Shown here piece by piece: positions 1-64,000 of a DNA stretch of 64,000 nucleotides. A program made the position numbers and the translations under genes. This DNA comes from an uncultured virus (IMG/VR IMGVR_UViG_3300047160_026157) (Duplodnaviria > Heunggongvirae > Uroviricota > Caudoviricetes). The stretch lies in the IMG/VR virus record IMGVR_UViG_3300047160_026157; one strand, 5' to 3'. Below the pieces are notes generated by a model, which searched no databases, was not told the origin of the DNA, and was given only the letters and a program-made list of their open reading frames with translations. Each line of letters opens with the position of its first letter. Position 1 is the stretch's first letter.

Positions 1-7
1 GGCGGCC

Positions 8-211
8 ATGAGCGACCTGCCCGGGGAGCGAAACTGGCCGCCCTTGCCGGACAACGTGAACGGCCTGGCGGACGCCTGGGTGGCCGCCCTGGACCTGGCG
101 GGCGTGAACTGGGACACCTATGCCGTCGGCCGGCCCGTGACCCTCCGCTGGCTGCGCGAGCGCTTCGGCCGGCCGCCGGTTGCCCCGGCCGTCAATGGTC
201 AGACCACTTGA
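8..211 (+). CDS. Hypothetical protein
   Basis: 67 aa ORF with GC3-rich codons. Confidence 0.55.
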   Translation: MSDLPGERNWPPLPDNVNGLADAWVAALDLAGVNWDTYAVGRPVTLRWLRERFGRPPVAPAVNGQTT

Positions 212-388
212 CTACACGGAAACGTACAGTGACGCCTGTATAGGTGGCCTGATGAGCGAGCAGCACAACACCGTCGTTCTGTACGTGCCTGGCGCCGGCC
301 CGGAGTTCCTGGAGGCCCTACAGGGTCCGCGAGGTCCTGCCCCTCTGGGACAAGAAGCAGGCCCGGGTGTGGGCCTGGGAGGTTCCCG

Positions 389-583
389 ATGCGTGAGCTG
401 CTGATGGGCTTCTTCCTGGGCCTTTCCGTGGGCTTCTGGCTGGCCTGGACCTACTTTCGCTTCGTGCGGCTGATCCGCACGAAGCGCGAGTGGTACTCCG
501 ACCCCGAGGTCGCGCGTCGCTTCCCAGAGGAGGCGGCCCGCTTCCGGCAGGGCCGCCCCGACGACAAGGAGGACGACCGATGA
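389..583 (+). CDS. Small membrane protein
   Basis: GGAGG RBS; N-terminal hydrophobic helix; ATGA overlap with next gene. Confidence 0.7.
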   Translation: MRELLMGFFLGLSVGFWLAWTYFRFVRLIRTKREWYSDPEVARRFPEEAARFRQGRPDDKEDDR

Positions 584-1413
584 CCCAGGGCACCCTGTGG
601 GAGAAGTACCGCAAGGCCGGCCGTTGCGGCGAGTGCGGCGGGGTCATCAAGAAGAAGGGCCGGGAGGTGTGCTTCCACTGCTACAAGAAGGCGACCAACT
701 ACCAGCAAGCCCGGCTGGACGCCCTGACCGCCCAGGGCCGGTGCATTCGCTGCGGCCTGAAGCGCGAGCTGGCGACCAAGCGGCACTGCGAGGAGTGCCG
801 GGACGCCGTGCGGGCCGCGGCCCGCGAGTACATGGCCCGGTCGCGGGAGCAGCGCGTCGGGGAGGGGCGCTGTGCGAACTGTGGCCGGACGCCACTGGCA
901 ACGCGGACCCTCTGCCAGAGGTGCGGGGACTACAAGCGCATCTATCGGAAGGCCAGGATGAGCCCCCAGGCCAGGGAAAGGGACGTCCAGAGGCGGGCGG
1001 AGGTCAACGCCCGTCTCAGGGAGGCCACGCGGGCCGGCCGCCGCTGGTGTGCCTGCGGCCGCTGGGTCAGGAAGGAGGGCGAGGACACCTGTTTCCGCTG
1101 CCGGATGCCTTCCGACTACAGCAGCCGTCGCTCGGCCGACCTGCTCGCCCAGGGCCGCTGCTCGCGCTGCGGGGCCGAGCCCCTCGTCACCGGGTGGCAC
1201 TGCGAGAGGTGTGCTGCCGTCCAGCGTGACCGGGCCCGCCAGCGTTACCGGGAGCGGGTCGCGGCCGGCCTGTGCGTCCAGTGCGACAGCCCGCGTCTGA
1301 AGAACACCTGCCACTGCCAGGAGCACCGCGAGGTAGCGCGGCTCCGGCGCCAGGTGTGGCTCTTGAAACGGAAGGTAGGGGACCACGAGGCGGCCCGGGA
1401 GGGAGCGACATGA
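580..1413 (+). CDS. Tandem zinc-finger array protein (6 CxxC...CxxC/H units)
   Basis: AGGAGG RBS, ATG 580; repeated GRCxxCG...CxxC units joined by Arg-rich helices. Confidence 0.8.
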   Translation: MTQGTLWEKYRKAGRCGECGGVIKKKGREVCFHCYKKATNYQQARLDALTAQGRCIRCGLKRELATKRHCEECRDAVRAAAREYMARSREQRVGEGRCANCGRTPLATRTLCQRCGDYKRIYRKARMSPQARERDVQRRAEVNARLREATRAGRRWCACGRWVRKEGEDTCFRCRMPSDYSSRRSADLLAQGRCSRCGAEPLVTGWHCERCAAVQRDRARQRYRERVAAGLCVQCDSPRLKNTCHCQEHREVARLRRQVWLLKRKVGDHEAAREGAT

Positions 1414-1444
1414 ACATGACCCAAGGCACCCTGGAGGAATCGCG

Positions 1445-1723
1445 ATGAACATCTTTGTGGACGGCTCGAACTTCTTCCACACCGGCTGGCTGGCCTGCTA
1501 CCTGGGGCTGCCGCGGGACCACCCCGCGGCGAACGCGCTCAAGCCGGGCGACCTGGCGGCGTTCCTCGACGGCTGGGACATGTGCTACGAGACGCCCGAG
1601 GACGGCCGCCCGTGCCGGGCCGACGCCTTCCGGGCCATGCGCCGGGTGGGCCAGGCGGTCGTCACGTGGGTGGACGACGAGGGCAACGACCTGCCCGAGG
1701 ACGTCCAGGGGGGGCCGTCGTGA
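1445..1723 (+). CDS. Hypothetical protein
   Basis: GGAGG RBS; typical codon usage. Confidence 0.65.
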   Translation: MNIFVDGSNFFHTGWLACYLGLPRDHPAANALKPGDLAAFLDGWDMCYETPEDGRPCRADAFRAMRRVGQAVVTWVDDEGNDLPEDVQGGPS

Positions 1724-2153
1724 ACGCTCGCTGCCTGGAGTGTGGTGGACCCGTCGAGGGCCAGACCTGCGCCAGCCGGGCGGGTTGTTCGCACTTCTGG
1801 ACAGGAAGCCGCCACGGCGGCCGGAGGGGTGAACGATGCCAAAGCTCCTGGCCGAGAGGGCGGATCGCTCCTACACTGCCGGCAGCGCTCGTTTTCGAGA
1901 GGGGCGGGCGTTGTCCCCGGCCGGCGGTGGAACCGGCCGGGGAGTTTGTTTCCCGCAGGGCGGTCCGGGTAGCCTCGTGTCGGTGGGGCGCCGCGTTGGC
2001 GTCCCCGTAACCAACAAGTGGGAGGGGCTGTCTAGCCTGACGCTTCGGGTTCTTTTCACACCCACCTGAGCGGCCGCCCGGCCACACCCCCTTGTTCTCA
2101 CTGGCCGGGCGGCCGCTGCCTGTTTGGTCCGTCGTGGAAGGAGGGATGAGCCG

Positions 2154-2708
2154 ATGAACAGCGCTGAGAGCCGCCGGAAGTACCTCGCCCAGGGCCGCTG
2201 CGGCGCCTGCGGCCGCACGCCCGTGGTCACCAAGACGCTGTGTGCCCGCTGCCGCGACTACCAGCGCGATTACTGGCGCTCCAGACGGCCCCCGGAGTCC
2301 AGGAGGAAAAAGGTGTACCAGGAGAGCCTGAAGCGGCACGCCGAGCAGCAGGCCCGCCGCGACGAGAAACGCTTCTGCGTCTGCGGCCGGGAGATCAGGA
2401 CGCAGGGGGAGCTGATGTGTTGTCGCTGCGGCGGGCGTAACCGGGCCCGCACCCGCCAGAGGCACGCCAGGATGGTCGCCCTTGGCCGCTGCTGCGGCTG
2501 TGGCCGGGAAGGGCTCCAGAGCGAGTGGTACTGCCAGGAGTGCCTGGCCGCCCTGCGCCAGAGGGCCCGGGTCCGCTACCGGGCCCACAAGGCGGCCGGC
2601 ATCTGCGTCTGGTGTACTGAGCCCGCGGCGCCGGGCCTGGTCCGTTGCCAGCGTCACCACGAGGAGATGCTCCAGCGGTGCTCGGGGCGGCACGCCGGGG
2701 TGGGCTGA
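2154..2708 (+). CDS. Tandem zinc-finger array protein (4 units), paralogue of 580..1413
   Basis: Same unit pattern (LAQGRCxxCG, AGxCVxC...CQxH). Confidence 0.8.
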   Translation: MNSAESRRKYLAQGRCGACGRTPVVTKTLCARCRDYQRDYWRSRRPPESRRKKVYQESLKRHAEQQARRDEKRFCVCGREIRTQGELMCCRCGGRNRARTRQRHARMVALGRCCGCGREGLQSEWYCQECLAALRQRARVRYRAHKAAGICVWCTEPAAPGLVRCQRHHEEMLQRCSGRHAGVG

Positions 2709-2713
2709 GGGCG

Positions 2714-2911
2714 TCACGCCTCCTGCCGGATGCACAAAGGGCAGAGGATCTGGCCCGCCCAGGGCGAGCCGTCCCGGACCGTCCCGCCCTCCGACTTCGT
2801 GTAGGCCGGCTCCAGGGCCCGCCGCTTGCCGCAGCGGGGGCAGGTCGCCATCGGAGCGTACCGGCCCGCCTGCCGGGCCCGCTGCCTCTGGTCCTGTCGT
2901 GGGGTGGACAT
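2714..2911 (-). CDS. Small zinc-ribbon protein
   Basis: AAGGAG RBS; CPRC...CPLC. Confidence 0.6.
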   Translation of the reverse strand: MSTPRQDQRQRARQAGRYAPMATCPRCGKRRALEPAYTKSEGGTVRDGSPWAGQILCPLCIRQEA

Positions 2912-3061
2912 GGCTACTCCTTCGTCCGCTTTTCCCGCCGGGCCTGGCAGGCCCGGGCGTGCTTCTTCCAGTTGCCGTCGCGCCCGCTGCAGGCCGACTC
3001 GCTGATGACCCGGCCGCAGTAGGGGCACTGGGCCTGCGAGTAGCTGCGGTGGTTGCGGGAG

Positions 3062-3090
3062 TTCTTCGCTCCCCGTGGACATTTATTTAG
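3062..3090 (-). promoter_or_regulatory. Early-type promoter motif (AAT-N3-TGTCC-N7-GCGAA)
   Basis: One of five copies, each upstream of small-gene operons. Confidence 0.55.
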
Positions 3091-3137
3091 AAAATTCCGG
3101 ATTTTCTTTTTCGGGCGGCACGGTTGCCCCGTGCCAG

Positions 3138-3174
3138 TTTGACCCGCCCGGGGCGGGCGTGATGCGCTCGCCGC
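3138..3174 (+). promoter_or_regulatory. Late-type leaderless promoter TTGACC-N18-TGCGCT-N6-ATG
   Basis: Same spacing found upstream of ATGs at 12574, 38097, 47915 and 61858(-). Confidence 0.55.
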
Positions 3175-4965
3175 ATGGCGACCATCGGGGACACGAACCA
3201 GGCGGCGAACGGCCGGCCGGTCTTGCTGGACGAGCACGCCCGGGCGATCCCCTGGCACCGCGGCCGGCCCGACGGCAGCATGCGGCCGGGCGGGATTGCC
3301 CTGCCTCCCGGGTTTCTTTTCGTCGGCAGGGTCGGCTCCGGCGACAACGTCTGGCTGTGGGACCGCTACGACGAGGCGATGCGGCACTCGCGCGAGGACG
3401 CCAACTGGATGCTGCACGACGCCTTCATCATGTCGCTCCTCCAGGAGCGGATGCGGGGCGTCACGGGGCTCAGCTGGCACCTGGAGACGCCCGACGAGAA
3501 GGACCCCGGGCAGCTCCGGGTCCGCGACGGCATGACCCGAATCCTGAAGGGCATGCGCGACTCCCGCCGCTTCCTGGCCGAGATCCAGTGGGCGGTCTGG
3601 TACGGCCGGATGGGCCAGCAGGTCCGCTGGGAGTGGAACAAGTTCCACGACCGGCCTGGCGAGGGCATGAAGGGCCCCGAGCGCGAGCGCCGGGCCCTGA
3701 CGCCGGCCGAGTTCTGGCTCGTGGACGGGGACCGGATCGGCCACCAGTACGACCACACGCCCGTCATCCTGATGGGGGCGATGGACACCGAGAGGCTGGG
3801 CAAGGGGGCCCAGATCGTGACGACCACGGTGGGCGGCATGGGCGTGGCTTTGAGGGGGTCCTGGCGTGAGCGCTTCGTCCTGCACAAGCACAATCGTCGT
3901 ATGGTGGACTTCTTCAACTTCGAGCAGGCCGAAGCCATGCACGGGGTCGGCTTGCGCAACGACCTCTTCTGGTGGAACTGGCTCAAGCTGGAATGGCTGG
4001 GCGACATCACCAACTTCTTCAACCGAGTCGGCCTCGGGGTGACGCTCTGGACCTACCCCAAGGGCGACCCGACGGCGCTTCAAAATGTCCAGCAGGCGGC
4101 CCGCGACCAGTCGGACCGGGCCAACATCTTCATCCCCGTGGACCCCGAGGACACGCACAAGCGGGGCACGGGCGTGGAGCGGCTGGAGGTCCCCACGTCG
4201 GGGGCCGACGCGCTCCGGACGCTCATCGAGTACGCGGACAAGGTCATGGAGCGGCTGGTCGTCGGCCAGGAGGCCAGCTCGAAGGGCAGCTCCTCAGGGC
4301 TGGGCAACGAGGCGAACGCCGAGCTGCAAAAGGACACGAAGCTGGCGATTGTGAAGGAGGACGCCAGCTTCCTGGCCGAGAGCCTGACGGGCTCCGAGAC
4401 GGAGCCGGGCCTGGTCTGGACCATCCAGCACTACACGTTTCCCGAGGCGGACTTCCCCGTCCGCTGGGTCTTCGACGTCGAGAGCGCGGCCAGCAAGGAG
4501 AAGCTGGATGCGGGCAAGACGCTGGTGGACCTGGCCGTCAAGGTCAAGGCCGACGAGATGAGGGCCGCGGCCGGCTTCTCCAAGCCCGCGGAGGGCGACG
4601 AGGTGGTCGAGCCGCCGCAGCAGGGCGGGGCTGGAGGCGGCATGCCGGGGATGCCCGGGGCACCGCCCGGGGAAGGCGGTGAAGACCCGATGGCGGCGCT
4701 CATGGGCGGCGCCGGCGGAGGGCCCCCGGGCGCCCCTCCAGGTGCAGAGCCGGGCGGCGCGCCGGGCGGGCCTCCTGGTGCGGGCGGGCCCCCCGGTGGC
4801 GCCCCTGGCGGTGGCGGTGGCGGCGGCGATTTCCTGGAGAGTCTCAAGATGCGCAAGCTGGCCCAGGCCATTCGCTACGCCCGTCAGAGGGGGCGCGATG
4901 ACCTGGCCCTGGAGCTGGAAGCCGCGGCCCGGCGGCTTTCGCGGAGCTGGCGGCCGAAGAGGTAA
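3175..4965 (+). CDS. Portal protein (DUF935/Mu gp29-like) with Gly/Pro-rich C-terminal tail
   Basis: AVWYG, G-x-G-L...W..F..R-x-G and IEYAD..MERLVVGQ segments typical of DUF935 portals; 596 aa. Confidence 0.8.
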   Translation: MATIGDTNQAANGRPVLLDEHARAIPWHRGRPDGSMRPGGIALPPGFLFVGRVGSGDNVWLWDRYDEAMRHSREDANWMLHDAFIMSLLQERMRGVTGLSWHLETPDEKDPGQLRVRDGMTRILKGMRDSRRFLAEIQWAVWYGRMGQQVRWEWNKFHDRPGEGMKGPERERRALTPAEFWLVDGDRIGHQYDHTPVILMGAMDTERLGKGAQIVTTTVGGMGVALRGSWRERFVLHKHNRRMVDFFNFEQAEAMHGVGLRNDLFWWNWLKLEWLGDITNFFNRVGLGVTLWTYPKGDPTALQNVQQAARDQSDRANIFIPVDPEDTHKRGTGVERLEVPTSGADALRTLIEYADKVMERLVVGQEASSKGSSSGLGNEANAELQKDTKLAIVKEDASFLAESLTGSETEPGLVWTIQHYTFPEADFPVRWVFDVESAASKEKLDAGKTLVDLAVKVKADEMRAAAGFSKPAEGDEVVEPPQQGGAGGGMPGMPGAPPGEGGEDPMAALMGGAGGGPPGAPPGAEPGGAPGGPPGAGGPPGGAPGGGGGGGDFLESLKMRKLAQAIRYARQRGRDDLALELEAAARRLSRSWRPKR

Positions 4966-5090
4966 GTGTAGGCCACGCCCATGCGGCGGACGAAGACTTC
5001 CCGGTCGGGGAGGTTTCGGAACCAGCGGAAGCCGGCACGCTTCATTCGGTTGTGGTACTGGCTCTTGGACCGCCTCTGCTGCCGGGTCAT
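4884..5090 (-). CDS. Small basic hypothetical protein overlapping the portal 3' end
   Basis: ATGA coupling to upstream gene at 5087-5090. Confidence 0.5.
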   Translation of the reverse strand: MTRQQRRSKSQYHNRMKRAGFRWFRNLPDREVFVRRMGVAYTYLFGRQLRESRRAAASSSRARSSRPL

Positions 5091-5848
5091 CGTTCTTTCC
5101 CCAGGACCAAGTCCAGCGCCCAGCAGCCCTCGACGTGCAGGTTCTGCGAGCGCAGGTGGGCGACGAGCGGGTGCAGCCGGTCGATGCGGCCCCGCCCCTT
5201 GCACACGTCGCAGCGGTAGCGGCGGACCCGCTCGCCCTGAGACGAGGTCAGCCAGCCGCCGTCGCAGGCGCAGGGCTCGCCCCCGTCCGCCCCCGCTTCC
5301 TCCAGCGCGTCGGCCAGCACGGCGAGCCGCACGGGGTCCAGCACGGCGTTAGGCAACGTCTCCTCGCAAGCGGCCTGGGCGAGGGAGAGGACGGTAGGGG
5401 TAAGCAAGGGGCAGAGGAATCCCTCGTTCTGGCAGCACGAGCAGCAGACACGCCCCTCGGCCATGCCCGCATCGCAGACTGGGCACGGCATCGTCAGGGG
5501 TAGATCCACTGGCCGGAACGGATTGCCCATGATGTCTCTGAGGATCGAAGCCTTGATGAGTTGGGGCACGCAGGCGCTAGCGGTGCCCGGGACGCGGCTG
5601 GCCCAGGATCTAGCCCATCTGTCCAGGCTGCCCTCCCGCTCGTTCGTGCCAGCCACGTCATCGACAACCGCCATGGGGTATCCGCTGAGGACGGCGCAGT
5701 TCGTGGCGAAGAGCTTGAGCTTGCGGTCGCTGATGAGCGGCATCGGCACGACGCCCGGTTCACTCACGGGGCCAGGCTCGTAGATGACGCGGAGGTGCGT
5801 CAGCATCGCTATCGGGTCTTCAGACGCCAGCCACTCCTGTTCAGTCAT
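5087..5848 (-). CDS. Gemmata/planctomycete-type paralogue-family protein with inserted Cys-rich Zn modules
   Basis: MTEQEWLAS.DP, LRDIMGNPFRPV, LAVLADALEEAG, HLR...HVEGCWALDLVLGKE. Confidence 0.75.
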   Translation of the reverse strand: MTEQEWLASEDPIAMLTHLRVIYEPGPVSEPGVVPMPLISDRKLKLFATNCAVLSGYPMAVVDDVAGTNEREGSLDRWARSWASRVPGTASACVPQLIKASILRDIMGNPFRPVDLPLTMPCPVCDAGMAEGRVCCSCCQNEGFLCPLLTPTVLSLAQAACEETLPNAVLDPVRLAVLADALEEAGADGGEPCACDGGWLTSSQGERVRRYRCDVCKGRGRIDRLHPLVAHLRSQNLHVEGCWALDLVLGKER

Positions 5849-6124
5849 CAGCCCGCTCCTCGAACAACCCCAGGAGGTAGTCACGGGCCAGGGCGTAGAC
5901 GCCAGGGTGCTTGGACTCCCTGGGCCCGGCGATCATGAGCGTGCCGAACGGCACGGGTGGTCTGGCCGCGGTGTCATTGCCCGGTCCCCCCTGCCGGGCG
6001 CCGGGCCCGCTCGGCCAGGTAGACGTAGGCGTGCCCCAGCCGCAGGTGGTAGTCGCCGCGGGCCTCGGAGGGGGCCCAGTGGCCGGACAGGTAGAGCAGC
6101 CGATCCAGCGCCCGCCGCATCCGG

Positions 6125-6409
6125 TCAGTCCAGGTCATTGTCGTCCTCCCGGAGCATCAAGTAGCCCTCGTCCAGGCGGGTGCCCAGCGACCGTTCCCGG
6201 GGCTCGTCGTCGTCGGGGTCGTGAGACAGCATGGCGTTCCGCATGCGGGCACTCCGCTTGAGGAACTCCGGGTCGCAGGCGTGGCCCCGGGCCTCCAGGG
6301 GCAGGCCCTCCTTGCCCTTGTCGGCCAGGATCGCCTGGTAGCCCGGGCAGACGAAGATGCCGCACGTGGGACAGTGGTTCGTGTTCTTCTTGTTGCGCCT
6401 GAAGCTCAT
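6125..6409 (-). CDS. Hypothetical Cys/His-containing protein
   Basis: GGGAG RBS; CPTC motif. Confidence 0.6.
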   Translation of the reverse strand: MSFRRNKKNTNHCPTCGIFVCPGYQAILADKGKEGLPLEARGHACDPEFLKRSARMRNAMLSHDPDDDEPRERSLGTRLDEGYLMLREDDNDLD

Positions 6410-6516
6410 GGCTTGCTCCCGGGCGGGTCGCCTACTAGCATATCTCCTGCCGTCTCCCCCGTGAAAGGAGACGCCGGGCGGGCGGGGTCAAAAGAGTCCC
6501 GGCCCGCCCGCCCTCT

Positions 6517-7080
6517 TTAGTTATCGGGCCATTCATCCTTGGGCTCGGGCGGCGGCTCCGACGGGCCGGCCAGGGCCGCGGTGAGGATGGAGACCGCGTG
6601 GCGGGGGTGGTCGCGGCGGATGAGGTCGAGGGCGTCCTGCATGGCCTGGCGCAGGCGGTCGATCTCCTGGCGGGCCCGCACGCTGGGCAGGGCGTCCAGG
6701 GGCAGGAGGCCGACGTCCAGGGCCCGGTCGTGGATCAGGGCCTCGGCCTGGTCCAGGGCGAGGAGTAAGAGGGACAGGTCCTCCGGGGCGTTGGCGATGA
6801 AGGCCGCGTCGGTCCGGGTCTGCTCCGGCGGCCGGTTGTCATGCGCCAGAAGGTCGCAGACGCGGATGGCGGGCCCCGCCGAGGGCGGCAGGTGCGCCCG
6901 GACGCTCCAGACGGCGTCGTAGTTGACGTTGACGGTCTCCACGATCACCCAGGGCGGTTTCGTGATTCCCAGGAGCCTCTGGCGCATGGCGCCCAGCCGC
7001 GCTTCCAGGACCTCACGGGAGAGAGACTCGGTCTTCTTCAGGTCCACGTTCAACTCCTTTCCCGGGCGAGGTTCGTTCAT
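6517..7080 (-). CDS. Phage early protein (TxxPW...DAAFIANAP type)
   Basis: Motif common in small phage early proteins; GAGG RBS. Confidence 0.65.
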   Translation of the reverse strand: MNEPRPGKELNVDLKKTESLSREVLEARLGAMRQRLLGITKPPWVIVETVNVNYDAVWSVRAHLPPSAGPAIRVCDLLAHDNRPPEQTRTDAAFIANAPEDLSLLLLALDQAEALIHDRALDVGLLPLDALPSVRARQEIDRLRQAMQDALDLIRRDHPRHAVSILTAALAGPSEPPPEPKDEWPDN

Positions 7081-7508
7081 TCCGCCTCTTCGCGGTAGCC
7101 GTACTCGGCCAGGGCCCGCTCGGCCCACACCTGCCGCAGCTCCCTGATCCGGCGGGCGTCCCAGTCGCTGGGGGAGATGTCCATTCTGGCCAGGGTCGGC
7201 AGCACTAGAGCCTGCTCGCACTGGCTCCAGCCGCCCAGCCGCGAGACGGCTTCGCGGTGCTTCTGCCGGAGCGTTCGGCCCATGCCGACCAGAAGGAGCG
7301 GCACGCCCCGGCCGGCCATGAAGCCCGCCTCGAACCACAGGGGCTTGGAAGCGTTGGTGGTGATCAAGACCACCGCCGGGTAGCCGTTGCCGTCGTAGGG
7401 CCCAAAGCCGGCGTTCACGAGGCTCTGGAAGAGCCCCTGGCCCGGCGGGGCGTACTCGGCCTCGGTGTGGAGCAAGAGGAACCCGTGGCGCTCATCGGTC
7501 GGTGTCAT
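7077..7508 (-). CDS. Hypothetical protein with an NDT/TIR-like motif (WFEAGFMAGRGVPLLLV)
   Basis: Short motif resemblance only. Confidence 0.5.
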   Translation of the reverse strand: MTPTDERHGFLLLHTEAEYAPPGQGLFQSLVNAGFGPYDGNGYPAVVLITTNASKPLWFEAGFMAGRGVPLLLVGMGRTLRQKHREAVSRLGGWSQCEQALVLPTLARMDISPSDWDARRIRELRQVWAERALAEYGYREEAE

Positions 7509-8004
7509 GACCGTTCCCCCTGGGGTCAGGCGGCAGCCCCACGCCGGCCCGCTCGCCCGCCTCGGTGAGGCAGAACCAGATGTCACCCGCCTGGAACTTG
7601 ACGGCGACCAGACCCAGCAGGATCATGTGCAGGAGCCGGAGGTTCCGCTCCAGGCTCAGCAGCCAGACGAACAGGTTCTCCATCTCCGCCTCGGGCACGT
7701 CAGGGGCGTCGGGGAACTCCTGGCGGCCTTCCAGGACCGCCCGGATGAAGGCGGCCGGGACGTGTTCGTTCGACAGGACCAGGCCGCAAAGGCGAATGCC
7801 CTCGGCGAGGTGCAAGACGTCCTCCCGGGTCGGGCGTGTTTCGTCCGCCCCCGTCCCCTCCTTCTTCTTTTTCACGGGCCGTCCTCCGATGTAGGGTACG
7901 ATCTCGACGGTAAAGCCGCAGGCGATCATGTCCAGGGCGACGTGGAAGCAGTAGCGGTAGGAGCCCGAGATACGCGGGACGCGCTCGCCGTCCAGGATCT
8001 CCAC
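7492..8004 (-). CDS. Hypothetical protein (internal RBS and GTG near 7875 may be the true start)
   Basis: ORF in the operon; start uncertain. Confidence 0.5.
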   Translation of the reverse strand: MEILDGERVPRISGSYRYCFHVALDMIACGFTVEIVPYIGGRPVKKKKEGTGADETRPTREDVLHLAEGIRLCGLVLSNEHVPAAFIRAVLEGRQEFPDAPDVPEAEMENLFVWLLSLERNLRLLHMILLGLVAVKFQAGDIWFCLTEAGERAGVGLPPDPRGNGHDTDR

Positions 8005-8043
8005 GACTTGCCAGAGTTTTACTCGCCGTTTCTTCCGAAGTGC

Positions 8044-8275
8044 TCACGGGGCCTCCTTCCGGGCGACAGAGACCAAAGCGATCCGGCGGCCGCAGCGCGT
8101 GCAGGTGATCTTCAGCTGCCCGCCGCCCTGGGTGTAGCTCACCTCGACCTTGCCGCCGGGGTGGCACTTCTGGTGGAAGAACACCGTGCCGTCGTGCTCG
8201 GAGTGGTTGCAGCCGGGCACCTGGCAGCCGGCGGCCGCCAGAGCGTCGAGGTCCGAAGCGCGTCAGGGGGTTCAC
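8044..8275 (-). pseudogene. Small Cys/His-rich gene interrupted by an apparent 1-nt insertion near 8256
   Basis: GTG start gives MNPLTR; the protein-like frame SDLDALAAAGCQVPGCNH...CTRC continues +1. Confidence 0.5.
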
Positions 8276-8541
8276 TTCTGGCCCTCCTTCTCCTGCTCGG
8301 CAGCCTCGGCGGCCCGCTTGAGGATCGAGTTGGCGAACTGGGTCGCCTGGTCGGGGCCCATTGCGAACCAGGCGGTGGGCTTGCCGAAGTTGACGAACAC
8401 GTGGCCCTTGGTGGCGGTGATCGCGAGCCTGAGCCCACCCTCGTCCTTGGCGCCCAAAGAGCCCTCGGGGAAGTCGCCGGTGGCCCCGAGGCCCAGCTCC
8501 TTGTTGAGGCGTTCCAGGGCCCTGTCCAGGTCGTCAGGCAT
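8272..8541 (-). CDS. Hypothetical phage protein
   Basis: GGAGG RBS; typical codon usage. Confidence 0.7.
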   Translation of the reverse strand: MPDDLDRALERLNKELGLGATGDFPEGSLGAKDEGGLRLAITATKGHVFVNFGKPTAWFAMGPDQATQFANSILKRAAEAAEQEKEGQK

Positions 8542-9340
8542 GAGAGGTTTCCTCTGGAGGTTGGGCGAACAGTTGGGCGTACAGGTGGATGGGCGGTTGC
8601 TCGTCGAGGCTCAAAGGTGGCAGCTTGGCCTGGCGCCGGCCGAAGGTCACGCAGGCGCAGGACAGGTCGTAGATCGCCAGGGCCGGGCTCGTGCCCGGGT
8701 AGTCATGGGCCCAGCGGAGGACGGGGTCGTCGGGGCGGCCGCGGCCGCGCTCCAGGAGGGCCCACAGTGCGTGCGGCAGCTCGCACTCCAGGGTCATGGG
8801 CCTGGGCTGCTCCGAGGACCACCAGCGCCAGCCGTTGGCCTCGCCGCCCGCGCTCGACAGGTAGCGGCGGATGGCGTTGGGCTGGCGGTCGGTGAAGCGC
8901 ACGCTGATCAAAGGGTGGTTGCGGAAGAGGTTAGAGCCCCGGCGCCGGGGGTGCTCGTCGGTCAGGGTCATGAAGTCGCAGAGGGGCAAGGTGACGCCCG
9001 CCATGAACCCCCGGTGGAGGGTGAGCTTCCAGACGGGCCAGGCCGGAGTGCCGGGCGGGACCGGCCGCTCCACCCGGGCACAAAGGCCCTCGGGCACTGT
9101 GGCCGGTTGGAAGACGACCTGCCGCCGGCCCTTGCAGACTCGGCGCTTCCAGCCGTGCGAGAACCAGGCCATGAACTCCCGGGGGGTGATGGTCCCCGGC
9201 CGGCCCGCCAGCTGCTCGTGGATGAACTCGCCGCGGCGGACTTGCCCGTGGTCCACGAGCCAGTCGGCGTAGATCCTCCGCGGCCCGTCATCGTCGGGGT
9301 CCTGGAGGATATCGGCCAGGAAGGCGTCCTCTACCTTCAC
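8534..9340 (-). CDS. TIGR02996-domain protein
   Basis: AFLADILQDPDDDGPRRIYADWL.D.G...RGEFI and a later RGF motif. Confidence 0.8.
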   Translation of the reverse strand: MKVEDAFLADILQDPDDDGPRRIYADWLVDHGQVRRGEFIHEQLAGRPGTITPREFMAWFSHGWKRRVCKGRRQVVFQPATVPEGLCARVERPVPPGTPAWPVWKLTLHRGFMAGVTLPLCDFMTLTDEHPRRRGSNLFRNHPLISVRFTDRQPNAIRRYLSSAGGEANGWRWWSSEQPRPMTLECELPHALWALLERGRGRPDDPVLRWAHDYPGTSPALAIYDLSCACVTFGRRQAKLPPLSLDEQPPIHLYAQLFAQPPEETSHA

Positions 9341-9534
9341 GTGCTGTCCCCTTTCTGGGGGGCCGGCTCCTCGCGCAGGAGCACCTTCTCGCGGATGATC
9401 TCCACGTCTCTGGGCGCCTCGAAGGCCAGGCGGACCTGGTTCTGCTTGCGCCAGGCTTGCAGCCAGACTTCCCGGCCGTCGGGCAGGGTGACCCGCACCC
9501 GGTCACCGGAGCGGAGGCTTAGGACGAGCATCAC
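9337..9534 (-). CDS. csrA: Carbon storage regulator-like RNA-binding protein
   Basis: MLVLS...G.RV...QVRLAFEAPRDVEIIRE. Confidence 0.8.
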   Translation of the reverse strand: MMLVLSLRSGDRVRVTLPDGREVWLQAWRKQNQVRLAFEAPRDVEIIREKVLLREEPAPQKGDST

Positions 9535-10028
9535 TCGGTCTCCCTGGGGACCTCGGGCGGTTTGGCGAACAGTTTCAGGAGGTAGGCCCGGGCGGCCGCG
9601 TAGATCCCGGGCCGCTTCGACTCGCGCGGCCCGGCGACCATGAGCGTGCCGAAGTTGCCCAGGCCGAGCACCAGGCGGCGGACCGCTTTGGGGACCTCCA
9701 CGTCGGGGTCGAGGATCGCCACGGCCGTGGGGATGCCGTAGCGGCGGGCCAGCTCCATTGTCAGGCTGGTGCCGCCCGAGAGGACGTCCTCCCGGGCGGC
9801 GATCAGGACCAGCACGCCGTCGGCGGCCTTGACGTTGGCCGCTGTGCGCGCCGGGTAGCTGCCCCCGGTCATCTCGGTCATGTGGTAGACCGCGGGGATC
9901 GGCCCATCCTCGGCGAGGCGGCCGCGCGGGCAGAAGCCGCCGTGCTCGATGCCCAGCTCCCGGGCGGCGTCCAGTGCCGCCCGGTCCACGCCCGTTTGCC
10001 CGCCCGTGATGATCCTACTCGGGCGCAC
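9531..10028 (-). CDS. SLOG-family protein (YpsA-like / putative molybdenum carrier)
   Basis: IITGGQTGVDRAALDAA, GGFCPRGRLAEDG, YPART.ANV, VAGPRES. Confidence 0.85.
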   Translation of the reverse strand: MRPSRIITGGQTGVDRAALDAARELGIEHGGFCPRGRLAEDGPIPAVYHMTEMTGGSYPARTAANVKAADGVLVLIAAREDVLSGGTSLTMELARRYGIPTAVAILDPDVEVPKAVRRLVLGLGNFGTLMVAGPRESKRPGIYAAARAYLLKLFAKPPEVPRETE

Positions 10029-10221
10029 GCTTCACCTCCTCCAGCTTGCAGCCGGACCGGGCGGCCGCCTCGGCAAACTTCCGGAAGGCCCCCTCGACGC
10101 CGACCGTGCCGATCAGCTTGCCCAGGACGCGCAGCGTGTCGCCGGCGCACTCCTGGGCGTCGGGGCCGGGCCACTCGACCCGGATCGTGTATACCTCGTC
10201 GATGGTGACCATGAGCTTCAT
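10015..10221 (-). CDS. Hypothetical protein
   Basis: AGGAGG RBS. Confidence 0.6.
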   Translation of the reverse strand: MKLMVTIDEVYTIRVEWPGPDAQECAGDTLRVLGKLIGTVGVEGAFRKFAEAAARSGCKLEEVKRAPE

Positions 10222-10463
10222 CGGGGGTCCTCCTGGGCAACAGGGGGCTGACGCCCCCCGCTCTCCGGGGCGAGCATCGTGCGCGACAGCTCCACGGCCG
10301 GGCCGAGGCGCTTGACTACCAGGAAGCCTCGTCGTCCAGCTCCAGCTCGACCTGGGCCTGCACGCGGCGGCTGCCGACCTTGTGGACGCCGCGGCAGCCG
10401 GGCGTGGTGACCCGCTCCATGAGGTTCTCGTCGAACTCGATGGTGAAGCGTTTCCTGTACACC

Positions 10464-10814
10464 TCAGACCTCCTTTTGCAGGGTGTTGATCCTCTTGACG
10501 ACCTGGTTGAAATCGGCCTCGCTGAAGACGAACCAGCGGCCCGACTTGCCGAGCGTCTCGGCCCGGACGGCCATCTGGTAGGCGGAGAGGCACTGCTCGA
10601 AGAGGAAGCGGTCGGCCGCGGCCAGCGGCCCGGCCCGGGCCCGGTCCAGCAAGCGACTGAACAGGTCCAGGCACTCCTCGGTGCTCATGGGCGGCAGGGG
10701 CCGGGGCGTGAAGCCCTCCTCCGCCTGGCAGCGGGCCTGGTTCTCCTCCAGTCTGGTTTCCAGGTGCGGGATGACCCGCCGCAGCTCGTCCATCGTCCAG
10801 GGGGGCTGGATCAT
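10464..10814 (-). CDS. Hypothetical protein
   Basis: AAGGAG RBS; helical ORF. Confidence 0.65.
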   Translation of the reverse strand: MIQPPWTMDELRRVIPHLETRLEENQARCQAEEGFTPRPLPPMSTEECLDLFSRLLDRARAGPLAAADRFLFEQCLSAYQMAVRAETLGKSGRWFVFSEADFNQVVKRINTLQKEV

Positions 10815-11179
10815 CAATGACTCCTTCACCAGCAGATGTACTCCCGGGCCGGGTCGCCGCCCGGCCGGCGCCGGCCGCTCGCGGGGTGGCGGAACCAGCC
10901 TGACGGCTCCGCCTCCTCTGAGCCAGCCCAGGCCAGGAGCGCCGCGACCGCGGCCTCGGGGGACTCGTATCAGTAAGCGGTCTGGTAGCCTGTCGGGTCG
11001 ATCCCGACGAGCACCTGGGTGTTGTAGGGCCGCCGGCAAACGGCGGCGTAGCGGCCGTCGGGCAGGACCGTCGGGGCCCTGTAGCCGAACAGGGTGCAGA
11101 GGGCCAGGAACTCCGTCTCAGTCACCTTGGGGCTCCTCCGCCGGGGGACGGCATTCTCGCACGCCGTGGCCGCGTTTGC

Positions 11180-11383
11180 TTACTCAGCCGCCATCGACCC
11201 GCCCAGCGAGTCCGGGGCCCACTGCGCGGGCAGGAAGCCGCCCTTTCGGAGCCACTCGTCGAGCGCCAGGAGCAGCTCGGCGAGCATCTCGCCGAGGAAA
11301 GCCTGGTCGGGCAGGTGCTCCTGCCGCCGCGAGATCCGGCCGGCCAGGTCGAGGGCTTCTTTCAAGGTGGCGTTGGGGTCCAC
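11180..11383 (-). CDS. Hypothetical phage protein (MDPNATL...LDEWLRKGGFLP type)
   Basis: AAGGAG RBS; recurrent small phage family. Confidence 0.7.
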   Translation of the reverse strand: MDPNATLKEALDLAGRISRRQEHLPDQAFLGEMLAELLLALDEWLRKGGFLPAQWAPDSLGGSMAAE

Positions 11384-11395
11384 GGTCGTTCTCCT

Positions 11396-11725
11396 TCAGC
11401 TGGAGGCCAGGCCGGCGAAGAGCCAGTGGCCGTTCCCGAGGGCGACGCACACCGCCGCCCCCCACTTGTCGTCGTAGGTCCTGAAGGCGGCGGTCCAGTC
11501 GCGGTCGCTCATCTGAGCGGGCTTTCGCTCGCGCTCCAGGGCGTCGAGGAAGGCCCCCGGCGTCAGGCCGGCCGGCAGCACAACCTCGATGAAGGAGCGT
11601 TTCTCGGCAATGGTGCCGGTGTAGCCGCCGGCCCCGTAGTGGGCCCGGGCGTTGGCGACGGCGGCGCGGAAGGCTTGCTCGGCCGTCGCGCCCTGAGATT
11701 TCACAGCGAACTGTTCAGCACCCAT
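11396..11725 (-). CDS. Hypothetical phage protein
   Basis: GAGGAG RBS; MGA..F...GYTGTIAEK...DKWG.A...WLF.GLASS. Confidence 0.75.
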   Translation of the reverse strand: MGAEQFAVKSQGATAEQAFRAAVANARAHYGAGGYTGTIAEKRSFIEVVLPAGLTPGAFLDALERERKPAQMSDRDWTAAFRTYDDKWGAAVCVALGNGHWLFAGLASS

Positions 11726-11912
11726 CGTCGGTCTCCTCGGGGTAGTAGAAGGCGTATGCCTCCTCCGGGGTGTCGAAGTCGTCGGAGTCCACGTCGAACT
11801 CCGCCATGTCGTCGAACCGCTCCCAGTCGGTGTCGTCGTCCTCTGCCGGCTCGGCGGCCGGGATGTCGAAAGCCGGCGGGTAGTCAACCACGTAGTCGTA
11901 GACGAACGGCAT
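11715..11912 (-). CDS. Very acidic small protein (possible nucleic-acid mimic)
   Basis: GGAGG RBS; Asp/Glu- and aromatic-rich. Confidence 0.6.
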   Translation of the reverse strand: MPFVYDYVVDYPPAFDIPAAEPAEDDDTDWERFDDMAEFDVDSDDFDTPEEAYAFYYPEETDDGC

Positions 11913-11949
11913 TGTCCATCCTCCGAAGGGCGAGACGGGCGACGGGTGG

Positions 11950-12165
11950 TCAGTAGTCAGTCCGGGCGTCCTCTTCGGCATCCGTCACCAGGTGACGGGC
12001 GTCCCGCAGGGCGGTGAGCATGTCGTAGAGGTTCTTGGCGTCCCGGGCTTCCTCCAGCTTGCGCAGGGCCTGCCCGATGTAGACCCGGGCCTGTTCCATC
12101 TTGCCGTAGAAGGCCAGGAAAGCCTTCTGCCCTTCAGCGGTCGTCAGGTCGGGTTTGTCGATCAT
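11950..12165 (-). CDS. Hypothetical protein
   Basis: GGAG RBS. Confidence 0.65.
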   Translation of the reverse strand: MIDKPDLTTAEGQKAFLAFYGKMEQARVYIGQALRKLEEARDAKNLYDMLTALRDARHLVTDAEEDARTDY

Positions 12166-12225
12166 GGTTTCATCTCCAGGGGCGACACGGGCGACGGGCG
12201 AGTCAGCGGGTGAACTCCAGGTTGT

Positions 12226-12399
12226 TCATCGCGTGCCCCGGAGAAGGGCCCGCAGGAAGAGGTCGCGGGCCTCGGTGACCGTCAGGTTCCGCTCGTACCA
12301 GAGGCGGGTTTCCGCCTCGGTGGGCGCCCTTGTGGCTTTGGGCTCCAGGGCCCATAGCAGGTTGCGCCGCCAGGTGGTGTAGGTGCGGGTGGTGGTCAT
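12226..12399 (-). CDS. 57 aa first gene of the early operon; paralogue of an internal module of 20208..22052
   Basis: AGGAGG RBS; YTTWRRNLLWALE...ARDLFLR. Confidence 0.75.
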   Translation of the reverse strand: MTTTRTYTTWRRNLLWALEPKATRAPTEAETRLWYERNLTVTEARDLFLRALLRGTR

Positions 12400-12418
12400 C
12401 GTCTGGTCCTCCTGCCGG

Positions 12419-12488
12419 GGAGGGGGCCCGCCGGTCGGGCCCGCCGGGGTCTCCCTAAGTATATTCGCTCGCTGCGGACAATTCTTCA
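12419..12488 (-). promoter_or_regulatory. Early-type promoter plus GGGCCC hairpin leader
   Basis: Near-duplicate of 34651-34720. Confidence 0.65.
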
Positions 12489-12573
12489 AGCAAATTCGCG
12501 CGACTACACGGAAAAGCAAGTCAAACTGCGGCCCGCTTTGACCGCCCCGGGCCTGCCCCGGCACGCTGGGGCG

Positions 12574-15500
12574 ATGCCCGGGCTCTGTCAAACCGCCGAC
12601 GCCCTCCTCGCCGCGATCCTGGCCGACCCCTCCGAGGGCCTGTCCGCGGGCTCCCTGTCGCTCCTGGACGCCGTCTGCGCCGGCCCCCTCCAGTACGCCA
12701 GCTGGCACCACTACGAGGGCCCCCGCGGCGGCGTGGGCTGGGAGAACGAGCACGGCGACGTCGTCTACGGCGGCGACGCCCCGCCCGGCGAGCGTGGCGG
12801 CAAGAGGGCCGAGGAAGAGTTCCGGGGCGGCGCCCCGGCGGCCGCCGGGCCCGGGGGCGTCCGCGTGGCGCTGGCCCGGGTCGGCGAGATGGGCATGAAG
12901 GCGTTCGAGGGGGTCAACCATGTCCAGTCCCAGCTCGACAAGGTGGCCGTGGAGTTCGGCGAGGTCAAGCCCTTGATCGCCGAGCTGCCGGAGAAGTACC
13001 GGCCGATGGTCGCCGGCGTCTGGTGGGCGACCAAGCTGGCGACGAAGGCGGCCCTGGCGACTTACCTCCTGACCGAGCGGGCCGCCGAGCGGGTCGCCCT
13101 GTCCCGGGGCGCCAGCAAGGCCGTGGCCAAGGCCATTCGCGCGTTCGCCACCGCCATCGACGTGGTTGGTCTGCGGGTCGTGCCCATCATCCTTCAGGCC
13201 CACGGGGTCAGCCCGCTGGCTTCCCTGGCCGGGAGTCTGGTCCCGGTCGGCTCGGCCGCCTACCTGGCCTACGCCGTGGCACCCTTGGCCGTGCAGCTGG
13301 CTGGCAGGGCACTGCGGGCGGTCAAGGCATACGCCTCCGACGTCAAGGCGGCCTTCGGGTTCGCCGAGCCGCCGGGGATGACGATGGGGGCCGAGGAGAC
13401 GGGCCTCCAGCTCCAGCACGCCCGGAAGGCCAAAGGCGAGGACGCGGCCCTGGACGCGGCCCTGGACGCCGTCCTGCACCGCTTCGCGGAAGGGGTCGAG
13501 AAGCACGGCGAGTGGTTCGCGGCCCTGGCGTTCGCGGCCCTGTCGGTCTCGGAGACGGTCGATGACGCTCTGGACATGGCGGCGGAGATCGTCCAGGAAG
13601 AGGGTCCTCAGGGGCAGTACCTTCGCGGCCACCCCTTGCAGTTCGCCTGGAACCCCTACCACGGGCCGCGTGGCGGCGAGGGCTGGCAGAACGAGCAGGG
13701 CGACATTGTCTACGGCTCCACCCCGCCGGGCGAGAGAGGCGGCGGGAAGGCCGACGAGGCCCGCGGCTTCAAGAGCGGCCTGCGCAAGATCGCCCGGCTG
13801 GGCGGCAAGGCGTTCGCGGGCCTGGGCTACGCCGAGCACCAGGTCCAGCAGGTCGCCGGCGGCTTCTCGAAGTTCGTGGCGCCCCAGGTCGAGAAGCTGC
13901 CGCCGAAGCTCAGGGCCACCGTCAAGGGCATGTGGTGGCTCACCAAGCTGGGCCTGAAGACCTGGTTCTCCACGTACATCGCCGGCGAGCGAGCCTCGGA
14001 GGCGGTGGCCCGGCGGCTGGGCCTGTCGGACAAGGCGGCCCTGGCCGTGCGCGGCCTTGCCACCGGCATGGACGTGTTCGGCGCCAAGGCCGTGCCCCTG
14101 TCGCTGGAGCTGGCCGGCTTTGGCTTCTGGCCGGCGATGGGCGCCTCGATGATCCCGGTCGGCTCGGCGGCCTACCTCGCCTACGCCACGGCGCCCGGGG
14201 CCGTCCGGCTGGCCCGGAGGGCCCTGCGAGAGGTCCGCGACGCGGCCCGCGACATGAAGGAGGTCGGCAAGGCGGTCTTTGAGGAGTCGCCTCTGGGCTA
14301 CGCCCGCCTTGCCGGCCAGGAAGAAGACGGCCGGGCCGGGGCCCTGGAGGAGGTCCTGGAGCGCTTCGCCCGGGGCGCCCAGAAGTACGGCCAGTGGTAT
14401 GAGGCTTTGGCCTTCGCAGCCCTGTCGGTCACGAAGAGTGCCGGCCTTGCCCTCGACCTGGCCGAGCGGCTGGTGAAGGAGGGCGGCCGCAAGCGCTACG
14501 CCCGGCGGCCCGGGGAGCCGCACGACTACGGGACGGCGATGCTGATGCTGCCGGAGCCCCTCTCCCGCAAGCTCCTGGAGCTGGTCGCCCAGATCGACCC
14601 GGAGGACCTGGCCGAGGAGCCCGACGGCGAGCACCACATTACCGCCTTGCATGGCCTGCACGACGACGACCCCTTGCCGTTGCACCACGCCGTCCACGGC
14701 ATGGGGCCCGTCCGGATCAAGCTGGGCCCCCTCTCGACCTTCCCGCCCTCGGGGCACACGGGCGGCAAGGAGGTCCTGAAGGTCGAGGTGCAGGGTGACG
14801 ATGTCCACAAGTTACGGGACGCCCTGGCGGGGGTGACGGCCCACACCGACCACTTCCCCGAGGGCTTCAGGCCGCACATCACGCTGGCCTACCTGCACCC
14901 CGGCCGCGGCGGGCACTACACGGGCTCGCACCCCCTGGAGGGCACCGAGGTCGTCCTCGACCACCTGACGCTCTCGGACCGTCTGGGCGAGACGGTCGAT
15001 ATCCCCCTCCGGGAAGAGGAGATCCCCGACGACGAGGAAGAGGACGAGGAGTCGGGCAAGCACGCCCGCGACCGCCAGGGGGGCGAGGTTCCCGCCGAGC
15101 TGGACGTCGCCAAAGCTGCGGACCTGGTCACCTTCCCCGAGGCGGTCGAGGGCGCCAGCTGCGGCAACTGCATGTACGGGCCGGGCTCTGCCGGCGGCCC
15201 CTGCAAGCACCCCAGGCTGGACGGCACCCACGTCAACGACCGGATGTGCTGCTCCCTTTGGGACAAGCCTGGCACGCTAAGGGCCTGGGGGGAGATGCCC
15301 GGGGCCGGAGCGGAGCCCCTCCAGCACGCCCGGGAGGGCTTCCTGCTCCAGTACCAGTGGGAGCAGGACAAGCCGATGGGCACGTCCAAGACCGGCCTGG
15401 CGCTCCACAAGTGGGTGTGGAAGGGGGCCGGCGAGAAGAAGCGGCCGCGTATCCAGCACCGTGAGCCGGGCACCGGCCGGGCCCCAAGGGAGGCCGGCTG

Positions 15501-18500
15501 GGAGGGCCCGCCCAGGCCGCAAAAGCCCAAGGCTCCGACGCTCCAGGAAGTCGCCACGTCTTTGGCCAGCCTGAACCGCAAGGACGTGACCCAGGACCAC
15601 GTCAAGGCCGTGACGACCGCGCTTCTCTCGAAGACCAAGGCCCAGATGCACCAGCTCCGGGAGAACCTGCGGCTGGACGTCAGGGGCCTGAAGTCGGCGA
15701 CCAAGGACAAGCTCGCCCAGCGTCTGATCGACCACGTCCGGGGCTTCCACGCCCTGGCACCAACAGGAAAGGGGGCACCAAGTGCCGCTCAAGAAGGGCT
15801 CCAGCAAAGAGGTGGTGTCGGAGAACATCAAGGAGATGATCAAGTCCGGCCACCCGCAGAAGCAGGCCGTGGCGGCCAGCCTCAAGAAGGCGGGCAAGTC
15901 CAACAAGCCCAAGGGCAAAAAGTAGACCCCTGGGAGCGGGCAAAAGCACTACCCGCCCCCGAGAAGCTGCCCGAAGACCCGGGCCAGTATTTTAACCGCC
16001 CCTCGGGCACCATCGACGTCCCCCTCTCCCAGCTCAGGGCCACGCGGGCCCGGCCCGAGGGGATCGCCAACGCCGGCCGCTACATGGAGGCGGCCCGCCA
16101 GGGCATCCTCGGGAAGCGCGACCCGATCAAGGTGGTCAAGCAGCCCGACGGCAGCTACCTGGTCGCCGACGGCAACTCCACGTTCGCCAACGCCGAGAAG
16201 TCCGGCTGGAAGTCCATGCCGGTCCAGGAAGTCTCCCCCGAGTGGATGGAAGAGGAGAGGCAGCGGACCGTCGCCAAGGAGGACCAGAAGGCCCGGCAGA
16301 AGCTGGCCTCGGCGAGGCTCTTCACGCCCGAGGAGCAGGCGCTACCCCAGGAGCGGCCCAGCCTTGCCAGGAGCGAGGAAGACGCCTACGCCCACGCCGA
16401 GCGGGCCATGCCGGGCTTCCAGGAGATCCTGGACCGCGGCAAGGGGCTCTCCGCCCGCCTCGGCGGCCACGTCGTCACCGACTTCCAGAAGGCCCTGGGG
16501 GAGATGGAGTCTACCCCGGGGCCCTTCGTCATCATCGCCCCCCTGAAGGGCAAGGAGCGGGCCCGCGAGAAGGTCGGCGCCTGGTTCGGCAACGACTGGG
16601 GCCGGATGAACGACCTGGTCCGGGCCACCGTGGCCGTGGACGGCCCCGACGACGTGGCGAAGGCCGTCGAGGGTTTGAAGGCCGAGATGGGGGCGCACGG
16701 CTGGACGGTCAACCAGAAGCCGACCAACCGCTTCGAGAACCCCCTGCCGTCTGGCTACCGCGACATGTCCGTCACGGTCCGCTCGCCGGAGGGGATGACG
16801 GCCGAGGTGCAGATCAACACCAAGGCCATGATCCGGGCCAAGGAGGGCCCGGGCCACAAGCTCTACGAGCGGGCCCGCGCAATCGAGGGCAAGGCGGCCG
16901 TCGAGAAGCGTAAAATGACAGATGAGGAGACGGCGGAGTTCGAGCGGTTACAGGGCGAGATGGCCGGGCACTACAACGGGGCCTGGCATAAGGGACTGGG
17001 GGTGGAAGGTGCCAAACCAGCAGCCGGAGCGCAAGCCGGAGCCGGAGCAGCCGAAGGGGCAGGGGGCGGAGTATTACCTCCTGGACCAGGGGCAGCCGCT
17101 CCGGCGCCGGGAGCGGGGGGCGCTCCTGGAGGCCATGCGGGCGGACGGGACGTGGGCACACTGGAGCGACCCCAAGCGGCTGTGGGGGGAGGCCCAGCCG
17201 GTGAGCGAGCAGGAGTTCGCGGAGGCGGTCAAGGAGTGGCTCCGGCAGGGCCGCCGCCAGCAGCAGGGCCAGCAGGGCCAGCCGGCCCCGCCGGCGGCGC
17301 CGGGGGCCGGCCCGCCCCGGTAGGCTCGCCCCAGGAGGAAGCCGGCCTGCGTGACTACCTGGAAAAGGAGTTCAAGAAGCTCGGGCCGGGGACGGGCGGT
17401 TGGTTCGAGGGCACCTACCGCTCCTGGGCCACGAAGAAGGCGAAGGAGTACCGCGAGAAACAAGCGGCGGCCGCCCGGGCCGCCCCGAAGCCGGCGCCGG
17501 CCCCAGCCCCGGCGCCGGCCCGCCCGGCCCCGGCGGCGGCGGCGGGAGGAGAGCGGATGGCGCCCGCAGCACCTCGGGGGCCGGCCGTCCCTCCCGCCCC
17601 CGCGGCCGAAGGGACCTACGGCGTCCGGCCGCCCGAGGTGACGCCCCCGCCGCGGGCGCCCGCGGCCCCCCGGCAGGCCCGGGCGCCTCTGGCCGACCGG
17701 CTGGCCAGGATCCAGGAGCGTGAGAAGCAGGGCCGGGCGCCCTTCGCCGACATGCTGATCGCCAAGCTCAAGGAAGACAGGTTGGCGCCGGAGGGCACTA
17801 AACCCTCCGACGTGATCGGCGACCTGAAGCGCCTGGCCAGGGGCGACGCCCCCAAGTACCTGCCCCAGCACCTGCGCCAGGACCCGGCCGCCCTCGACAA
17901 AGCGCTCAAGGCCCTTGGCCCCGACTTCGGCCAGCTGTCGGCGAAAGAGCTGTACGACATCGCGCCCAGGATGACCTACCCCGAGCAGGCCGGCCAGGGC
18001 GTGGCCGGCCGCGAGGTGATCCAGCAGCGCTACCTGCCGGCCAACATCGGCGAGACGGTCGCCGCCAGGGAGCGCCCCGCTGCTACGACCCGGCCGGGCG
18101 CCGTCCCGGTCCCCGCCCGGCCCGAGCGGCCCCCTCAACCGGAGCCCCAAAGGCAGACGCAGCTGCCCCTGGCCGACCGCCTGGCGATGATGCAGGAGCG
18201 CGAGAAAGAGGGCAAGGCCCCCTTCGCCGACATGCTCATCACGCGCTTGAAAGACGACAAGCTGGTGCCCAAAGACATGCAGCCCGCGGAGGTGATTGCC
18301 GAGCTGAAGCGCTGGGCGGGGGGCAAGCAGACCACGACCCAGGGCCTGGCCACCAGGGCCAACAAGGAGAAGCTGGCCAGGGCCCTTCAGGCTCTGGGCC
18401 CCGACTTTGGCCGGCTCTCGACCAGCGAGCTGTTCAAGATCCTGCCGCACATGTCCTACCCCGAGCAGGCCGGCCAGGGGGTGGCCGGCCGCGAGGTGAT

Positions 18501-19518
18501 CGGCCGGCGCTACCTGCCGACGGACCTCGGCAAGCGCATCGGTCTGGCCCAGCACGGCCGCGAGCGGCTGGCCACCCGTTACGCCAGGCTGGCCGGCGGT
18601 GCCCTTGGGAGAGGGGATCCTGCGTCGGCCAGGATCTACGCCCGTCAGGCGGTTGACGAGCACGCCCGCGAGGTGCTTCGCTACGCTGCCCATGACGTTT
18701 CCGGCGAGCCGCGGGACGAGACGGGGAAGTGGACCACGGGCGGTGGCGGTGGCAAGGCGACCAGGGAAAAGGGCGGGGCGAAGGAAGCTCCGGCCCGGCC
18801 GCCCGAGAAGCCGCCGGCCCGGATCAAGTCGCAGGTGAGGGTGGCCGGTGCCTCCATGAAGGAGGCCCAGCAGATGATTGGCCGCCTGTTCCCGGGCAGC
18901 GATGACCCCGACCAGGCGCTGGCCGACGCCATCGGGGCCCCTGACGGCTCCCAGGTTGTGATTGGCGAGATAGGGCGCTACCGCCCTCTGTATGCGGATG
19001 ACCGTCTCCTCGATGCCGAGGGAATGCGCGTGAGCATTCACCATGCGAAGCTGGGCCTGAACAACTACTTCGTGGGCATTCGTCCAAACGGCAAGCGTCT
19101 GATCCGCAACGAGCTGATCCAGATTCGCGAGGGCTCGAAGGGCCAGGGCCTGGGGACCGAGATGTTCGCCCGCCAGGTCGAGACTGCCGTCGCCAGTGGT
19201 TTCGACGAGATCAACCTGCATGCCGCGGGCGGCCCTGGCGAGGGCATGAACGGTTACTACACCTGGCCGCGCTTCGGCTTCGACCAGGAGATCGAACCGC
19301 TACAGTGGACGAACGCCGCGCTGTACAGGCGAGTGCGGTATCGCTTCACCGGGGTAGAGCGGGTTAGCGATATCATGCGGACGCCGGCCGGCCGCGACTG
19401 GTGGAGGATGAACGGCGGCGAGCTGCACGACGCCCGGTTCGACCTTCGCCAGGGTTCCTACTCGCGGAAGGTCCTGGACGCCTACCTGGCCGAGCGCAAG
19501 GCCAAAAAGGGGGCCTAG
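12574..19518 (+). CDS. Giant polyvalent protein: duplicated hydrophobic module, Acb1-like 2H phosphoesterase, Cys cluster, ParB-like, RelA/SpoT-like and GNAT domains
   Basis: HITAL/HITLAY 2H motifs; DPIKV...LVADGNST; LKG.ERAREK, DLVRAT, SGYRD, EVQINT; GQGLGT...NGYYTWPRFGF; ATG 12574 follows a promoter motif. Confidence 0.85.
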   Translation: MPGLCQTADALLAAILADPSEGLSAGSLSLLDAVCAGPLQYASWHHYEGPRGGVGWENEHGDVVYGGDAPPGERGGKRAEEEFRGGAPAAAGPGGVRVALARVGEMGMKAFEGVNHVQSQLDKVAVEFGEVKPLIAELPEKYRPMVAGVWWATKLATKAALATYLLTERAAERVALSRGASKAVAKAIRAFATAIDVVGLRVVPIILQAHGVSPLASLAGSLVPVGSAAYLAYAVAPLAVQLAGRALRAVKAYASDVKAAFGFAEPPGMTMGAEETGLQLQHARKAKGEDAALDAALDAVLHRFAEGVEKHGEWFAALAFAALSVSETVDDALDMAAEIVQEEGPQGQYLRGHPLQFAWNPYHGPRGGEGWQNEQGDIVYGSTPPGERGGGKADEARGFKSGLRKIARLGGKAFAGLGYAEHQVQQVAGGFSKFVAPQVEKLPPKLRATVKGMWWLTKLGLKTWFSTYIAGERASEAVARRLGLSDKAALAVRGLATGMDVFGAKAVPLSLELAGFGFWPAMGASMIPVGSAAYLAYATAPGAVRLARRALREVRDAARDMKEVGKAVFEESPLGYARLAGQEEDGRAGALEEVLERFARGAQKYGQWYEALAFAALSVTKSAGLALDLAERLVKEGGRKRYARRPGEPHDYGTAMLMLPEPLSRKLLELVAQIDPEDLAEEPDGEHHITALHGLHDDDPLPLHHAVHGMGPVRIKLGPLSTFPPSGHTGGKEVLKVEVQGDDVHKLRDALAGVTAHTDHFPEGFRPHITLAYLHPGRGGHYTGSHPLEGTEVVLDHLTLSDRLGETVDIPLREEEIPDDEEEDEESGKHARDRQGGEVPAELDVAKAADLVTFPEAVEGASCGNCMYGPGSAGGPCKHPRLDGTHVNDRMCCSLWDKPGTLRAWGEMPGAGAEPLQHAREGFLLQYQWEQDKPMGTSKTGLALHKWVWKGAGEKKRPRIQHREPGTGRAPREAGWEGPPRPQKPKAPTLQEVATSLASLNRKDVTQDHVKAVTTALLSKTKAQMHQLRENLRLDVRGLKSATKDKLAQRLIDHVRGFHALAPTGKGAPSAAQEGLQQRGGVGEHQGDDQVRPPAEAGRGGQPQEGGQVQQAQGQKVDPWERAKALPAPEKLPEDPGQYFNRPSGTIDVPLSQLRATRARPEGIANAGRYMEAARQGILGKRDPIKVVKQPDGSYLVADGNSTFANAEKSGWKSMPVQEVSPEWMEEERQRTVAKEDQKARQKLASARLFTPEEQALPQERPSLARSEEDAYAHAERAMPGFQEILDRGKGLSARLGGHVVTDFQKALGEMESTPGPFVIIAPLKGKERAREKVGAWFGNDWGRMNDLVRATVAVDGPDDVAKAVEGLKAEMGAHGWTVNQKPTNRFENPLPSGYRDMSVTVRSPEGMTAEVQINTKAMIRAKEGPGHKLYERARAIEGKAAVEKRKMTDEETAEFERLQGEMAGHYNGAWHKGLGVEGAKPAAGAQAGAGAAEGAGGGVLPPGPGAAAPAPGAGGAPGGHAGGRDVGTLERPQAAVGGGPAGERAGVRGGGQGVAPAGPPPAAGPAGPAGPAGGAGGRPAPVGSPQEEAGLRDYLEKEFKKLGPGTGGWFEGTYRSWATKKAKEYREKQAAAARAAPKPAPAPAPAPARPAPAAAAGGERMAPAAPRGPAVPPAPAAEGTYGVRPPEVTPPPRAPAAPRQARAPLADRLARIQEREKQGRAPFADMLIAKLKEDRLAPEGTKPSDVIGDLKRLARGDAPKYLPQHLRQDPAALDKALKALGPDFGQLSAKELYDIAPRMTYPEQAGQGVAGREVIQQRYLPANIGETVAARERPAATTRPGAVPVPARPERPPQPEPQRQTQLPLADRLAMMQEREKEGKAPFADMLITRLKDDKLVPKDMQPAEVIAELKRWAGGKQTTTQGLATRANKEKLARALQALGPDFGRLSTSELFKILPHMSYPEQAGQGVAGREVIGRRYLPTDLGKRIGLAQHGRERLATRYARLAGGALGRGDPASARIYARQAVDEHAREVLRYAAHDVSGEPRDETGKWTTGGGGGKATREKGGAKEAPARPPEKPPARIKSQVRVAGASMKEAQQMIGRLFPGSDDPDQALADAIGAPDGSQVVIGEIGRYRPLYADDRLLDAEGMRVSIHHAKLGLNNYFVGIRPNGKRLIRNELIQIREGSKGQGLGTEMFARQVETAVASGFDEINLHAAGGPGEGMNGYYTWPRFGFDQEIEPLQWTNAALYRRVRYRFTGVERVSDIMRTPAGRDWWRMNGGELHDARFDLRQGSYSRKVLDAYLAERKAKKGA
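15782..15925 (+). CDS. Nested +1-frame 47 aa basic protein [47 protein letters not shown]
   Basis: Purine-rich RBS; 45 of 47 codons end in G/C; resembles small proteins seen near phage head genes. Confidence 0.75.
   Translation: [47 protein letters not shown]
17009..17323 (+). CDS. Nested +1-frame 104 aa protein; candidate antitoxin of the RelA/SpoT domain
   Basis: Globular-looking EYYLLD...DGTWAHW...VSEQEFAEAVKEW, while the host frame is G/A/P low-complexity; start codon inferred. Confidence 0.7.
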   Translation: MPNQQPERKPEPEQPKGQGAEYYLLDQGQPLRRRERGALLEAMRADGTWAHWSDPKRLWGEAQPVSEQEFAEAVKEWLRQGRRQQQGQQGQPAPPAAPGAGPPR

Positions 19519-20211
19519 ATGCCGGGCTACGAGATCGACCTGAACGACGACGAGGAGCGGGCCCTCGACGCGGCCTGGGAGAAGCTGGACGCCCGGGAGG
19601 GCGGCCCCGCGGTCGAGCGCTACGCCGCCCATGACGTCTCCGACGAGCCGCGCGACGACAGCGGTAAGTGGACGAAGGGCGGGGGCGGCGGAGCGAAAGG
19701 AGCTGTGGAGTCGCCGGGGAACCAGACGTTCTACCACGTCACGAAGAAGGGGGTAGGCGATGCGATTCGCAAGGGGGGGTTCAGGGCCGGGACTTCCGCA
19801 GGGCTGGAGATGGGGCCGGGCGTCTACCTGGCGGCCACGCCCAGATACCCGACGCGCTTGCGGAAGGCCGGGGAGGAGTACGATACGGAAGTGGTTCAGA
19901 CGAAGATCGATCCCTCGGTGAAGTTCTTCCCGCTGGACCCCGAGGCGCCGAACCCCGTCAGCCATATTTACCGTAACCTGTTCGGCGACGACTGGGCGAA
20001 GAAGTATGACGCCGACAGCAAGGCGGGCCGGCTCTTTAGTGGTATGTATCCAAACTGGGCGCACTTGCACGAGCTGCTGAAGGCGGAAGGCTATGGTGGC
20101 ATCAGTCGGCCGGCGAGCGCGGACGCCCCTGGTAATACCGACATGGTGGTCTTCGACCCGAAAAACGTGCGCGTTCAGCCGGTCGCCTACAGAGGGAGGG
20201 AGCAACCATGA
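19519..20211 (+). CDS. ADP-ribosyltransferase-like (polyvalent-protein ART) with acidic N-terminal peptide
   Basis: FYHVT...GF...GPGVYLA...GYGGI...VVFDPKNV. Confidence 0.7.
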   Translation: MPGYEIDLNDDEERALDAAWEKLDAREGGPAVERYAAHDVSDEPRDDSGKWTKGGGGGAKGAVESPGNQTFYHVTKKGVGDAIRKGGFRAGTSAGLEMGPGVYLAATPRYPTRLRKAGEEYDTEVVQTKIDPSVKFFPLDPEAPNPVSHIYRNLFGDDWAKKYDADSKAGRLFSGMYPNWAHLHELLKAEGYGGISRPASADAPGNTDMVVFDPKNVRVQPVAYRGREQP

Positions 20212-22052
20212 ACCTTGCCCAGCAGTACGCCCGCCTGGCGGACCGGGCCGCCCGCAGGGGCGACCCTGCCAGTGCCCGGATCTACGCCTGCCAGGCCGCG
20301 GGGGCCCGCCGCTACGCCAGTCCCGACCCTGTCCGCAGCTACTCGATCTGGCGGCGGAACCTTCTGTGGGCGCTCGAAGGGCAGACCGTGGCGATGCCCT
20401 CGGACGCCCAGACCCGCCGCTGGTTCGACAACGGAATGAGCGTGGCCGACGCCCGCGACAAGTTCCTGAGGGACCAGCTCCGGGGGGCCACGCGCTTCCG
20501 GCGGGCCCAGGGCACCGCGATCCCCGCCCAGACCTACGCCCGCCTGGCGGCCCGGGCCGCCCGCCAGGGCGACCCCGCCAGTGCCCGGATCTATATGCGG
20601 CAGGCCCGGGAGGCCGGCTGGACCCTGTACTTTCGGCTGGCCTGGGGCGCCCGGGCCCGCGGCGACCGTGCCAGTGCCAGGATCTACCTGCGGCAGGCCC
20701 GGGGGGAGGCCCTGCGTTACGAGGGCTGGGACGAGTCCAAGCACCCCCGTGGCCAGCCGGGGAACAAGGGGCAGTTCGCCTCGTCGCCCGGTGGCGGCGG
20801 GGGTGGCGGCGAGGCGCCTGCCGCGGGCAAGGGCCAGCCGCCGGCGGGCGAGGGCAAGGCCGCGGCCCAGGCCCCGGCCGGGCGGGACGAGGCCGGCCTG
20901 CGCTCCTACCTGGAGAGCGAGTTCGAGAAGCTGGGCCCGGGCACGGCCGGCTGGTTCGAGGGGACCTACAAGTCCTGGGCCAAGAAGAAGATCAAGGAGT
21001 ACGAGGAGCACGGCGGGGCCGCCGGCCTGTCGGACGCCTTCACGAAGGAGCCGACCACCCCGCCGCCCCCGGGCAAGGTCTACGACCCGGACGTCGAGGC
21101 CGACGCCGACGGCGACGGGATTACCGACGCGGCCCGGGTGGGTGTGCCCGCCATGCAGGTGCCGCCGCCGCCGCCCATCGGCCGGCTGCCCAACCTGACC
21201 GAGCAGGAGCGTCGCGTCGAGAGCGACTTCCGGGACGGCTTCATGCGGGATCCCGTTGGCGTGGCCGCCAGGTTTGCCGCCTACGCCCGCGGGCTGAAGC
21301 CGGGCGAGCCGCCCACGTTCGGCACGGATGACGCGAAGGTGCTGTGCGATTCCTGGGGAGGGCTCAAAGCTGACGAGGACAAGGTGGCGCGTTCCTACAA
21401 CCGGGCCGTCCTGAACTGTGCCGTTCATCAGACCGCCAACGCCATCGCCAAGGCCGCCTTCCTCCAGGAGCTGGACACCATGAAGCCCGGCGACCAGATC
21501 ATGGTCACGGTCGGTGGCTGCGGTGCTGGCAAGGGCTTTGGGCTCAAGAAGGTCGATAAGGCCAAGGCGTTGAAGATGGCCTCCAAGGCCGTCTGGGACT
21601 CGGCGGGCGACCAGAACGCTACCGAGAACCCGTGGGTGCAGCAGGAGGCCGAGAAGCGCGGGCTCAAGGTAGCCTACGCCTACGTGAGCGTGGACCCCTA
21701 CCGGCAGTGGGGCGATCCGGAGAAGGGGGTAGTCAAGCGGGCCAACGATACCGAAGATGGCCGTATGGTGGCCATCGACGTGTTCGCTGACAGCTACGCG
21801 ATTGGCGCTCGGAACTTCGCGAAGTTCTACGAGCAGAACAAGGGCAACCCGAACGCCAGCTTCATCTTCCTGGACAACAACAAGTTCCCCGTAGAGATTC
21901 CCGGCATCCCCGAGTCGGACCTGAAGATCGACCGGCACAAGCTGGCGGCCCACGCGACGAAGTTCATCGAGGACCACCCGGAGATTCCCGAACACATCAA
22001 ACGCGGTGCCCGGATCAGCGAGCGCATCTGGGCTGGGAGGGAGCATCAATGA
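20208..22052 (+). CDS. Polyvalent protein with C-terminal zeta-toxin-like P-loop kinase
   Basis: GGCGAGKG P-loop; VWDS; VVKRA...GRMV. Confidence 0.75.
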   Translation: MNLAQQYARLADRAARRGDPASARIYACQAAGARRYASPDPVRSYSIWRRNLLWALEGQTVAMPSDAQTRRWFDNGMSVADARDKFLRDQLRGATRFRRAQGTAIPAQTYARLAARAARQGDPASARIYMRQAREAGWTLYFRLAWGARARGDRASARIYLRQARGEALRYEGWDESKHPRGQPGNKGQFASSPGGGGGGGEAPAAGKGQPPAGEGKAAAQAPAGRDEAGLRSYLESEFEKLGPGTAGWFEGTYKSWAKKKIKEYEEHGGAAGLSDAFTKEPTTPPPPGKVYDPDVEADADGDGITDAARVGVPAMQVPPPPPIGRLPNLTEQERRVESDFRDGFMRDPVGVAARFAAYARGLKPGEPPTFGTDDAKVLCDSWGGLKADEDKVARSYNRAVLNCAVHQTANAIAKAAFLQELDTMKPGDQIMVTVGGCGAGKGFGLKKVDKAKALKMASKAVWDSAGDQNATENPWVQQEAEKRGLKVAYAYVSVDPYRQWGDPEKGVVKRANDTEDGRMVAIDVFADSYAIGARNFAKFYEQNKGNPNASFIFLDNNKFPVEIPGIPESDLKIDRHKLAAHATKFIEDHPEIPEHIKRGARISERIWAGREHQ

Positions 22053-22264
22053 CACCCGAACAGAAGCGTGAGTGGGAAGAGTGGATGCGGGAGGACGCGG
22101 AGCGGCTGAACCGGCTGTGTGAGATTGCCGCCAGGGACGGCGGGCAGATTAAGTGCAACGCCGGGCCGCCGCCCAAGCTGAACAAGGATGGCTCCCTGGC
22201 CGGGCCGGAAGAGGCCCCCGAGGAGGGCGAGGGCCTGCCGGAGGGCGAGGGCGAGGAGAAGTGA
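22049..22264 (+). CDS. Small acidic protein; candidate antitoxin of the zeta-like domain
   Basis: ATGA-coupled to the kinase gene; GGGAG RBS. Confidence 0.65.
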   Translation: MTPEQKREWEEWMREDAERLNRLCEIAARDGGQIKCNAGPPPKLNKDGSLAGPEEAPEEGEGLPEGEGEEK

Positions 22265-22299
22265 CTACTCGGAAAAGCAAGTCAACCTGGGGGTGACCC

Positions 22300-25200
22300 G
22301 TGCCTTCCGCCATGCCTCCGGCCAACGGCCAGGCGCCGGCCCCTGCGCCCGCTCCCCAGGCCCCGCCCCCCGCGGCCCCGCCGCCGCCCGAGCCGGGCCT
22401 GCGCGCCGCCGAGGGTAACGCCAACATCTACTCCTCGAAGCTGAACGCCATCATGCGCCTGCTGATGGGCGCCGAGACGGACGAGGAGTTCGCGGCGGCC
22501 CGGCAGATGGCCGCCCAGATCGTGCAGATGTCCGACGACGACGCCCGGGCCCTCCTGGGGGGCCAGGAGCCAGGGGGCGGCAGCTTCCTGCGGCACCTGC
22601 GCGAGGACTACCCGCTCCAGTACGCGATGAAGACGAAGTGCCAGACCTCGGGCGCCCAGTTTCACATCCACACCGGGCCGCGAGAGGTAGACTGCCGGGT
22701 GACGATGCCCTTCGACCTGGGACTCGACGAGAAGGAGGCGTCCCTTCTGGAGGCGAATCTCCACAACGCGCTGGAGCTGGTCCTGGCGCGTTACTTCGTC
22801 GGGGGCGACGAGGACGATGCGGACCGTCACTTCCGCGCGGACTACCCGCTCCAGTACGAGGCGCCGCGGGTGCTCGGCGGCTACGGCGGCATCGGCGGTC
22901 AGGGGGGCGGGACGTGGATTCTCGCCGAGTCGCTGGCACGCTTCTACGCCGGCCTTTTCACCGACATGGAGGCCGCTGGGCGGCCGCCCAAGGAGGACGA
23001 GGTTTCCGACGCCCTGGACGAGATCGGGCCCCACGGCTGGACCCTGGAGCACGAGGGGCATACGTGGGAGGCTGTCCGCCTGGACGAGGAAGAGGAAGCC
23101 CTCCCCCACAAGCGGGTCAAGGCCGGCACGCCCGGGGCCATCGAGCTGACCGACAAGCGCGGCCACAAGTACCACGTGGACAAGGAGACGGCCCGCAAGC
23201 TGGGCGTCGTCCCCCGCCGGCCGGCCGCCACCGCGGCGGGCGTCATGACCCGGCTGGCGCCTCACGCCGTGCCCATCGGCGGCCCTTCCCACGCCCAGAC
23301 CGTCCGGGCCTGGCAGGCCCTCTTGAAGCACCACGGCCCCGAGGCGGTCGGCCGCCTCGACGAGCTGGCCGGCGGGGCCGAGGAAGCGCTGGCGAAGACA
23401 ACCGACCCTGCCCTGAAGACCCGCCTGGCCCAGAAGCTGGGTGCGCTGCACGCGATGGCCCGGCTGGCGGCGGAGCCGGCCGGCGAGGAGACGGTCGAGC
23501 TGGCCGCCAACGCTCCCCTGGACGTCGAGACGGGCGCCCTGAGCATTGACTACGGCGACCTGTCCCGCTTCGGCGGCGCCTTGAAGACGCAGTCGGCGAA
23601 GCGTGACCTGGCCGCGTTCCTCCAGAAGGCGACCACGCTCTCCGACGAGGATCTGGACAAGCTGATGAAGGCCCAGGACACGCGCAGCCGGCTGGGCTTC
23701 ATGCAGCTGAAGGGCTTGCAGCATATCGCGCAGGTGCGGGCCGAGGCCCGGCCGGCTGCCACCGTCCCCGAGGCGCCGCCGGCCGCCACGGCGGCCCCGG
23801 TGCCTGGTGCTACCCCCGTTGCCAGGGCCTTCACCGGCCTGCGCGACGTGGCCGCCGAGCTGCAAGCCATCCGCGAGGACATGACATCGGCCAGCCCCGA
23901 CCCGGACCTGCAACAGCGGGTGGACGCCGCGGGTGCCTGGCTGGCCGCCAACGCCAAGCCTGGCGGTCTGGGGGACAAGCTGCTCCAGGAGGCACACCAG
24001 CTCAACGACCGGCTGGCCGGCGGCAGCGGCAAGCCGGGGATGCGTATTCAGATGCCGGAGCCGCCCGCGGAGGAGGAGATCCCCGTCGAGGCGCAGCCGC
24101 CGGTGACGAAGGGGGACGCGGTCACGGTTCACCTCCCGCATGACTACGGGACCACCCGGCGGGGGACCGTTGAGAGCGTGGCGGGCGGGCTGGTTCACGT
24201 TCGTGATCAGTATGGCACGCTCCAGTCCGTCACCCCGGGCTTCGTAGAAGGCGGCTTCACGGGCACGACCCGCGACAGCCTCGGCCGGGAGTACCACTGG
24301 ATCGACGGCAAGCGGACGAAGAAGGGGCTCTTTACCGACTTTCGGAAGGTGCAGCTGGACCCCCTGGCCGCCTACCTGTACCAGCACATGGGCAACGAGC
24401 CCCTGGACACCGCGAAGCTGATGGAGAAGGCGAACATCGGCGGCGTCGGCGGCTGGAACAGCATGCGCTCGGTGGACGAGAACCTGGAGCGGCTGGAAGG
24501 CCGCGGGCTGATCCTGAAGAGCGACGACGGCTACCGGCTCAACCCGGAGAAGTCGGTGGACTTCGAGGGCAAGCTGGTGCCCTTCCCCTGGTCGCCGAGT
24601 GTCGAGGCCGCCGACCCGGACAGGGCGACCAAACCGGAGGCGGTGGGCGTGGCGGAGCCGGCCCGGAAGCCCGGCCCGGCGGCCCTGGCCGGCGACCTCC
24701 CGACCGCCTTCCTAGGCATGACGAACCCCGTGGCCACGGCCCGCCTCTACGGGCTGCCCGACGACTTCTGGGACGACGGCCGCAAGGTGGAACAGAGTAC
24801 CCGCGGGTTTGGCACGGCCGGCCTGGTCGGCTCGGTGGTGGTCAACGACAAGTACGATCCCGACGACGCCGTCGGCAAGGCCCTGGCCGAGCGGCAGAAC
24901 CTCGTCCGCCAGGGCCAGTACAAGTTCATGCACCGGCAGCGGGCCGACGCCGCGGTGAAGCAGGCCCTGGCCGCCGCGGCCGCCCGGGCTGCCGGGGCGA
25001 AACAGCCCGCCGCCGTGAAGCCCGTGCGGGGGATGCAGGTCCTGGCCGCGATGGCCGCCCGGGAAGCCGCGGCGGCGAAGGCCCAGTCTGAGGCGGCTGC
25101 TCTGGGGGAGGAAGAGGAGTCCGGGTTCGAGCCCACCACCGAGCAGACCTACGCTTACTCCCTAAAGCCGTGGAACCTGGACAAAGAGACCTTCGACGCC

Positions 25201-28200
25201 GTCGGCGCCAGCAAATCCCTCCTGGTGAACATCAAGCGTTCGCCCGAGAAGAGGGCTCAGTTCTCGGAGGAGGCCCGGCGGCTCCGCTTTGGCGAGTGGG
25301 TGGCGGTCCGCGACTGGCGGACCGGCAAGGAGTCCTACGGCCACCCCGTCGGCATCTACCTGGCCGGCAGCAGCACCGGCGGGACGGGACCGGAGGAGGA
25401 CGTGCAGATCAGCTACGGCGGCTGGGGGCCCCGGACGCCCAGCGTCACCTCCCCCAAGGCGATCCGCCCGCTGAGCTACGACGAGGTGCTCGACGCGGCT
25501 CGCGCTGCCGGTCAGGTAATCCCTGAGGAGGCCGGGGTGCCTGCCGAGGCCCGCCCGGCCGAGCCCGGCTTCACGGGCACCACGGTGGACTCTCTGGGCC
25601 GGGAGTACCACTGGGTCAACGGCAAGCGTACAAAGAAGGCCGAGGAGCCGGCGGCGGCCCCGCCGGCCACAGCACCCGAGGAGGAAGAGCATGAACTGGA
25701 AAGAGAGGGCCCAGCAGGCCCGGGGAGAGGGCTACCGGCCGGGGAACGGCTGGGAGCGCCAGCTGGAGCAGCACCTCCGGAAGTTCTTCCCCCAGCTGGT
25801 CCGAGAGCTGGGGGCGAACCTGAAGCCGTTCCTGGAGGCGCAGACCTGGGACGTCATGGTCTACGAGCAGGACCTGGTGGAGCAGAACACCCCGCCGTTC
25901 TCGGCCCGGGAGCTGGCGCTGGCGAGGCTCTTGCCGCCCCCGCCGGAGGACCTGGAGAGGCCACAGACGTGGGAGGTACAGTCGGGCCTGGAATCCCAGG
26001 CGGAGGCGGCGGCGGAAGTGCTGCCGTTGCTCGGGAAGCCTCGCTCCAAGAGCCCGCCACGGCCCTGAACCCGACCGATGTGGCCGCCGGCAACTTCCGC
26101 TACGTGGAGGGCGGCGACGCCAGCCCGCCGGGCTCGAAGTCCAAGTTCTGGGCCAATATCGCCGCCCTGCGCGTCCTGGAGGCTTTGAAGCTCGAAGGCC
26201 GCGACACGGCCACGCCGGCCGAGCAGCTGACGCTCTCCAAGTTCTCCGGCTGGGGCCAGTTCAAGCGGGCCTTCGACTACAACGTCCCCGGCGGCAGCTA
26301 CGAGGAGTACCAGAAGTGGGAGAAGGAGCGCCAGACGCTCAAGGGGCTTCTGGGCGAGCGTGAGTACGAGCTGGCCCGGAAGTCCGCCCTCAACGCCCAC
26401 TACACCGACCCCTCGGTGGTCAAGGCCCAGTGGGACATGGCCCGCAAGCTGGGCTTCACCGGCGGCAAGTTCCTGGAGACGTCGGCCGGCATCGGCTACT
26501 ACCTGGGGATGATGCCGCCCGATCTCATGGCCCAGACGCAGGCCACGGCGGTCGAGATGGACCCCGGCCCGGGGAAGATGCTCCAGCTGCTCTACCCGAA
26601 GGTGACCACCAAGGTGCAGGGCTTCCAGGACTTCCAGGCCCCGGACAACTTCTACGAGCTGGTGGCTTCCAACGTCCCCTTCGCGCACGAGATCGGTTTC
26701 TACGACCCGGAGTACGCCAAGTACCAGCCGGCCCTCCATGACTACTTCTTCCTGAAGTCCATCGACAAGGTCCGGCCGGGCGGCCTGGTCATGCACATCA
26801 CCTCGACGGGCACGCTGAACAAGCCCGACAGCCCGGCCCGCCAGCGGATGGTTGAGCAGTCGGAGCTGGTCGCCGCCATCCGCTTCCCCGGCGGCCAGCA
26901 CAAGGAGTCGGCCGGCACCGAGGTGGTGACCGACATGCTGATCCTCCGGAAGAAGCATCCCGGCGAGGAGCCGGTCGATCCCGACAAGACGCCGCCGGAA
27001 GCCATGCCGCCCGCCGCCCAGGATGCCGTGGAGCGGCTCCGCAAGATGGAGGAGCTGGGGCGGGCAATGGGCCGGTCGCCGGAGGACATGAGGGTCGGGC
27101 TGGACTCGATCCGCGACGACATCGAGAAGGCCACCGCCGGCTTCACCGGCATGACGACCGACAGCCTCGGCCGGGTCTACCACTGGGTGAACGGCAAGCG
27201 TGTCCCGGGCCCGCGCTGGGACGACGTTCTGACCGTGCCTGACCCGGCCGGCGGTAAGCCCATCCCGACCAACCGCTACTTCGTCGAGCACCCCGAGCAG
27301 GTCCTCGGCACCATCGACCGCTCCGGGCACCTGCACCAGCCCAACGAGCCGGGCGTGACCGCCGCCCCCGACTACGAGGAGCGGCTGCAAGCGATCATCG
27401 ACCGGCTGCCGGAGGGCCTCCTGAAGCGTACTGGCGTCCCGGCCGGCCCGGCCGGTTCCGAGGCCCTGCCGGCCCCCGGCGAGGTCAAGGAGGGCGGCTA
27501 CACGATTGTGGACGGCAAGCTCTACCAGCGGGAGCGTGGGGCCCTCATCCCGCAGGAGGTGAGCGAGAAGGAGCTGGCGCTTATCCAGGAGCACCTGGAG
27601 ATCCGCGACGTCGTCCGCGACAGCCTCAACCGCCAGCTGGCCGGCGAGAGTGCCGACGAGGCTCGCGAGAAGCTGAACGCGGCCTACGACGCCTTCGTGG
27701 CCGAGCACGGCCCGCTCCACAACCGGGCCAACTTCCGGACCTTCCAGGACGACCCCGACGCCCCGGTGCTTTTGGCCCTGGAAGACGAGTACGACCCGAA
27801 GAAGAAGACGGCCACCAAGGCGGACATCTTCAGGAAGGACACGGTCCGCCACGTCGAGACGCCCGAGTCGGCCGGCACCATCGCCGAGGCGGTCGGCATC
27901 TCGCTGCACACCACCGGCCACCTGGACGTCAAGGAGATGGCCAGGCTGCTGAAGAAGACCCCCGAGGAGACGGGCGAGCTTCTGGCCGCCTCGGGGCTGG
28001 CCTATAACGACCCGGAGCTGGGCTGGAAGCCGGCGGCCGAGTACCTCTCGGGCAACGTCCGCCGCAAGCTGACGCTGGCCCGGGCCGCTGCCGAGACCGA
28101 CCCGAAGTTCCAGGCCAACGTCACCGCCCTGGAGGCCCACCAGCCGAAAGACCTTGACTCCTCGAGGATCAGCGCCAAGCTGGGCGCCGTCTGGGTGCCG

Positions 28201-31200
28201 CCCGACGACATCGCCAGCTTCGCTGCCATGCTGCTCGAAGGCCAGGCCGACAAGTTCGCCATCAAGTACATCCCGCAGACCGGCGAGTGGCAGGCCGACT
28301 TCTCCCCCAACGGCGAGTTCCTGGCCCGGGGCGAGCAGGCCACGACCGTCTGGGCCACCGACGACGTGGACTTCATGAAGCTGTTCGAGGCAGCCTTGAA
28401 CGGCAGCACGGTTACGGTCCGCGAGCCGGACCCCGCAGACTCGAAGAAGAGGATCGTCAACCGCCGGGCGACCGACGACGCCCAGGCGATGGTCCAGAAG
28501 ATGCGCAACGCCTTCAAGACCTGGGTCTGGGAGGACGACGAGCGGCGGCAGCGGTTGACAAGGTTTTACAACGACAACTTCAACAACATCGTCAAGATGC
28601 ATTACGACGGCTCGCACCAGACCTTCCCGGGGCTGAACCCGGCCATCAAGCTGCGGAGCCTGCAAGCGGACTTCGTCTGGCGGGTGGTGACGACCGGCGG
28701 CGGCCTGGCGGCCCACGACGTCGGTACGGGCAAGACGCTGTCCATGATCTGCGCGGCGATGGAGCTGCGGCGTCTGGGCCTGGCCAAGAAGCCGGCCATC
28801 TGCTGCCTGAAGTCGAACATCGAGCAGATCACCGCCGAGGCCCGCCGGGCCTACCCGGCCGCCCGCATCCTCTCCACCGAGGGCATGTTCGACGCGAAGT
28901 CGAGGAAGAAGACCATCGCGCGCATGGCGACCGGCGACTACGACATGGTCATCATGACGCATGACAATCTCAACATGCTGCAAATGAAACCGGAGGTGCA
29001 GGCCAAGTACATCCGCGAGGAGATGGCCGACCTGGTGGCCGCCAAGGCCCGGGCCGAGAAGGACGTCGCCGAGGCGGAGGCTTCCGGCGGCTACGGTCGC
29101 CGCGGCCGGGCCGAGGCCGCCGGCCGCGTCGTCGCCTCCATCGAGAAGGCCATGATGAACCTCCAGGAGCGTTTGGAGAAGGCCCTCGACGCGACCAGGA
29201 AGGACAACGCCGTCTTCTTTGAGGATACCGGCATCGACACCTTGATGATCGATGAGTGCTTCCCCGGCGACACGCCTGTCATGACGCGGGCCGGCGAGGT
29301 GCCGATCAGGGAGGTTGTCCAGGGGCGTCTTCCCGGCCCCGTGCTAACCTTGAACCGCGCGACGGGCGGGTTAGAATGGCGGCCCGTGACGGCGTGGTTC
29401 GAGCGCCCCTTGCGGAACCACCTGGTCCGCGTGGAGCACGAGTGCGGCTCGTTCGTCTGCACCTGTAACCACAACGTCTGGACCGAGGAAGATGGCTATG
29501 TCCAGGCCGGCCGGTTGCTACCCTCCCATACCCTGCGGGTTCTGCCACAAGGCCATTCCTTCTACCCCGTCGAGGCGGTGGAGGGTCCGGCAGGGGCGGA
29601 CGCAGTATTGCGACAAGCGGTGTCACGACCGGGGGCAGACGGGCAGGCCCTTCACGCGGACCTGCGAGTGGTGCGGCGGGCCGTTCACGGTGCCTGGCAG
29701 GCACCGGGCGAAGCTCGGGCGGGGGCTCCTGCGCTTCTGTGGGAAGGCTTGTGCGATCAGCTGGCGGTGGTCGCTGTCGGGGCGGACGTTCCTGTCGCGT
29801 GGTGGCAAGGGGCAGAGGACGGTGCCCCAGAAACTGCTCTCGGAGGCGCTGGGCTGGCCGGACATGGAGCATACCATCCTCACGGCGCCGGTCAGGGGGC
29901 GGTTCCCCTGCCTGCCCAGCTCTTACGACGTGGACGTTGCCTGCCCGGCCGCGAAGGTGGCGGTCGAAATCGACGGGAATTCTCACCGCACGCGGAAGTG
30001 GCAGTTCCTCGACAAACGCAAGACGGAGATCCTGTCCGCTCTCGGGTGGTCGGTGTTGCGCTTCACCAACGCGCGGGTGAAGAACGAACTTTCGACGGTC
30101 GTTCAGGAGATCAGGTCGTTTACGACTTCGAGGTTGCCGGCACCCACAACTACTTCGCATCCGGGGTGAACGTCAGCAACTCCCACAAGTACAAGTCGCT
30201 GCCGGTCTATACCAAGATGCAGGGCCTGAAGGGGGTGCCGACCAGCCGCTCGAATCGGGCCACCAGCATGCTCATGCGGACGCGCTGGCTCCAGGAGCAG
30301 CACAACGGCCGCGGTGTTGTCTTCGCCACCGGCACGCCCATTACCAACACGCTGGCCGAGCTTTACAACCTCCAGCGCTACTTGCAGCCCGGGGAGCTGA
30401 AGGAGCGCGGCATTGACAACTTCGACGCCTGGGCCCGCTCCTTTGCCGAGGTCGAGACGAAGCGCGAGTTCACCGTCTCGGGCGAGTACAAGCCGGTGAC
30501 TCGCCTGGCCGCCTTCTCCAACGTCGCCGAGCTGATGCAGATTGCCGGCCAGGCCATCGACTTTGTGGCCACCGAGGACGTCAAGGACGCCGAGGGCAAG
30601 CCGGCGATCACCCGGCCCGACCGCCACGACCACGTCATCGCGGCCCCGAAGTCGGACGCCATGATGGCCTTGATGGAGAGCCTGCAAGCCCGGGCCAGGT
30701 CGATCAAGCGCTTCGACCCGGAGAACCCCGACAACATGCTGGTCATCTGCACCGACGGCAGGAAGGGTGCCCTGGACATGCGGCTGGTGGACCCCAACGC
30801 GAAGGACGACCCGCAGAGTAAGACCAACCTCGCCATCGACAACGTCCTGAAGCTCTACAAGGAGCGGCCCGGCAAGACGCAGCTGATCTTCTCGGATGTT
30901 GGCGTTAACCCCATCGAGGTCGGCGAGCGCACGAAGACGGACGCCGACGAGCCCGAGGAGGGCGAGGCCCCCGAGGACTCGACCACCATGCACTGGTACG
31001 GCGACGTCATCGACAAGCTGGTCGCCAGGGGCATTCCCAGGGAGAAGATCGCCGACTTCTCGAAGCTCAAGGGCCAGGCCAAAATCGACGCCCAGCTGGG
31101 CTTGCAGCGGGGCGAGATCGCCGTCGCCATCGGCTCGACCGACAAGCTGGGCACGGGCGTCAACGTCCAGCGTCAGGTGACGGCCATGCACCACCTGGAC

Positions 31201-32724
31201 TGCCCCTACGTACCGGCCTCGGTGGAGCAGCGTGACGGCCGCGGCTGGCGGAACCAGAACCAGAACAAGGACATTGACATCTACCGCTACGTGACCAAGG
31301 GCTCTCTCGACCAGACCTTCTGGGGCATCATCTCCCGGAAGGCCCGGTTCCTCAAGCAGGCCCGCGAGGAGAACGTCCGCGAGATCCGCGAGGAGGACAC
31401 CGAGCAGCTCTCCCCCGAGCAGATCCAGGCGGTCGCCAGCGACAACCCGCGCTTCGTGGAGAAGGTCGAGCTGGACGACGAGGTGCAGAAGCTCATCAAC
31501 GACCGCGGCCGCCACGAGCGCGAGCAGGACCGCTTCATCAGGCGCCTCGCCGGGCTCAAGCGCGACATCGAGGGGGGCGAGCTGAGGACGCCCCGGGTGA
31601 AGGAGGCCATCCAGGTGCTGACGGACCACCCGGACTTCTCCTTCACGATTGGCCAGGTCAAGGGGGTGGACGAGAAGACCTTCGGTCCGGGCCAGAGGAA
31701 GGAGGCCGGCGAGGCATTTCAGCAGTGGCAGAAGGACAACAGCCGGCTCATCGGCAGGAATAACGCTGTCCAGATCGGCAGTTACCGCGGCCTGGACCTG
31801 TGGGTGGACAACTCGCACTTCTTCCTGACGCGGCCAGGTCTTCACACCTGGGATCTGGCAGGCGAGCGCGTGGACGTCTCGGACTCGCTCAACTCCATCG
31901 AGGCGGTCATCCGCAGGGTGCCCCAGCGGCTCGCCGAGCACGAGGCCCAGGTGGCCGGCTGGAAGGCTGACCGGGAGAAGCTGGAGGGCCAGGTCGGCAA
32001 GACCTGGAACAGGGGCGAGGAGCTGAAGACCAAGCAGGCCCGGCTGGTGCAGCTGGAGGCGGAGCTTTCCAACAAGAAGCCGATCCAGGGCAAGGATCTG
32101 GAGGACTTCGTCCTCGACCTGGCCAGCCGGCCCGGCGGTGTCGGCCCCCGGGACGTGATGCGGCTGATGGAGGAGAAGAACCTGTCGGCGGACTGGAGCG
32201 CGGTCCAGCAGACCGTCGGCGATCTTCTGGAGCAGGGGAAGATTCGCCAGGAGGGCAACCGGGCCGTGGCGACCCAGCCGCGGGTGGGGGAGCCGGAGGC
32301 GGGGCCGGGGCCTGCCGAGGAGGTCGGCGTGCCGGAGCTGCGGGTGCCCGAGCCCGCGGTCGAGCCCGAGCGGCCGGTGTCCAGGCTGGAGGAGGGGATT
32401 CGTGCCGAGGAGGAGACCGTGGAGCGGACGGTCCTCGCCGCCGTCGAGGCGGGCGGTCGGGCCGGCGTGGACGGCCCGCGGGTCCGGGAGTTCCTGCGGG
32501 CCCGGGGCATGGGCCACATCCCATGGCCGGACATCGTCGGCACGCTGATCCGCATGAAGAGCGAGGGCAAGATCAGCGGCGAGGGCGGCCGGGCCTATCC
32601 CGTCCAGCACCGCCGCGGCGGTGTTCCCCGGGTCCTCTACGCCCGCCTGGCCGAGCGGGCCCGGCGGGCCGGCGACCCCTACTCGGCCGCCATCTACGCC
32701 CGCCAGGCACGGGGCGAGTGGTGA
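22300..32724 (+). CDS. DarB-like giant protein: N6-adenine DNA methyltransferase plus SNF2-type helicase, intein-containing
   Basis: LETSAGIG and SNVPF MTase motifs; AHDVGTGKT, DE|SH, FATGTPITN, LGTGVNVQ, EQRDGR helicase motifs. Confidence 0.9.
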   Translation: MPSAMPPANGQAPAPAPAPQAPPPAAPPPPEPGLRAAEGNANIYSSKLNAIMRLLMGAETDEEFAAARQMAAQIVQMSDDDARALLGGQEPGGGSFLRHLREDYPLQYAMKTKCQTSGAQFHIHTGPREVDCRVTMPFDLGLDEKEASLLEANLHNALELVLARYFVGGDEDDADRHFRADYPLQYEAPRVLGGYGGIGGQGGGTWILAESLARFYAGLFTDMEAAGRPPKEDEVSDALDEIGPHGWTLEHEGHTWEAVRLDEEEEALPHKRVKAGTPGAIELTDKRGHKYHVDKETARKLGVVPRRPAATAAGVMTRLAPHAVPIGGPSHAQTVRAWQALLKHHGPEAVGRLDELAGGAEEALAKTTDPALKTRLAQKLGALHAMARLAAEPAGEETVELAANAPLDVETGALSIDYGDLSRFGGALKTQSAKRDLAAFLQKATTLSDEDLDKLMKAQDTRSRLGFMQLKGLQHIAQVRAEARPAATVPEAPPAATAAPVPGATPVARAFTGLRDVAAELQAIREDMTSASPDPDLQQRVDAAGAWLAANAKPGGLGDKLLQEAHQLNDRLAGGSGKPGMRIQMPEPPAEEEIPVEAQPPVTKGDAVTVHLPHDYGTTRRGTVESVAGGLVHVRDQYGTLQSVTPGFVEGGFTGTTRDSLGREYHWIDGKRTKKGLFTDFRKVQLDPLAAYLYQHMGNEPLDTAKLMEKANIGGVGGWNSMRSVDENLERLEGRGLILKSDDGYRLNPEKSVDFEGKLVPFPWSPSVEAADPDRATKPEAVGVAEPARKPGPAALAGDLPTAFLGMTNPVATARLYGLPDDFWDDGRKVEQSTRGFGTAGLVGSVVVNDKYDPDDAVGKALAERQNLVRQGQYKFMHRQRADAAVKQALAAAAARAAGAKQPAAVKPVRGMQVLAAMAAREAAAAKAQSEAAALGEEEESGFEPTTEQTYAYSLKPWNLDKETFDAVGASKSLLVNIKRSPEKRAQFSEEARRLRFGEWVAVRDWRTGKESYGHPVGIYLAGSSTGGTGPEEDVQISYGGWGPRTPSVTSPKAIRPLSYDEVLDAARAAGQVIPEEAGVPAEARPAEPGFTGTTVDSLGREYHWVNGKRTKKAEEPAAAPPATAPEEEEHELEREGPAGPGRGLPAGERLGAPAGAAPPEVLPPAGPRAGGEPEAVPGGADLGRHGLRAGPGGAEHPAVLGPGAGAGEALAAPAGGPGEATDVGGTVGPGIPGGGGGGSAAVAREASLQEPATALNPTDVAAGNFRYVEGGDASPPGSKSKFWANIAALRVLEALKLEGRDTATPAEQLTLSKFSGWGQFKRAFDYNVPGGSYEEYQKWEKERQTLKGLLGEREYELARKSALNAHYTDPSVVKAQWDMARKLGFTGGKFLETSAGIGYYLGMMPPDLMAQTQATAVEMDPGPGKMLQLLYPKVTTKVQGFQDFQAPDNFYELVASNVPFAHEIGFYDPEYAKYQPALHDYFFLKSIDKVRPGGLVMHITSTGTLNKPDSPARQRMVEQSELVAAIRFPGGQHKESAGTEVVTDMLILRKKHPGEEPVDPDKTPPEAMPPAAQDAVERLRKMEELGRAMGRSPEDMRVGLDSIRDDIEKATAGFTGMTTDSLGRVYHWVNGKRVPGPRWDDVLTVPDPAGGKPIPTNRYFVEHPEQVLGTIDRSGHLHQPNEPGVTAAPDYEERLQAIIDRLPEGLLKRTGVPAGPAGSEALPAPGEVKEGGYTIVDGKLYQRERGALIPQEVSEKELALIQEHLEIRDVVRDSLNRQLAGESADEAREKLNAAYDAFVAEHGPLHNRANFRTFQDDPDAPVLLALEDEYDPKKKTATKADIFRKDTVRHVETPESAGTIAEAVGISLHTTGHLDVKEMARLLKKTPEETGELLAASGLAYNDPELGWKPAAEYLSGNVRRKLTLARAAAETDPKFQANVTALEAHQPKDLDSSRISAKLGAVWVPPDDIASFAAMLLEGQADKFAIKYIPQTGEWQADFSPNGEFLARGEQATTVWATDDVDFMKLFEAALNGSTVTVREPDPADSKKRIVNRRATDDAQAMVQKMRNAFKTWVWEDDERRQRLTRFYNDNFNNIVKMHYDGSHQTFPGLNPAIKLRSLQADFVWRVVTTGGGLAAHDVGTGKTLSMICAAMELRRLGLAKKPAICCLKSNIEQITAEARRAYPAARILSTEGMFDAKSRKKTIARMATGDYDMVIMTHDNLNMLQMKPEVQAKYIREEMADLVAAKARAEKDVAEAEASGGYGRRGRAEAAGRVVASIEKAMMNLQERLEKALDATRKDNAVFFEDTGIDTLMIDECFPGDTPVMTRAGEVPIREVVQGRLPGPVLTLNRATGGLEWRPVTAWFERPLRNHLVRVEHECGSFVCTCNHNVWTEEDGYVQAGRLLPSHTLRVLPQGHSFYPVEAVEGPAGADAVLRQAVSRPGADGQALHADLRVVRRAVHGAWQAPGEARAGAPALLWEGLCDQLAVVAVGADVPVAWWQGAEDGAPETALGGAGLAGHGAYHPHGAGQGAVPLPAQLLRRGRCLPGREGGGRNRREFSPHAEVAVPRQTQDGDPVRSRVVGVALHQRAGEERTFDGRSGDQVVYDFEVAGTHNYFASGVNVSNSHKYKSLPVYTKMQGLKGVPTSRSNRATSMLMRTRWLQEQHNGRGVVFATGTPITNTLAELYNLQRYLQPGELKERGIDNFDAWARSFAEVETKREFTVSGEYKPVTRLAAFSNVAELMQIAGQAIDFVATEDVKDAEGKPAITRPDRHDHVIAAPKSDAMMALMESLQARARSIKRFDPENPDNMLVICTDGRKGALDMRLVDPNAKDDPQSKTNLAIDNVLKLYKERPGKTQLIFSDVGVNPIEVGERTKTDADEPEEGEAPEDSTTMHWYGDVIDKLVARGIPREKIADFSKLKGQAKIDAQLGLQRGEIAVAIGSTDKLGTGVNVQRQVTAMHHLDCPYVPASVEQRDGRGWRNQNQNKDIDIYRYVTKGSLDQTFWGIISRKARFLKQAREENVREIREEDTEQLSPEQIQAVASDNPRFVEKVELDDEVQKLINDRGRHEREQDRFIRRLAGLKRDIEGGELRTPRVKEAIQVLTDHPDFSFTIGQVKGVDEKTFGPGQRKEAGEAFQQWQKDNSRLIGRNNAVQIGSYRGLDLWVDNSHFFLTRPGLHTWDLAGERVDVSDSLNSIEAVIRRVPQRLAEHEAQVAGWKADREKLEGQVGKTWNRGEELKTKQARLVQLEAELSNKKPIQGKDLEDFVLDLASRPGGVGPRDVMRLMEEKNLSADWSAVQQTVGDLLEQGKIRQEGNRAVATQPRVGEPEAGPGPAEEVGVPELRVPEPAVEPERPVSRLEEGIRAEEETVERTVLAAVEAGGRAGVDGPRVREFLRARGMGHIPWPDIVGTLIRMKSEGKISGEGGRAYPVQHRRGGVPRVLYARLAERARRAGDPYSAAIYARQARGEW
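25691..26068 (+). CDS. Nested +1-frame 125 aa helical protein just before the MTase domain
   Basis: GAGGAGG RBS and ATG; host frame is G/A/P-rich over the same span. Confidence 0.75.
   Translation: MNWKERAQQARGEGYRPGNGWERQLEQHLRKFFPQLVRELGANLKPFLEAQTWDVMVYEQDLVEQNTPPFSARELALARLLPPPPEDLERPQTWEVQSGLESQAEAAAEVLPLLGKPRSKSPPRP
29257..30180 (+). mobile_element. Intein (308 aa) inserted in the helicase Walker B motif
   Basis: Starts CFPGDTPV; block B CTCNH; ends VYDFEVAGTHNYFASGVNVSN before Ser; splicing restores IDESHKYKSL. Confidence 0.93.
29498..30169 (+). CDS. Zn-finger plus DUF559/Vsr-like endonuclease in the +1 frame inside the intein
   Basis: Two CxxC...[YF]CxxxC fingers; YDVDVA...VAVEIDGNSH...DKRKTEIL..LGWSVLRFTN; GAGGA RBS (alternative ATG at 29492). 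Confidence 0.88.
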   Translation: MSRPAGCYPPIPCGFCHKAIPSTPSRRWRVRQGRTQYCDKRCHDRGQTGRPFTRTCEWCGGPFTVPGRHRAKLGRGLLRFCGKACAISWRWSLSGRTFLSRGGKGQRTVPQKLLSEALGWPDMEHTILTAPVRGRFPCLPSSYDVDVACPAAKVAVEIDGNSHRTRKWQFLDKRKTEILSALGWSVLRFTNARVKNELSTVVQEIRSFTTSRLPAPTTTSHPG

Positions 32725-32726
32725 GG

Positions 32727-32752
32727 CTGACTACACGGAAACGTGTAGTCAG
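32727..32752. terminator. Perfect 11-bp hairpin with GAAA loop between convergent genes; member of the dispersed palindrome family
   Basis: CTGACTACACG-GAAA-CGTGTAGTCAG. Confidence 0.55.
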
Positions 32753-33000
32753 TCGCAGAGCTGAATCTCTATCGCGGACCGGCCGTGCTCCACGTAGCAC
32801 GGCAGGCAGCAGAGCATCCAGCGGCCCGGCATCCTCCGCTCCATGAACTCCAGGGAACGCACCTCGACGACCACGGGCTGGCCGCACAGCTCGCAGGGCC
32901 GGGAAATCTGCTCGCCGCCGTGGTCCTCCCAGTAGGGATCGCCGACGCGGCAGGCGGCCAGGCAGGCCCAGCCCTTGGGCCAGACGAACAGCTCGGTCAT
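32749..33000 (-). CDS. Small Cys-rich protein
   Basis: GGAGG RBS; CELC...CLPC. Confidence 0.6.
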   Translation of the reverse strand: MTELFVWPKGWACLAACRVGDPYWEDHGGEQISRPCELCGQPVVVEVRSLEFMERRMPGRWMLCCLPCYVEHGRSAIEIQLCD

Positions 33001-33254
33001 GGCACTTCCTCCCGGTGGGGCAAGGGGATCAGGTACTCGTGCTCCCAGGGCCCGATGGGCCGGTTGGCGGGGTAGGACGTCCAGGCGGTGACGTGCTGGC
33101 CTGGGAGGACCAGGTCGTTGCAGCCGTCGCAGGTCAGGGGGCGGCTGGCCCGGCCGTGGACGCGGTAGACATACACGGCCGGGCCGTCCTCGCTGGCCGC
33201 GTAGGAGTGGAAGGTGGCCTTCAGGGCGCAGCTGGGGCAGTGGATGCACCTCAT
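32997..33254 (-). CDS. Small zinc-binding protein
   Basis: CPSC...CDGC; ATGA coupling. Confidence 0.65.
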   Translation of the reverse strand: MRCIHCPSCALKATFHSYAASEDGPAVYVYRVHGRASRPLTCDGCNDLVLPGQHVTAWTSYPANRPIGPWEHEYLIPLPHREEVP

Positions 33255-33544
33255 TGCGGCTCCCCTTTCGCCTTCAGGATGGCGTCTTCCAGCATCGCGC
33301 GGACCGCCTCGATCAGCGGGACGCTGGGCGGGAGGCCCTGCATGGTCGCGATGAGGGTGCAGGCCCGCTCGCAGGCGGCCAGCAGGTCCGGGGCCGCCGA
33401 GATCAGGGCAGCGTTGGCGGCGATCTCCGAATCGTCCACGGTGTCGGGGATCACCTCGGCGACGTTCTGCACCTCGGTGGCCACGTAGGTGCCGGTGTGG
33501 TCCTTCTCGACCTGCCAGGTCCCTGCCGTATGCTTGGTCGTCAC
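33251..33544 (-). CDS. Phage early protein (KHTxGxW...ANAxLIxAAPDLL)
   Basis: Recognisable motif; AAGGAG RBS. Confidence 0.75.
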   Translation of the reverse strand: MTTKHTAGTWQVEKDHTGTYVATEVQNVAEVIPDTVDDSEIAANAALISAAPDLLAACERACTLIATMQGLPPSVPLIEAVRAMLEDAILKAKGEPQ

Positions 33545-33556
33545 GGTTCGCTCCTT

Positions 33557-34033
33557 TCAGAACGGGATATCGTCGCCTTTGGGCCAGGTGGGCCCGGCCG
33601 GCTTCTGCTCTTCCCCCTCCACGAACAGCCGGGCCTCCACGAAGGCCACGGCCAGATCAAAGGCGGCCTCCTCGGTGATCCTGTCGCCGTCGTGCGTCAG
33701 CCAGATCTGTTCCGTCTCCCAGTTGCCGTCGAGGGTAAACGTCATGAACTGGGCCAGGTAGCTGGCCCCGAGCTGGACGGTGTAGGGCCAGTCCGTCACC
33801 TTGACGTTCAGGAACAGCGGGTAGGCCATGACGTCGGTTCGGCCCGGGTCGCGGACGGGCAGGCCCTTCAGGGGCAGCAGTCGCCCCGTGAGGCCGTTCA
33901 GGGTGCGGATGGCCGCCGCCCGGACGCGGCCGGCCTTCTCCTCCGCCTCGCGCTTTCGCTCCTTCTGCTTCTCCACCCGGGCCTTCATGGCCTGGATGCG
34001 CTCCTCGGGGGGCTGGACAGGGGGGGTGCTCAT
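33557..34033 (-). CDS. Hypothetical protein ending in an SSB-like DDIPF tail
   Basis: C-terminus GDDIPF. Confidence 0.7.
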   Translation of the reverse strand: MSTPPVQPPEERIQAMKARVEKQKERKREAEEKAGRVRAAAIRTLNGLTGRLLPLKGLPVRDPGRTDVMAYPLFLNVKVTDWPYTVQLGASYLAQFMTFTLDGNWETEQIWLTHDGDRITEEAAFDLAVAFVEARLFVEGEEQKPAGPTWPKGDDIPF

Positions 34034-34036
34034 CGC

Positions 34037-34255
34037 TCACTTCTCCTCTCCGGGGGCGAAAGGTGAGTAGTGGTCCGGGCCGCCCTCGTACTCGAAGTGG
34101 AAGCTGCCGCTGTCGAGGCGGTCCGCCACCCGCTCGCGGCAGACGTCGCAAAGGCGGATGGGGGTCGCCAGGCCGTCGCGGTAGAGCCGCCAGTGCGGCG
34201 GGTTGTAGCAGGGCCCCAGGTGCTCGGGCAGGCCGAGCCAGCCGGTGCAGGTCAT
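34037..34255 (-). CDS. Small Cys/His protein
   Basis: AAGGAGG RBS. Confidence 0.6.
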   Translation of the reverse strand: MTCTGWLGLPEHLGPCYNPPHWRLYRDGLATPIRLCDVCRERVADRLDSGSFHFEYEGGPDHYSPFAPGEEK

Positions 34256-34268
34256 GGTAGGGTCCTCC

Positions 34269-34481
34269 TTACTCGTCGGGCCCGCGGCCGGCCAGGCCGG
34301 CCACGCCCTCGGCGTCGCAGACGACGACGCCGAGGGGGAACAGCTCCCGCAGGTCCTCGGACCCGTAGAAGCATTCCGGGCAGATGAAGACGTCGTCCAG
34401 CACCTCGTCGGTGTCGGACCGGCTGGCGACCAGCCGCACGAGCGGCCCGCCCGCGTCGCAGAAAGCACACTTCAGGCTCAT
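34269..34481 (-). CDS. Small zinc-ribbon protein
   Basis: CAFC...FICPEC; AGGAGG RBS. Confidence 0.65.
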   Translation of the reverse strand: MSLKCAFCDAGGPLVRLVASRSDTDEVLDDVFICPECFYGSEDLRELFPLGVVVCDAEGVAGLAGRGPDE

Positions 34482-34537
34482 CGGTCACCTCCTTGCTCCT
34501 TGAAGGTGGCCCCCGGTGGCACCGGGGGGCCGGGGGT

Positions 34538-34630
34538 TCACGATTCCAGGGCGTCGAGGGCCCGCACGAGGCGGTAGACGGCGAAGTAGAGGGTGGCGGC
34601 GACGGCGAAGTAGAGGGTGGCAGTCATCAT
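34538..34630 (-). CDS. 30 aa hydrophobic peptide with an internal ATLYFAV duplication
   Basis: AAGGAG RBS; first ORF after the promoter. Confidence 0.5.
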   Translation of the reverse strand: MMTATLYFAVAATLYFAVYRLVRALDALES

Positions 34631-34650
34631 GGCAGACTCCTTGTCTCAGG

Positions 34651-34720
34651 GGAGGGGGCCCGCCGGTCGGGCCCTTCGGGGGCTCCCCAAGTATATTCGC
34701 CCGCCGCGGACAATACTTGA
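34651..34720 (-). promoter_or_regulatory. Early-type promoter plus hairpin leader
   Basis: TCAAG-N15-GCGAATATACT; near-duplicate of 12419-12488. Confidence 0.65.
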
Positions 34721-34778
34721 GGAAATCGCTAGGAAACATTCGCCTGGCGTGGTTAGACTGGAGGGTGGAGGTAGGCCG

Positions 34779-35060
34779 ATGGGCAAGCGATTCGTCAACC
34801 TGGATCTGCTCAGGCGGGTGGGGCTGCGGGTGCTCTTCTTCCGCTGCCAGAGGGGTCTGTCCCGGGGGGAGCTGGCCCTGGCCCTCGGCGTGCCGGAGCG
34901 GGCCCTGCAAGCCTGGGAGCTGGGGGAGCGTGATCCGGGGATCGTCGCGCTCTTCCACCTGGCCGAGGCCCTGGGAGTCGCCTCCTGCGAGCTTTTGGAG
35001 CCCTTCGGGCCCGGCGAGGAGCCGATCCCCCGCCGCGGCCGGCCGCCGCTCATCGGCTGA
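34779..35060 (+). CDS. XRE-family HTH transcriptional regulator
   Basis: RGLSRGELALALGVPERALQAWELGERDP...LAEALGV; GGAGG RBS. Confidence 0.85.
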   Translation: MGKRFVNLDLLRRVGLRVLFFRCQRGLSRGELALALGVPERALQAWELGERDPGIVALFHLAEALGVASCELLEPFGPGEEPIPRRGRPPLIG

Positions 35061-35093
35061 GCCGGGGAACCCCTGGAAATCCGCTGATTCCTC

Positions 35094-35124
35094 TCAATAA
35101 ATGTCCACCCGGAGCGAATTACCT
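35094..35124 (+). promoter_or_regulatory. Early-type promoter
   Basis: TCAAT-N15-GCGAATTACCT; near-identical to 37192-37222. Confidence 0.6.
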
Positions 35125-35308
35125 AAGGGAGGGGCCCGCAGGGGGCCCCGGCCCCGGGGCCCGAGGGAGGGTCAGCCATGAACGCCAAGGTTCCCAAGCC
35201 GGCGACGCCGAGCGGGCGGCGCCTGGCCTACGTGGCCGGGCTCGCCTTCTGGACCTGCGAGACGCCCCGGGCCCCGCGGCCCGACGACAAGAAGAAGGAG
35301 ACCAAGCG

Positions 35309-36151
35309 ATGACCGCCCGGATCGTTCACGGCACGCCGATCACGCCCAAGCGGCTGCTCGACCAGCTGCGGGGGGAGTCGTTCTGCGTGTCCTTCGCCCG
35401 CCCCGACCAGCTGGAGCTGGTGCTCGGGCGGCAGGACCCCAACGGCATCCTGATGCTCGACAACGGCGCCTTCACCCACTGGAAGGCTGGCAAGGGCCGG
35501 ATCGACCGGGACGCCTTCTTCAGCTGGGCCAACGAGGTCCAGGACGCCTGCGACGTCGCCGTGGCCGTGATCCCCGACGTCATCGGCGGCAGTGAAGAGG
35601 AGAACTGGGTGGAGGCCGCCTGGGCGGTCCGCGGCGGGCTGTCGGACCATACGGACAGGCTGATGTTCGTGTGGCACATGAACGACTCGCTCGAAACCTT
35701 GAAGAAGGCCGCCCGCCTCTTCAACTTCGTCGCCATCGGCTCCTGCGAGGAGTTCGACGTCCAGAAGCACCGGGCCGAGTACCTGGCCCGGCTCAAGGAG
35801 GCGTCGGCGGTCCTCGACTACGTGGAGCGGTTCCACGGCCGCCGCCCCTGGGTCCACCTGATGCGGGGCCTGGCCGTCTATCCGAAGGCCATCCGCTTCG
35901 AGTCGGCGGACTCGGCCAACATCGCCCGGAACCACTGCAAGACGAAGGCCAACGCCGGCCACGTGCGGGCGATGGCCGACCGGATCGCCGCCCCGATCCT
36001 GGCCGCCGCGGCCCGGCCCGAGCGGGGGGCCACCTTCCCGACGACGAACTTCGCCCCGGCCGCCGACGACCGGGCCCTCTCGCGGGCCCGGGTCGCCCCG
36101 GCCGCCCCGGCCGCCGCCCCGGCCGCCCCGACCTTCGCCCTGGCCGCCTGA
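35309..36151 (+). CDS. TGT/DpdA-like (tRNA-guanine transglycosylase fold) protein
   Basis: HGTPITP, LDNGAFTHW, IPDVIGG, VWHM, VHLMRG, SADS. Confidence 0.6.
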   Translation: MTARIVHGTPITPKRLLDQLRGESFCVSFARPDQLELVLGRQDPNGILMLDNGAFTHWKAGKGRIDRDAFFSWANEVQDACDVAVAVIPDVIGGSEEENWVEAAWAVRGGLSDHTDRLMFVWHMNDSLETLKKAARLFNFVAIGSCEEFDVQKHRAEYLARLKEASAVLDYVERFHGRRPWVHLMRGLAVYPKAIRFESADSANIARNHCKTKANAGHVRAMADRIAAPILAAAARPERGATFPTTNFAPAADDRALSRARVAPAAPAAAPAAPTFALAA

Positions 36152-36181
36152 CCCCTGGTCGCCCGCCAGAAGGAGGACCGA

Positions 36182-36400
36182 GTGATGACTGCCGAGAGCC
36201 GCCGTAAGGCTTTCGCCGCCCTGAAGCCGTGGCACCGCTACAAGCTGGCCACGGTCTACGACCGGGAGGACTTTCCGGTCTGGGCACTCTACGAGCTGTG
36301 CCCCGGGTTCGAGTATCCGGAGTGGGACTGGCGCCTCGTGGTCCAGTTCGTCCGCTGGGTGATCCGCCGCGAGGCCGAGCAGAAGGGGGGCGGGTCATGA
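36182..36400 (+). CDS. Hypothetical protein
   Basis: AAGGAGG RBS. Confidence 0.6.
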   Translation: MMTAESRRKAFAALKPWHRYKLATVYDREDFPVWALYELCPGFEYPEWDWRLVVQFVRWVIRREAEQKGGGS

Positions 36401-36441
36401 TCCTGAACGAGTTCTACGGCATCACTGGGGGAGGACGAACG

Positions 36442-36756
36442 ATGAGCTACACGAAGCACACGCCGGGCCCGTGGACCGCCGAGAAGTGCGGGGCGACCTG
36501 CTCGCTGGTGGAGATCCTGGCCGGCTCGCCCCTGGCGCCCACCCGGCAGGTCGTCGGCTGGGCCCAGGGCATGGCGGTCGCCGGGCACGCGGGGGAGAAC
36601 GCCTGGGCGAACGCTCGGCTGATGGCCGCGGCCCCCGACCTGTTCGCCGCGTGCGAGGAGGCCCGCCTGGCGCTCCTGAGCGACGACGCGGGGGTCAAGA
36701 TGGCCGCGATCACCACCCTGGAGGAGGTGATCCGCGAGGCGAAGGGGGGTGCGTGA
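36442..36756 (+). CDS. Phage early protein (KHTPGPW...ANARLMAAAPDL), paralogue of 33251..33544
   Basis: Motif; GGAGG RBS. Confidence 0.75.
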   Translation: MSYTKHTPGPWTAEKCGATCSLVEILAGSPLAPTRQVVGWAQGMAVAGHAGENAWANARLMAAAPDLFAACEEARLALLSDDAGVKMAAITTLEEVIREAKGGA

Positions 36757-36965
36757 TGGCCAGTAAGTTTGGCACGCTGGGCGACCTGGACCTGCTGGTG
36801 CGTGAGGTCCGGCGGGTCGTCGGCAACGCCAGCGCTGTGCTCGGCAACGTGCGGTGCGCCCTGGAGAACGGGGCCATCGCCGCGGGCGGGCTGACCGAGG
36901 CGCGGGCGGCCGAGGTTCTCTTCGGCGTGGAGCAGGACCTGGACGGGTTACTCAATGGAGAGTGA
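36756..36965 (+). CDS. Hypothetical protein
   Basis: TGATG coupling. Confidence 0.55.
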   Translation: MASKFGTLGDLDLLVREVRRVVGNASAVLGNVRCALENGAIAAGGLTEARAAEVLFGVEQDLDGLLNGE

Positions 36966-36976
36966 GGAGAAAGCCA

Positions 36977-37174
36977 ATGTACACAAAGGTAAAGCTGTAT
37001 CTCGGCCGCTGGGGGCTGGTCGTCTTCCCCGTCCTGACGGGGCCCATCTCCACGGCCGAGGAGGGCCGGCTCATGGAGGCGGTTCTGGCCGCCGCCGGGG
37101 CCCTGGGGCACGAAGTGACAGGCATCGAGACGGAGAGTCCGGCGCCGGCCGGCGCCCGGCCGATGGCGGCATGA
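36977..37174 (+). CDS. Hypothetical protein
   Basis: GAGGAG RBS. Confidence 0.55.
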   Translation: MYTKVKLYLGRWGLVVFPVLTGPISTAEEGRLMEAVLAAAGALGHEVTGIETESPAPAGARPMAA

Positions 37175-37191
37175 ATCGCCCCGGATTCCCG

Positions 37192-37222
37192 GCAATAATT
37201 GTCCACCCGGAGCGAATTACCT
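37192..37222 (+). promoter_or_regulatory. Early-type promoter
   Basis: AATAATTGTCCACCCGGAGCGAATTACCT. Confidence 0.6.
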
Positions 37223-37307
37223 TATGGAGTCGTGACGAAGTTGGGCCCGAGAGGTGCCGTAATCACCCCCCGGGCCCGAGCCAACCCCTACTGAGGAGGA
37301 GTTAGCC

Positions 37308-37679
37308 GTGACCATGATTGCCGAGGCCCCGGCCTCCGTCAAGCCCGCCCGGCCCAGGCCGGTGCGCTTCGCCAAGGTGCTGGCCCTGCCCCCCGAGGGC
37401 CTGGCCACGCTCCGGCTGACCGAGACGGCCGGCCGGAAGACGAACACGTTCGTCTACTACTTCCGCGAACTGCCGGCCGACTTCGGCCGCGGCTTCGAGC
37501 TGCGGAAGGCGGACGGCACCGCCGTCTACCACGTCAACGTCAACGGCAGGGCGAGCCGGTGCGAGTGCAAGGGGTTCCTCCGCTGGAACCACTGCAAGCA
37601 CGTGGAGTCGCTCACCGAGCTGATCGCCAACGGGCGGCTCCCCGCCGCCCCGGTCGCCAACGGGAGGATCGCGTCATGA
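37308..37679 (+). CDS. SWIM zinc-finger protein
   Basis: YHV...CECKGF....CKH. Confidence 0.8.
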   Translation: MTMIAEAPASVKPARPRPVRFAKVLALPPEGLATLRLTETAGRKTNTFVYYFRELPADFGRGFELRKADGTAVYHVNVNGRASRCECKGFLRWNHCKHVESLTELIANGRLPAAPVANGRIAS

Positions 37680-37918
37680 CCGAACCCACCATCCGCAAGC
37701 TGGCCTCGGCGGAGTACGACTTCGCGGAGCTGGACGGCGGCCTGGCCGACCTCCGCGACCTGCTCCGCCAGTGTGCCCGGGAGTCGCCGGTCTGCGCCGC
37801 CGCGGCGAGCAAGGTGCTCGCTCTTCGCCTGGCCCTCCGCCAGGTGCTCTTCACCCTGGACAAGGACATCACCCTGGCGGTCCGGGCCGTCGAGGGCCTG
37901 GACCCGCCGCCCTTCTGA
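37676..37918 (+). CDS. Hypothetical protein
   Basis: GGAGG RBS; ATGA coupling. Confidence 0.6.
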   Translation: MTEPTIRKLASAEYDFAELDGGLADLRDLLRQCARESPVCAAAASKVLALRLALRQVLFTLDKDITLAVRAVEGLDPPPF

Positions 37919-37924
37919 GGGCCC

Positions 37925-38052
37925 GCGACTTGCTTTTCCGAGTAGTCAACCCGCCCGGGGCCGCCCCCGGGCGACTTGCTTTTCCGAGTAGTCAACTTCC
38001 CTGGCTGACCGCGGCCCTCCCCCAGCGCGACTTGCTTTTCCGAGTAGTCAAC
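37925..38052. repeat. Three identical 26-bp repeats GCGACTTGCTTTTCCGAGTAGTCAAC with 20 and 30 bp unique spacers
   Basis: Copies at 37925, 37971 and 38027. Confidence 0.95.
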
Positions 38053-38096
38053 CCGTCGTTTTGACCGGCCCGCCCCCGGCCTGCTACCCCCCAGGC

Positions 38097-38342
38097 ATGT
38101 TCGACCAGGCCCCCCCTCCCACCGGCTGGGTGTCGGTGGTCAGCAGCAACGTGGACGCCATCCGCTGGGTGCCAGACCCGCGGTTCCCGGCCCTGCACGT
38201 CAAGTTCAAGAACGGCAAAATCTACCGCTACGCCCCGGCCGGCCCGGACGTGTTCTGGGACATGCTCGGCTCTTCGTCGAAGGGCCGGTTCGTCCACTGG
38301 ATCCTGAAGCCGCGCTACCGCGTTTCCCGCGTGGACTCGTGA
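38097..38342 (+). CDS. KTSC-domain protein
   Basis: VVSSNVDAIRW...LHVKFKNGKIYRY...SSKGRFV. Confidence 0.85.
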   Translation: MFDQAPPPTGWVSVVSSNVDAIRWVPDPRFPALHVKFKNGKIYRYAPAGPDVFWDMLGSSSKGRFVHWILKPRYRVSRVDS

Positions 38343-38387
38343 ATGCCGATTTGCAGGCCCCGGAGCCTTCATGCAATTTTCGTGGGC

Positions 38388-39713
38388 ATGAACGTGCCTC
38401 CGGAATTTGCCCGAGAGCTGCGGGACAAGAAGCTCTACGTGTGCAGGCCGGGCCGTGCGGTCTTCGACGAGCACTCGGAGCCGTACTGGGCCAAGGGCGG
38501 CCGGACCGTCCCCAAGGGCACGCCCGGGGCCCACCGGGCCCTGCGCCGCTTCGGCAAGGTGGAGCTGGAGGAGATCGCGCAAAGGACCAACGCGCGGGCC
38601 CGTCGGGGCGACCCTTCGGCCATCACGATTGGGCACACCGACCCGGAGGAGCCCGACGAGGCCAAGCAGCCGCCCATCGTCGGCTACGCCGTGGACTACC
38701 GCGTTGATTACGACCGGGAGCGGCAGAAGTGGATGCTCTACGCCGACTACTACATCCGCCGCGACCACTACGCCCACGCGACCACCTTCCCGCGCACCTC
38801 GATTGAGCTGTGGCCGGCAGACAAGGTGATTGACCCCGTGGCGGTCCTCCGCCGCACCCCCTCCCGCGACCTGGGCCAGTGGATCTTCCGCAGGGGCGGC
38901 CGCTGCGTCCTGCGCTACGCAATGGAGACATCTCCGATGACCGACGAACCCCTGGATGAAGCCCCCGAGGAGGCCCTGCCGCCCGCCGGCGGGGGTGGAA
39001 CGATGCCCCAGCACGAGGTCGAGCAGTTCGAGAGGCACATGACCTCGCACCCGCTCTACGCCAAGTACCACCATCACATGAGCCAGAAGTACGCCCGGGA
39101 GGAGGAGCCCGGGGAGGAGGACGTCCCCGCCGAGGAGCCGCCCCTGCCGCCGCCGGGCCCGGGCGGGGCCGAGCCGACCGACTTCCCCACCGCCGACGAG
39201 GAGGGGGCCCCGGGCCAGTACGGCGCCTACCCCAGCTCCACCAACAGCCTCTTCCCCGCCCGGCAGCAGCACGCCCGGGGCGGCCGCCGCCGGCAGCAGC
39301 CCGCGAGCAGCCAGGACAGGATTCGGGTGCTGGAGACCAAGCTGGCCGAGACGGAGGCCCGGGCGATTGTTGATCGCCTGGACAGCCAGGGCTACTTCCG
39401 CTCCGACGAGGAGATGGAGCGCGAGGTGCTGCGCTTCGCCCGGCTCTCCGAGGCCGGCCGGCGGGACCGCGAGCAGGAGATCCGCGACCACTGGCATCCG
39501 GCCCCGACGGGCGGGACGCCCCTGCCGCCGCCGGAGAGGGCCTCGGGCGGCATGATCGACCCGAACAACCTGGAGGGGTGCCTGTCGCCCGCCGACCAGG
39601 AGAAGGTCTACCAGTATTCCCGGCGCACCGGCGAGTACGACGTGTTGAAGGCCGCCCGGGCCGTGTTCCCGCAGCGCTTCGCCCGTAACGGGAACGGCCC
39701 GAACGGCAGGTAA
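38388..39713 (+). CDS. Prohead protease/scaffold (Mu gpI-like position)
   Basis: ITIGHT, PPIVGYA, FPRTSIEL, VAVL..TP, then acidic and coiled-coil C-terminus; lies upstream of head genes. Confidence 0.7.
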   Translation: MNVPPEFARELRDKKLYVCRPGRAVFDEHSEPYWAKGGRTVPKGTPGAHRALRRFGKVELEEIAQRTNARARRGDPSAITIGHTDPEEPDEAKQPPIVGYAVDYRVDYDRERQKWMLYADYYIRRDHYAHATTFPRTSIELWPADKVIDPVAVLRRTPSRDLGQWIFRRGGRCVLRYAMETSPMTDEPLDEAPEEALPPAGGGGTMPQHEVEQFERHMTSHPLYAKYHHHMSQKYAREEEPGEEDVPAEEPPLPPPGPGGAEPTDFPTADEEGAPGQYGAYPSSTNSLFPARQQHARGGRRRQQPASSQDRIRVLETKLAETEARAIVDRLDSQGYFRSDEEMEREVLRFARLSEAGRRDREQEIRDHWHPAPTGGTPLPPPERASGGMIDPNNLEGCLSPADQEKVYQYSRRTGEYDVLKAARAVFPQRFARNGNGPNGR

Positions 39714-39735
39714 CTGACCTGGAGGCACCTCCCTA

Positions 39736-40461
39736 ATGCCGACGCCAATTTCTCAGAGCTATGGCGGCTTCAGCTACGGCAAGGCGACCGCCGCGGCCGG
39801 CACCGTGATCAACCGCCCGATCCCGCCCTTCGCCAACCAGGCGGGCGCGCCCGGCATGGGTGTTTTGCCGGCAGGGACGAGACCGCGCGGCATCACCCAC
39901 ATCACGACGCTGATCTATAACCTGGCAGCGGCAGGAAGCCACGTGCTCACCGTGATGCGTCCGTTGAACTGGACCACCTTCACGGCCGCGGCCGCCGCCG
40001 GCCAGCCGGTCGTTACCCTCGCCGCCGACCCGGGAGTTTACACCGCCGGCGGCTACCGTTACGGCCTTCCGAACGCCCAGACGGCCCCCCGGGTGGCCAA
40101 TAACCCCATCACGGCCAACGATTTCGTTATGTACCAGCTGGCCGACGGTACGTGGGTGGCCGACAAGGTGGTTTCGGTCGCGGGGCTGAACATCACTTTG
40201 ACCAACAACCTGTTGACGGGCGGCGTTGTGGCCAACGCCCCGTTTTACCATTTCGGGATCACGACCGATCTGGACCCCGCGACCGGCGAGGCCCACGTGG
40301 CGGCGGACATCGTCGGGGCGGCGGCGGGCAACCTGAGCTTCTACGACCCCACGAACCTCTGGTGCGCCCTGCACCAGGGCGACCCGCTCCTGCTCCAGTC
40401 GAACAACGCGGCGGTCGTCGGCACGTTCGAGGTCACGAGCGGCTTCTATTCGGAGCACTGA
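39736..40461 (+). CDS. Virion structural (head-associated) protein
   Basis: Beta-rich A/T/G composition; position in head module. Confidence 0.6.
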   Translation: MPTPISQSYGGFSYGKATAAAGTVINRPIPPFANQAGAPGMGVLPAGTRPRGITHITTLIYNLAAAGSHVLTVMRPLNWTTFTAAAAAGQPVVTLAADPGVYTAGGYRYGLPNAQTAPRVANNPITANDFVMYQLADGTWVADKVVSVAGLNITLTNNLLTGGVVANAPFYHFGITTDLDPATGEAHVAADIVGAAAGNLSFYDPTNLWCALHQGDPLLLQSNNAAVVGTFEVTSGFYSEH

Positions 40462-40484
40462 CCCGCAAGGGAGGGAGGAGGACC

Positions 40485-40886
40485 ATGTCGCGCAGCTTCA
40501 TGCCCAACGGCAACATCAGCCCCAGCCGCTTCGTGATGTACGACAACACGAAGACGGGGGGCTACGTGATCCAGGCCACGGCGAACGCTCCCATCGCCGG
40601 CATCAGCCAGCCGGGTGTCCGCCAGCCGCCGATGGCCGGCCTGGACGACGGCTTCGCCGGCGTGCAGGACTCCAAGGAGATCACGGTCTTCACCGAGACG
40701 GACACCTGCTGGGTGGAGGTGGCGGGCGCCGTCAACTTCGGCGACTACCTGATGTCCGACGGGAACGGCCGGGCCAGCACCGCCGCCGCGACCGGCAACG
40801 AGTACGGGGCCCAGGCTTTGCAGTCGGCGACGGCGCTGGGCCAGCTGATCAAGGCCAAGGTCCTGATCGGCCGCCGGAGCGCCTAG
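40485..40886 (+). CDS. Capsid cement/decoration protein (DUF2190-like)
   Basis: VEVAGAVNFGDYLMSDGNGRA...ALQSATALGQLI. Confidence 0.75.
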   Translation: MSRSFMPNGNISPSRFVMYDNTKTGGYVIQATANAPIAGISQPGVRQPPMAGLDDGFAGVQDSKEITVFTETDTCWVEVAGAVNFGDYLMSDGNGRASTAAATGNEYGAQALQSATALGQLIKAKVLIGRRSA

Positions 40887-40899
40887 TGACTTTGGGACG

Positions 40900-41014
40900 G
40901 GTCGCGCGTCTCGCGCGGCCGAACACCACCGGGCCATAAGGGGGGGTCATGTCCCCCGAGGTGGCCTCACCCACCGCAGGCTCCGTGAGGGGACGCCGTG
41001 CGAGACGAGCGACC
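40900..41014 (+). ncRNA. Structured cis-RNA candidate in the capsid gene leader
   Basis: About 19-bp closing stem enclosing two hairpins. Confidence 0.5.
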
Positions 41015-41031
41015 TTCCCGGGGCAAGCCAT

Positions 41032-42105
41032 ATGGCGAACACGTTCAGGTATCTGTCGAGCACTGACGGCTACATGCCGTTGGCCACGAATTACGTGGTG
41101 TCGTATATCCGGAGAAAAGAGGAATTCCCCGTCAACCGCTACTGCCAATTGGTGCAGTTGCCGGCACCCGCGGCGTGGTACTGGAAGCTGGATCGCGACC
41201 AGTCGGTGCGCGTCCGTAACGTCAACGATCACCTCTGGGCCGACGGCGCCGACCGGCCCCGTAACGACGACAACCACCAGGGCTTCACGACGGTCGAAAT
41301 CTTCACCAAGCGTTACGACTTCACGAGCCGCCTGGGCAACCAGGCTTTGGCCCAGGCCAACAAGCAGTGGGAGGCCAAAACTGCCTACTTGCAGATGTTG
41401 GCTTCGCAGGCGATGGTGGCGCGCACGCTCACTGTCATCACGCTCCTGACCGCCCCCGCCAGCTGGCCGACGACGAACACGGGCGACGTCAACACGATCA
41501 ACGGCGGCAAGGGCAAGTGGTCCACCGCTTCGGACGACCCGGCCAACGTCAACTACAACGCCATCCGCGAGTCGCTGGCGGCGGCCGTCAACATCTGCTT
41601 CCTGAACACCAACGGCCGGGTGAAGTACAAGGACCTGTGCCTGGTCCTCTCCCCCAACTGCGCGAGGAAGGTGGCGGCGTCGGCCGAGATCCACAACTAC
41701 GTCAGGCAGACGAACTACGCCCGGGAGAAGCTGGAAGACGACGAGGAGAACCTGAACGACCGCTTCGGCCTGCCCAGTCACCTCTACGGCATCCGGATCG
41801 TGGTCGAGGACACGCCCTACCTGGCCGACCTGCCCATCGCCGGGAGCACCGACGCCACCCCCTCGCCCAGCCGGGCCTTCGCCATGCCGGACGCCTCGCC
41901 GGTCCTGATCTCCCGCGTCGGCGGCATCGACGCCCAGGTGGGCCCGAGCTTCTCGACCTTGCAGCTGGGCTGGTTCGAGGACCAGATGAAGGTCTTCGAG
42001 TTCGACGACCCCCGGAACAAGCTGACGGAGTTCCACATCTCCGACCAGTACGTGCCGTACCTGCCGGCCCCGGAGTCGGGCTTCCTGTTCACGAACGCCA
42101 TCTGA
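41032..42105 (+). CDS. Major capsid protein
   Basis: 357 aa after the cement gene; C-terminal APESGFLFTNAI typical of this capsid class. Confidence 0.8.
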   Translation: MANTFRYLSSTDGYMPLATNYVVSYIRRKEEFPVNRYCQLVQLPAPAAWYWKLDRDQSVRVRNVNDHLWADGADRPRNDDNHQGFTTVEIFTKRYDFTSRLGNQALAQANKQWEAKTAYLQMLASQAMVARTLTVITLLTAPASWPTTNTGDVNTINGGKGKWSTASDDPANVNYNAIRESLAAAVNICFLNTNGRVKYKDLCLVLSPNCARKVAASAEIHNYVRQTNYAREKLEDDEENLNDRFGLPSHLYGIRIVVEDTPYLADLPIAGSTDATPSPSRAFAMPDASPVLISRVGGIDAQVGPSFSTLQLGWFEDQMKVFEFDDPRNKLTEFHISDQYVPYLPAPESGFLFTNAI

Positions 42106-42127
42106 GGGTCCATCCCCGGAGGACCCC

Positions 42128-42676
42128 GTGGCACAACCCGCCTCCAGCCCGAACGCTTACGCCACGTCCGACGACCTGGCGACGAGGTACGACGTCAACG
42201 TGATCGGCGACCTGGCCGGGGACTCGAAGACCCGCGTGTTCCCCTTCCAGCTGGCCACGAACGACCGCGTTACCAAGGCCCTCCTGGACGCCTCCGGCCA
42301 GGTCGAGGCCGCCTGCACCGCCGGGCAGATGTACCGGATCTCCGCGACCGACCCGACCGACAACGACCTGCTGAAGCTGACGGGCGCCAGCCTGTCGTTC
42401 CTCCAGCGCATCGTCTGCGACCTGGCGATGGGCTGGCTGTTCATGTCCAAGAGCGACCGCGACGGCAAGCCGCCCGAGAGCTTCAAGATGGCCCTGGAGA
42501 TCCTGGAGCAGCTGCGCTCGGGCAAGCTGGTCTTCGGCCTCCTGGAGCAGCAGGCGGCCGGCAACCTCCAGCACGAGGTCGAGGACGCCGGCGTGGTCGA
42601 GCGGCGCTTCGGCGTGGTCGTCCAGGCGGAGCGCTTCTTCGGCCGGCGGTCGAACCGCTGGATGGGTCCGCTTTGA
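42128..42676 (+). CDS. Head-tail adaptor (Mu gp36/DUF1320-like)
   Basis: YAT.DDL..RY, ALLDASGQV, LQRIVCDLA, ALEILEQLRSGKL. Confidence 0.8.
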   Translation: MAQPASSPNAYATSDDLATRYDVNVIGDLAGDSKTRVFPFQLATNDRVTKALLDASGQVEAACTAGQMYRISATDPTDNDLLKLTGASLSFLQRIVCDLAMGWLFMSKSDRDGKPPESFKMALEILEQLRSGKLVFGLLEQQAAGNLQHEVEDAGVVERRFGVVVQAERFFGRRSNRWMGPL

Positions 42677-42721
42677 GTCGCCCCGGCCCCCGCGGGCAAC
42701 ATGGGGCCGGGAGGATAGCTC

Positions 42722-43327
42722 GTGGCTCAACCCTATATCTCCGGGCCGGTGTCCTTGTGGATTCGCCACTCCGCTCTGGGCACCGGCACGCCCGTGTTTT
42801 TGGGCCACGGCGAGCGGGCCCCACAGATCCAGCATTCGGTGAGGCTGGAAGACTTCGTCTGCGACATCTCGGGAAGCATGCCCCTGGACGCCTGCTACGC
42901 CGGCATGATGGCGCATATCAGCGTGACGCTCGTGCGCTACAACATGATCGTCTTGCAGCTCATCGAGGCCCGGGCCCGCTCCTCGACCTTCCCGGTCTCC
43001 CTGCCCGGGATCGACTTGCCGGGCCAGATCGGCACGCTGGTCGTGATCGAGCAGGCCACCTACGAGCTGTGGCTCCGCCACGACGGGGCCGCCAAGCCCT
43101 TCATGCAGAACCCCGCCAACGGCGTCATGCCTCTGGGCTACCACTACTTCGCGGCCACGCTGGACACCGAGTCGCTCCAGGGGGGCTCTGTCACGCCCTT
43201 CAAGGCGACCCTGCCCTGGAAGTGTTACCGGGTGCCGGACTTCAAGGTCACGAACCTCTACGGCACGGGGGCCTGGCAGCTCTTCGACTACGACATGTCC
43301 GCCGTCGCCGGCCTGCCGATCAACTAG
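42722..43327 (+). CDS. Putative tail tube protein
   Basis: Size and position before the frameshifted chaperone. Confidence 0.55.
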   Translation: MAQPYISGPVSLWIRHSALGTGTPVFLGHGERAPQIQHSVRLEDFVCDISGSMPLDACYAGMMAHISVTLVRYNMIVLQLIEARARSSTFPVSLPGIDLPGQIGTLVVIEQATYELWLRHDGAAKPFMQNPANGVMPLGYHYFAATLDTESLQGGSVTPFKATLPWKCYRVPDFKVTNLYGTGAWQLFDYDMSAVAGLPIN

Positions 43328-43345
43328 CCCAGACAGGAGGGAACA

Positions 43346-43774
43346 ATGCACTTCTCCGAGCAGGAGCGGGCCATTTACGCCTACTCCGACGGCGCCAACG
43401 AGGTCAGGGGCGACCCCCTGGCGATCCATCGCCGGCTGGTCCAGGCCGCCGGCGGCGACCTGGAGGCCCTGGTGGCCCGGGCCCAGCCGGCCTGGCTGCC
43501 GACCGGGCCCCAGGGCAAACTGGAGCCGCCGCGGGAGGACCCGCAGCAGCTCGTGGAGCGGCTGGCCGCGGAGGACACGCTGCTTTTGTGTGTGCGCATC
43601 GCCTTCGCCCTTCCTGAGACGCTTCCTGACGCCTGCGTCTGGCACGTCTGGAACGACTGGGGGCACTGGCGCGCGGGGGAACGGAGGCCGGCCGGGACGA
43701 CGCCGACTTCGCGGCAGAGTTCGGTCTCCCGGCCGGCGGCCTCGACTACCGTACCCGAGTGCGGTTGCAGCTGA
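43346..43774 (+). CDS. Tail assembly chaperone G
   Basis: AGGAGG RBS; slippery GGGGGAA at 43675-43681. Confidence 0.65.
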   Translation: MHFSEQERAIYAYSDGANEVRGDPLAIHRRLVQAAGGDLEALVARAQPAWLPTGPQGKLEPPREDPQQLVERLAAEDTLLLCVRIAFALPETLPDACVWHVWNDWGHWRAGERRPAGTTPTSRQSSVSRPAASTTVPECGCS

Positions 43775-43968
43775 ACCTGCCGCGTATCCGTCGCCAGCGG
43801 GCGATGGTCCTGGCCTGGGCCCAGCAATTGGCCTCAGGTGACGACCACCTGGACGACAGCTGGGGCGACGCCCTGGCCTGCTGCCCGGAGGAGGGCAGTC
43901 AGGTTTCCGACGAGATGAACACCGCCCGGGCCATGTCGCGGACCCGGCGGCGAGCGGGGATGGGGTAA
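43675..43968 (+). CDS. Tail assembly chaperone GT extension (-1 frame)
   Basis: Protein-like -1 frame EAGRDDADFAAEFGLP...LQLNLPRI with no RBS of its own. Confidence 0.6.
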   Translation, partial: GGTEAGRDDADFAAEFGLPAGGLDYRTRVRLQLNLPRIRRQRAMVLAWAQQLASGDDHLDDSWGDALACCPEEGSQVSDEMNTARAMSRTRRRAGMG

Positions 43969-43979
43969 ATAAGCGCAGG

Positions 43980-44030
43980 CCGCCGAGTGATGCGAGTCTT
44001 CGAGCATCCGTAGGCGGGTGGAGCGGGGAC
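43980..44030 (+). promoter_or_regulatory. Conserved RNA hairpin leader, copy 1
   Basis: Repeat of 45912-45963 with a compensatory base pair. Confidence 0.65.
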
Positions 44031-44034
44031 AACA

Positions 44035-44628
44035 ATGCCGGATCAGCCTCCCGACTACACGACCGACGACCCTATCGTGACGATCTCGCCGGACGGCTTC
44101 CCGCAGGTGGTCACGATCAGCGACCAGCCGCTCTACACCGGCTCGGACATCGTCAAGAGCGACACCGCCCCCTTCTACCTGGCCTTCGGTTACACGACGG
44201 TCTACCAGAAGGACCACGGCCTGCGCGGCTCGGGGGTCGCGGCGGCCAAGTTCACCAAGCCGGCCGCCTTCTGGCGGGTGCATAGTGGGCAGTGCATCAA
44301 GACCGTGACCTGGGTGGCGATGGCGGCCGAGCAGGTCCCGGTGGCGCCGCACACCGACACGGGCAACCCCAACGAGGTGCTCCTGCACGAGACGATTGGC
44401 CTTATAGGGCCGTGCAACGCCCCGGACGGCCAGCGTGCCATCGGGATCTACGGGATCTACGTCTATCTGCTCCAGCAGTTCCCCGCCCCGACCGATCCCC
44501 TGTTCATGGGGGATAGCCCCTTCGACGTGGACCCCTCCCAGGTCATCACCCCGGACCAGTTCTCGAAGTACATCATCGGCCCGGCCCCCGCCCCGGCGGC
44601 CTTCATGGGCGGGACCATCGGCTACTAA
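44035..44628 (+). CDS. Putative tail protein
   Basis: Position in the tail module. Confidence 0.6.
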   Translation: MPDQPPDYTTDDPIVTISPDGFPQVVTISDQPLYTGSDIVKSDTAPFYLAFGYTTVYQKDHGLRGSGVAAAKFTKPAAFWRVHSGQCIKTVTWVAMAAEQVPVAPHTDTGNPNEVLLHETIGLIGPCNAPDGQRAIGIYGIYVYLLQQFPAPTDPLFMGDSPFDVDPSQVITPDQFSKYIIGPAPAPAAFMGGTIGY

Positions 44629-44639
44629 GGGGGTGGGCC

Positions 44640-45896
44640 GTGGACGAAGGGCGGGATCTGGCGGCGAGGCGGGAGCACAGCGTGCGATTCCTGGCGCACC
44701 TCTCGCCTACGGAGGTGCGGCGGGTCCGGCAGCTGCACCAGGAGAGCACGTCCGGCGGCCCCAGTTTCGACTTCATGGACTGGCTGGGGGAGATCCTCGA
44801 CCGCGGCGGGTTCTCCATCGCTGCCGGGAAGAGCTACCTCCTGGACTGGTGGGCGTCCGGGGAAGGCAAGCTCCTTCCACAGTCGGGCGGGGAGATTCCC
44901 ACCTACGCGCCTGCGCGCCCCGGGCCGGCTCCGGCGCCCCGGGCCGGCCGCCGGGGCAGGCGAGCTGCCCCCCAGGCCCCGCCGCCGCCCAGCACGGCCG
45001 CGGCACCGCCCCCCCGCCAGCCGCCCGGAGCGGGCGGGGCGGCCGCGGCACCGTCGGCCACCCGGCCGCCCCCGCGTGGGCTGCCCCGCCAGGGAGGCAC
45101 CTTCGCGACCAACCCGCTGTTGCTCGACGAGTGGAGGAACCTGGAGCGGGGCACCATGCGGGAGGGCGGGCTGCCCCCCCCACAGCTGGCCCGCTACAAC
45201 GAGCTGAAGCCGCAGTACGACGCCTACGTCCAGGCGGTGGCGGCGGGCACCGTCGCCGTGGCCGGGGCCCCGCCGCCCGCGAAGCCGCCGCCGGCTCCCG
45301 CCCCGGCGGCCGCCGGGGCCGCCCCGCCGAAGGCCCCCGCACCTGCCCCGGCCCCCGCCAGGCCGGCGACGCCGCCACGCCAGCCGGCCCCAGCTCCGGC
45401 CCCGGCCCCACAGCCGGCCCCACAGCCGTCGGCCGGCGGGCCCGGCACCTACAACATTCTGGGCGACTGGAGCCAGCCGCCGCCGGTCCGCGGCCCGGGC
45501 CTGACGCCGGCCGGCCCGGGCCGGGCCCCGCCTCGGCGGGCCCCCCGGGTGGCCGCGGCCCCGACGGCGCCCGCGGCCGTCGGCGACACGGGCCAGACTC
45601 GCCTCATCGAGAGGGGCATCCGGGCCCTGGAGCAGCTGACGGAGAAGGTCGAGGACCTCGCCGAGAAGATGGACAAGCACCTGGGGGCCGGCCAGGGCGG
45701 GGCCCAGAGGGGGCAGGGGCAGCCGCAGGAGAACGAGGCGGGCCAGCCCCGGGCCGCGGGCGGTCTGGGCCACCGGGGCGGCCCCTATATTCCCGACACC
45801 TCCAAGCCCCAGATCGGGATTGGCGGCGGGCAGCTGGCCGACCGGCTCGCCTGGTTCCGCGAGAAGTACAACATCGGTTTCGGCCTGGGCATCTGA
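44640..45896 (+). CDS. Pro/Ala-rich protein with C-terminal coiled coil
   Basis: 418 aa ORF; function unknown. Confidence 0.6.
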   Translation: MDEGRDLAARREHSVRFLAHLSPTEVRRVRQLHQESTSGGPSFDFMDWLGEILDRGGFSIAAGKSYLLDWWASGEGKLLPQSGGEIPTYAPARPGPAPAPRAGRRGRRAAPQAPPPPSTAAAPPPRQPPGAGGAAAAPSATRPPPRGLPRQGGTFATNPLLLDEWRNLERGTMREGGLPPPQLARYNELKPQYDAYVQAVAAGTVAVAGAPPPAKPPPAPAPAAAGAAPPKAPAPAPAPARPATPPRQPAPAPAPAPQPAPQPSAGGPGTYNILGDWSQPPPVRGPGLTPAGPGRAPPRRAPRVAAAPTAPAAVGDTGQTRLIERGIRALEQLTEKVEDLAEKMDKHLGAGQGGAQRGQGQPQENEAGQPRAAGGLGHRGGPYIPDTSKPQIGIGGGQLADRLAWFREKYNIGFGLGI

Positions 45897-45911
45897 GAGG
45901 GACTAGCGGAG

Positions 45912-45963
45912 CCCGCTGAGTGGTGCGAGTCTTCGAGCACCCGTAGGCGGGCGGAGCGGGGAC
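45912..45963 (+). promoter_or_regulatory. Conserved RNA hairpin leader, copy 2
   Basis: See copy 1. Confidence 0.65.
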
Positions 45964-45970
45964 TAAAGCG

Positions 45971-47611
45971 ATGGCGAAGCTGGAGTACAACGGCATCCTC
46001 CTGGAGAACGTCCGCACCCTCGACTACTCGGTCGAGCCGGACATGGACCCCTCGGGGATGGACTTCGAGTGCGTCAAGGTAAACGTCACCGTGGAGGGTC
46101 TGTGGCAGGACTGGGCCCTGGCGACCAACACGCCGCCCTACCAGCTCAACGCCGGCGGGGTGCCGGCGCCGCCCGACCCCAAGGTCTGGGGCCAGAAGGG
46201 CGACCGGCTGGGCATCTCCATCTACACCATCCGCGAGTTCCTGGAGGCCCCCCGGAGGCGGCTGCGCTACTGGATCGGCAACGACCTGGTCCTGATCTCG
46301 CCACAGCTGAGAGGCGACGGCAGCTACTACCTCACCGACGTGAAGGGCGGGCCCTTCCCGCACCGCACCAACATGGTCAAGATCGTTGGCGACCGCACGG
46401 CCTGGGTGCGCTTCGGGGTGGAAACGTATGTGTCCAAGTGCCCGCACTACCTGCTCAGTAACCGCTGGAGCGTCCACAGCAGCGTGGACCAGCACGGCTT
46501 CACGTCGCTTACCTACCACGGCCGGGCCAGCTTCAGGAAGGACTTCATGATTGACCGGAACCTCCAGCCGGACGACTGGAGGCAGTACATCATCCTGCCC
46601 TGCGACGCCATGATGAAGCGCGTCGGCGTGGACGTGACCGTCAACCGCGAGGGCACCGAGGTCGAGTACGTGGTCCACGACCGGCACACGAACTATGGGA
46701 CGGGGGCCAACTCGGCCATCTCCAAGATCGAGTGCAACGTGACCTCGGGGGCCCGGGGTGCCATCCAGGATATCCGCGGGCTGGCCACGTCGGCCATGAA
46801 CCTGGGCAGCGCCGCGGCGGGCACGGCGGGCTCGATCATCAAGGGCGACATCGGCGGGGCCATCAAGGGGACGCTGGGCATGGGGGGGCAGATCCTCAAC
46901 ATCATGGTGCCCTACACCGTCCTGGCGGGCGTCTGCCGCGTCTACGGGCAGATGGGCGCCGACCGCTTCCAGCTGGCCGTCATCGGCTGGAACTTCCTGC
47001 AAGACCGTCTGGGCTCGGCCTTCCCGGTCTCGGCGACCCTGCACGTGGACTGGTCGGACGAGACGCCCCCCTTCATCGAGTGGACCGTCCAGCACTTTGG
47101 CCGGATGCAGATGTTCGCCGGCCAGATCACCCGCGGCCTGGTCCAGGGGCAGACCAAGGCCGACCCGCCGCTCAAGTGGAACTCGCCGGGCTTGACGGGC
47201 GCCGCCCCGGGCACGGTCGGCCCGGACATCACGGGGGGCAGTCCCTTGGTCGAAAAGTTCTGGCGGCTCCCAACCGAGCCGGGCAAGACCACGCCCCGGA
47301 CCAAGCTGCCCAAGGCCAACAACTCCCGCGGCGCCTACGTGGGCCAGCTGGTGGCCCAGGCGTTGTCCGTCTCCACCTGCGAGGTGCCCAGGCTTCCGCC
47401 CACGGGCCAGACGCCGGACCGGAACTACCCGTCGGTCTCGGCCAACGGCTACAACTCCGACTACGACGTGGTGCTCTCGGCCCAGGGCGACACCAACAAC
47501 CTGGGCTACGGCGACCCCTCGGGCGGCTACGAGCTGAACGCGGGCACGCCGCCGGGCGGCGACTCGGGCGGCGACGGCGGGGGCGGTGATTACTCGCTGG
47601 GGACGAAGTGA
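45971..47611 (+). CDS. Putative tail/baseplate protein
   Basis: 546 aa; typical codon usage; tail module. Confidence 0.6.
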   Translation: MAKLEYNGILLENVRTLDYSVEPDMDPSGMDFECVKVNVTVEGLWQDWALATNTPPYQLNAGGVPAPPDPKVWGQKGDRLGISIYTIREFLEAPRRRLRYWIGNDLVLISPQLRGDGSYYLTDVKGGPFPHRTNMVKIVGDRTAWVRFGVETYVSKCPHYLLSNRWSVHSSVDQHGFTSLTYHGRASFRKDFMIDRNLQPDDWRQYIILPCDAMMKRVGVDVTVNREGTEVEYVVHDRHTNYGTGANSAISKIECNVTSGARGAIQDIRGLATSAMNLGSAAAGTAGSIIKGDIGGAIKGTLGMGGQILNIMVPYTVLAGVCRVYGQMGADRFQLAVIGWNFLQDRLGSAFPVSATLHVDWSDETPPFIEWTVQHFGRMQMFAGQITRGLVQGQTKADPPLKWNSPGLTGAAPGTVGPDITGGSPLVEKFWRLPTEPGKTTPRTKLPKANNSRGAYVGQLVAQALSVSTCEVPRLPPTGQTPDRNYPSVSANGYNSDYDVVLSAQGDTNNLGYGDPSGGYELNAGTPPGGDSGGDGGGGDYSLGTK

Positions 47612-47985
47612 CCATGCTGACGCGCATCCACGTCAACCAGGCCGTCCTCAGGGCCAACCAGAAGAACGGCACCAACGACCCGGTCCTCACCGTGAAGTCG
47701 GGCCGGTCGAACCGTTACGGCCACCGCGTCCTGATCCACGGGCCCTCGGAGGTCGTCTACCGGCCCCTGAGGCCCCTTTCCTGCGGGGCCCGGGCCTGGG
47801 TGGAGACGCGGGCGGCGGTGACGGTCCTCGTTGACTACTCGGAAAAAGCAAGTCAACCTGCCCTTGGATCCCCCGCTTTGACCGGCCGGGGCCCCTGGGT
47901 CTACCCTCCCGGGTATGACCATCGCGCTGACGGGGGCCGGCGGCCTGTTCACCGTTGCCGGCCACATGTGGGGGGGCATGGCTGA
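47608..47985 (+). CDS. Conserved phage hypothetical protein (IHVNQ...PLSCGARAWVET); 3' end possibly frameshifted
   Basis: Recognisable phage motif; extra A in the embedded palindrome. Confidence 0.65.
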   Translation: MTMLTRIHVNQAVLRANQKNGTNDPVLTVKSGRSNRYGHRVLIHGPSEVVYRPLRPLSCGARAWVETRAAVTVLVDYSEKASQPALGSPALTGRGPWVYPPGYDHRADGGRRPVHRCRPHVGGHG

Positions 47986-49333
47986 CGTCCTGGCCATCCA
48001 GGGCGCCGCCGCCACGCCGCGCGTCCTGGCCGCGGCCTCGATGAAGACGCGCTGGAACACGCTGGACGCGGACTTCGCCGCCAGCCCTCAGAAAAGCTCC
48101 ACCTTCGATGGCTTCTACAACGCCCTGACCGCCTACCAGGGCGCCCAGGCCGGCGTGATGAACCAGCTCGTCGGCCTGGCCACGAACCTCTTTATCCGCA
48201 TGGCCGACGACGACATCGGCCTCAAGTCGAAGACGTTCTCGGTGGCCCTGACCGAGGTGATCCGGCAGATGGTGGCCAACGCCCAGACCGTGAACGCTAC
48301 CACGGTCGTTCTGGGCCCGGTGACCCCTCTGGGCACGCCCGTTGGCACCCCGGTCATTGTCGTCTCGGTCGTGGACGGCACGGGGGCGGTCTTGCAGTAC
48401 CTCTTCCAGGACGTGCTGCGCTTCGTCTGCACCTCCGACTCCCAGACGGGCAACGCCACGCCCGGCCAGGAGACGGTCACCGTCAGCACGCAGGCCGCCG
48501 TGACGCCCTCCATCGCCTACAACTGGCCCTCCGGCTCGGGTGTCAGCGTGGCCCTGCCCTGTGTGGACGGCTCGCAGTCGAACGCCGCCGGCAACCTCCT
48601 CATGAACTCTGGCTTCGAGACGTTCACGACCACCAACTACCCGGACAACTGGGTGACGCTGGTGGGCACGCCCGGCACGCAGATCCTCAACGGCGGCCCG
48701 GCGAACGTGTACTCGGGCGCCGGCTCCTTGCAGCTCCAGGGGGACGCGGGCGGCAGCTTGACGGCCCTCACGCAGGAGTTCAACCACCTGGTATCGACGT
48801 CGGCCGGGGCCGGCGGCACGCCCGCCAAGGTGACGCCGCAGACGCCCTACGCCCTGAACGGCTGGATCAAGTGCTCCGCGACGCCGACGGCCGGGGTCCT
48901 GGAGTTCTCCCTGACAGACGGCAACAACGTCACCCTCGCCGACGCCTCGGGCACGAACAATCTCTTCACGAGGTCCCTGACCACCGTTTCGACCACCTGG
49001 TTGCCCGTCTCGGGCGTCTTCCGCCTGCCGGCCGTCCTGCCGCCGATTGTCCGGCTCAAGGCCCGGCTCTCGACGGCCATTGATTCCGGGAAGTCGGTTT
49101 ACCTGGACCGCCTGAGCTTCACCAAGATGGCCCAGCTCTATACGGGCGGCCCGTTCGCGGCGGTCTTCTCCGGCTCGACGAACCTCCTGAGCTCGGACAG
49201 CTGGACGGTGGCGGTGACGCCGACCTGGGGGGCGATTCAGCTGATGATGGAGCGCGGCTTCGGCATGCGCACCCTGGCCCTGACCTTGCCCAACTCCACG
49301 ACGCCGACCATCCCGGACAGCCTCATCACGTAG
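47915..49333 (+). CDS. Virion structural protein with carbohydrate-binding-like domain
   Basis: NLLMNSGFE...PDNW; leaderless promoter upstream. Confidence 0.65.
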   Translation: MTIALTGAGGLFTVAGHMWGGMADVLAIQGAAATPRVLAAASMKTRWNTLDADFAASPQKSSTFDGFYNALTAYQGAQAGVMNQLVGLATNLFIRMADDDIGLKSKTFSVALTEVIRQMVANAQTVNATTVVLGPVTPLGTPVGTPVIVVSVVDGTGAVLQYLFQDVLRFVCTSDSQTGNATPGQETVTVSTQAAVTPSIAYNWPSGSGVSVALPCVDGSQSNAAGNLLMNSGFETFTTTNYPDNWVTLVGTPGTQILNGGPANVYSGAGSLQLQGDAGGSLTALTQEFNHLVSTSAGAGGTPAKVTPQTPYALNGWIKCSATPTAGVLEFSLTDGNNVTLADASGTNNLFTRSLTTVSTTWLPVSGVFRLPAVLPPIVRLKARLSTAIDSGKSVYLDRLSFTKMAQLYTGGPFAAVFSGSTNLLSSDSWTVAVTPTWGAIQLMMERGFGMRTLALTLPNSTTPTIPDSLIT

Positions 49334-49343
49334 GAGGTGGCAC

Positions 49344-49517
49344 GTGCCTGAAGGCAGCGGTCCCCTTGCCGCACAATTTATGGACGGGACTGGTCCCCCC
49401 GCGGACGACTTCCCGCTGGTCCTGGCGTGCATGGTGGTCATGATCGTTTTGGGCGCCTGGACGGCGGGCCCGTACTTGCTCCAGGTCCTCTTTGGGGTGT
49501 TCTTCTACCCCTATTAG
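49344..49517 (+). CDS. Small membrane protein (57 aa)
   Basis: AGGAGG RBS and GTG; hydrophobic C-terminal half. Confidence 0.5.
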   Translation: MPEGSGPLAAQFMDGTGPPADDFPLVLACMVVMIVLGAWTAGPYLLQVLFGVFFYPY

Positions 49518-49533
49518 GGGAGAGAGGTGTATC

Positions 49534-49803
49534 ATCGCTACTCTGGCCGAGATTAAGGCGCAAAGGGACAAGGTGTCGGCCGCGGTCGATGCCTGGGAAG
49601 TGACGGCCACGCAGGCCAGCGCCGACGCCACGCAGGCGGCCTCCGACGCCGCTATCGCGACCACGTCGCAGCAGACCGCGGACGCCAGCCAGGCCCTGGC
49701 CGACCAGAAGCGGGCCGAGGCGGCCGCCGAGGCGCAGATCCTGGCCGATATGTTCGCCGAGGAGCCCACCGGGCTGGCGGCGCGGGCGGGGAGGAAGAAG
49801 TGA
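49534..49803 (+). CDS. Ala-rich coiled-coil protein with apparent ATC start
   Basis: GAGGT RBS 5 nt before ATC-GCT-ACT-CTG. Confidence 0.55.
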   Translation: MATLAEIKAQRDKVSAAVDAWEVTATQASADATQAASDAAIATTSQQTADASQALADQKRAEAAAEAQILADMFAEEPTGLAARAGRKK

Positions 49804-50027
49804 TGCTCCAGCCAAGCACGCTGGGCGGCCTGCGGCCCGGCGACAAGTGCGTGGTGGACGATGGCAACTATGGCCACTGCTCGGGCCAGGAGGTCATCGT
49901 CATCGACCCGGGCGTGGCGAGCGAGATGAACCCGCCGCCCCAGGAGACGCGGCGGCCGGTGCTGATCCCCGAGTCGGGCCGCATCATGCTTCTCGTGAGC
50001 AGCACCCCGGTCCTGATCGAAGACTAA
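49800..50027 (+). CDS. Hypothetical protein
   Basis: GGAGG RBS; GTGA coupling. Confidence 0.55.
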   Translation: MMLQPSTLGGLRPGDKCVVDDGNYGHCSGQEVIVIDPGVASEMNPPPQETRRPVLIPESGRIMLLVSSTPVLIED

Positions 50028-50030
50028 GCC

Positions 50031-50561
50031 GTGCCGTCGCAGCTGCTCTACAACCGCTCCAACGAGGTCCTCAAGGCGCTGCGGGGCCGGCTGGCGACGA
50101 TGCTCAACTGGCACGTCGAACGCATCCTGATCGCGGCGGCGGGCCCGGAGGACTGCGAGCATCTGGCCAGTGAGCAGGACATCGTTCTGAAGGCCGGGCA
50201 CGAGGGCGAGGCCCCCGGCGGCGGCGAGGGCGGCTTCGAGGGCGGCGGCCGCTACGTGATGCGGCGGCAGCGTGACGTGGCCATCTACCCGCGCACCCGG
50301 GTCTGGCTCGACGAGGCCCCGCAGGACGCCGTCCACATCACCGACGCCAGCCTCGGGCACTGGGCCCTGGAAGACCTGATCATCGACTACGTCCAGGCGT
50401 GGTTCGCCCTGGACAGCTCTCTGAACGCCATCTCGGAGCCCTTCGTCTGCAAGGGCATCGGCGAGCCGGCCCGGGACCACCGGGACAAGGGTTGGATCTC
50501 CAGCCGGATCGACTGCGCCTTCGTCTACGAGCGGCTGGTGACCCTGGCGGAGATAGCCTGA
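50031..50561 (+). CDS. Putative tail completion/terminator protein
   Basis: Size, acidic beta-rich pattern and position. Confidence 0.5.
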   Translation: MPSQLLYNRSNEVLKALRGRLATMLNWHVERILIAAAGPEDCEHLASEQDIVLKAGHEGEAPGGGEGGFEGGGRYVMRRQRDVAIYPRTRVWLDEAPQDAVHITDASLGHWALEDLIIDYVQAWFALDSSLNAISEPFVCKGIGEPARDHRDKGWISSRIDCAFVYERLVTLAEIA

Positions 50562-53500
50562 TGCCTGGCGCCAAGTTCCTGCCCACGCACCTCAACGACC
50601 TGTCGGCCGACGTCGCCCTCGTCGGGCCGGCCCAGGGGGACGTGTTCTTCCGCTCCGGGAGCCGCTGGGTGAACCTGCCGGCCGGCCAGGCGGGGCAGGT
50701 CTTGATGACTAACGGCCCCGGGGCTGATCCCGGCTGGGGCAGCTTGCCGGTCGTGACCAACGAGGGCGAGTGGAGCTACACCGCCCAGAGCTTCACGCCG
50801 CCCGGCACCGACCCTGGCAACGGCAAGTTCAGGACGGACCAGACGACCTGGGGAGCTTCCGGCTACCTGGCCGTCAGCACCCTGGCCACCGGCAACGTGG
50901 ACCGCTCCGCCTACCTGGCGGACCTGGTCGTCAACGACACCGTCCAGATCAATACCAAGGCCACCTCGGGCAACTTCGTCCGCTACCGCGTTACGGCGTT
51001 ACCGACCCCGAACCCGTCCACCAACCCGACGTGGTATCTGATCCCCGTCTCGGTCGAGGACGTGGGCGGGGTGACGCCTTCCGGCAACACCGCCTGTCTG
51101 CTCACTTTCGAGGGGACGGGCGGGCAGCCGGTCGTTGGCCCGGGTGGGCCGGCCAACGCCATCCAGTACAGCAACGGCTCGGGCGGCTTCGCCGGCTCGG
51201 CTGGCTTCACCTTCGACGGCGCTCAGTTGCTCCTCCAGACACCTGGGGGCTACAACTACGACATCTTCGACATCCTCGATATTGCCGGCACTGCTTCCAT
51301 CGGCTTCCGCGGGAGGACGGACCAGGCCCCGGGGCCTGGAATCTTCCTTGGTATCGACCACACCATGGGCACCACGAGCATCACGGGTGCGGGTCTGACC
51401 TTTGGCCGGCTGTCCGGGACCAACCTTGATTTGCCCTCCCCTACGGGAGGCCCCCTGGCGGTGCGGGTTGCATCCTATGCGACCGCGCTGAAAGTCAACC
51501 AGGATACCACGGTAAACGTGGCGGGGGTGTTGCAAACGCTGGCCCCTGCTAGCGGGGCTGGGGTGACTCTGACCCTGGCGGCCAGCAACGCCGTCTCGGG
51601 CAACACCCCAGGCGGCAACGTGGTCTTGACGCCGGGGGCGGGGTTCGGCACGGGCGTGGCCGGCCAGGTAGTCGTGACGGGTAGCAGCACCTCGATCAAC
51701 AGCGTGACCTACACCTGGCCCTCTGTGCAGGGCGGTGCCTCGACGGTGCTGACCAACGACGGCTCTGGCGGCCTGACGTGGGCCGCGGCCGGTGGCGGTG
51801 GCGGCGGCACCCCCGCCGCCCCGGTCAACTCGGTTCAATTCAACAATGCTGGTGCCTTCGGCGGCAGTGCCAACCTCGTCTGGACCGGCACTGCACTTTC
51901 CAGCCCTGGTGCTGGCGGTAGTAGCGAGCATTTCGGTCTGGGTTCAACCGCGGCGGGGACCAACGGGGTAGCCTTCGGCTATGGTGCCTCAGCGAGTGCC
52001 GCGAACAGCGTCGCGATTGGCCAGAATAGCTCCGCCTCCAACGTCGCGGCCCTGGCCATTGGCTCTGCGGCAGTCGCTTCCAGCTCCAACTCCTGCGCCG
52101 TGGGCGTGCTGGCGACTGCGGCAGGGGCGAACTCCTTTGCGATGGGAGAGAACTCGTCGGTGTCCAGCAGTGCGGCCTACGGCATCGCTATCGGCCACTC
52201 TGCCGCCGTCGCCGCGACACATCAGGCATCGGTGGCAATCGGCGAGTCCGCCACGACGACGGCCGCCAACCAAATGATGATCGGCTCCTCGCCGGCACTC
52301 ATCTCACAGGTCGTGTTCGCGGCCACCGCCGTCAAGATCTCGGCTGGGGCACCGGCCTCTGGTGCCGGTAACGCCCTCACCCTGGCCGGCTCCAATGCCG
52401 TCAGCGGCAACACCAACGGTGGCAATGTAGTCCTGACTCCAGGGGCCGGGTTCGGCACGGGCGTGGCGGGACAGATTCTTGCCGGCATCAACGGTGTCGT
52501 CAACGACCCTGTTTACTCCTTCGCGTCGGACCCTGCCACGGGGATCTGGTCTCCCGGCACCTATCAGTTTGCCATCTCCATCGCTAACACCTGTCAGGTC
52601 AGGGCCAGTACCTCTTTCTGGCTGTTCAACGCCTCGATAGACCTTCGCTGGGCCAACGCCCAGGCGGATATTGGCACGGCCGACGTGGGGCTTACCCGCG
52701 TCTCCGCTGGGGTGCTGGGCGTCACGAATGGGGCTGCCGGTACAGGCACCCTCTCGACAGGTGGGCTCAAGGTCAACGGCGTGCCCTACACCTGGCCCAA
52801 CGTCCAGGGCGGTGCCTCGACGGTGCTGACCAACGACGGTTCAGGCACTCTGTCATGGGCCGCGGCTGGCGGAGGCACCCCAGGTGGGTCCAGCGGCCAG
52901 TTGCAGTTCAACAACGCCGGAGCTTTTGGCGGCACGGTCGCGGTGGTCTACTCCACCGCAGGCTCATTGCTGACCGTCACGGCCCAGGTTCCCACCGACA
53001 AACCACTGACGATTGTGGGGGCCGCGGCACAGTCCGCTAACCTGACTGAGTGGCAGAACTCGGCGGGGGCGGCCTTCGCTTACCTCACGGCTACCGGCAT
53101 CTTCGCGGTTGGCAAGGTGGGCGGCACGGTCGGCACGACGGAGCTTCAGATCAGCCACGACGGCAACAACGTAAAGTTTATCAACAAAAAGACCAGCGGC
53201 TCATTCATCTTTCCGGTAGGCACCAGTTTCTCGCTGTGTGACTCCACATCTGGCGCCTACTGGAACATCCGGCAGAACACCGGTCCCGCCTTCACGGTCT
53301 ACAGTGGGGGCAGCTTCGCCTGGTCTAACTCGAGTGGGGCGGAAGGGCCCCTGGACACCCATATCCTGCGGGTGGTGCCAGGGGTTATCAGGGCTGGCGG
53401 CCTCTCGGATGGTAGCGGGGCTGGCTGGTTCCAGAACCCCGGCACCAAGCGCCTCTTGACCCAGGCGTCGAACGCCACCGTTACGATGCAGAGCCTGACC

Positions 53501-53875
53501 GACCTCACGGTGACGCTCCAGGCAGGGAGGAAGTACGTCGGCTACATAACGCTGTTCGCCAGGGACACCGTGGCGGCAGACGGGCTGTCTATCGACCTCA
53601 ACGGCGGTACAGCGACCTTTACCTACATCGCTTTCGGCTTTACTGGTATGCCGGGCGTGTCGGCCTTTACGAATGGCTTCTCGGGGGCAGCGGGTACTCA
53701 ACTCGCCATTACAAACATGGGTGGCACGGCCGACGTGGCGATCACCATCGCCGTCACCATCGTCTGCAACGCTGCTGGCACGCTCATCCCTCGATACGCC
53801 CAGACAACCCACAGCACGGGTACGGCGTTCGTCGAGCAGGGGAGCTTTATCAAGCTGGAAGACTGCTACAACTAG
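50561..53875 (+). CDS. Tail fibre/adhesin with YadA-like head repeats
   Basis: Repeated x[AV]IG..A.A units; duplicated QFNNAGAFGG, YTWP.VQGGASTVLTNDGSG and GGNVVLTPGAGFGTGVAGQ. Confidence 0.8.
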   Translation: MPGAKFLPTHLNDLSADVALVGPAQGDVFFRSGSRWVNLPAGQAGQVLMTNGPGADPGWGSLPVVTNEGEWSYTAQSFTPPGTDPGNGKFRTDQTTWGASGYLAVSTLATGNVDRSAYLADLVVNDTVQINTKATSGNFVRYRVTALPTPNPSTNPTWYLIPVSVEDVGGVTPSGNTACLLTFEGTGGQPVVGPGGPANAIQYSNGSGGFAGSAGFTFDGAQLLLQTPGGYNYDIFDILDIAGTASIGFRGRTDQAPGPGIFLGIDHTMGTTSITGAGLTFGRLSGTNLDLPSPTGGPLAVRVASYATALKVNQDTTVNVAGVLQTLAPASGAGVTLTLAASNAVSGNTPGGNVVLTPGAGFGTGVAGQVVVTGSSTSINSVTYTWPSVQGGASTVLTNDGSGGLTWAAAGGGGGGTPAAPVNSVQFNNAGAFGGSANLVWTGTALSSPGAGGSSEHFGLGSTAAGTNGVAFGYGASASAANSVAIGQNSSASNVAALAIGSAAVASSSNSCAVGVLATAAGANSFAMGENSSVSSSAAYGIAIGHSAAVAATHQASVAIGESATTTAANQMMIGSSPALISQVVFAATAVKISAGAPASGAGNALTLAGSNAVSGNTNGGNVVLTPGAGFGTGVAGQILAGINGVVNDPVYSFASDPATGIWSPGTYQFAISIANTCQVRASTSFWLFNASIDLRWANAQADIGTADVGLTRVSAGVLGVTNGAAGTGTLSTGGLKVNGVPYTWPNVQGGASTVLTNDGSGTLSWAAAGGGTPGGSSGQLQFNNAGAFGGTVAVVYSTAGSLLTVTAQVPTDKPLTIVGAAAQSANLTEWQNSAGAAFAYLTATGIFAVGKVGGTVGTTELQISHDGNNVKFINKKTSGSFIFPVGTSFSLCDSTSGAYWNIRQNTGPAFTVYSGGSFAWSNSSGAEGPLDTHILRVVPGVIRAGGLSDGSGAGWFQNPGTKRLLTQASNATVTMQSLTDLTVTLQAGRKYVGYITLFARDTVAADGLSIDLNGGTATFTYIAFGFTGMPGVSAFTNGFSGAAGTQLAITNMGGTADVAITIAVTIVCNAAGTLIPRYAQTTHSTGTAFVEQGSFIKLEDCYN

Positions 53876-53883
53876 GAGGCCAC

Positions 53884-54180
53884 ATGGCGACACAGGATCT
53901 CTCTACCAAGAAGCAAAGTTTCATGGCCAGGTACTCCGCCGCGGCCGAGGCGTTCCTCCGCTCGCGGGAGGTGCTGGCCGCACTCCACCGGGAGTGGCTG
54001 GCGAACGACTACGCCGACATCATCGTGCAGGACGATATCACGTCGGGTGCCCTGCTGCACCTCACGCCCGCGATCATGGCGGGCGGCATGTTCGCGCAGG
54101 AGCAGCTGGAGCTGCATCTGACGAACGGCCAGCCCATCCAGGGTGAGTACCAGACCAACTGGAACGCCCTCGTGGGGTGA
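53884..54180 (+). CDS. Hypothetical protein after the fibre gene
   Basis: AGGAGG RBS. Confidence 0.65.
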   Translation: MATQDLSTKKQSFMARYSAAAEAFLRSREVLAALHREWLANDYADIIVQDDITSGALLHLTPAIMAGGMFAQEQLELHLTNGQPIQGEYQTNWNALVG

Positions 54181-54183
54181 GCC

Positions 54184-54720
54184 GTGGCCAACGAGCTGCA
54201 AGCGCACTACACCCCGGGCCTGTTCGTTTACGCCGTCCTCCGGCGGGCGGATGGCCAGTTCTTCAACGGCGCCGGCTTCGAGATGCCTCTGGGAGGCAAC
54301 TGGGGCAATTACGCCATCTCGGCCCCCGAGCAGGGCGGGGTGGGCTACTACTACGCCTCGATGCCGGCGGGGCTGCCGGCCGGCCAGTACAACGCGGATT
54401 TCTTCTGGCGGCAGGGGACCACGCCGGCGGTCCTGGACACGATCATCGGCCAGGCCAGCCTGAGCTGGTCTGGCTCGGCGGACGACAGCTCGGCACAGAT
54501 CGCCGACAGGTTTCTGGGCCGGGCCCTCCAGGGCGGAGCCGACGGCGGCCGCACGGTGCGCGACTCGCTGCGGGCGGGCCGCAACAAGGTGGCCTTCGAC
54601 GTGCCCGCGGTGGGGCAGTTCACGGTCTACGACGAGGGGGACGTCAACCCGGCCTGGACGGGCACCTACACCCGCGGGCAGGGCGGTCTGGGGCCGTTGG
54701 TGACGACCGACCCGGCGTAG
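54184..54720 (+). CDS. Putative virion protein
   Basis: ORF in the tail operon. Confidence 0.65.
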   Translation: MANELQAHYTPGLFVYAVLRRADGQFFNGAGFEMPLGGNWGNYAISAPEQGGVGYYYASMPAGLPAGQYNADFFWRQGTTPAVLDTIIGQASLSWSGSADDSSAQIADRFLGRALQGGADGGRTVRDSLRAGRNKVAFDVPAVGQFTVYDEGDVNPAWTGTYTRGQGGLGPLVTTDPA

Positions 54721-54734
54721 GGGGGCTGAGAGCG

Positions 54735-55247
54735 GTGTTCAACTGGCTCTGGCGGTGGTTCGGCTGGGACGCCGGCGCCCCCTCCGAGTGGGAGGCCCGC
54801 CACGTCCCCCTGAAGGGCTCGGTTGGGACGCACATGCCCCTCTGGGGTAGCGTCGGGACAGCGATGCTCCTGGAGGGCGGTGTCGGGACGCATATCCCGC
54901 TTTGGGGGGCCCAGACCGTGGCCATTTACCAGACCTGGGGCTGCTTCCGCGGCGAGGACGTGCTCCTGACCGACACGCTCCGGCCGCCGGGTGGCATCAC
55001 CGGCTGGGCCATCACCTTCACGCTCAAGAAGCTCTACACCGACCAGACCGTCCTCATCACCAAGACGGTCGGCAACGGCATCAGCATCATCGATCCGATC
55101 AACGGGGTCTTCACCGTCGGCTTGTCGGCCCTGGACACCAACCTTCCGGCCGGCGACTACCTGTACACGATTGCCAGGACGGACACCGGGGCACATACGG
55201 TCCTGACCTACGGCCCCGTTAAGATCCTGGACGACACCGTGTTCTAG
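54735..55247 (+). CDS. BppU-N-like Ig-fold virion protein with four 10-aa N-terminal repeats (alternative start 54918)
   Basis: FRGED...ITGW.ITFTLK...GVFTV.LS..DT.L.AGDY.Y; repeats HxPLxGSVGT. Confidence 0.6.
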   Translation: MFNWLWRWFGWDAGAPSEWEARHVPLKGSVGTHMPLWGSVGTAMLLEGGVGTHIPLWGAQTVAIYQTWGCFRGEDVLLTDTLRPPGGITGWAITFTLKKLYTDQTVLITKTVGNGISIIDPINGVFTVGLSALDTNLPAGDYLYTIARTDTGAHTVLTYGPVKILDDTVF

Positions 55248-55276
55248 GTAACAGGGGGCTCACGCCCCCCGTTCGC

Positions 55277-56443
55277 CTACAGGAAGTTCACGTGCGCCGC
55301 CGGCCGGCGGAGCGCTTCCAGGGTGGTGTTCTGCGTCGAGAGCCGGCAGGCGGGCGGACACGCCTCGGCCGGCCGGATCGACCGTCGCACCAGGCGGGCC
55401 CGCTCGGAGTGCCAGACCTCGGGGAAGGTTGCCTGGTTGAGGTCTCCCAGGCAGAACTCCTCACGCCCTTGCCCGTGGCAGCAGATATAGACCTTGCCCT
55501 CCGCGCTGATGGCCGCCTGGAGGAAGTGGGCGTGGCAGGCGGAGTAGGTCACGCCGAGGTCGGGCCGGCCGAGCAACTGGTACTTGTCATGGCTCCAGAG
55601 GATGCGGAAGTCGTCCCGCTCGAAGGCGGTCCTGGCGATCCGGTAGGCCGCTTCCAGGTCGCGGAAGTTGAGGGGCTCAGAGCCCATGCCGCCGCGGAGG
55701 CTGGGGTCATCGCCGGGCGGCAGGACCAGCGGGCGGAACTGCAAGTAGTCCAGGCCGGGAATGCCGGCACAGAAGCGGGCCATCTTGTACAGGTCGCCGC
55801 GGCTGACACTGGCTTTGTCCGTCAGGAAGCCGACGCCGACGGTGGGCCAGCACAGACCTTGTTTCCAGCGGCGCTCCCTTTCTCTGGCGAAGTCGGCCAG
55901 GCGGAAGACCACCTTCCTGAACTCCCCCGGGCCCCGGCCGTGGAAACGGCTGAACGTCTCTGGGTCGTAGGCGTCGAGCGAGACGCGGACCCAGGAGAAG
56001 CCCGCGTACTCCTCCTCGGGCGTCAGGAGCGAGCCGTTGGTGATGAGGGCCGTGTCCAGGCCGCGCTCCCGGGCCTGGCCGGCCAGGGTCAGCAGGGCGT
56101 CCTGGCCCCACAGCAGCGGCTCCCCGCCGCCGGAGAACGTCAGGCCGCGGACCCCGAAGTCTGCCAGCTCCCCGACCAGGCGCACGGCCAGACTCAGGGG
56201 CATCATGTCCTTCTTGACGTTCACCCAGGCCCCGAAGGTGCAGCCGGGGCAGGCGTGGTTGCACAGCCACGTCAGGTCCAGCTCCACGGTGACGGGCGGC
56301 GGCAGCTCGCCCGCCTGCCAGGCGGCCAGGCGGTCCAGGTGGCGGAACATCTTGTCGCCGGCGAAGGGGTCCGGGCCCACTTGCTTTTCCGAGTAGTCAA
56401 CCGCCGGAGCGGGGCTCTCGACCATCGGCAGGGCATTCAGCAT
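55277..56443 (-). CDS. Radical SAM protein with SPASM/twitch-like domain
   Basis: CNHACPGC, FSGGGEPL, ITNG, VRVSLDA, C...GKVYICC...CPPAC. Confidence 0.9.
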   Translation of the reverse strand: MLNALPMVESPAPAVDYSEKQVGPDPFAGDKMFRHLDRLAAWQAGELPPPVTVELDLTWLCNHACPGCTFGAWVNVKKDMMPLSLAVRLVGELADFGVRGLTFSGGGEPLLWGQDALLTLAGQARERGLDTALITNGSLLTPEEEYAGFSWVRVSLDAYDPETFSRFHGRGPGEFRKVVFRLADFARERERRWKQGLCWPTVGVGFLTDKASVSRGDLYKMARFCAGIPGLDYLQFRPLVLPPGDDPSLRGGMGSEPLNFRDLEAAYRIARTAFERDDFRILWSHDKYQLLGRPDLGVTYSACHAHFLQAAISAEGKVYICCHGQGREEFCLGDLNQATFPEVWHSERARLVRRSIRPAEACPPACRLSTQNTTLEALRRPAAHVNFL

Positions 56444-56976
56444 GGCGGCTCCCCCTGGAACTCGTTTTGGACTACCTCGAAGAAGGCGATCAGCTCGTGC
56501 GCCGCCCCCGGGGCCCAGCGGAGAATCAGCTCCCTGTCCCTGTCGGGGTAGAGGGCCTGGATCTCGTCGAACTCCATCGAGGGCACGTACTCGTCGCGTA
56601 GCCACCTGAGCCGCCTTTGGCCGCGGCCGCCCCAGTGCTCCCGGGCAAAGCGGTCAAGAGCGTCGGTCCAGTGGCGGAACTGCCGGACCGACAGAACGTG
56701 GCGGTGGCCGGGGGACAGGGCCATCGGGTTCAGGAAGTGCGGCACGCGGATCTCGACGGACGCGCCAACCTTGCACACCCGGGCAATCTCCCAGAGGAGG
56801 ACCCGCGGGTCGGCAACGTGCTCCAGGCAGTGGGAGCTGAAGACGGCTTCCACGCTCTCGTCCGGGAAGGGGAGAGGCCCGGCGTCCAGGTCGCAGTGGA
56901 CGTCAGCCCCGGGGCAGACATCGACGTTCACGTGGCCTTCCCGCGGGTAGCGGCCGCCGCCCAGGTCGAGCTTCAT
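56437..56976 (-). CDS. Class I SAM-dependent methyltransferase
   Basis: LDLGGG, LPFPDESV, SHCLEHV, EIARVCKVG. Confidence 0.88.
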   Translation of the reverse strand: MKLDLGGGRYPREGHVNVDVCPGADVHCDLDAGPLPFPDESVEAVFSSHCLEHVADPRVLLWEIARVCKVGASVEIRVPHFLNPMALSPGHRHVLSVRQFRHWTDALDRFAREHWGGRGQRRLRWLRDEYVPSMEFDEIQALYPDRDRELILRWAPGAAHELIAFFEVVQNEFQGEPPC

Positions 56977-57182
56977 CGCCTTCCCCCCGCGTGCCCGGCC
57001 CGGAAGGTTTCCATCGCCTGGACGCTCCTGGTTGCCATCTGCCAGCCCTTGCAGAAGGGCGCGCCGCAGTCGCAGGGGACCGCCTCCAGGCCCACTTTGG
57101 GCAGGTCGCCCTGGGTGACCCCGCACCTCTCGGCGTAGTAGCGCTCGAACTCCTCCCGGGAGATGTGCTTCCTGTCGCTCAT
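56973..57182 (-). CDS. Small Cys-containing protein
   Basis: PCDCGAPFCKGW; ATGA coupling. Confidence 0.6.
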   Translation of the reverse strand: MSDRKHISREEFERYYAERCGVTQGDLPKVGLEAVPCDCGAPFCKGWQMATRSVQAMETFRAGHAGGRR

Positions 57183-58525
57183 GGGGTTCTCCGGTGCTGG
57201 TTGGCCGTCTTCCACCAGTTGAAGGCCGGGATCACGACCCCCCTGACATAAGCGTTATGATAGAGGTTCATGAGAGGCGTCGGCGCCTCCCAGAATACGC
57301 AGCCCGCCTCGCTGGCGTCGAAGACTCGCGAGGGGAAGATTTCGCCGCCGAAGATTTGCGTCCGCTTGCCGCCCTCCAGGTGCCATAAGTCGGCCTCCCG
57401 CCAGGGGCGGGCGAACAGGTCGGCCGAGCGGGCCGCCCAGAAGGTGCCCGAGTAGTGCCAGCTCGAAAGGTTGCCGCCGAAGCCGTGGCCGAGCTTCTTC
57501 ATGGACCCCACGATGGGGAAGCGTGAGAGCAGCTCCTCGACCGCGGGCCAGTAGTCGAGCAGAGCCTCGTAGAGGACCTCTACCCAGGGCCCGATGGCAC
57601 TTCCCGGGTCGATGGGCCTGGTCACGCCCTTGCTGTGGGCGTAGAAGAGGACCCGGCCCCTGTCGTGGGACTCCAGCTGCGACAGGAGCGGCACCAGGCT
57701 GGCCACCTCGCGCAGCTCGGGGTCGTTGGGCAGGGTCAACAGCTCGAAGGTGCCCAGAGGCGCCAGAGCCTTGGCGACCTCTTCGGGCGGGTCCAGGCCG
57801 TCGCCGGTCATGCAGGCGATGACCTTCCGGCCGGTGAACAGCCGGGCCCGCTTGACCAGCATCTCCACGTTCCACCGCCAGACGGTGTTCGAGGCGACGG
57901 GGCAGAGGTGGTAGGCCAGGTCGCGGACGGGGAAGGCGGCGCCCTGGCTGGGAGCAGGTGGTGGAGGGTCCGCAGCCGTCTGACCCGCGGCCCGGGCCAG
58001 GGCCTCATCGAGCAGTACCACGGCCGGGTCACCAATTGCCAGCCGGGTCGCCAGCCCGGTCGTCACGGCGAGGGCGGCGGTCCGGACCCTGGCGACCCAG
58101 CCCAAGCTGGCCTGCTGGCTCCTGAGGCGGGCGAGGATCTCGCCGCGGTGGGCCTGGCACCAGGCGGCCCCGCCCCGGTCCATTGCGTTGGTCCAGGCTT
58201 CGCAGCCGCAGCCCGCCTCGCCGGTCAGTCCCAGGGACGCCAGGAGCTTCTTCAGCTCGGTGCCCGGCCCGAACCCGGGCGGGGTCTGGGGTGGGACGGC
58301 GTCTCCCAGAGACGGGGTGGCCAGCTGCTCCGGCAGCGTGGTGGCGCCTTCCAGCTGCAATCGCCACTTGCGGCGGAACGCCTGCGACTTCTGGGCGGTG
58401 ACTCGCGGGTATCCTTCGAGCGACACGCCCTGGCAGACGGCGTGGGCGTAGGGGTCCTGGCGGAGCTTGTAGCGCGGGCAGTAGCCGGGGGCAGCACACT
58501 CGCAGGCCGGTTCTTCAATTGGCAT
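57179..58525 (-). CDS. Cys-rich N-terminus fused to a putative glycosyltransferase-like domain
   Basis: FYAHSKGVT...WHYSGTFW motif; GPGTELKKLL...CGC module. Confidence 0.55.
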   Translation of the reverse strand: MPIEEPACECAAPGYCPRYKLRQDPYAHAVCQGVSLEGYPRVTAQKSQAFRRKWRLQLEGATTLPEQLATPSLGDAVPPQTPPGFGPGTELKKLLASLGLTGEAGCGCEAWTNAMDRGGAAWCQAHRGEILARLRSQQASLGWVARVRTAALAVTTGLATRLAIGDPAVVLLDEALARAAGQTAADPPPPAPSQGAAFPVRDLAYHLCPVASNTVWRWNVEMLVKRARLFTGRKVIACMTGDGLDPPEEVAKALAPLGTFELLTLPNDPELREVASLVPLLSQLESHDRGRVLFYAHSKGVTRPIDPGSAIGPWVEVLYEALLDYWPAVEELLSRFPIVGSMKKLGHGFGGNLSSWHYSGTFWAARSADLFARPWREADLWHLEGGKRTQIFGGEIFPSRVFDASEAGCVFWEAPTPLMNLYHNAYVRGVVIPAFNWWKTANQHRRTP

Positions 58526-58528
58526 GGC

Positions 58529-59899
<1,371 letters not shown>

Positions 59900-59908
59900 C
59901 GGCCGGCC

Positions 59909-61858
59909 TCACATGGCGTCGATGACGACCACTTCCAGGTCGTCCACCCACAGCCCCGTCTTCTGGTCGTAGCGGCGCCAGAACGCCTGGGAACCGTTGG
60001 CGTCGGAGCTGCCCGTCAGGCGGAACAGGTCCTCCCACGGCACCTCGTCGAAGACGCAGTAGGCGCCGGCCCCGACGCGCAGGAACACGACCGAGCGAGA
60101 GGGCCCCGTGGCGCTCTTCACAATCTCCGACTTGCCCGTTGACGGGTCGATGAAGGTCCACGTGCCGTAGGAGCCGCCCTGGCAAAGGCAGGGGGTGTCT
60201 GCGTGCCCCGAACCGGACCCGGAGCCCGACCCGGAGCCGGACCCGGACCCCGCCGGCGGTGGCACGAACAGGGGCCAGACGGGCAGGTCCAGGTCGCGGG
60301 TCTGGTAGGCCGGCCAGCAGCCGGGCTTGCCGCAGATGGACCCCTCGGTGTAGGTGACCTGCTGGGGCTGGTCGGAGTCTGAAACCTTGACCCACGAATA
60401 CTGCCGGGCGTTCCCGCCGTAGGTCTTGTTCAAAAGGAGGGCCGCCCCCGGGTCAGGCGGCGGGGAGGGGCCGTGGAGCAGCGTCTCCAGCTGGTCGGCA
60501 AAGGGCCCGCGCTCGCAGCGGGTCGAGACGCGGTCGAAGGTGTGCTCGTACTCGACCATCTCGGTGTGCCCCTCCATGAGCCAGTTGAGGGCCCCCTCGT
60601 AGCGGGCCGTCACCCGGCCGAGCTGCCAGAGATACCAGTCGGTGGCGATCTGCGTGGCGAGGGTCTTCAGGTAGACGGGGTCCGAGGAGCAGGCCGTCGA
60701 GAGCAGACTCTTGGCCCCCGCGTAGCCGACGACGCCCTGGTACTGCGGTAGAGCGAGGTCCTGGAGCACGACCCGCACGGTGTACGCCGGCGTCAGCGGG
60801 TCCGGGGCCGAGCGGGGGAAGCTGACCGCCACGGCCCAGGGAGCCACGGCGTTCAGGTCCTGGCCCGACCCGGAGCCCGAGCCCGAGCCGGAGCCCCAGG
60901 GCGCCGCAATGTCCATCTCGTGGCCGGCGATGCGGAGGTTGGGGTAGGTGCCCGTCGTCTCCAGGGCCAGGTTCGACACCATCGCGTTCAAGCTGCTCGT
61001 CGGGGAGTAGACGAGCACGCGGCCGTCCAGGGTCCTGACCACGCGCTGGCCGACCGAGGCGGCCACCATGTCCAGGAGCACGGGGGCCGCCCGGTACGGG
61101 AGTGTCAGGCTGGCCGGCGGGCTGCCGTAGGCCGCCGGCACGGGGTCGTGGAAGATGGTCACCCCGAGGTTAGAAGCGAGCTGCTGATAGACCCCGTCCC
61201 AGCTGGTGATGCCCTGCCAGACGGTCCCCTGCTCCTGGACGCTGAGGGCCCCGGGCCGCAACCACCAGAAGTATCTCTCGTCTACCAGCGTCAGGAGCCA
61301 GAGGGCCCCGGGAGGCACCCAGGTGCCGGACCCGGACCCGGACCCGGACCCGGACCCGGACCCGGAGCCGGAGCCCGACGGCGGGATGAAGACCAGACGG
61401 GCGACGCGCGACAAAGGGCGGGGCGGCAGCATGAACATCTGCGTCTGCACCTGGCGGCGGCCGTCGTTGATGAGGAGGGGTTGGCTGCGGTAGGCGCCAC
61501 TGCCGGACCCGGAGCCCCCCGACACGTAAACCGCCGTGCGGATGGCTTGAAGCTCGTCCTGATCGACCAGGTAGTGGGCGTGGGCGAAGCGGCTGGCTCC
61601 CTGCGGCCAGCGGAGGACGCCCAGGTGGAAGGGCTCCCGGCCGAACCAGCCCCGCCAGCCCATGTAGGGCGGGTACGCAGTGGGCACCGTGCCGGGCGTG
61701 GGGAAAGGGCCGTGGACGCCGGCCAGGTCCCCCATCTGCCCGGGGAAGGTCCGCTCCACCCATTCGACCAGCCAGGCCGGGTCGAGAAGCTCGGTCAGCT
61801 CGGCCAGGGTGCCCGGCGCCGGGGGCGTCAACTCCACGCCTGCGAAGGAAACGCTCAT
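59909..61858 (-). CDS. Putative tail/baseplate hub protein with four (GS)n tracts
   Basis: ATG 61858 after a promoter motif; LLTLVDERYFWW. Confidence 0.65.
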   Translation of the reverse strand: MSVSFAGVELTPPAPGTLAELTELLDPAWLVEWVERTFPGQMGDLAGVHGPFPTPGTVPTAYPPYMGWRGWFGREPFHLGVLRWPQGASRFAHAHYLVDQDELQAIRTAVYVSGGSGSGSGAYRSQPLLINDGRRQVQTQMFMLPPRPLSRVARLVFIPPSGSGSGSGSGSGSGSGSGTWVPPGALWLLTLVDERYFWWLRPGALSVQEQGTVWQGITSWDGVYQQLASNLGVTIFHDPVPAAYGSPPASLTLPYRAAPVLLDMVAASVGQRVVRTLDGRVLVYSPTSSLNAMVSNLALETTGTYPNLRIAGHEMDIAAPWGSGSGSGSGSGQDLNAVAPWAVAVSFPRSAPDPLTPAYTVRVVLQDLALPQYQGVVGYAGAKSLLSTACSSDPVYLKTLATQIATDWYLWQLGRVTARYEGALNWLMEGHTEMVEYEHTFDRVSTRCERGPFADQLETLLHGPSPPPDPGAALLLNKTYGGNARQYSWVKVSDSDQPQQVTYTEGSICGKPGCWPAYQTRDLDLPVWPLFVPPPAGSGSGSGSGSGSGSGHADTPCLCQGGSYGTWTFIDPSTGKSEIVKSATGPSRSVVFLRVGAGAYCVFDEVPWEDLFRLTGSSDANGSQAFWRRYDQKTGLWVDDLEVVVIDAM

Positions 61859-61981
61859 CCAGCCGCGTATAGCCGCCCGGGGGGCCCGGGGGCAAAGCAA
61901 CCCCGGTTTGCGGGCGCCCGCCAGAGGGGTGCAGACTGCCGGAACCTGTCTGGCGCCCGACACCTCGCGGAGGCTACGGAG

Positions 61982-62722
61982 ATGACCCAGGGCGACCTGC
62001 TGAGTGCCTTCCAGGCCCGCGGCGTGGCGGACTTCTTCGAGCCCCTCAACTGGGAGCGGGCCCTCACGCTGGCCGTCGCCCTGGCCCTGGCGGCCGTGGC
62101 CCTGGCGGGGCTCAGGCAGCTCGGCCGGGGCGGTGTGGCCCTGGCCGGGCTGTCGTGGCGGCGGCTGGTCCGGCCGGCCGGGCGGTTGACAGCCCGGGTC
62201 CTTTGCTGGCCCTTCCGCAGGGCCCCGGTGCCCGAGCCCGAGCCCAACCCCGTCATGGACTGGGTGCTGCTGTCCTTGCAGGACCCCGACGCCGTGTGGA
62301 CCGACGAGACGCAGACCCTCCTGACGAGTGCCCTGGAGGCCCAGCTGGGCCTGGAGCCGATGACGCAACAGGACTCAGACCGCGTCTGGCGTCTGACCTT
62401 CCTTCGCACGGTCGATGACTGCATGAACGTGCTGGCCGACCTGGACGACGAGGAGAAGGGCACGGCCCTTCAGGCGGTCATCGCGGCCCGCGGCCGGGTC
62501 GAGAAGCGCGACCGCGACGCCCGGCGGGCCGAGGTGCTGGGCCGGCTGGCCCGGCGGTCCGAGTCGTTCCCGGGCGTGGCCCCGGACACGCAAGCTCCCG
62601 CGGTGCTGCACGGGCCGCCGCGGCCGGTCAACATCGGGGCCGCGCAGCCCCTGGGTTCCCCTCCCCAGCAGCCGGCCAGCTGCGAGCCGGGCGCCGGCAA
62701 GACGAAGCGTTACCCCTTCTGA
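61982..62722 (+). CDS. Membrane-anchored hypothetical protein
   Basis: GGAGG/GGAG upstream; ALTLAVALALAAVALAGL helix. Confidence 0.6.
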   Translation: MTQGDLLSAFQARGVADFFEPLNWERALTLAVALALAAVALAGLRQLGRGGVALAGLSWRRLVRPAGRLTARVLCWPFRRAPVPEPEPNPVMDWVLLSLQDPDAVWTDETQTLLTSALEAQLGLEPMTQQDSDRVWRLTFLRTVDDCMNVLADLDDEEKGTALQAVIAARGRVEKRDRDARRAEVLGRLARRSESFPGVAPDTQAPAVLHGPPRPVNIGAAQPLGSPPQQPASCEPGAGKTKRYPF

Positions 62723-62732
62723 GGGTCCAGGC

Positions 62733-63518
62733 ATGCTCAGACTCGCGCTGGCGGTGGTGCTGCTGGTGGGCACCACCGCCCCTGCCCTGGCGGACCCGCG
62801 GGCGGTCGTGCGTCTCGGGTCGCACGGCGCCTCGGGCGTGGTGATCGCCTCGGGGCAGGGGGTCAGTTATATCCTCACTGCCGCCCATGCGTTCGAGGGG
62901 CAGCAGCGGGCCAAGAAGATCGAGTTAGACGCCCCCGACGGCCAGGGCGCCGTCAGGACGGGCGGTATCCGTCTGGTCAAGCTCGATTACGGCCGCGACC
63001 TGGCGCTCGTGGAGATGCGGCAGGGCCCGCTCCGCCACGTTTGCCCGGTGGCCCAGCAGGCGGGGCGGACGACGAGCTGCTACTCGGTCGGCTATGATAA
63101 GATGGTACTCCCCTCGGGCGGCCCGGGCGTGTACCCCGCCACGATCCTCGATCAGGGGCGGGCGCGCACCCACACCCGGGAGCGACCCGTTCCGGGCCGT
63201 TCGGGGGGAGCACTGATCTGCGACGGCCGCGTGGTCGGGATCTGTCATGGGTATGAAATTGGCGGGAGGGGGATATACGTGTCCTTGACCGCGATCCACG
63301 AGTTTCTCGGCGGGTATCAGCAGCGCGGTCCGGGGGTGGCGGCCCCCGGCTATGGTCCTCGTGGGGCGCCTTATAGCGCTGGGGGGGGATACGCCCCCTA
63401 TTCCTACGAGGGGGGCCGCTGGCAGGGGATGGCGCCGGCACCTTTCAGGGGCCCGCCGGCGCCACCCCGTTACTCCGAGTCTTTCAGCCGGCCCTACTCT
63501 CCGCCGGGCGGCACGTGA
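62733..63518 (+). CDS. Secreted trypsin-like serine protease
   Basis: Signal peptide; LTAAH, DLALV and GRSGG catalytic triad motifs. Confidence 0.85.
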   Translation: MLRLALAVVLLVGTTAPALADPRAVVRLGSHGASGVVIASGQGVSYILTAAHAFEGQQRAKKIELDAPDGQGAVRTGGIRLVKLDYGRDLALVEMRQGPLRHVCPVAQQAGRTTSCYSVGYDKMVLPSGGPGVYPATILDQGRARTHTRERPVPGRSGGALICDGRVVGICHGYEIGGRGIYVSLTAIHEFLGGYQQRGPGVAAPGYGPRGAPYSAGGGYAPYSYEGGRWQGMAPAPFRGPPAPPRYSESFSRPYSPPGGT

Positions 63519-63558
63519 AGGTAACTCAGAGGCACCCGTGTGGTGCCAGGAGGCGACC

Positions 63559-64000
63559 ATGATCGAGGTGGTACTGATGGCGGCTCTGGCCGGGCCCGCC
63601 CAGCAGACGCGGACGGCCCTGGCCAGCCCGGTCACGAGCCGGGCGGTGGCGCCGCCGGCCAGGAAGCCGGGTCTGCCCCAGGTGCGGCTCCAGGAGCGCT
63701 TCACGCAGGGGACCGGCGAGCAGACGGCGTGCTTCTTCTTCTTCGGCCTGCGTCCCCGGCCCGACCCCTTCCTGTACTTCCAGCTCCAGGGCCTCCGGGA
63801 CGGCCAGATGCAGCTGGAGTTCCAGCAGCAATTGCAAACGCAACTACTGCTCCAGCTGCTCGCCCAGCGGCAGTACATGCAGCCGCAGATTGACCTCCGG
63901 ATCGGCGGCGGCTACAGCTACGGCGGCGGCGGCGGGGGGTTTGTCGGCGGCTTCTCGGGCGGTTGCGGCCCCTTCGGCTGCCCCCCGACGCCGACGCCCT
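63559..64000 (+). CDS. Partial exported Gln/Gly-rich protein
   Basis: AGGAGG RBS; hydrophobic N-terminus; runs off the window. Confidence 0.55.
   Translation, partial: MIEVVLMAALAGPAQQTRTALASPVTSRAVAPPARKPGLPQVRLQERFTQGTGEQTACFFFFGLRPRPDPFLYFQLQGLRDGQMQLEFQQQLQTQLLLQLLAQRQYMQPQIDLRIGGGYSYGGGGGGFVGGFSGGCGPFGCPPTPTP

Follow-up and report, generated by a model that had tools for sequence, protein, structure and literature searches.

Two giant genes of a soil phage each appear to cross two complete small genes in the +1 frame

The window (the whole 64,000-nt stretch of DNA analysed, IMG/VR record IMGVR_UViG_3300047160_026157) came from a soil phage genome of 70% GC, which also carried genes for a portal protein and a DpdA-like protein. 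Two giant ORFs were located on its plus strand: (i) H1 (12538..19518; 2326 codons; TTG start), a multi-domain ORF with internal duplications and weak matches to 2',5'-RNA-ligase-like and RelA/SpoT-like domains (Pfam 23–26 bits, below the cut-off of 27), and (ii) H2 (22300..32724; 3474 codons), organized as an N-terminal region, an N6-methylase-like region, and an SNF2/DExH helicase split by an intein. The original prediction had placed the start of H1 at 12574, which was an ATG inside this ORF, while its end of H1 and its limits of H2 were confirmed. Re-derivation of coordinates and frames also reproduced its claim that four smaller ORFs lay wholly inside these two, all offset by +1: n1 and n2 in H1, and n3 and n4 in H2. 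The H2 relatives in loci L001 to L005 were giant ORFs of 2385–3693 codons (stop to stop), and that in L006 had 2025 codons, being cut by the locus end. The searches for H1 relatives found none with n1 or n2 nested.

An open frame alone was no evidence in the window, because of its 70% GC and its abundant chance ORFs (145 ORFs of at least 40 aa overlapped positions 11000–34000, among them antisense ones as long as 1040 aa); what exceeded chance was the coding signal of the nested frames. GC3 values of n1, n2, n3, and n4 were 0.96, 0.97, 0.92, and 0.85, respectively, in the nested frames and 0.35, 0.52, 0.45, and 0.60 in the giant frame across the same spans, versus 0.89 for the giant ORFs overall; it was the nested frame that carried the genome codon bias, and the recount of G/C-ending codons in n1 returned exactly the predicted 45 of 47. 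A sliding GC3 scan displayed frame switches at the four nested spans only, besides blips of at most 120 nt, and a GC3-contrast scan of all +1 and +2 ORFs within H1 and H2 returned only these spans, its two +2 hits being shadows of n2 and n3. Over the nested spans the giant frame was indeed the predicted filler, G/A/P/R/Q accounting for 68% of residues compared with 41% elsewhere, and it had the composition of a younger overprinting frame. Of the RBS-like sequences expected in front of every nested ORF, those of n1, n2, and n3 were strong (duplex energies −10.7, −9.7, and −11.8 kcal/mol, ranking in the top 6%, 10%, and 3% of 109 +1-frame start codons, respectively), but that of n4 was only moderate to weak (−5.9 kcal/mol, top 31%). 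Homologues were recovered for all four nested proteins.

n1 (15782..15925, plus strand; 47 codons; GTG start and TAG stop) overlapped H1 residues 1082–1130 and followed the SD-like sequence AAAGGGGG. It matched phrog_2423 (E 2.5e-16) over profile positions 1–44 of 52 and was matched by 132 phage records in tblastn; among seven phage records examined, the homologue was an annotated stand-alone gene of 44–58 aa in four, the N-terminus of a larger CDS in two, and unannotated in one. n2 (17009..17323, plus strand; 104 codons; GTG start preferred and TAG stop) overlapped H1 residues 1491–1596, and its alternative ATG at 16922 had no SD sequence. A search of 1.84 billion representatives detected five homologues of n2 (best E 4.7e-15), of which four had lengths of 70–79 aa and matching ends, while Pfam, PHROGs, NCBIfam, the phage collection, the word-index search, and the viral contigs gave no match; these homologues were located on contigs of 537–2845 nt, so their own gene context was not visible. 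Both n1 and n2 began exactly at the N-termini of their families, behind SD-like sequences. Because small homologues exist, an origin of these two overlaps by reading through neighbouring genes, as originally proposed for all four, is plausible.

n3 (25691..26068, plus strand; 125 codons; ATG start and TGA stop) overlapped H2 residues 1131–1257, was preceded by the SD GAGGAGGA, and ended 2 nt upstream of the start of methylase homology. The n3 family HMM was applied to six-frame ORFs of 92 sources, 82 of which had a methylase hit: the family member was nested in the +1 frame in 10, separate just upstream in 45, separate just downstream in 5, in frame in 0, and without hit in 22. In the 45 loci the separate gene lay directly 5' of the methylase-helicase ORF (typically 1930–2045 codons where complete), and in 10/10 nested cases the upstream part shared its frame with the methylase. 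Comparison with L003 by tblastn gave E 1e-26 for the nested frame versus 0.16 for the giant frame; all aligned family members had M at the homologous N-terminus, and start, stop, length, and confidently folded sequence were kept in nine distinct nested lineages, whose methylase regions differed by about one substitution per site. AF2 folded n3 in its own frame as a helical bundle (pLDDT 82.9, pTM 0.62), while the giant frame of the n3 DNA from eight loci gave no secondary structure (pLDDT 56.1, pTM 0.15), which together with the residue composition bore out the predicted spacer character of the giant frame. MAFFT identities were 16–41% for the giant-frame filler and 14–45% for the nested frame, and percent identity failed to separate the frames because the filler is of low complexity. 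The methylase-helicase tree had two main clades, one of which contained every nested case (100% support), but the label 'nested' needed 5–6 changes, so a single origin is not claimed. With these comparative loci, fusion by read-through of a neighbouring gene was well supported for n3.

The n3 family, like DUF1896 (PF08989) and TnpV (PF14198), small helical proteins of conjugative transposons, adjoined the same methylase-helicase gene. No Pfam hit at E≤1 was found for the n3 of the window, while strong hits within the family were to DUF1896 for L046 and L039 and to TnpV for L017, and nested members gave sub-threshold hits to TnpV (1.6e-4 for L018 and 0.021 for L012) and DUF1896 (0.0069 for L001). 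The family profile matched PDB 2apl (PG0816) with E 3.2e-4, and the same structure ranked second in Foldseek (probability 0.84, rmsd 1.8 Å over 60 columns, but E 2.5). Sub-threshold hits of relatives plus synteny suggest that n3 belongs to a DUF1896/TnpV-like family.

The intein (29257..30180, plus strand; 308 codons in the H2 frame) interrupted helicase motif II between its DE and SH residues (LMIDE|C...VSN|SHKYK). The insert was absent and the DE[AS]H junction continuous in 8/10 relatives, namely those where the motif was found, and tblastn displayed a gap at H2 residues 2320–2595 in L001 to L006. Its N- and C-terminal parts matched the intein of CP-T1 gp10 (E 8e-5 and 5e-4, respectively), Pfam Intein_splicing scored 15.2 bits, below its cut-off of 35.8, and Ser was present in place of the usual penultimate His. 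n4 (29492..30169, plus strand; 223–225 codons in the +1 frame; ATG at 29492 or 29498 and TGA stop 11 nt upstream of the intein end) lay wholly within this intein and contained Cys-rich zinc-finger-like repeats plus a DUF559 (Vsr-like) endonuclease domain, which matched PF04480 (E 1.4e-14, 54.3 bits, cut-off 20.6) and NF007294 (E 4.9e-9, 36.3 bits, under the equivalog cut-off of 218). The same layout of a +1-frame endonuclease gene in an intein was found in 4/4 public phage records examined, including Corynebacterium and Vibrio phages. n4 is thus a predicted homing-endonuclease gene and, because it sits inside an intein, a putative mobile insertion, for which the proposed read-through of a neighbour did not hold; the giant-frame shadow of n4 should be lost along with the intein and would not be a linker.

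We consider it probable (about three in four) that the two giant genes each cross two complete small +1 genes and that the overlaps are read both ways, with n3 an old partner gene and n4 an intein endonuclease. A single mRNA would be decoded in two ways: ribosomes from the giant-gene start would keep to frame 0 and yield a single long polypeptide, with the overlaps of n1, n2, and n3 as flexible linkers, and other ribosomes would start internally at the nested SD and start codon and make the small protein. One frame of the shared DNA would thus give a small protein that folds, and the other a floppy spacer. n3 would be an old partner gene of the methylase-helicase encoding a DUF1896/TnpV-like helical protein, and in the phage clade of H2 upstream domains would have been joined to the methylase-helicase through its stop-poor −1 frame. 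n4 would be a free-standing Vsr-like homing-endonuclease gene at the usual endonuclease position of the motif II intein; protein splicing should remove its frame-0 shadow together with the intein, and the whole unit should home through the action of the endonuclease. The original claim that the nested ORFs are real genes overlooked by gene callers agreed with their own codon bias, starts at family N-termini, stops, and homologues. Homing-endonuclease genes often decay, the SD-like sequence of n4 was weak, and n1 and n2 had no comparative series, which would fit a reading of the nested ORFs as unexpressed relics swallowed by fusion or frameshift, with the codon bias a recent leftover and only the giant frame functional; this reading was judged unlikely in view of the features kept across nine nested n3 lineages of such divergence, the starts of n1 and n2 at family N-termini behind SD-like sequences, and, for n4, the DUF559 match above threshold and the layout in all four distant phages examined.

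The openness of the giant frame was assessed by codon resampling: the probability of an open frame was 0.31, 0.27, 0.29, and 0.10 for the n1, n2, n3, and n4 spans of the window, respectively (jointly about 0.0025, independence assumed), and the giant frame was open in 0.13% of trials when synonymous codons of n4 were permuted. These single-span values accorded with the earlier argument that high GC3 makes such a frame stop-poor and the architecture easy to evolve, and, like the spurious opposite-strand ORFs of up to 1040 aa, they would suit giant ORFs that are not single translation units, their stop-poor −1 frames merely joining neighbours into an incidental or harmful product. However, the layouts persisted at lower GC. 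For the n3 span in relatives the probabilities were 0.35, 0.039, 0.019, 0.049, 0.041, 0.115, and 0.43, continuity being kept at 55–58% GC with values of 0.019–0.049, and for the endonuclease genes of phi673 and CP-T1, phages of 46–52% GC, the frame was open in 0/3000 resamplings, although the intein needs an open frame and has one. The giant frame was thus open more often than resampling predicted, and since layouts persist at 46–57% GC, where chance was 0/3000 to 0.05, selection seems to keep it open. No giant-frame ATG, GTG, or TTG was found from −60 to +150 nt around the stop of either n1 or n2, and n3 was followed by only SD-less GTGs within 36 nt and a TTG with an SD-like sequence 117 nt downstream; a complete downstream module would therefore need read-through, and ribosomes that meet no stop must continue. 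With the upstream part in the methylase frame in every nested n3 case as well, the joining of separate units by chance was regarded as improbable.

Programmed +1 ribosomal frameshifting at the start of a nested span, yielding truncated fusions besides or instead of independent initiation, would agree with the same-strand +1 frames, and SD-like sequences just upstream could stimulate it, as in prfB; it was considered very unlikely, as each member of the nested families began with a Met/Val of its own at the homologous position, and the families include stand-alone versions. Assembly or sequencing indels that pushed in-frame domains out of frame are scarcely credible: eight compensating errors would be required, the layouts recurred in independent assemblies and isolate phage genomes, and short-read soil contigs from other runs covered n1 fully with one substitution and n3 with full identity, both gap-free, and showed no indel within H1 or H2, whose splitting by indels had been named as a possible refutation.

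Embedded same-strand phage genes are represented by lambda Rz1 inside Rz (+1 frame) and phiX174 E inside D, which likewise are small genes that have their own initiation site and are fully contained, in a different frame, in a larger gene; there, however, the embedded gene is seen as the newcomer, whereas in the window it appeared older by codon bias and relatives, and the overprinting frame would be a linker fusing two older proteins. In the 'fractured genes' that Dassa and colleagues reportedly described in 2009, a free-standing Vsr-like homing-endonuclease gene is said to lie between split-intein halves; n4 resembles it as a Vsr-like gene with its own start and stop inside intein-coding DNA, but there the host is reportedly broken into two genes joined by trans splicing, while the host frame of n4 was open and its intein contiguous.

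Polyvalent proteins of phages and conjugative elements, including those with methylase plus SNF2-type helicase, were described by Iyer et al. 2017 (PMC5512222), and the two giant ORFs similarly chained unrelated enzymatic domains; a term search of the main text of that paper returned no 'overlap', 'frameshift', 'intein', 'TnpV', or 'DUF1896', and the window differed from that main text in having nested genes within polyvalent linkers. For non-endonuclease genes nested within the linkers of polyvalent proteins, no earlier description was found in the literature. A 2025 report (PMC11855218) concerns a host gene that contains a complete gene in a different frame and stays open across it, with neither stops nor splicing, the host-frame product being predicted to form a loop harmless to the enzyme; the nested spans also combined a complete out-of-frame gene with a host frame open throughout. 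The insert there is a mobile endonuclease gene for which no RBS was detectable, whereas n1, n2, and n3 were non-nuclease genes with SD-like sequences, and n3 would be an old syntenic partner and no invader. Out-of-frame endonuclease genes in actinobacteriophage inteins were presented by Gosselin, Arsenault & Gogarten (bioRxiv 10.1101/2025.01.02.630785, 2025), who proposed that a free-standing endonuclease gene had invaded an intein, stated that annotation pipelines miss such genes, and gave an endonuclease-VII-like case in 'frame 3' and antisense LAGLIDADG or VSR-like cases in genes for DNA polymerase, minor capsid, terminase, and thymidylate synthase. As in those inteins, the centre of the n4 intein was an open spacer in the intein frame with a complete endonuclease gene read separately; unlike the cases given there, n4 was in the sense-strand +1 frame, combined a zinc finger with DUF559, and was located at helicase motif II within a polyvalent ORF of 3474 codons.

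The window, of 70% GC throughout, contained two giant open ORFs, H1 (12538–19518, + strand, 2326 codons, GC3 0.885) and H2 (22300–32724, + strand, 3474 codons, GC3 0.892), and was assigned to a phage because it carried a portal gene (3163–4965, phrog_113) and a DpdA-like ORF (34934–36151, queuine tRNA-ribosyltransferase family phrog_887, E 6.5e-31). The phage origin, as a basis for assigning polyvalent proteins, rests on the portal match (E 4e-21); the DpdA-like ORF is presumably a hint of 7-deazaguanine modification of the phage DNA. H2 displayed a methylase-like region, recognised via its relatives, plus SNF2/Helicase_C domains, and H1 gave 2',5'-ligase-like and RelA/SpoT-like matches, both sub-threshold, and nothing else; a domain search detected no MuF-like domain in either. 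Megablast of 12538–32724 against phage records gave 0 matches, and the one relative found for H1 was a distant locus (L008), whose domains stood in another order and which lacked n1 and n2 (see below); two more viral scans with other parts of H1 found no relatives.

The original prediction of four genes overprinted in H1 and H2 was borne out as to position: n1 (15782–15925) and n2 (17009–17323) in H1 and n3 (25691–26068) and n4 (29492/29498–30169) in H2 were all present, each offset +1 from its host ORF. A total of 145 ORFs of at least 40 aa overlapped 11000–34000, antisense ones reaching 1040 aa; composition plus homology served as the test, because open ORFs alone carry no weight in this window. 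A per-frame GC3 scan, proposed with the prediction, separated the two frames: nested-frame GC3 was 0.96, 0.97, 0.92, and 0.85 for n1 to n4, respectively, while giant-frame third-position GC fell to 0.35–0.60 over the four spans. In a sliding scan the signal passed from the giant to the +1 frame at 15700–15910, 16930–17290, 25590–26010, and 29490–30090, with blips of at most 120 nt elsewhere, and a GC3-contrast scan of all +1 and +2 ORFs within H1 and H2 returned the four nested spans alone, the two +2 ORFs flagged being shadows of n2 and n3. The G/A/P/Q/R-rich filler noted with the prediction was likewise found (68% of giant-frame residues over the spans vs 41% elsewhere), and the count of 45 G/C-ending codons among 47 in n1 was exact. 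A ribosome-binding-like sequence, noted for each ORF, was strong for n1, n2, and n3 (SD-like duplex energies −10.7, −9.7, and −11.8, the top 3–10% among 109 +1-frame start codons and comparable to −10.7 at 19519 and −11.9 at 20208, two clear gene starts of the window), but n4 had only −5.9.

The openness of the giant frame was assessed by holding the nested protein fixed and redrawing its synonymous codons from the codon usage of the host ORF. The probability of an open giant frame was 0.31, 0.27, 0.29, and 0.10 over n1 to n4 in the window; over the n3 homologues of seven related loci it was 0.35 (L003), 0.039 (L001), 0.019 (L012), 0.049 (L019), 0.041 (L015), 0.115 (L018), and 0.43 (L055), and products of such values are very small but assume independent lineages. 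Over the n4-like endonuclease genes of phages phi673 and CP-T1 (see below) the frame was open in 0/3000 draws, with 15–19 stops expected, and permutation of n4's own synonymous codons left it open in 0.13% of trials. The third frame had 1–21 stops over the nested spans in every case. A restart of translation in the giant frame would need start codons behind the nested genes: for n1 and n2, none lay between 60 nt before and 150 nt after the stop, and n3 was followed within 36 nt by SD-less GTGs alone and, 117 nt 3' of it, by a TTG (energy of its SD-like sequence −8.7) lying within the methylase homology. Complete downstream modules would thus need read-through.

Among 5.8 billion proteins n3 had two homologues, at 98% (P0003) and 46% identity, both on short contigs, and the methylase-helicase of H2 had relatives at 6 loci from viral contigs and 80 loci from metagenomes. 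At one of these (L003), tblastn matched n3 in the +1 frame at E 1e-26, vs E 0.16 when that span was translated in the giant frame; percent identity was dropped as a frame discriminator, because filler aligned as well as the real frame. An n3-family HMM was run on the six-frame ORFs of 92 sources, 82 of which had the methylase N-terminus, and the gene was placed as follows: (i) nested +1 in the methylase ORF in 10 sources (the window, L001, L002, L003, L012, L015, L018, L019, L055, and, weakly, L070), with host ORFs of 1820–5528 codons; (ii) separate and just upstream of the methylase ORF in 45 sources, with a gap of mostly −1 to 86 nt and a methylase ORF of typically 1930–2045 codons where complete; (iii) separate and just downstream in five sources (L005/L006/L013, L014, and L017); (iv) in frame with the methylase ORF in 0 sources; and (v) without a match in 22 sources. 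A family member thus lay inside or adjoining the methylase ORF in 60 of the 82 sources, 'small gene adjoining the methylase-helicase of a mobile element' being a criterion drawn from these loci and not from the literature. The nested genes ended 18–117 nt before the methylase homology (nine sources, L070 left out), those of L001 and L002 were identical, and all aligned family members had a Met start at the homologous position. At L005 (17721–19631), as in L006 and L013, a 637-codon ORF lying 2.6 kb 3' of the methylase-helicase gene began, in frame, with an n3-like segment (E ~2e-4); these three loci have the stand-alone n3 homologue as well.

Strong Pfam matches were confined to three of the separate members: DUF1896 (PF08989) in L046 and L039 and TnpV (PF14198) in L017. 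The nested relatives scored 15–22 bits against these profiles, below the cut-offs of 25–27, and n3 of the window had no Pfam match at E<=1, so that the DUF1896/TnpV gathering score was not reached. The family profile matched PDB 2apl at E 3.2e-4, and a Foldseek search of the PDB with the n3 model gave no match at E<=0.001. The AlphaFold2 model of n3 was a helical bundle (pLDDT 82.9, residues 1–80 above 90); the giant-frame reading of n3 DNA from eight loci gave pLDDT 56.1 and pTM 0.15, with secondary structure absent. A FastTree phylogeny covering 37 of the 76 methylase-helicase rows placed every nested case within one of two main clades (100% support), and the second clade had 0 nested cases, every family match there being a separate upstream gene. 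The 'nested' label required 5–6 changes on this tree; nesting may have arisen once, with later losses and moves.

The search for stand-alone homologues, another proposed check, returned matches for all four nested proteins. Residues 1–44 of n1 aligned with positions 1–44 of 52 in phrog_2423, a small phage protein family of unknown function, giving a full-length profile match at E 2.5e-16, for which PHROGs sets no curated cut-off, and tblastn matched n1 in 132 phage records. In seven phage records the n1 homologue was (i) annotated as a gene of 44–58 codons in four (phiEap-2, MW202825, BCSR129, and PP21), (ii) the N-terminal part of a longer CDS in two (IME-AB2, 'head maturation protease', and MW202675), and (iii) without annotation in one (MW202796); its neighbours were mostly head or internal-virion genes, and in 0/7 records did it lie within a giant ORF. 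For n2, an exhaustive phmmer search found five proteins (E 4.7e-15 to 9e-4), four of 70–79 aa with matching ends and one of 249 aa (P0009) with the n2 domain N-terminal and no H1 similarity outside it; all came from contigs of 537–2845 nt, which bound the visible gene context. No match to n2 was found in Pfam, PHROGs, NCBIfam, phage tblastn, the word-index protein search, or viral contigs, and the family alignment was weakly conserved, too weakly for a pattern scan.

The fourth nested gene lay in a different setting. A 308-codon insert in the H2 frame (29257–30180) split helicase motif II, with borders LMIDE/CFPGD...THNYFASGVNVSN/SHKYK (slashes mark the borders), and it was identified as a putative intein by its sequence: (i) the N-terminal nucleophile was present (LMIDE/CFPGDTPV, Cys being H2 residue 2320); and (ii) block B, a T-x-x-H motif in inteins, was T-C-N-H within FVCTCNHNVWT. 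The C-terminus VVYDFEVAGTHNYFASGVNVSN/S had the terminal Asn and +1 Ser, but a penultimate Ser instead of His. The C-terminal blocks F/G of inteins end in Asn followed by Cys, Ser, or Thr at +1, and the penultimate residue is usually His; the inteins of phages phi673 and CP-T1 end in VHN/C. Uninterrupted DE[AS]H.YK, in eight of 10 relatives (those with the motif found), aligned with the junction DE/SHKYKSLP, and H2 residues 2320–2595 were missing in all of L001–L006. PF14890 (Intein_splicing) matched the C-terminal block only (E 0.019, 15.2 bits vs a cut-off of 35.8), whole H2 gave no intein-family match at E<=0.01, and BLASTP matched the insert ends to the CP-T1 helicase intein at E 8e-5 and 5e-4.

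n4 filled the middle of this insert, its stop lying 11 nt before the insert end, and it carried Cys-rich repeats followed by a Vsr-like DUF559 domain (PF04480, residues 143–209, E 1.4e-14, 54.3 bits vs a cut-off of 20.6); NCBIfam NF007294 matched at E 4.9e-9, under its equivalog cut-off. By tblastn, n4 matched 42 phage records, all under helicase-type CDSs. In the four records inspected, Corynebacterium phage phi673 (L007 2480–3118, GC 52%), Vibrio phage CP-T1 (L092 2501–3250, GC 46%), and Vibrio phages 1.088.O and K391 (L097 and L098, from 2501), the homologue was a +1 zinc-finger plus DUF559 ORF inside a motif-II intein; in the two whose sequence was read, phi673 and CP-T1, it starts at an ATG of its own. 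All four records list the helicase alone over the endonuclease gene, in keeping with the earlier claim that gene callers miss such genes. The intein plus n4 unit was absent from the eight closest relatives with a readable site, and distant n4 homologues occupied the same motif-II site in four other phage helicases; this distribution is indirect evidence that n4 may be a homing endonuclease. The first ~20 codons of n4 (29492–29560) overlapped intein sequence still Hint-like after block B (WTEEDGYVQAGRLLPSHTLRV) and its last ~15 codons overlapped intein block F, and both ends may be true dual coding, instead of a gene over filler.

Judged by codon bias and the relatives, the nested genes came first, as the older partners, and the giant frame across them is the newcomer. 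A single mRNA would be read in two frames: frame 0 would give the giant polypeptide, in which the overlaps would be disordered linkers (n1 to n3) or intein filler (n4), and internal initiation in frame +1 would give the small proteins. For n3, a small partner gene directly before the methylase-helicase gene would have been read through when upstream domains fused on. The read-through history originally proposed for all four genes fits n3, separate upstream in 45 sources and nested in 10, but not n4, an endonuclease gene in an intein. For n4, a free-standing endonuclease gene would have invaded an intein, as Gosselin et al. (bioRxiv 10.1101/2025.01.02.630785) propose for other endonuclease types; such a history closely resembles the 'fractured gene' model put forward by Dassa et al. 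(2009).

A broader reading, to which we would give odds of roughly one in three, is that overprinting fusion is a regular, selected way of building polyvalent proteins, with dose control through n3 and many hidden small genes. An upstream gene would lose its stop and read through a small gene in the latter's stop-poor −1 frame, so that a disordered linker joining it to the following gene would come ready-made, while the small gene would stay functional, co-expressed from its internal start. If so, nesting of n3 would also fix how much of an obligate small partner is made per giant methylase-helicase, n3 would be its DUF1896/TnpV-like chaperone, adaptor, or regulator, and giant phage ORFs generally would hide many unannotated small genes.

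Out-of-frame endonuclease genes have been in print since 2025, in inteins (bioRxiv 10.1101/2025.01.02.630785) and inside a methylase gene (PMC11855218). The sense-strand +1 Vsr-like helicase form was not found in the main passages of Gosselin et al., whose supplements may list such cases, and n4 would add it to these inteins with separately read homing-endonuclease genes, which bear on endonuclease acquisition and the origin of split inteins. For non-endonuclease genes nested in polyvalent-protein linkers we found no published description, including by a term search of the main text of Iyer 2017. What is added here is the n3 series, in which one gene beside one partner is seen as separate, as nested, and as relocated. 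It gives a polarity seldom available for overlapping genes: the gene inside is old, and the new frame is a linker fusing two older proteins. Such read-through fusion would be domain accretion without recombination, nearly free in GC-rich phages yet also retained at 55% GC. The series also suggests that the methylase-helicases widespread in phages and conjugative transposons have a small, conserved, uncharacterised partner. Nested small proteins are missing from annotations because gene callers forbid genes inside genes.

Matching contigs from four other soil runs (pieces of 200–570 bases at low depth, none over n2 or n4 among those listed) bore on assembly error in the giant ORFs. The indel check proposed with the original prediction came out in favour of intact ORFs: 0 indels in H1 and H2, with n1 and n3 each fully covered by one contig, the former differing at one position (15799 C>A) and the latter with 0 differences. 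This substitution, a population variant, left the n1 protein unchanged but altered that of H1, and as a single site proves nothing. The sole indels were a base inserted after 22232 and a base missing at 22236, outside ORFs; these compensating changes occurred in contigs of three runs, just upstream of the H2 start. Contig 'joints' with sides of 20–24 letters most likely reflected other organisms or repeats.

Repeated segments were also present in both giant ORFs. H2 contained three copies of the 20-residue motif FTG.T.DS.GR.YHW..GKR (24256–24315, 25570–25629, and 27142–27201), the second ending ~60 nt 5' of the n3 start and the third lying within the methylase region and kept in the consensus of the relatives; a small repeated domain is one possible reading of the motif, and a junction or cleavage motif another. 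H1 contained two duplicated modules, GPRGG.GW.NE.GD.VYG (12718–12771 and 13663–13716) and PLADRLA..QEREK.G.APFADMLI (17686–17760 and 18166–18240), and these two pairs suggest that tandem module duplication helped assemble H1. Among the relatives, L019 harbored a further candidate nested +1 gene (6114–6281, 56 codons, GC3 0.84 vs 0.45 in the host frame) inside a 5528-codon ORF and distant from its n3 homologue, and weaker nested candidates were seen at L001 12268–12426, L015 16782–16970, and L004 9579–9812.
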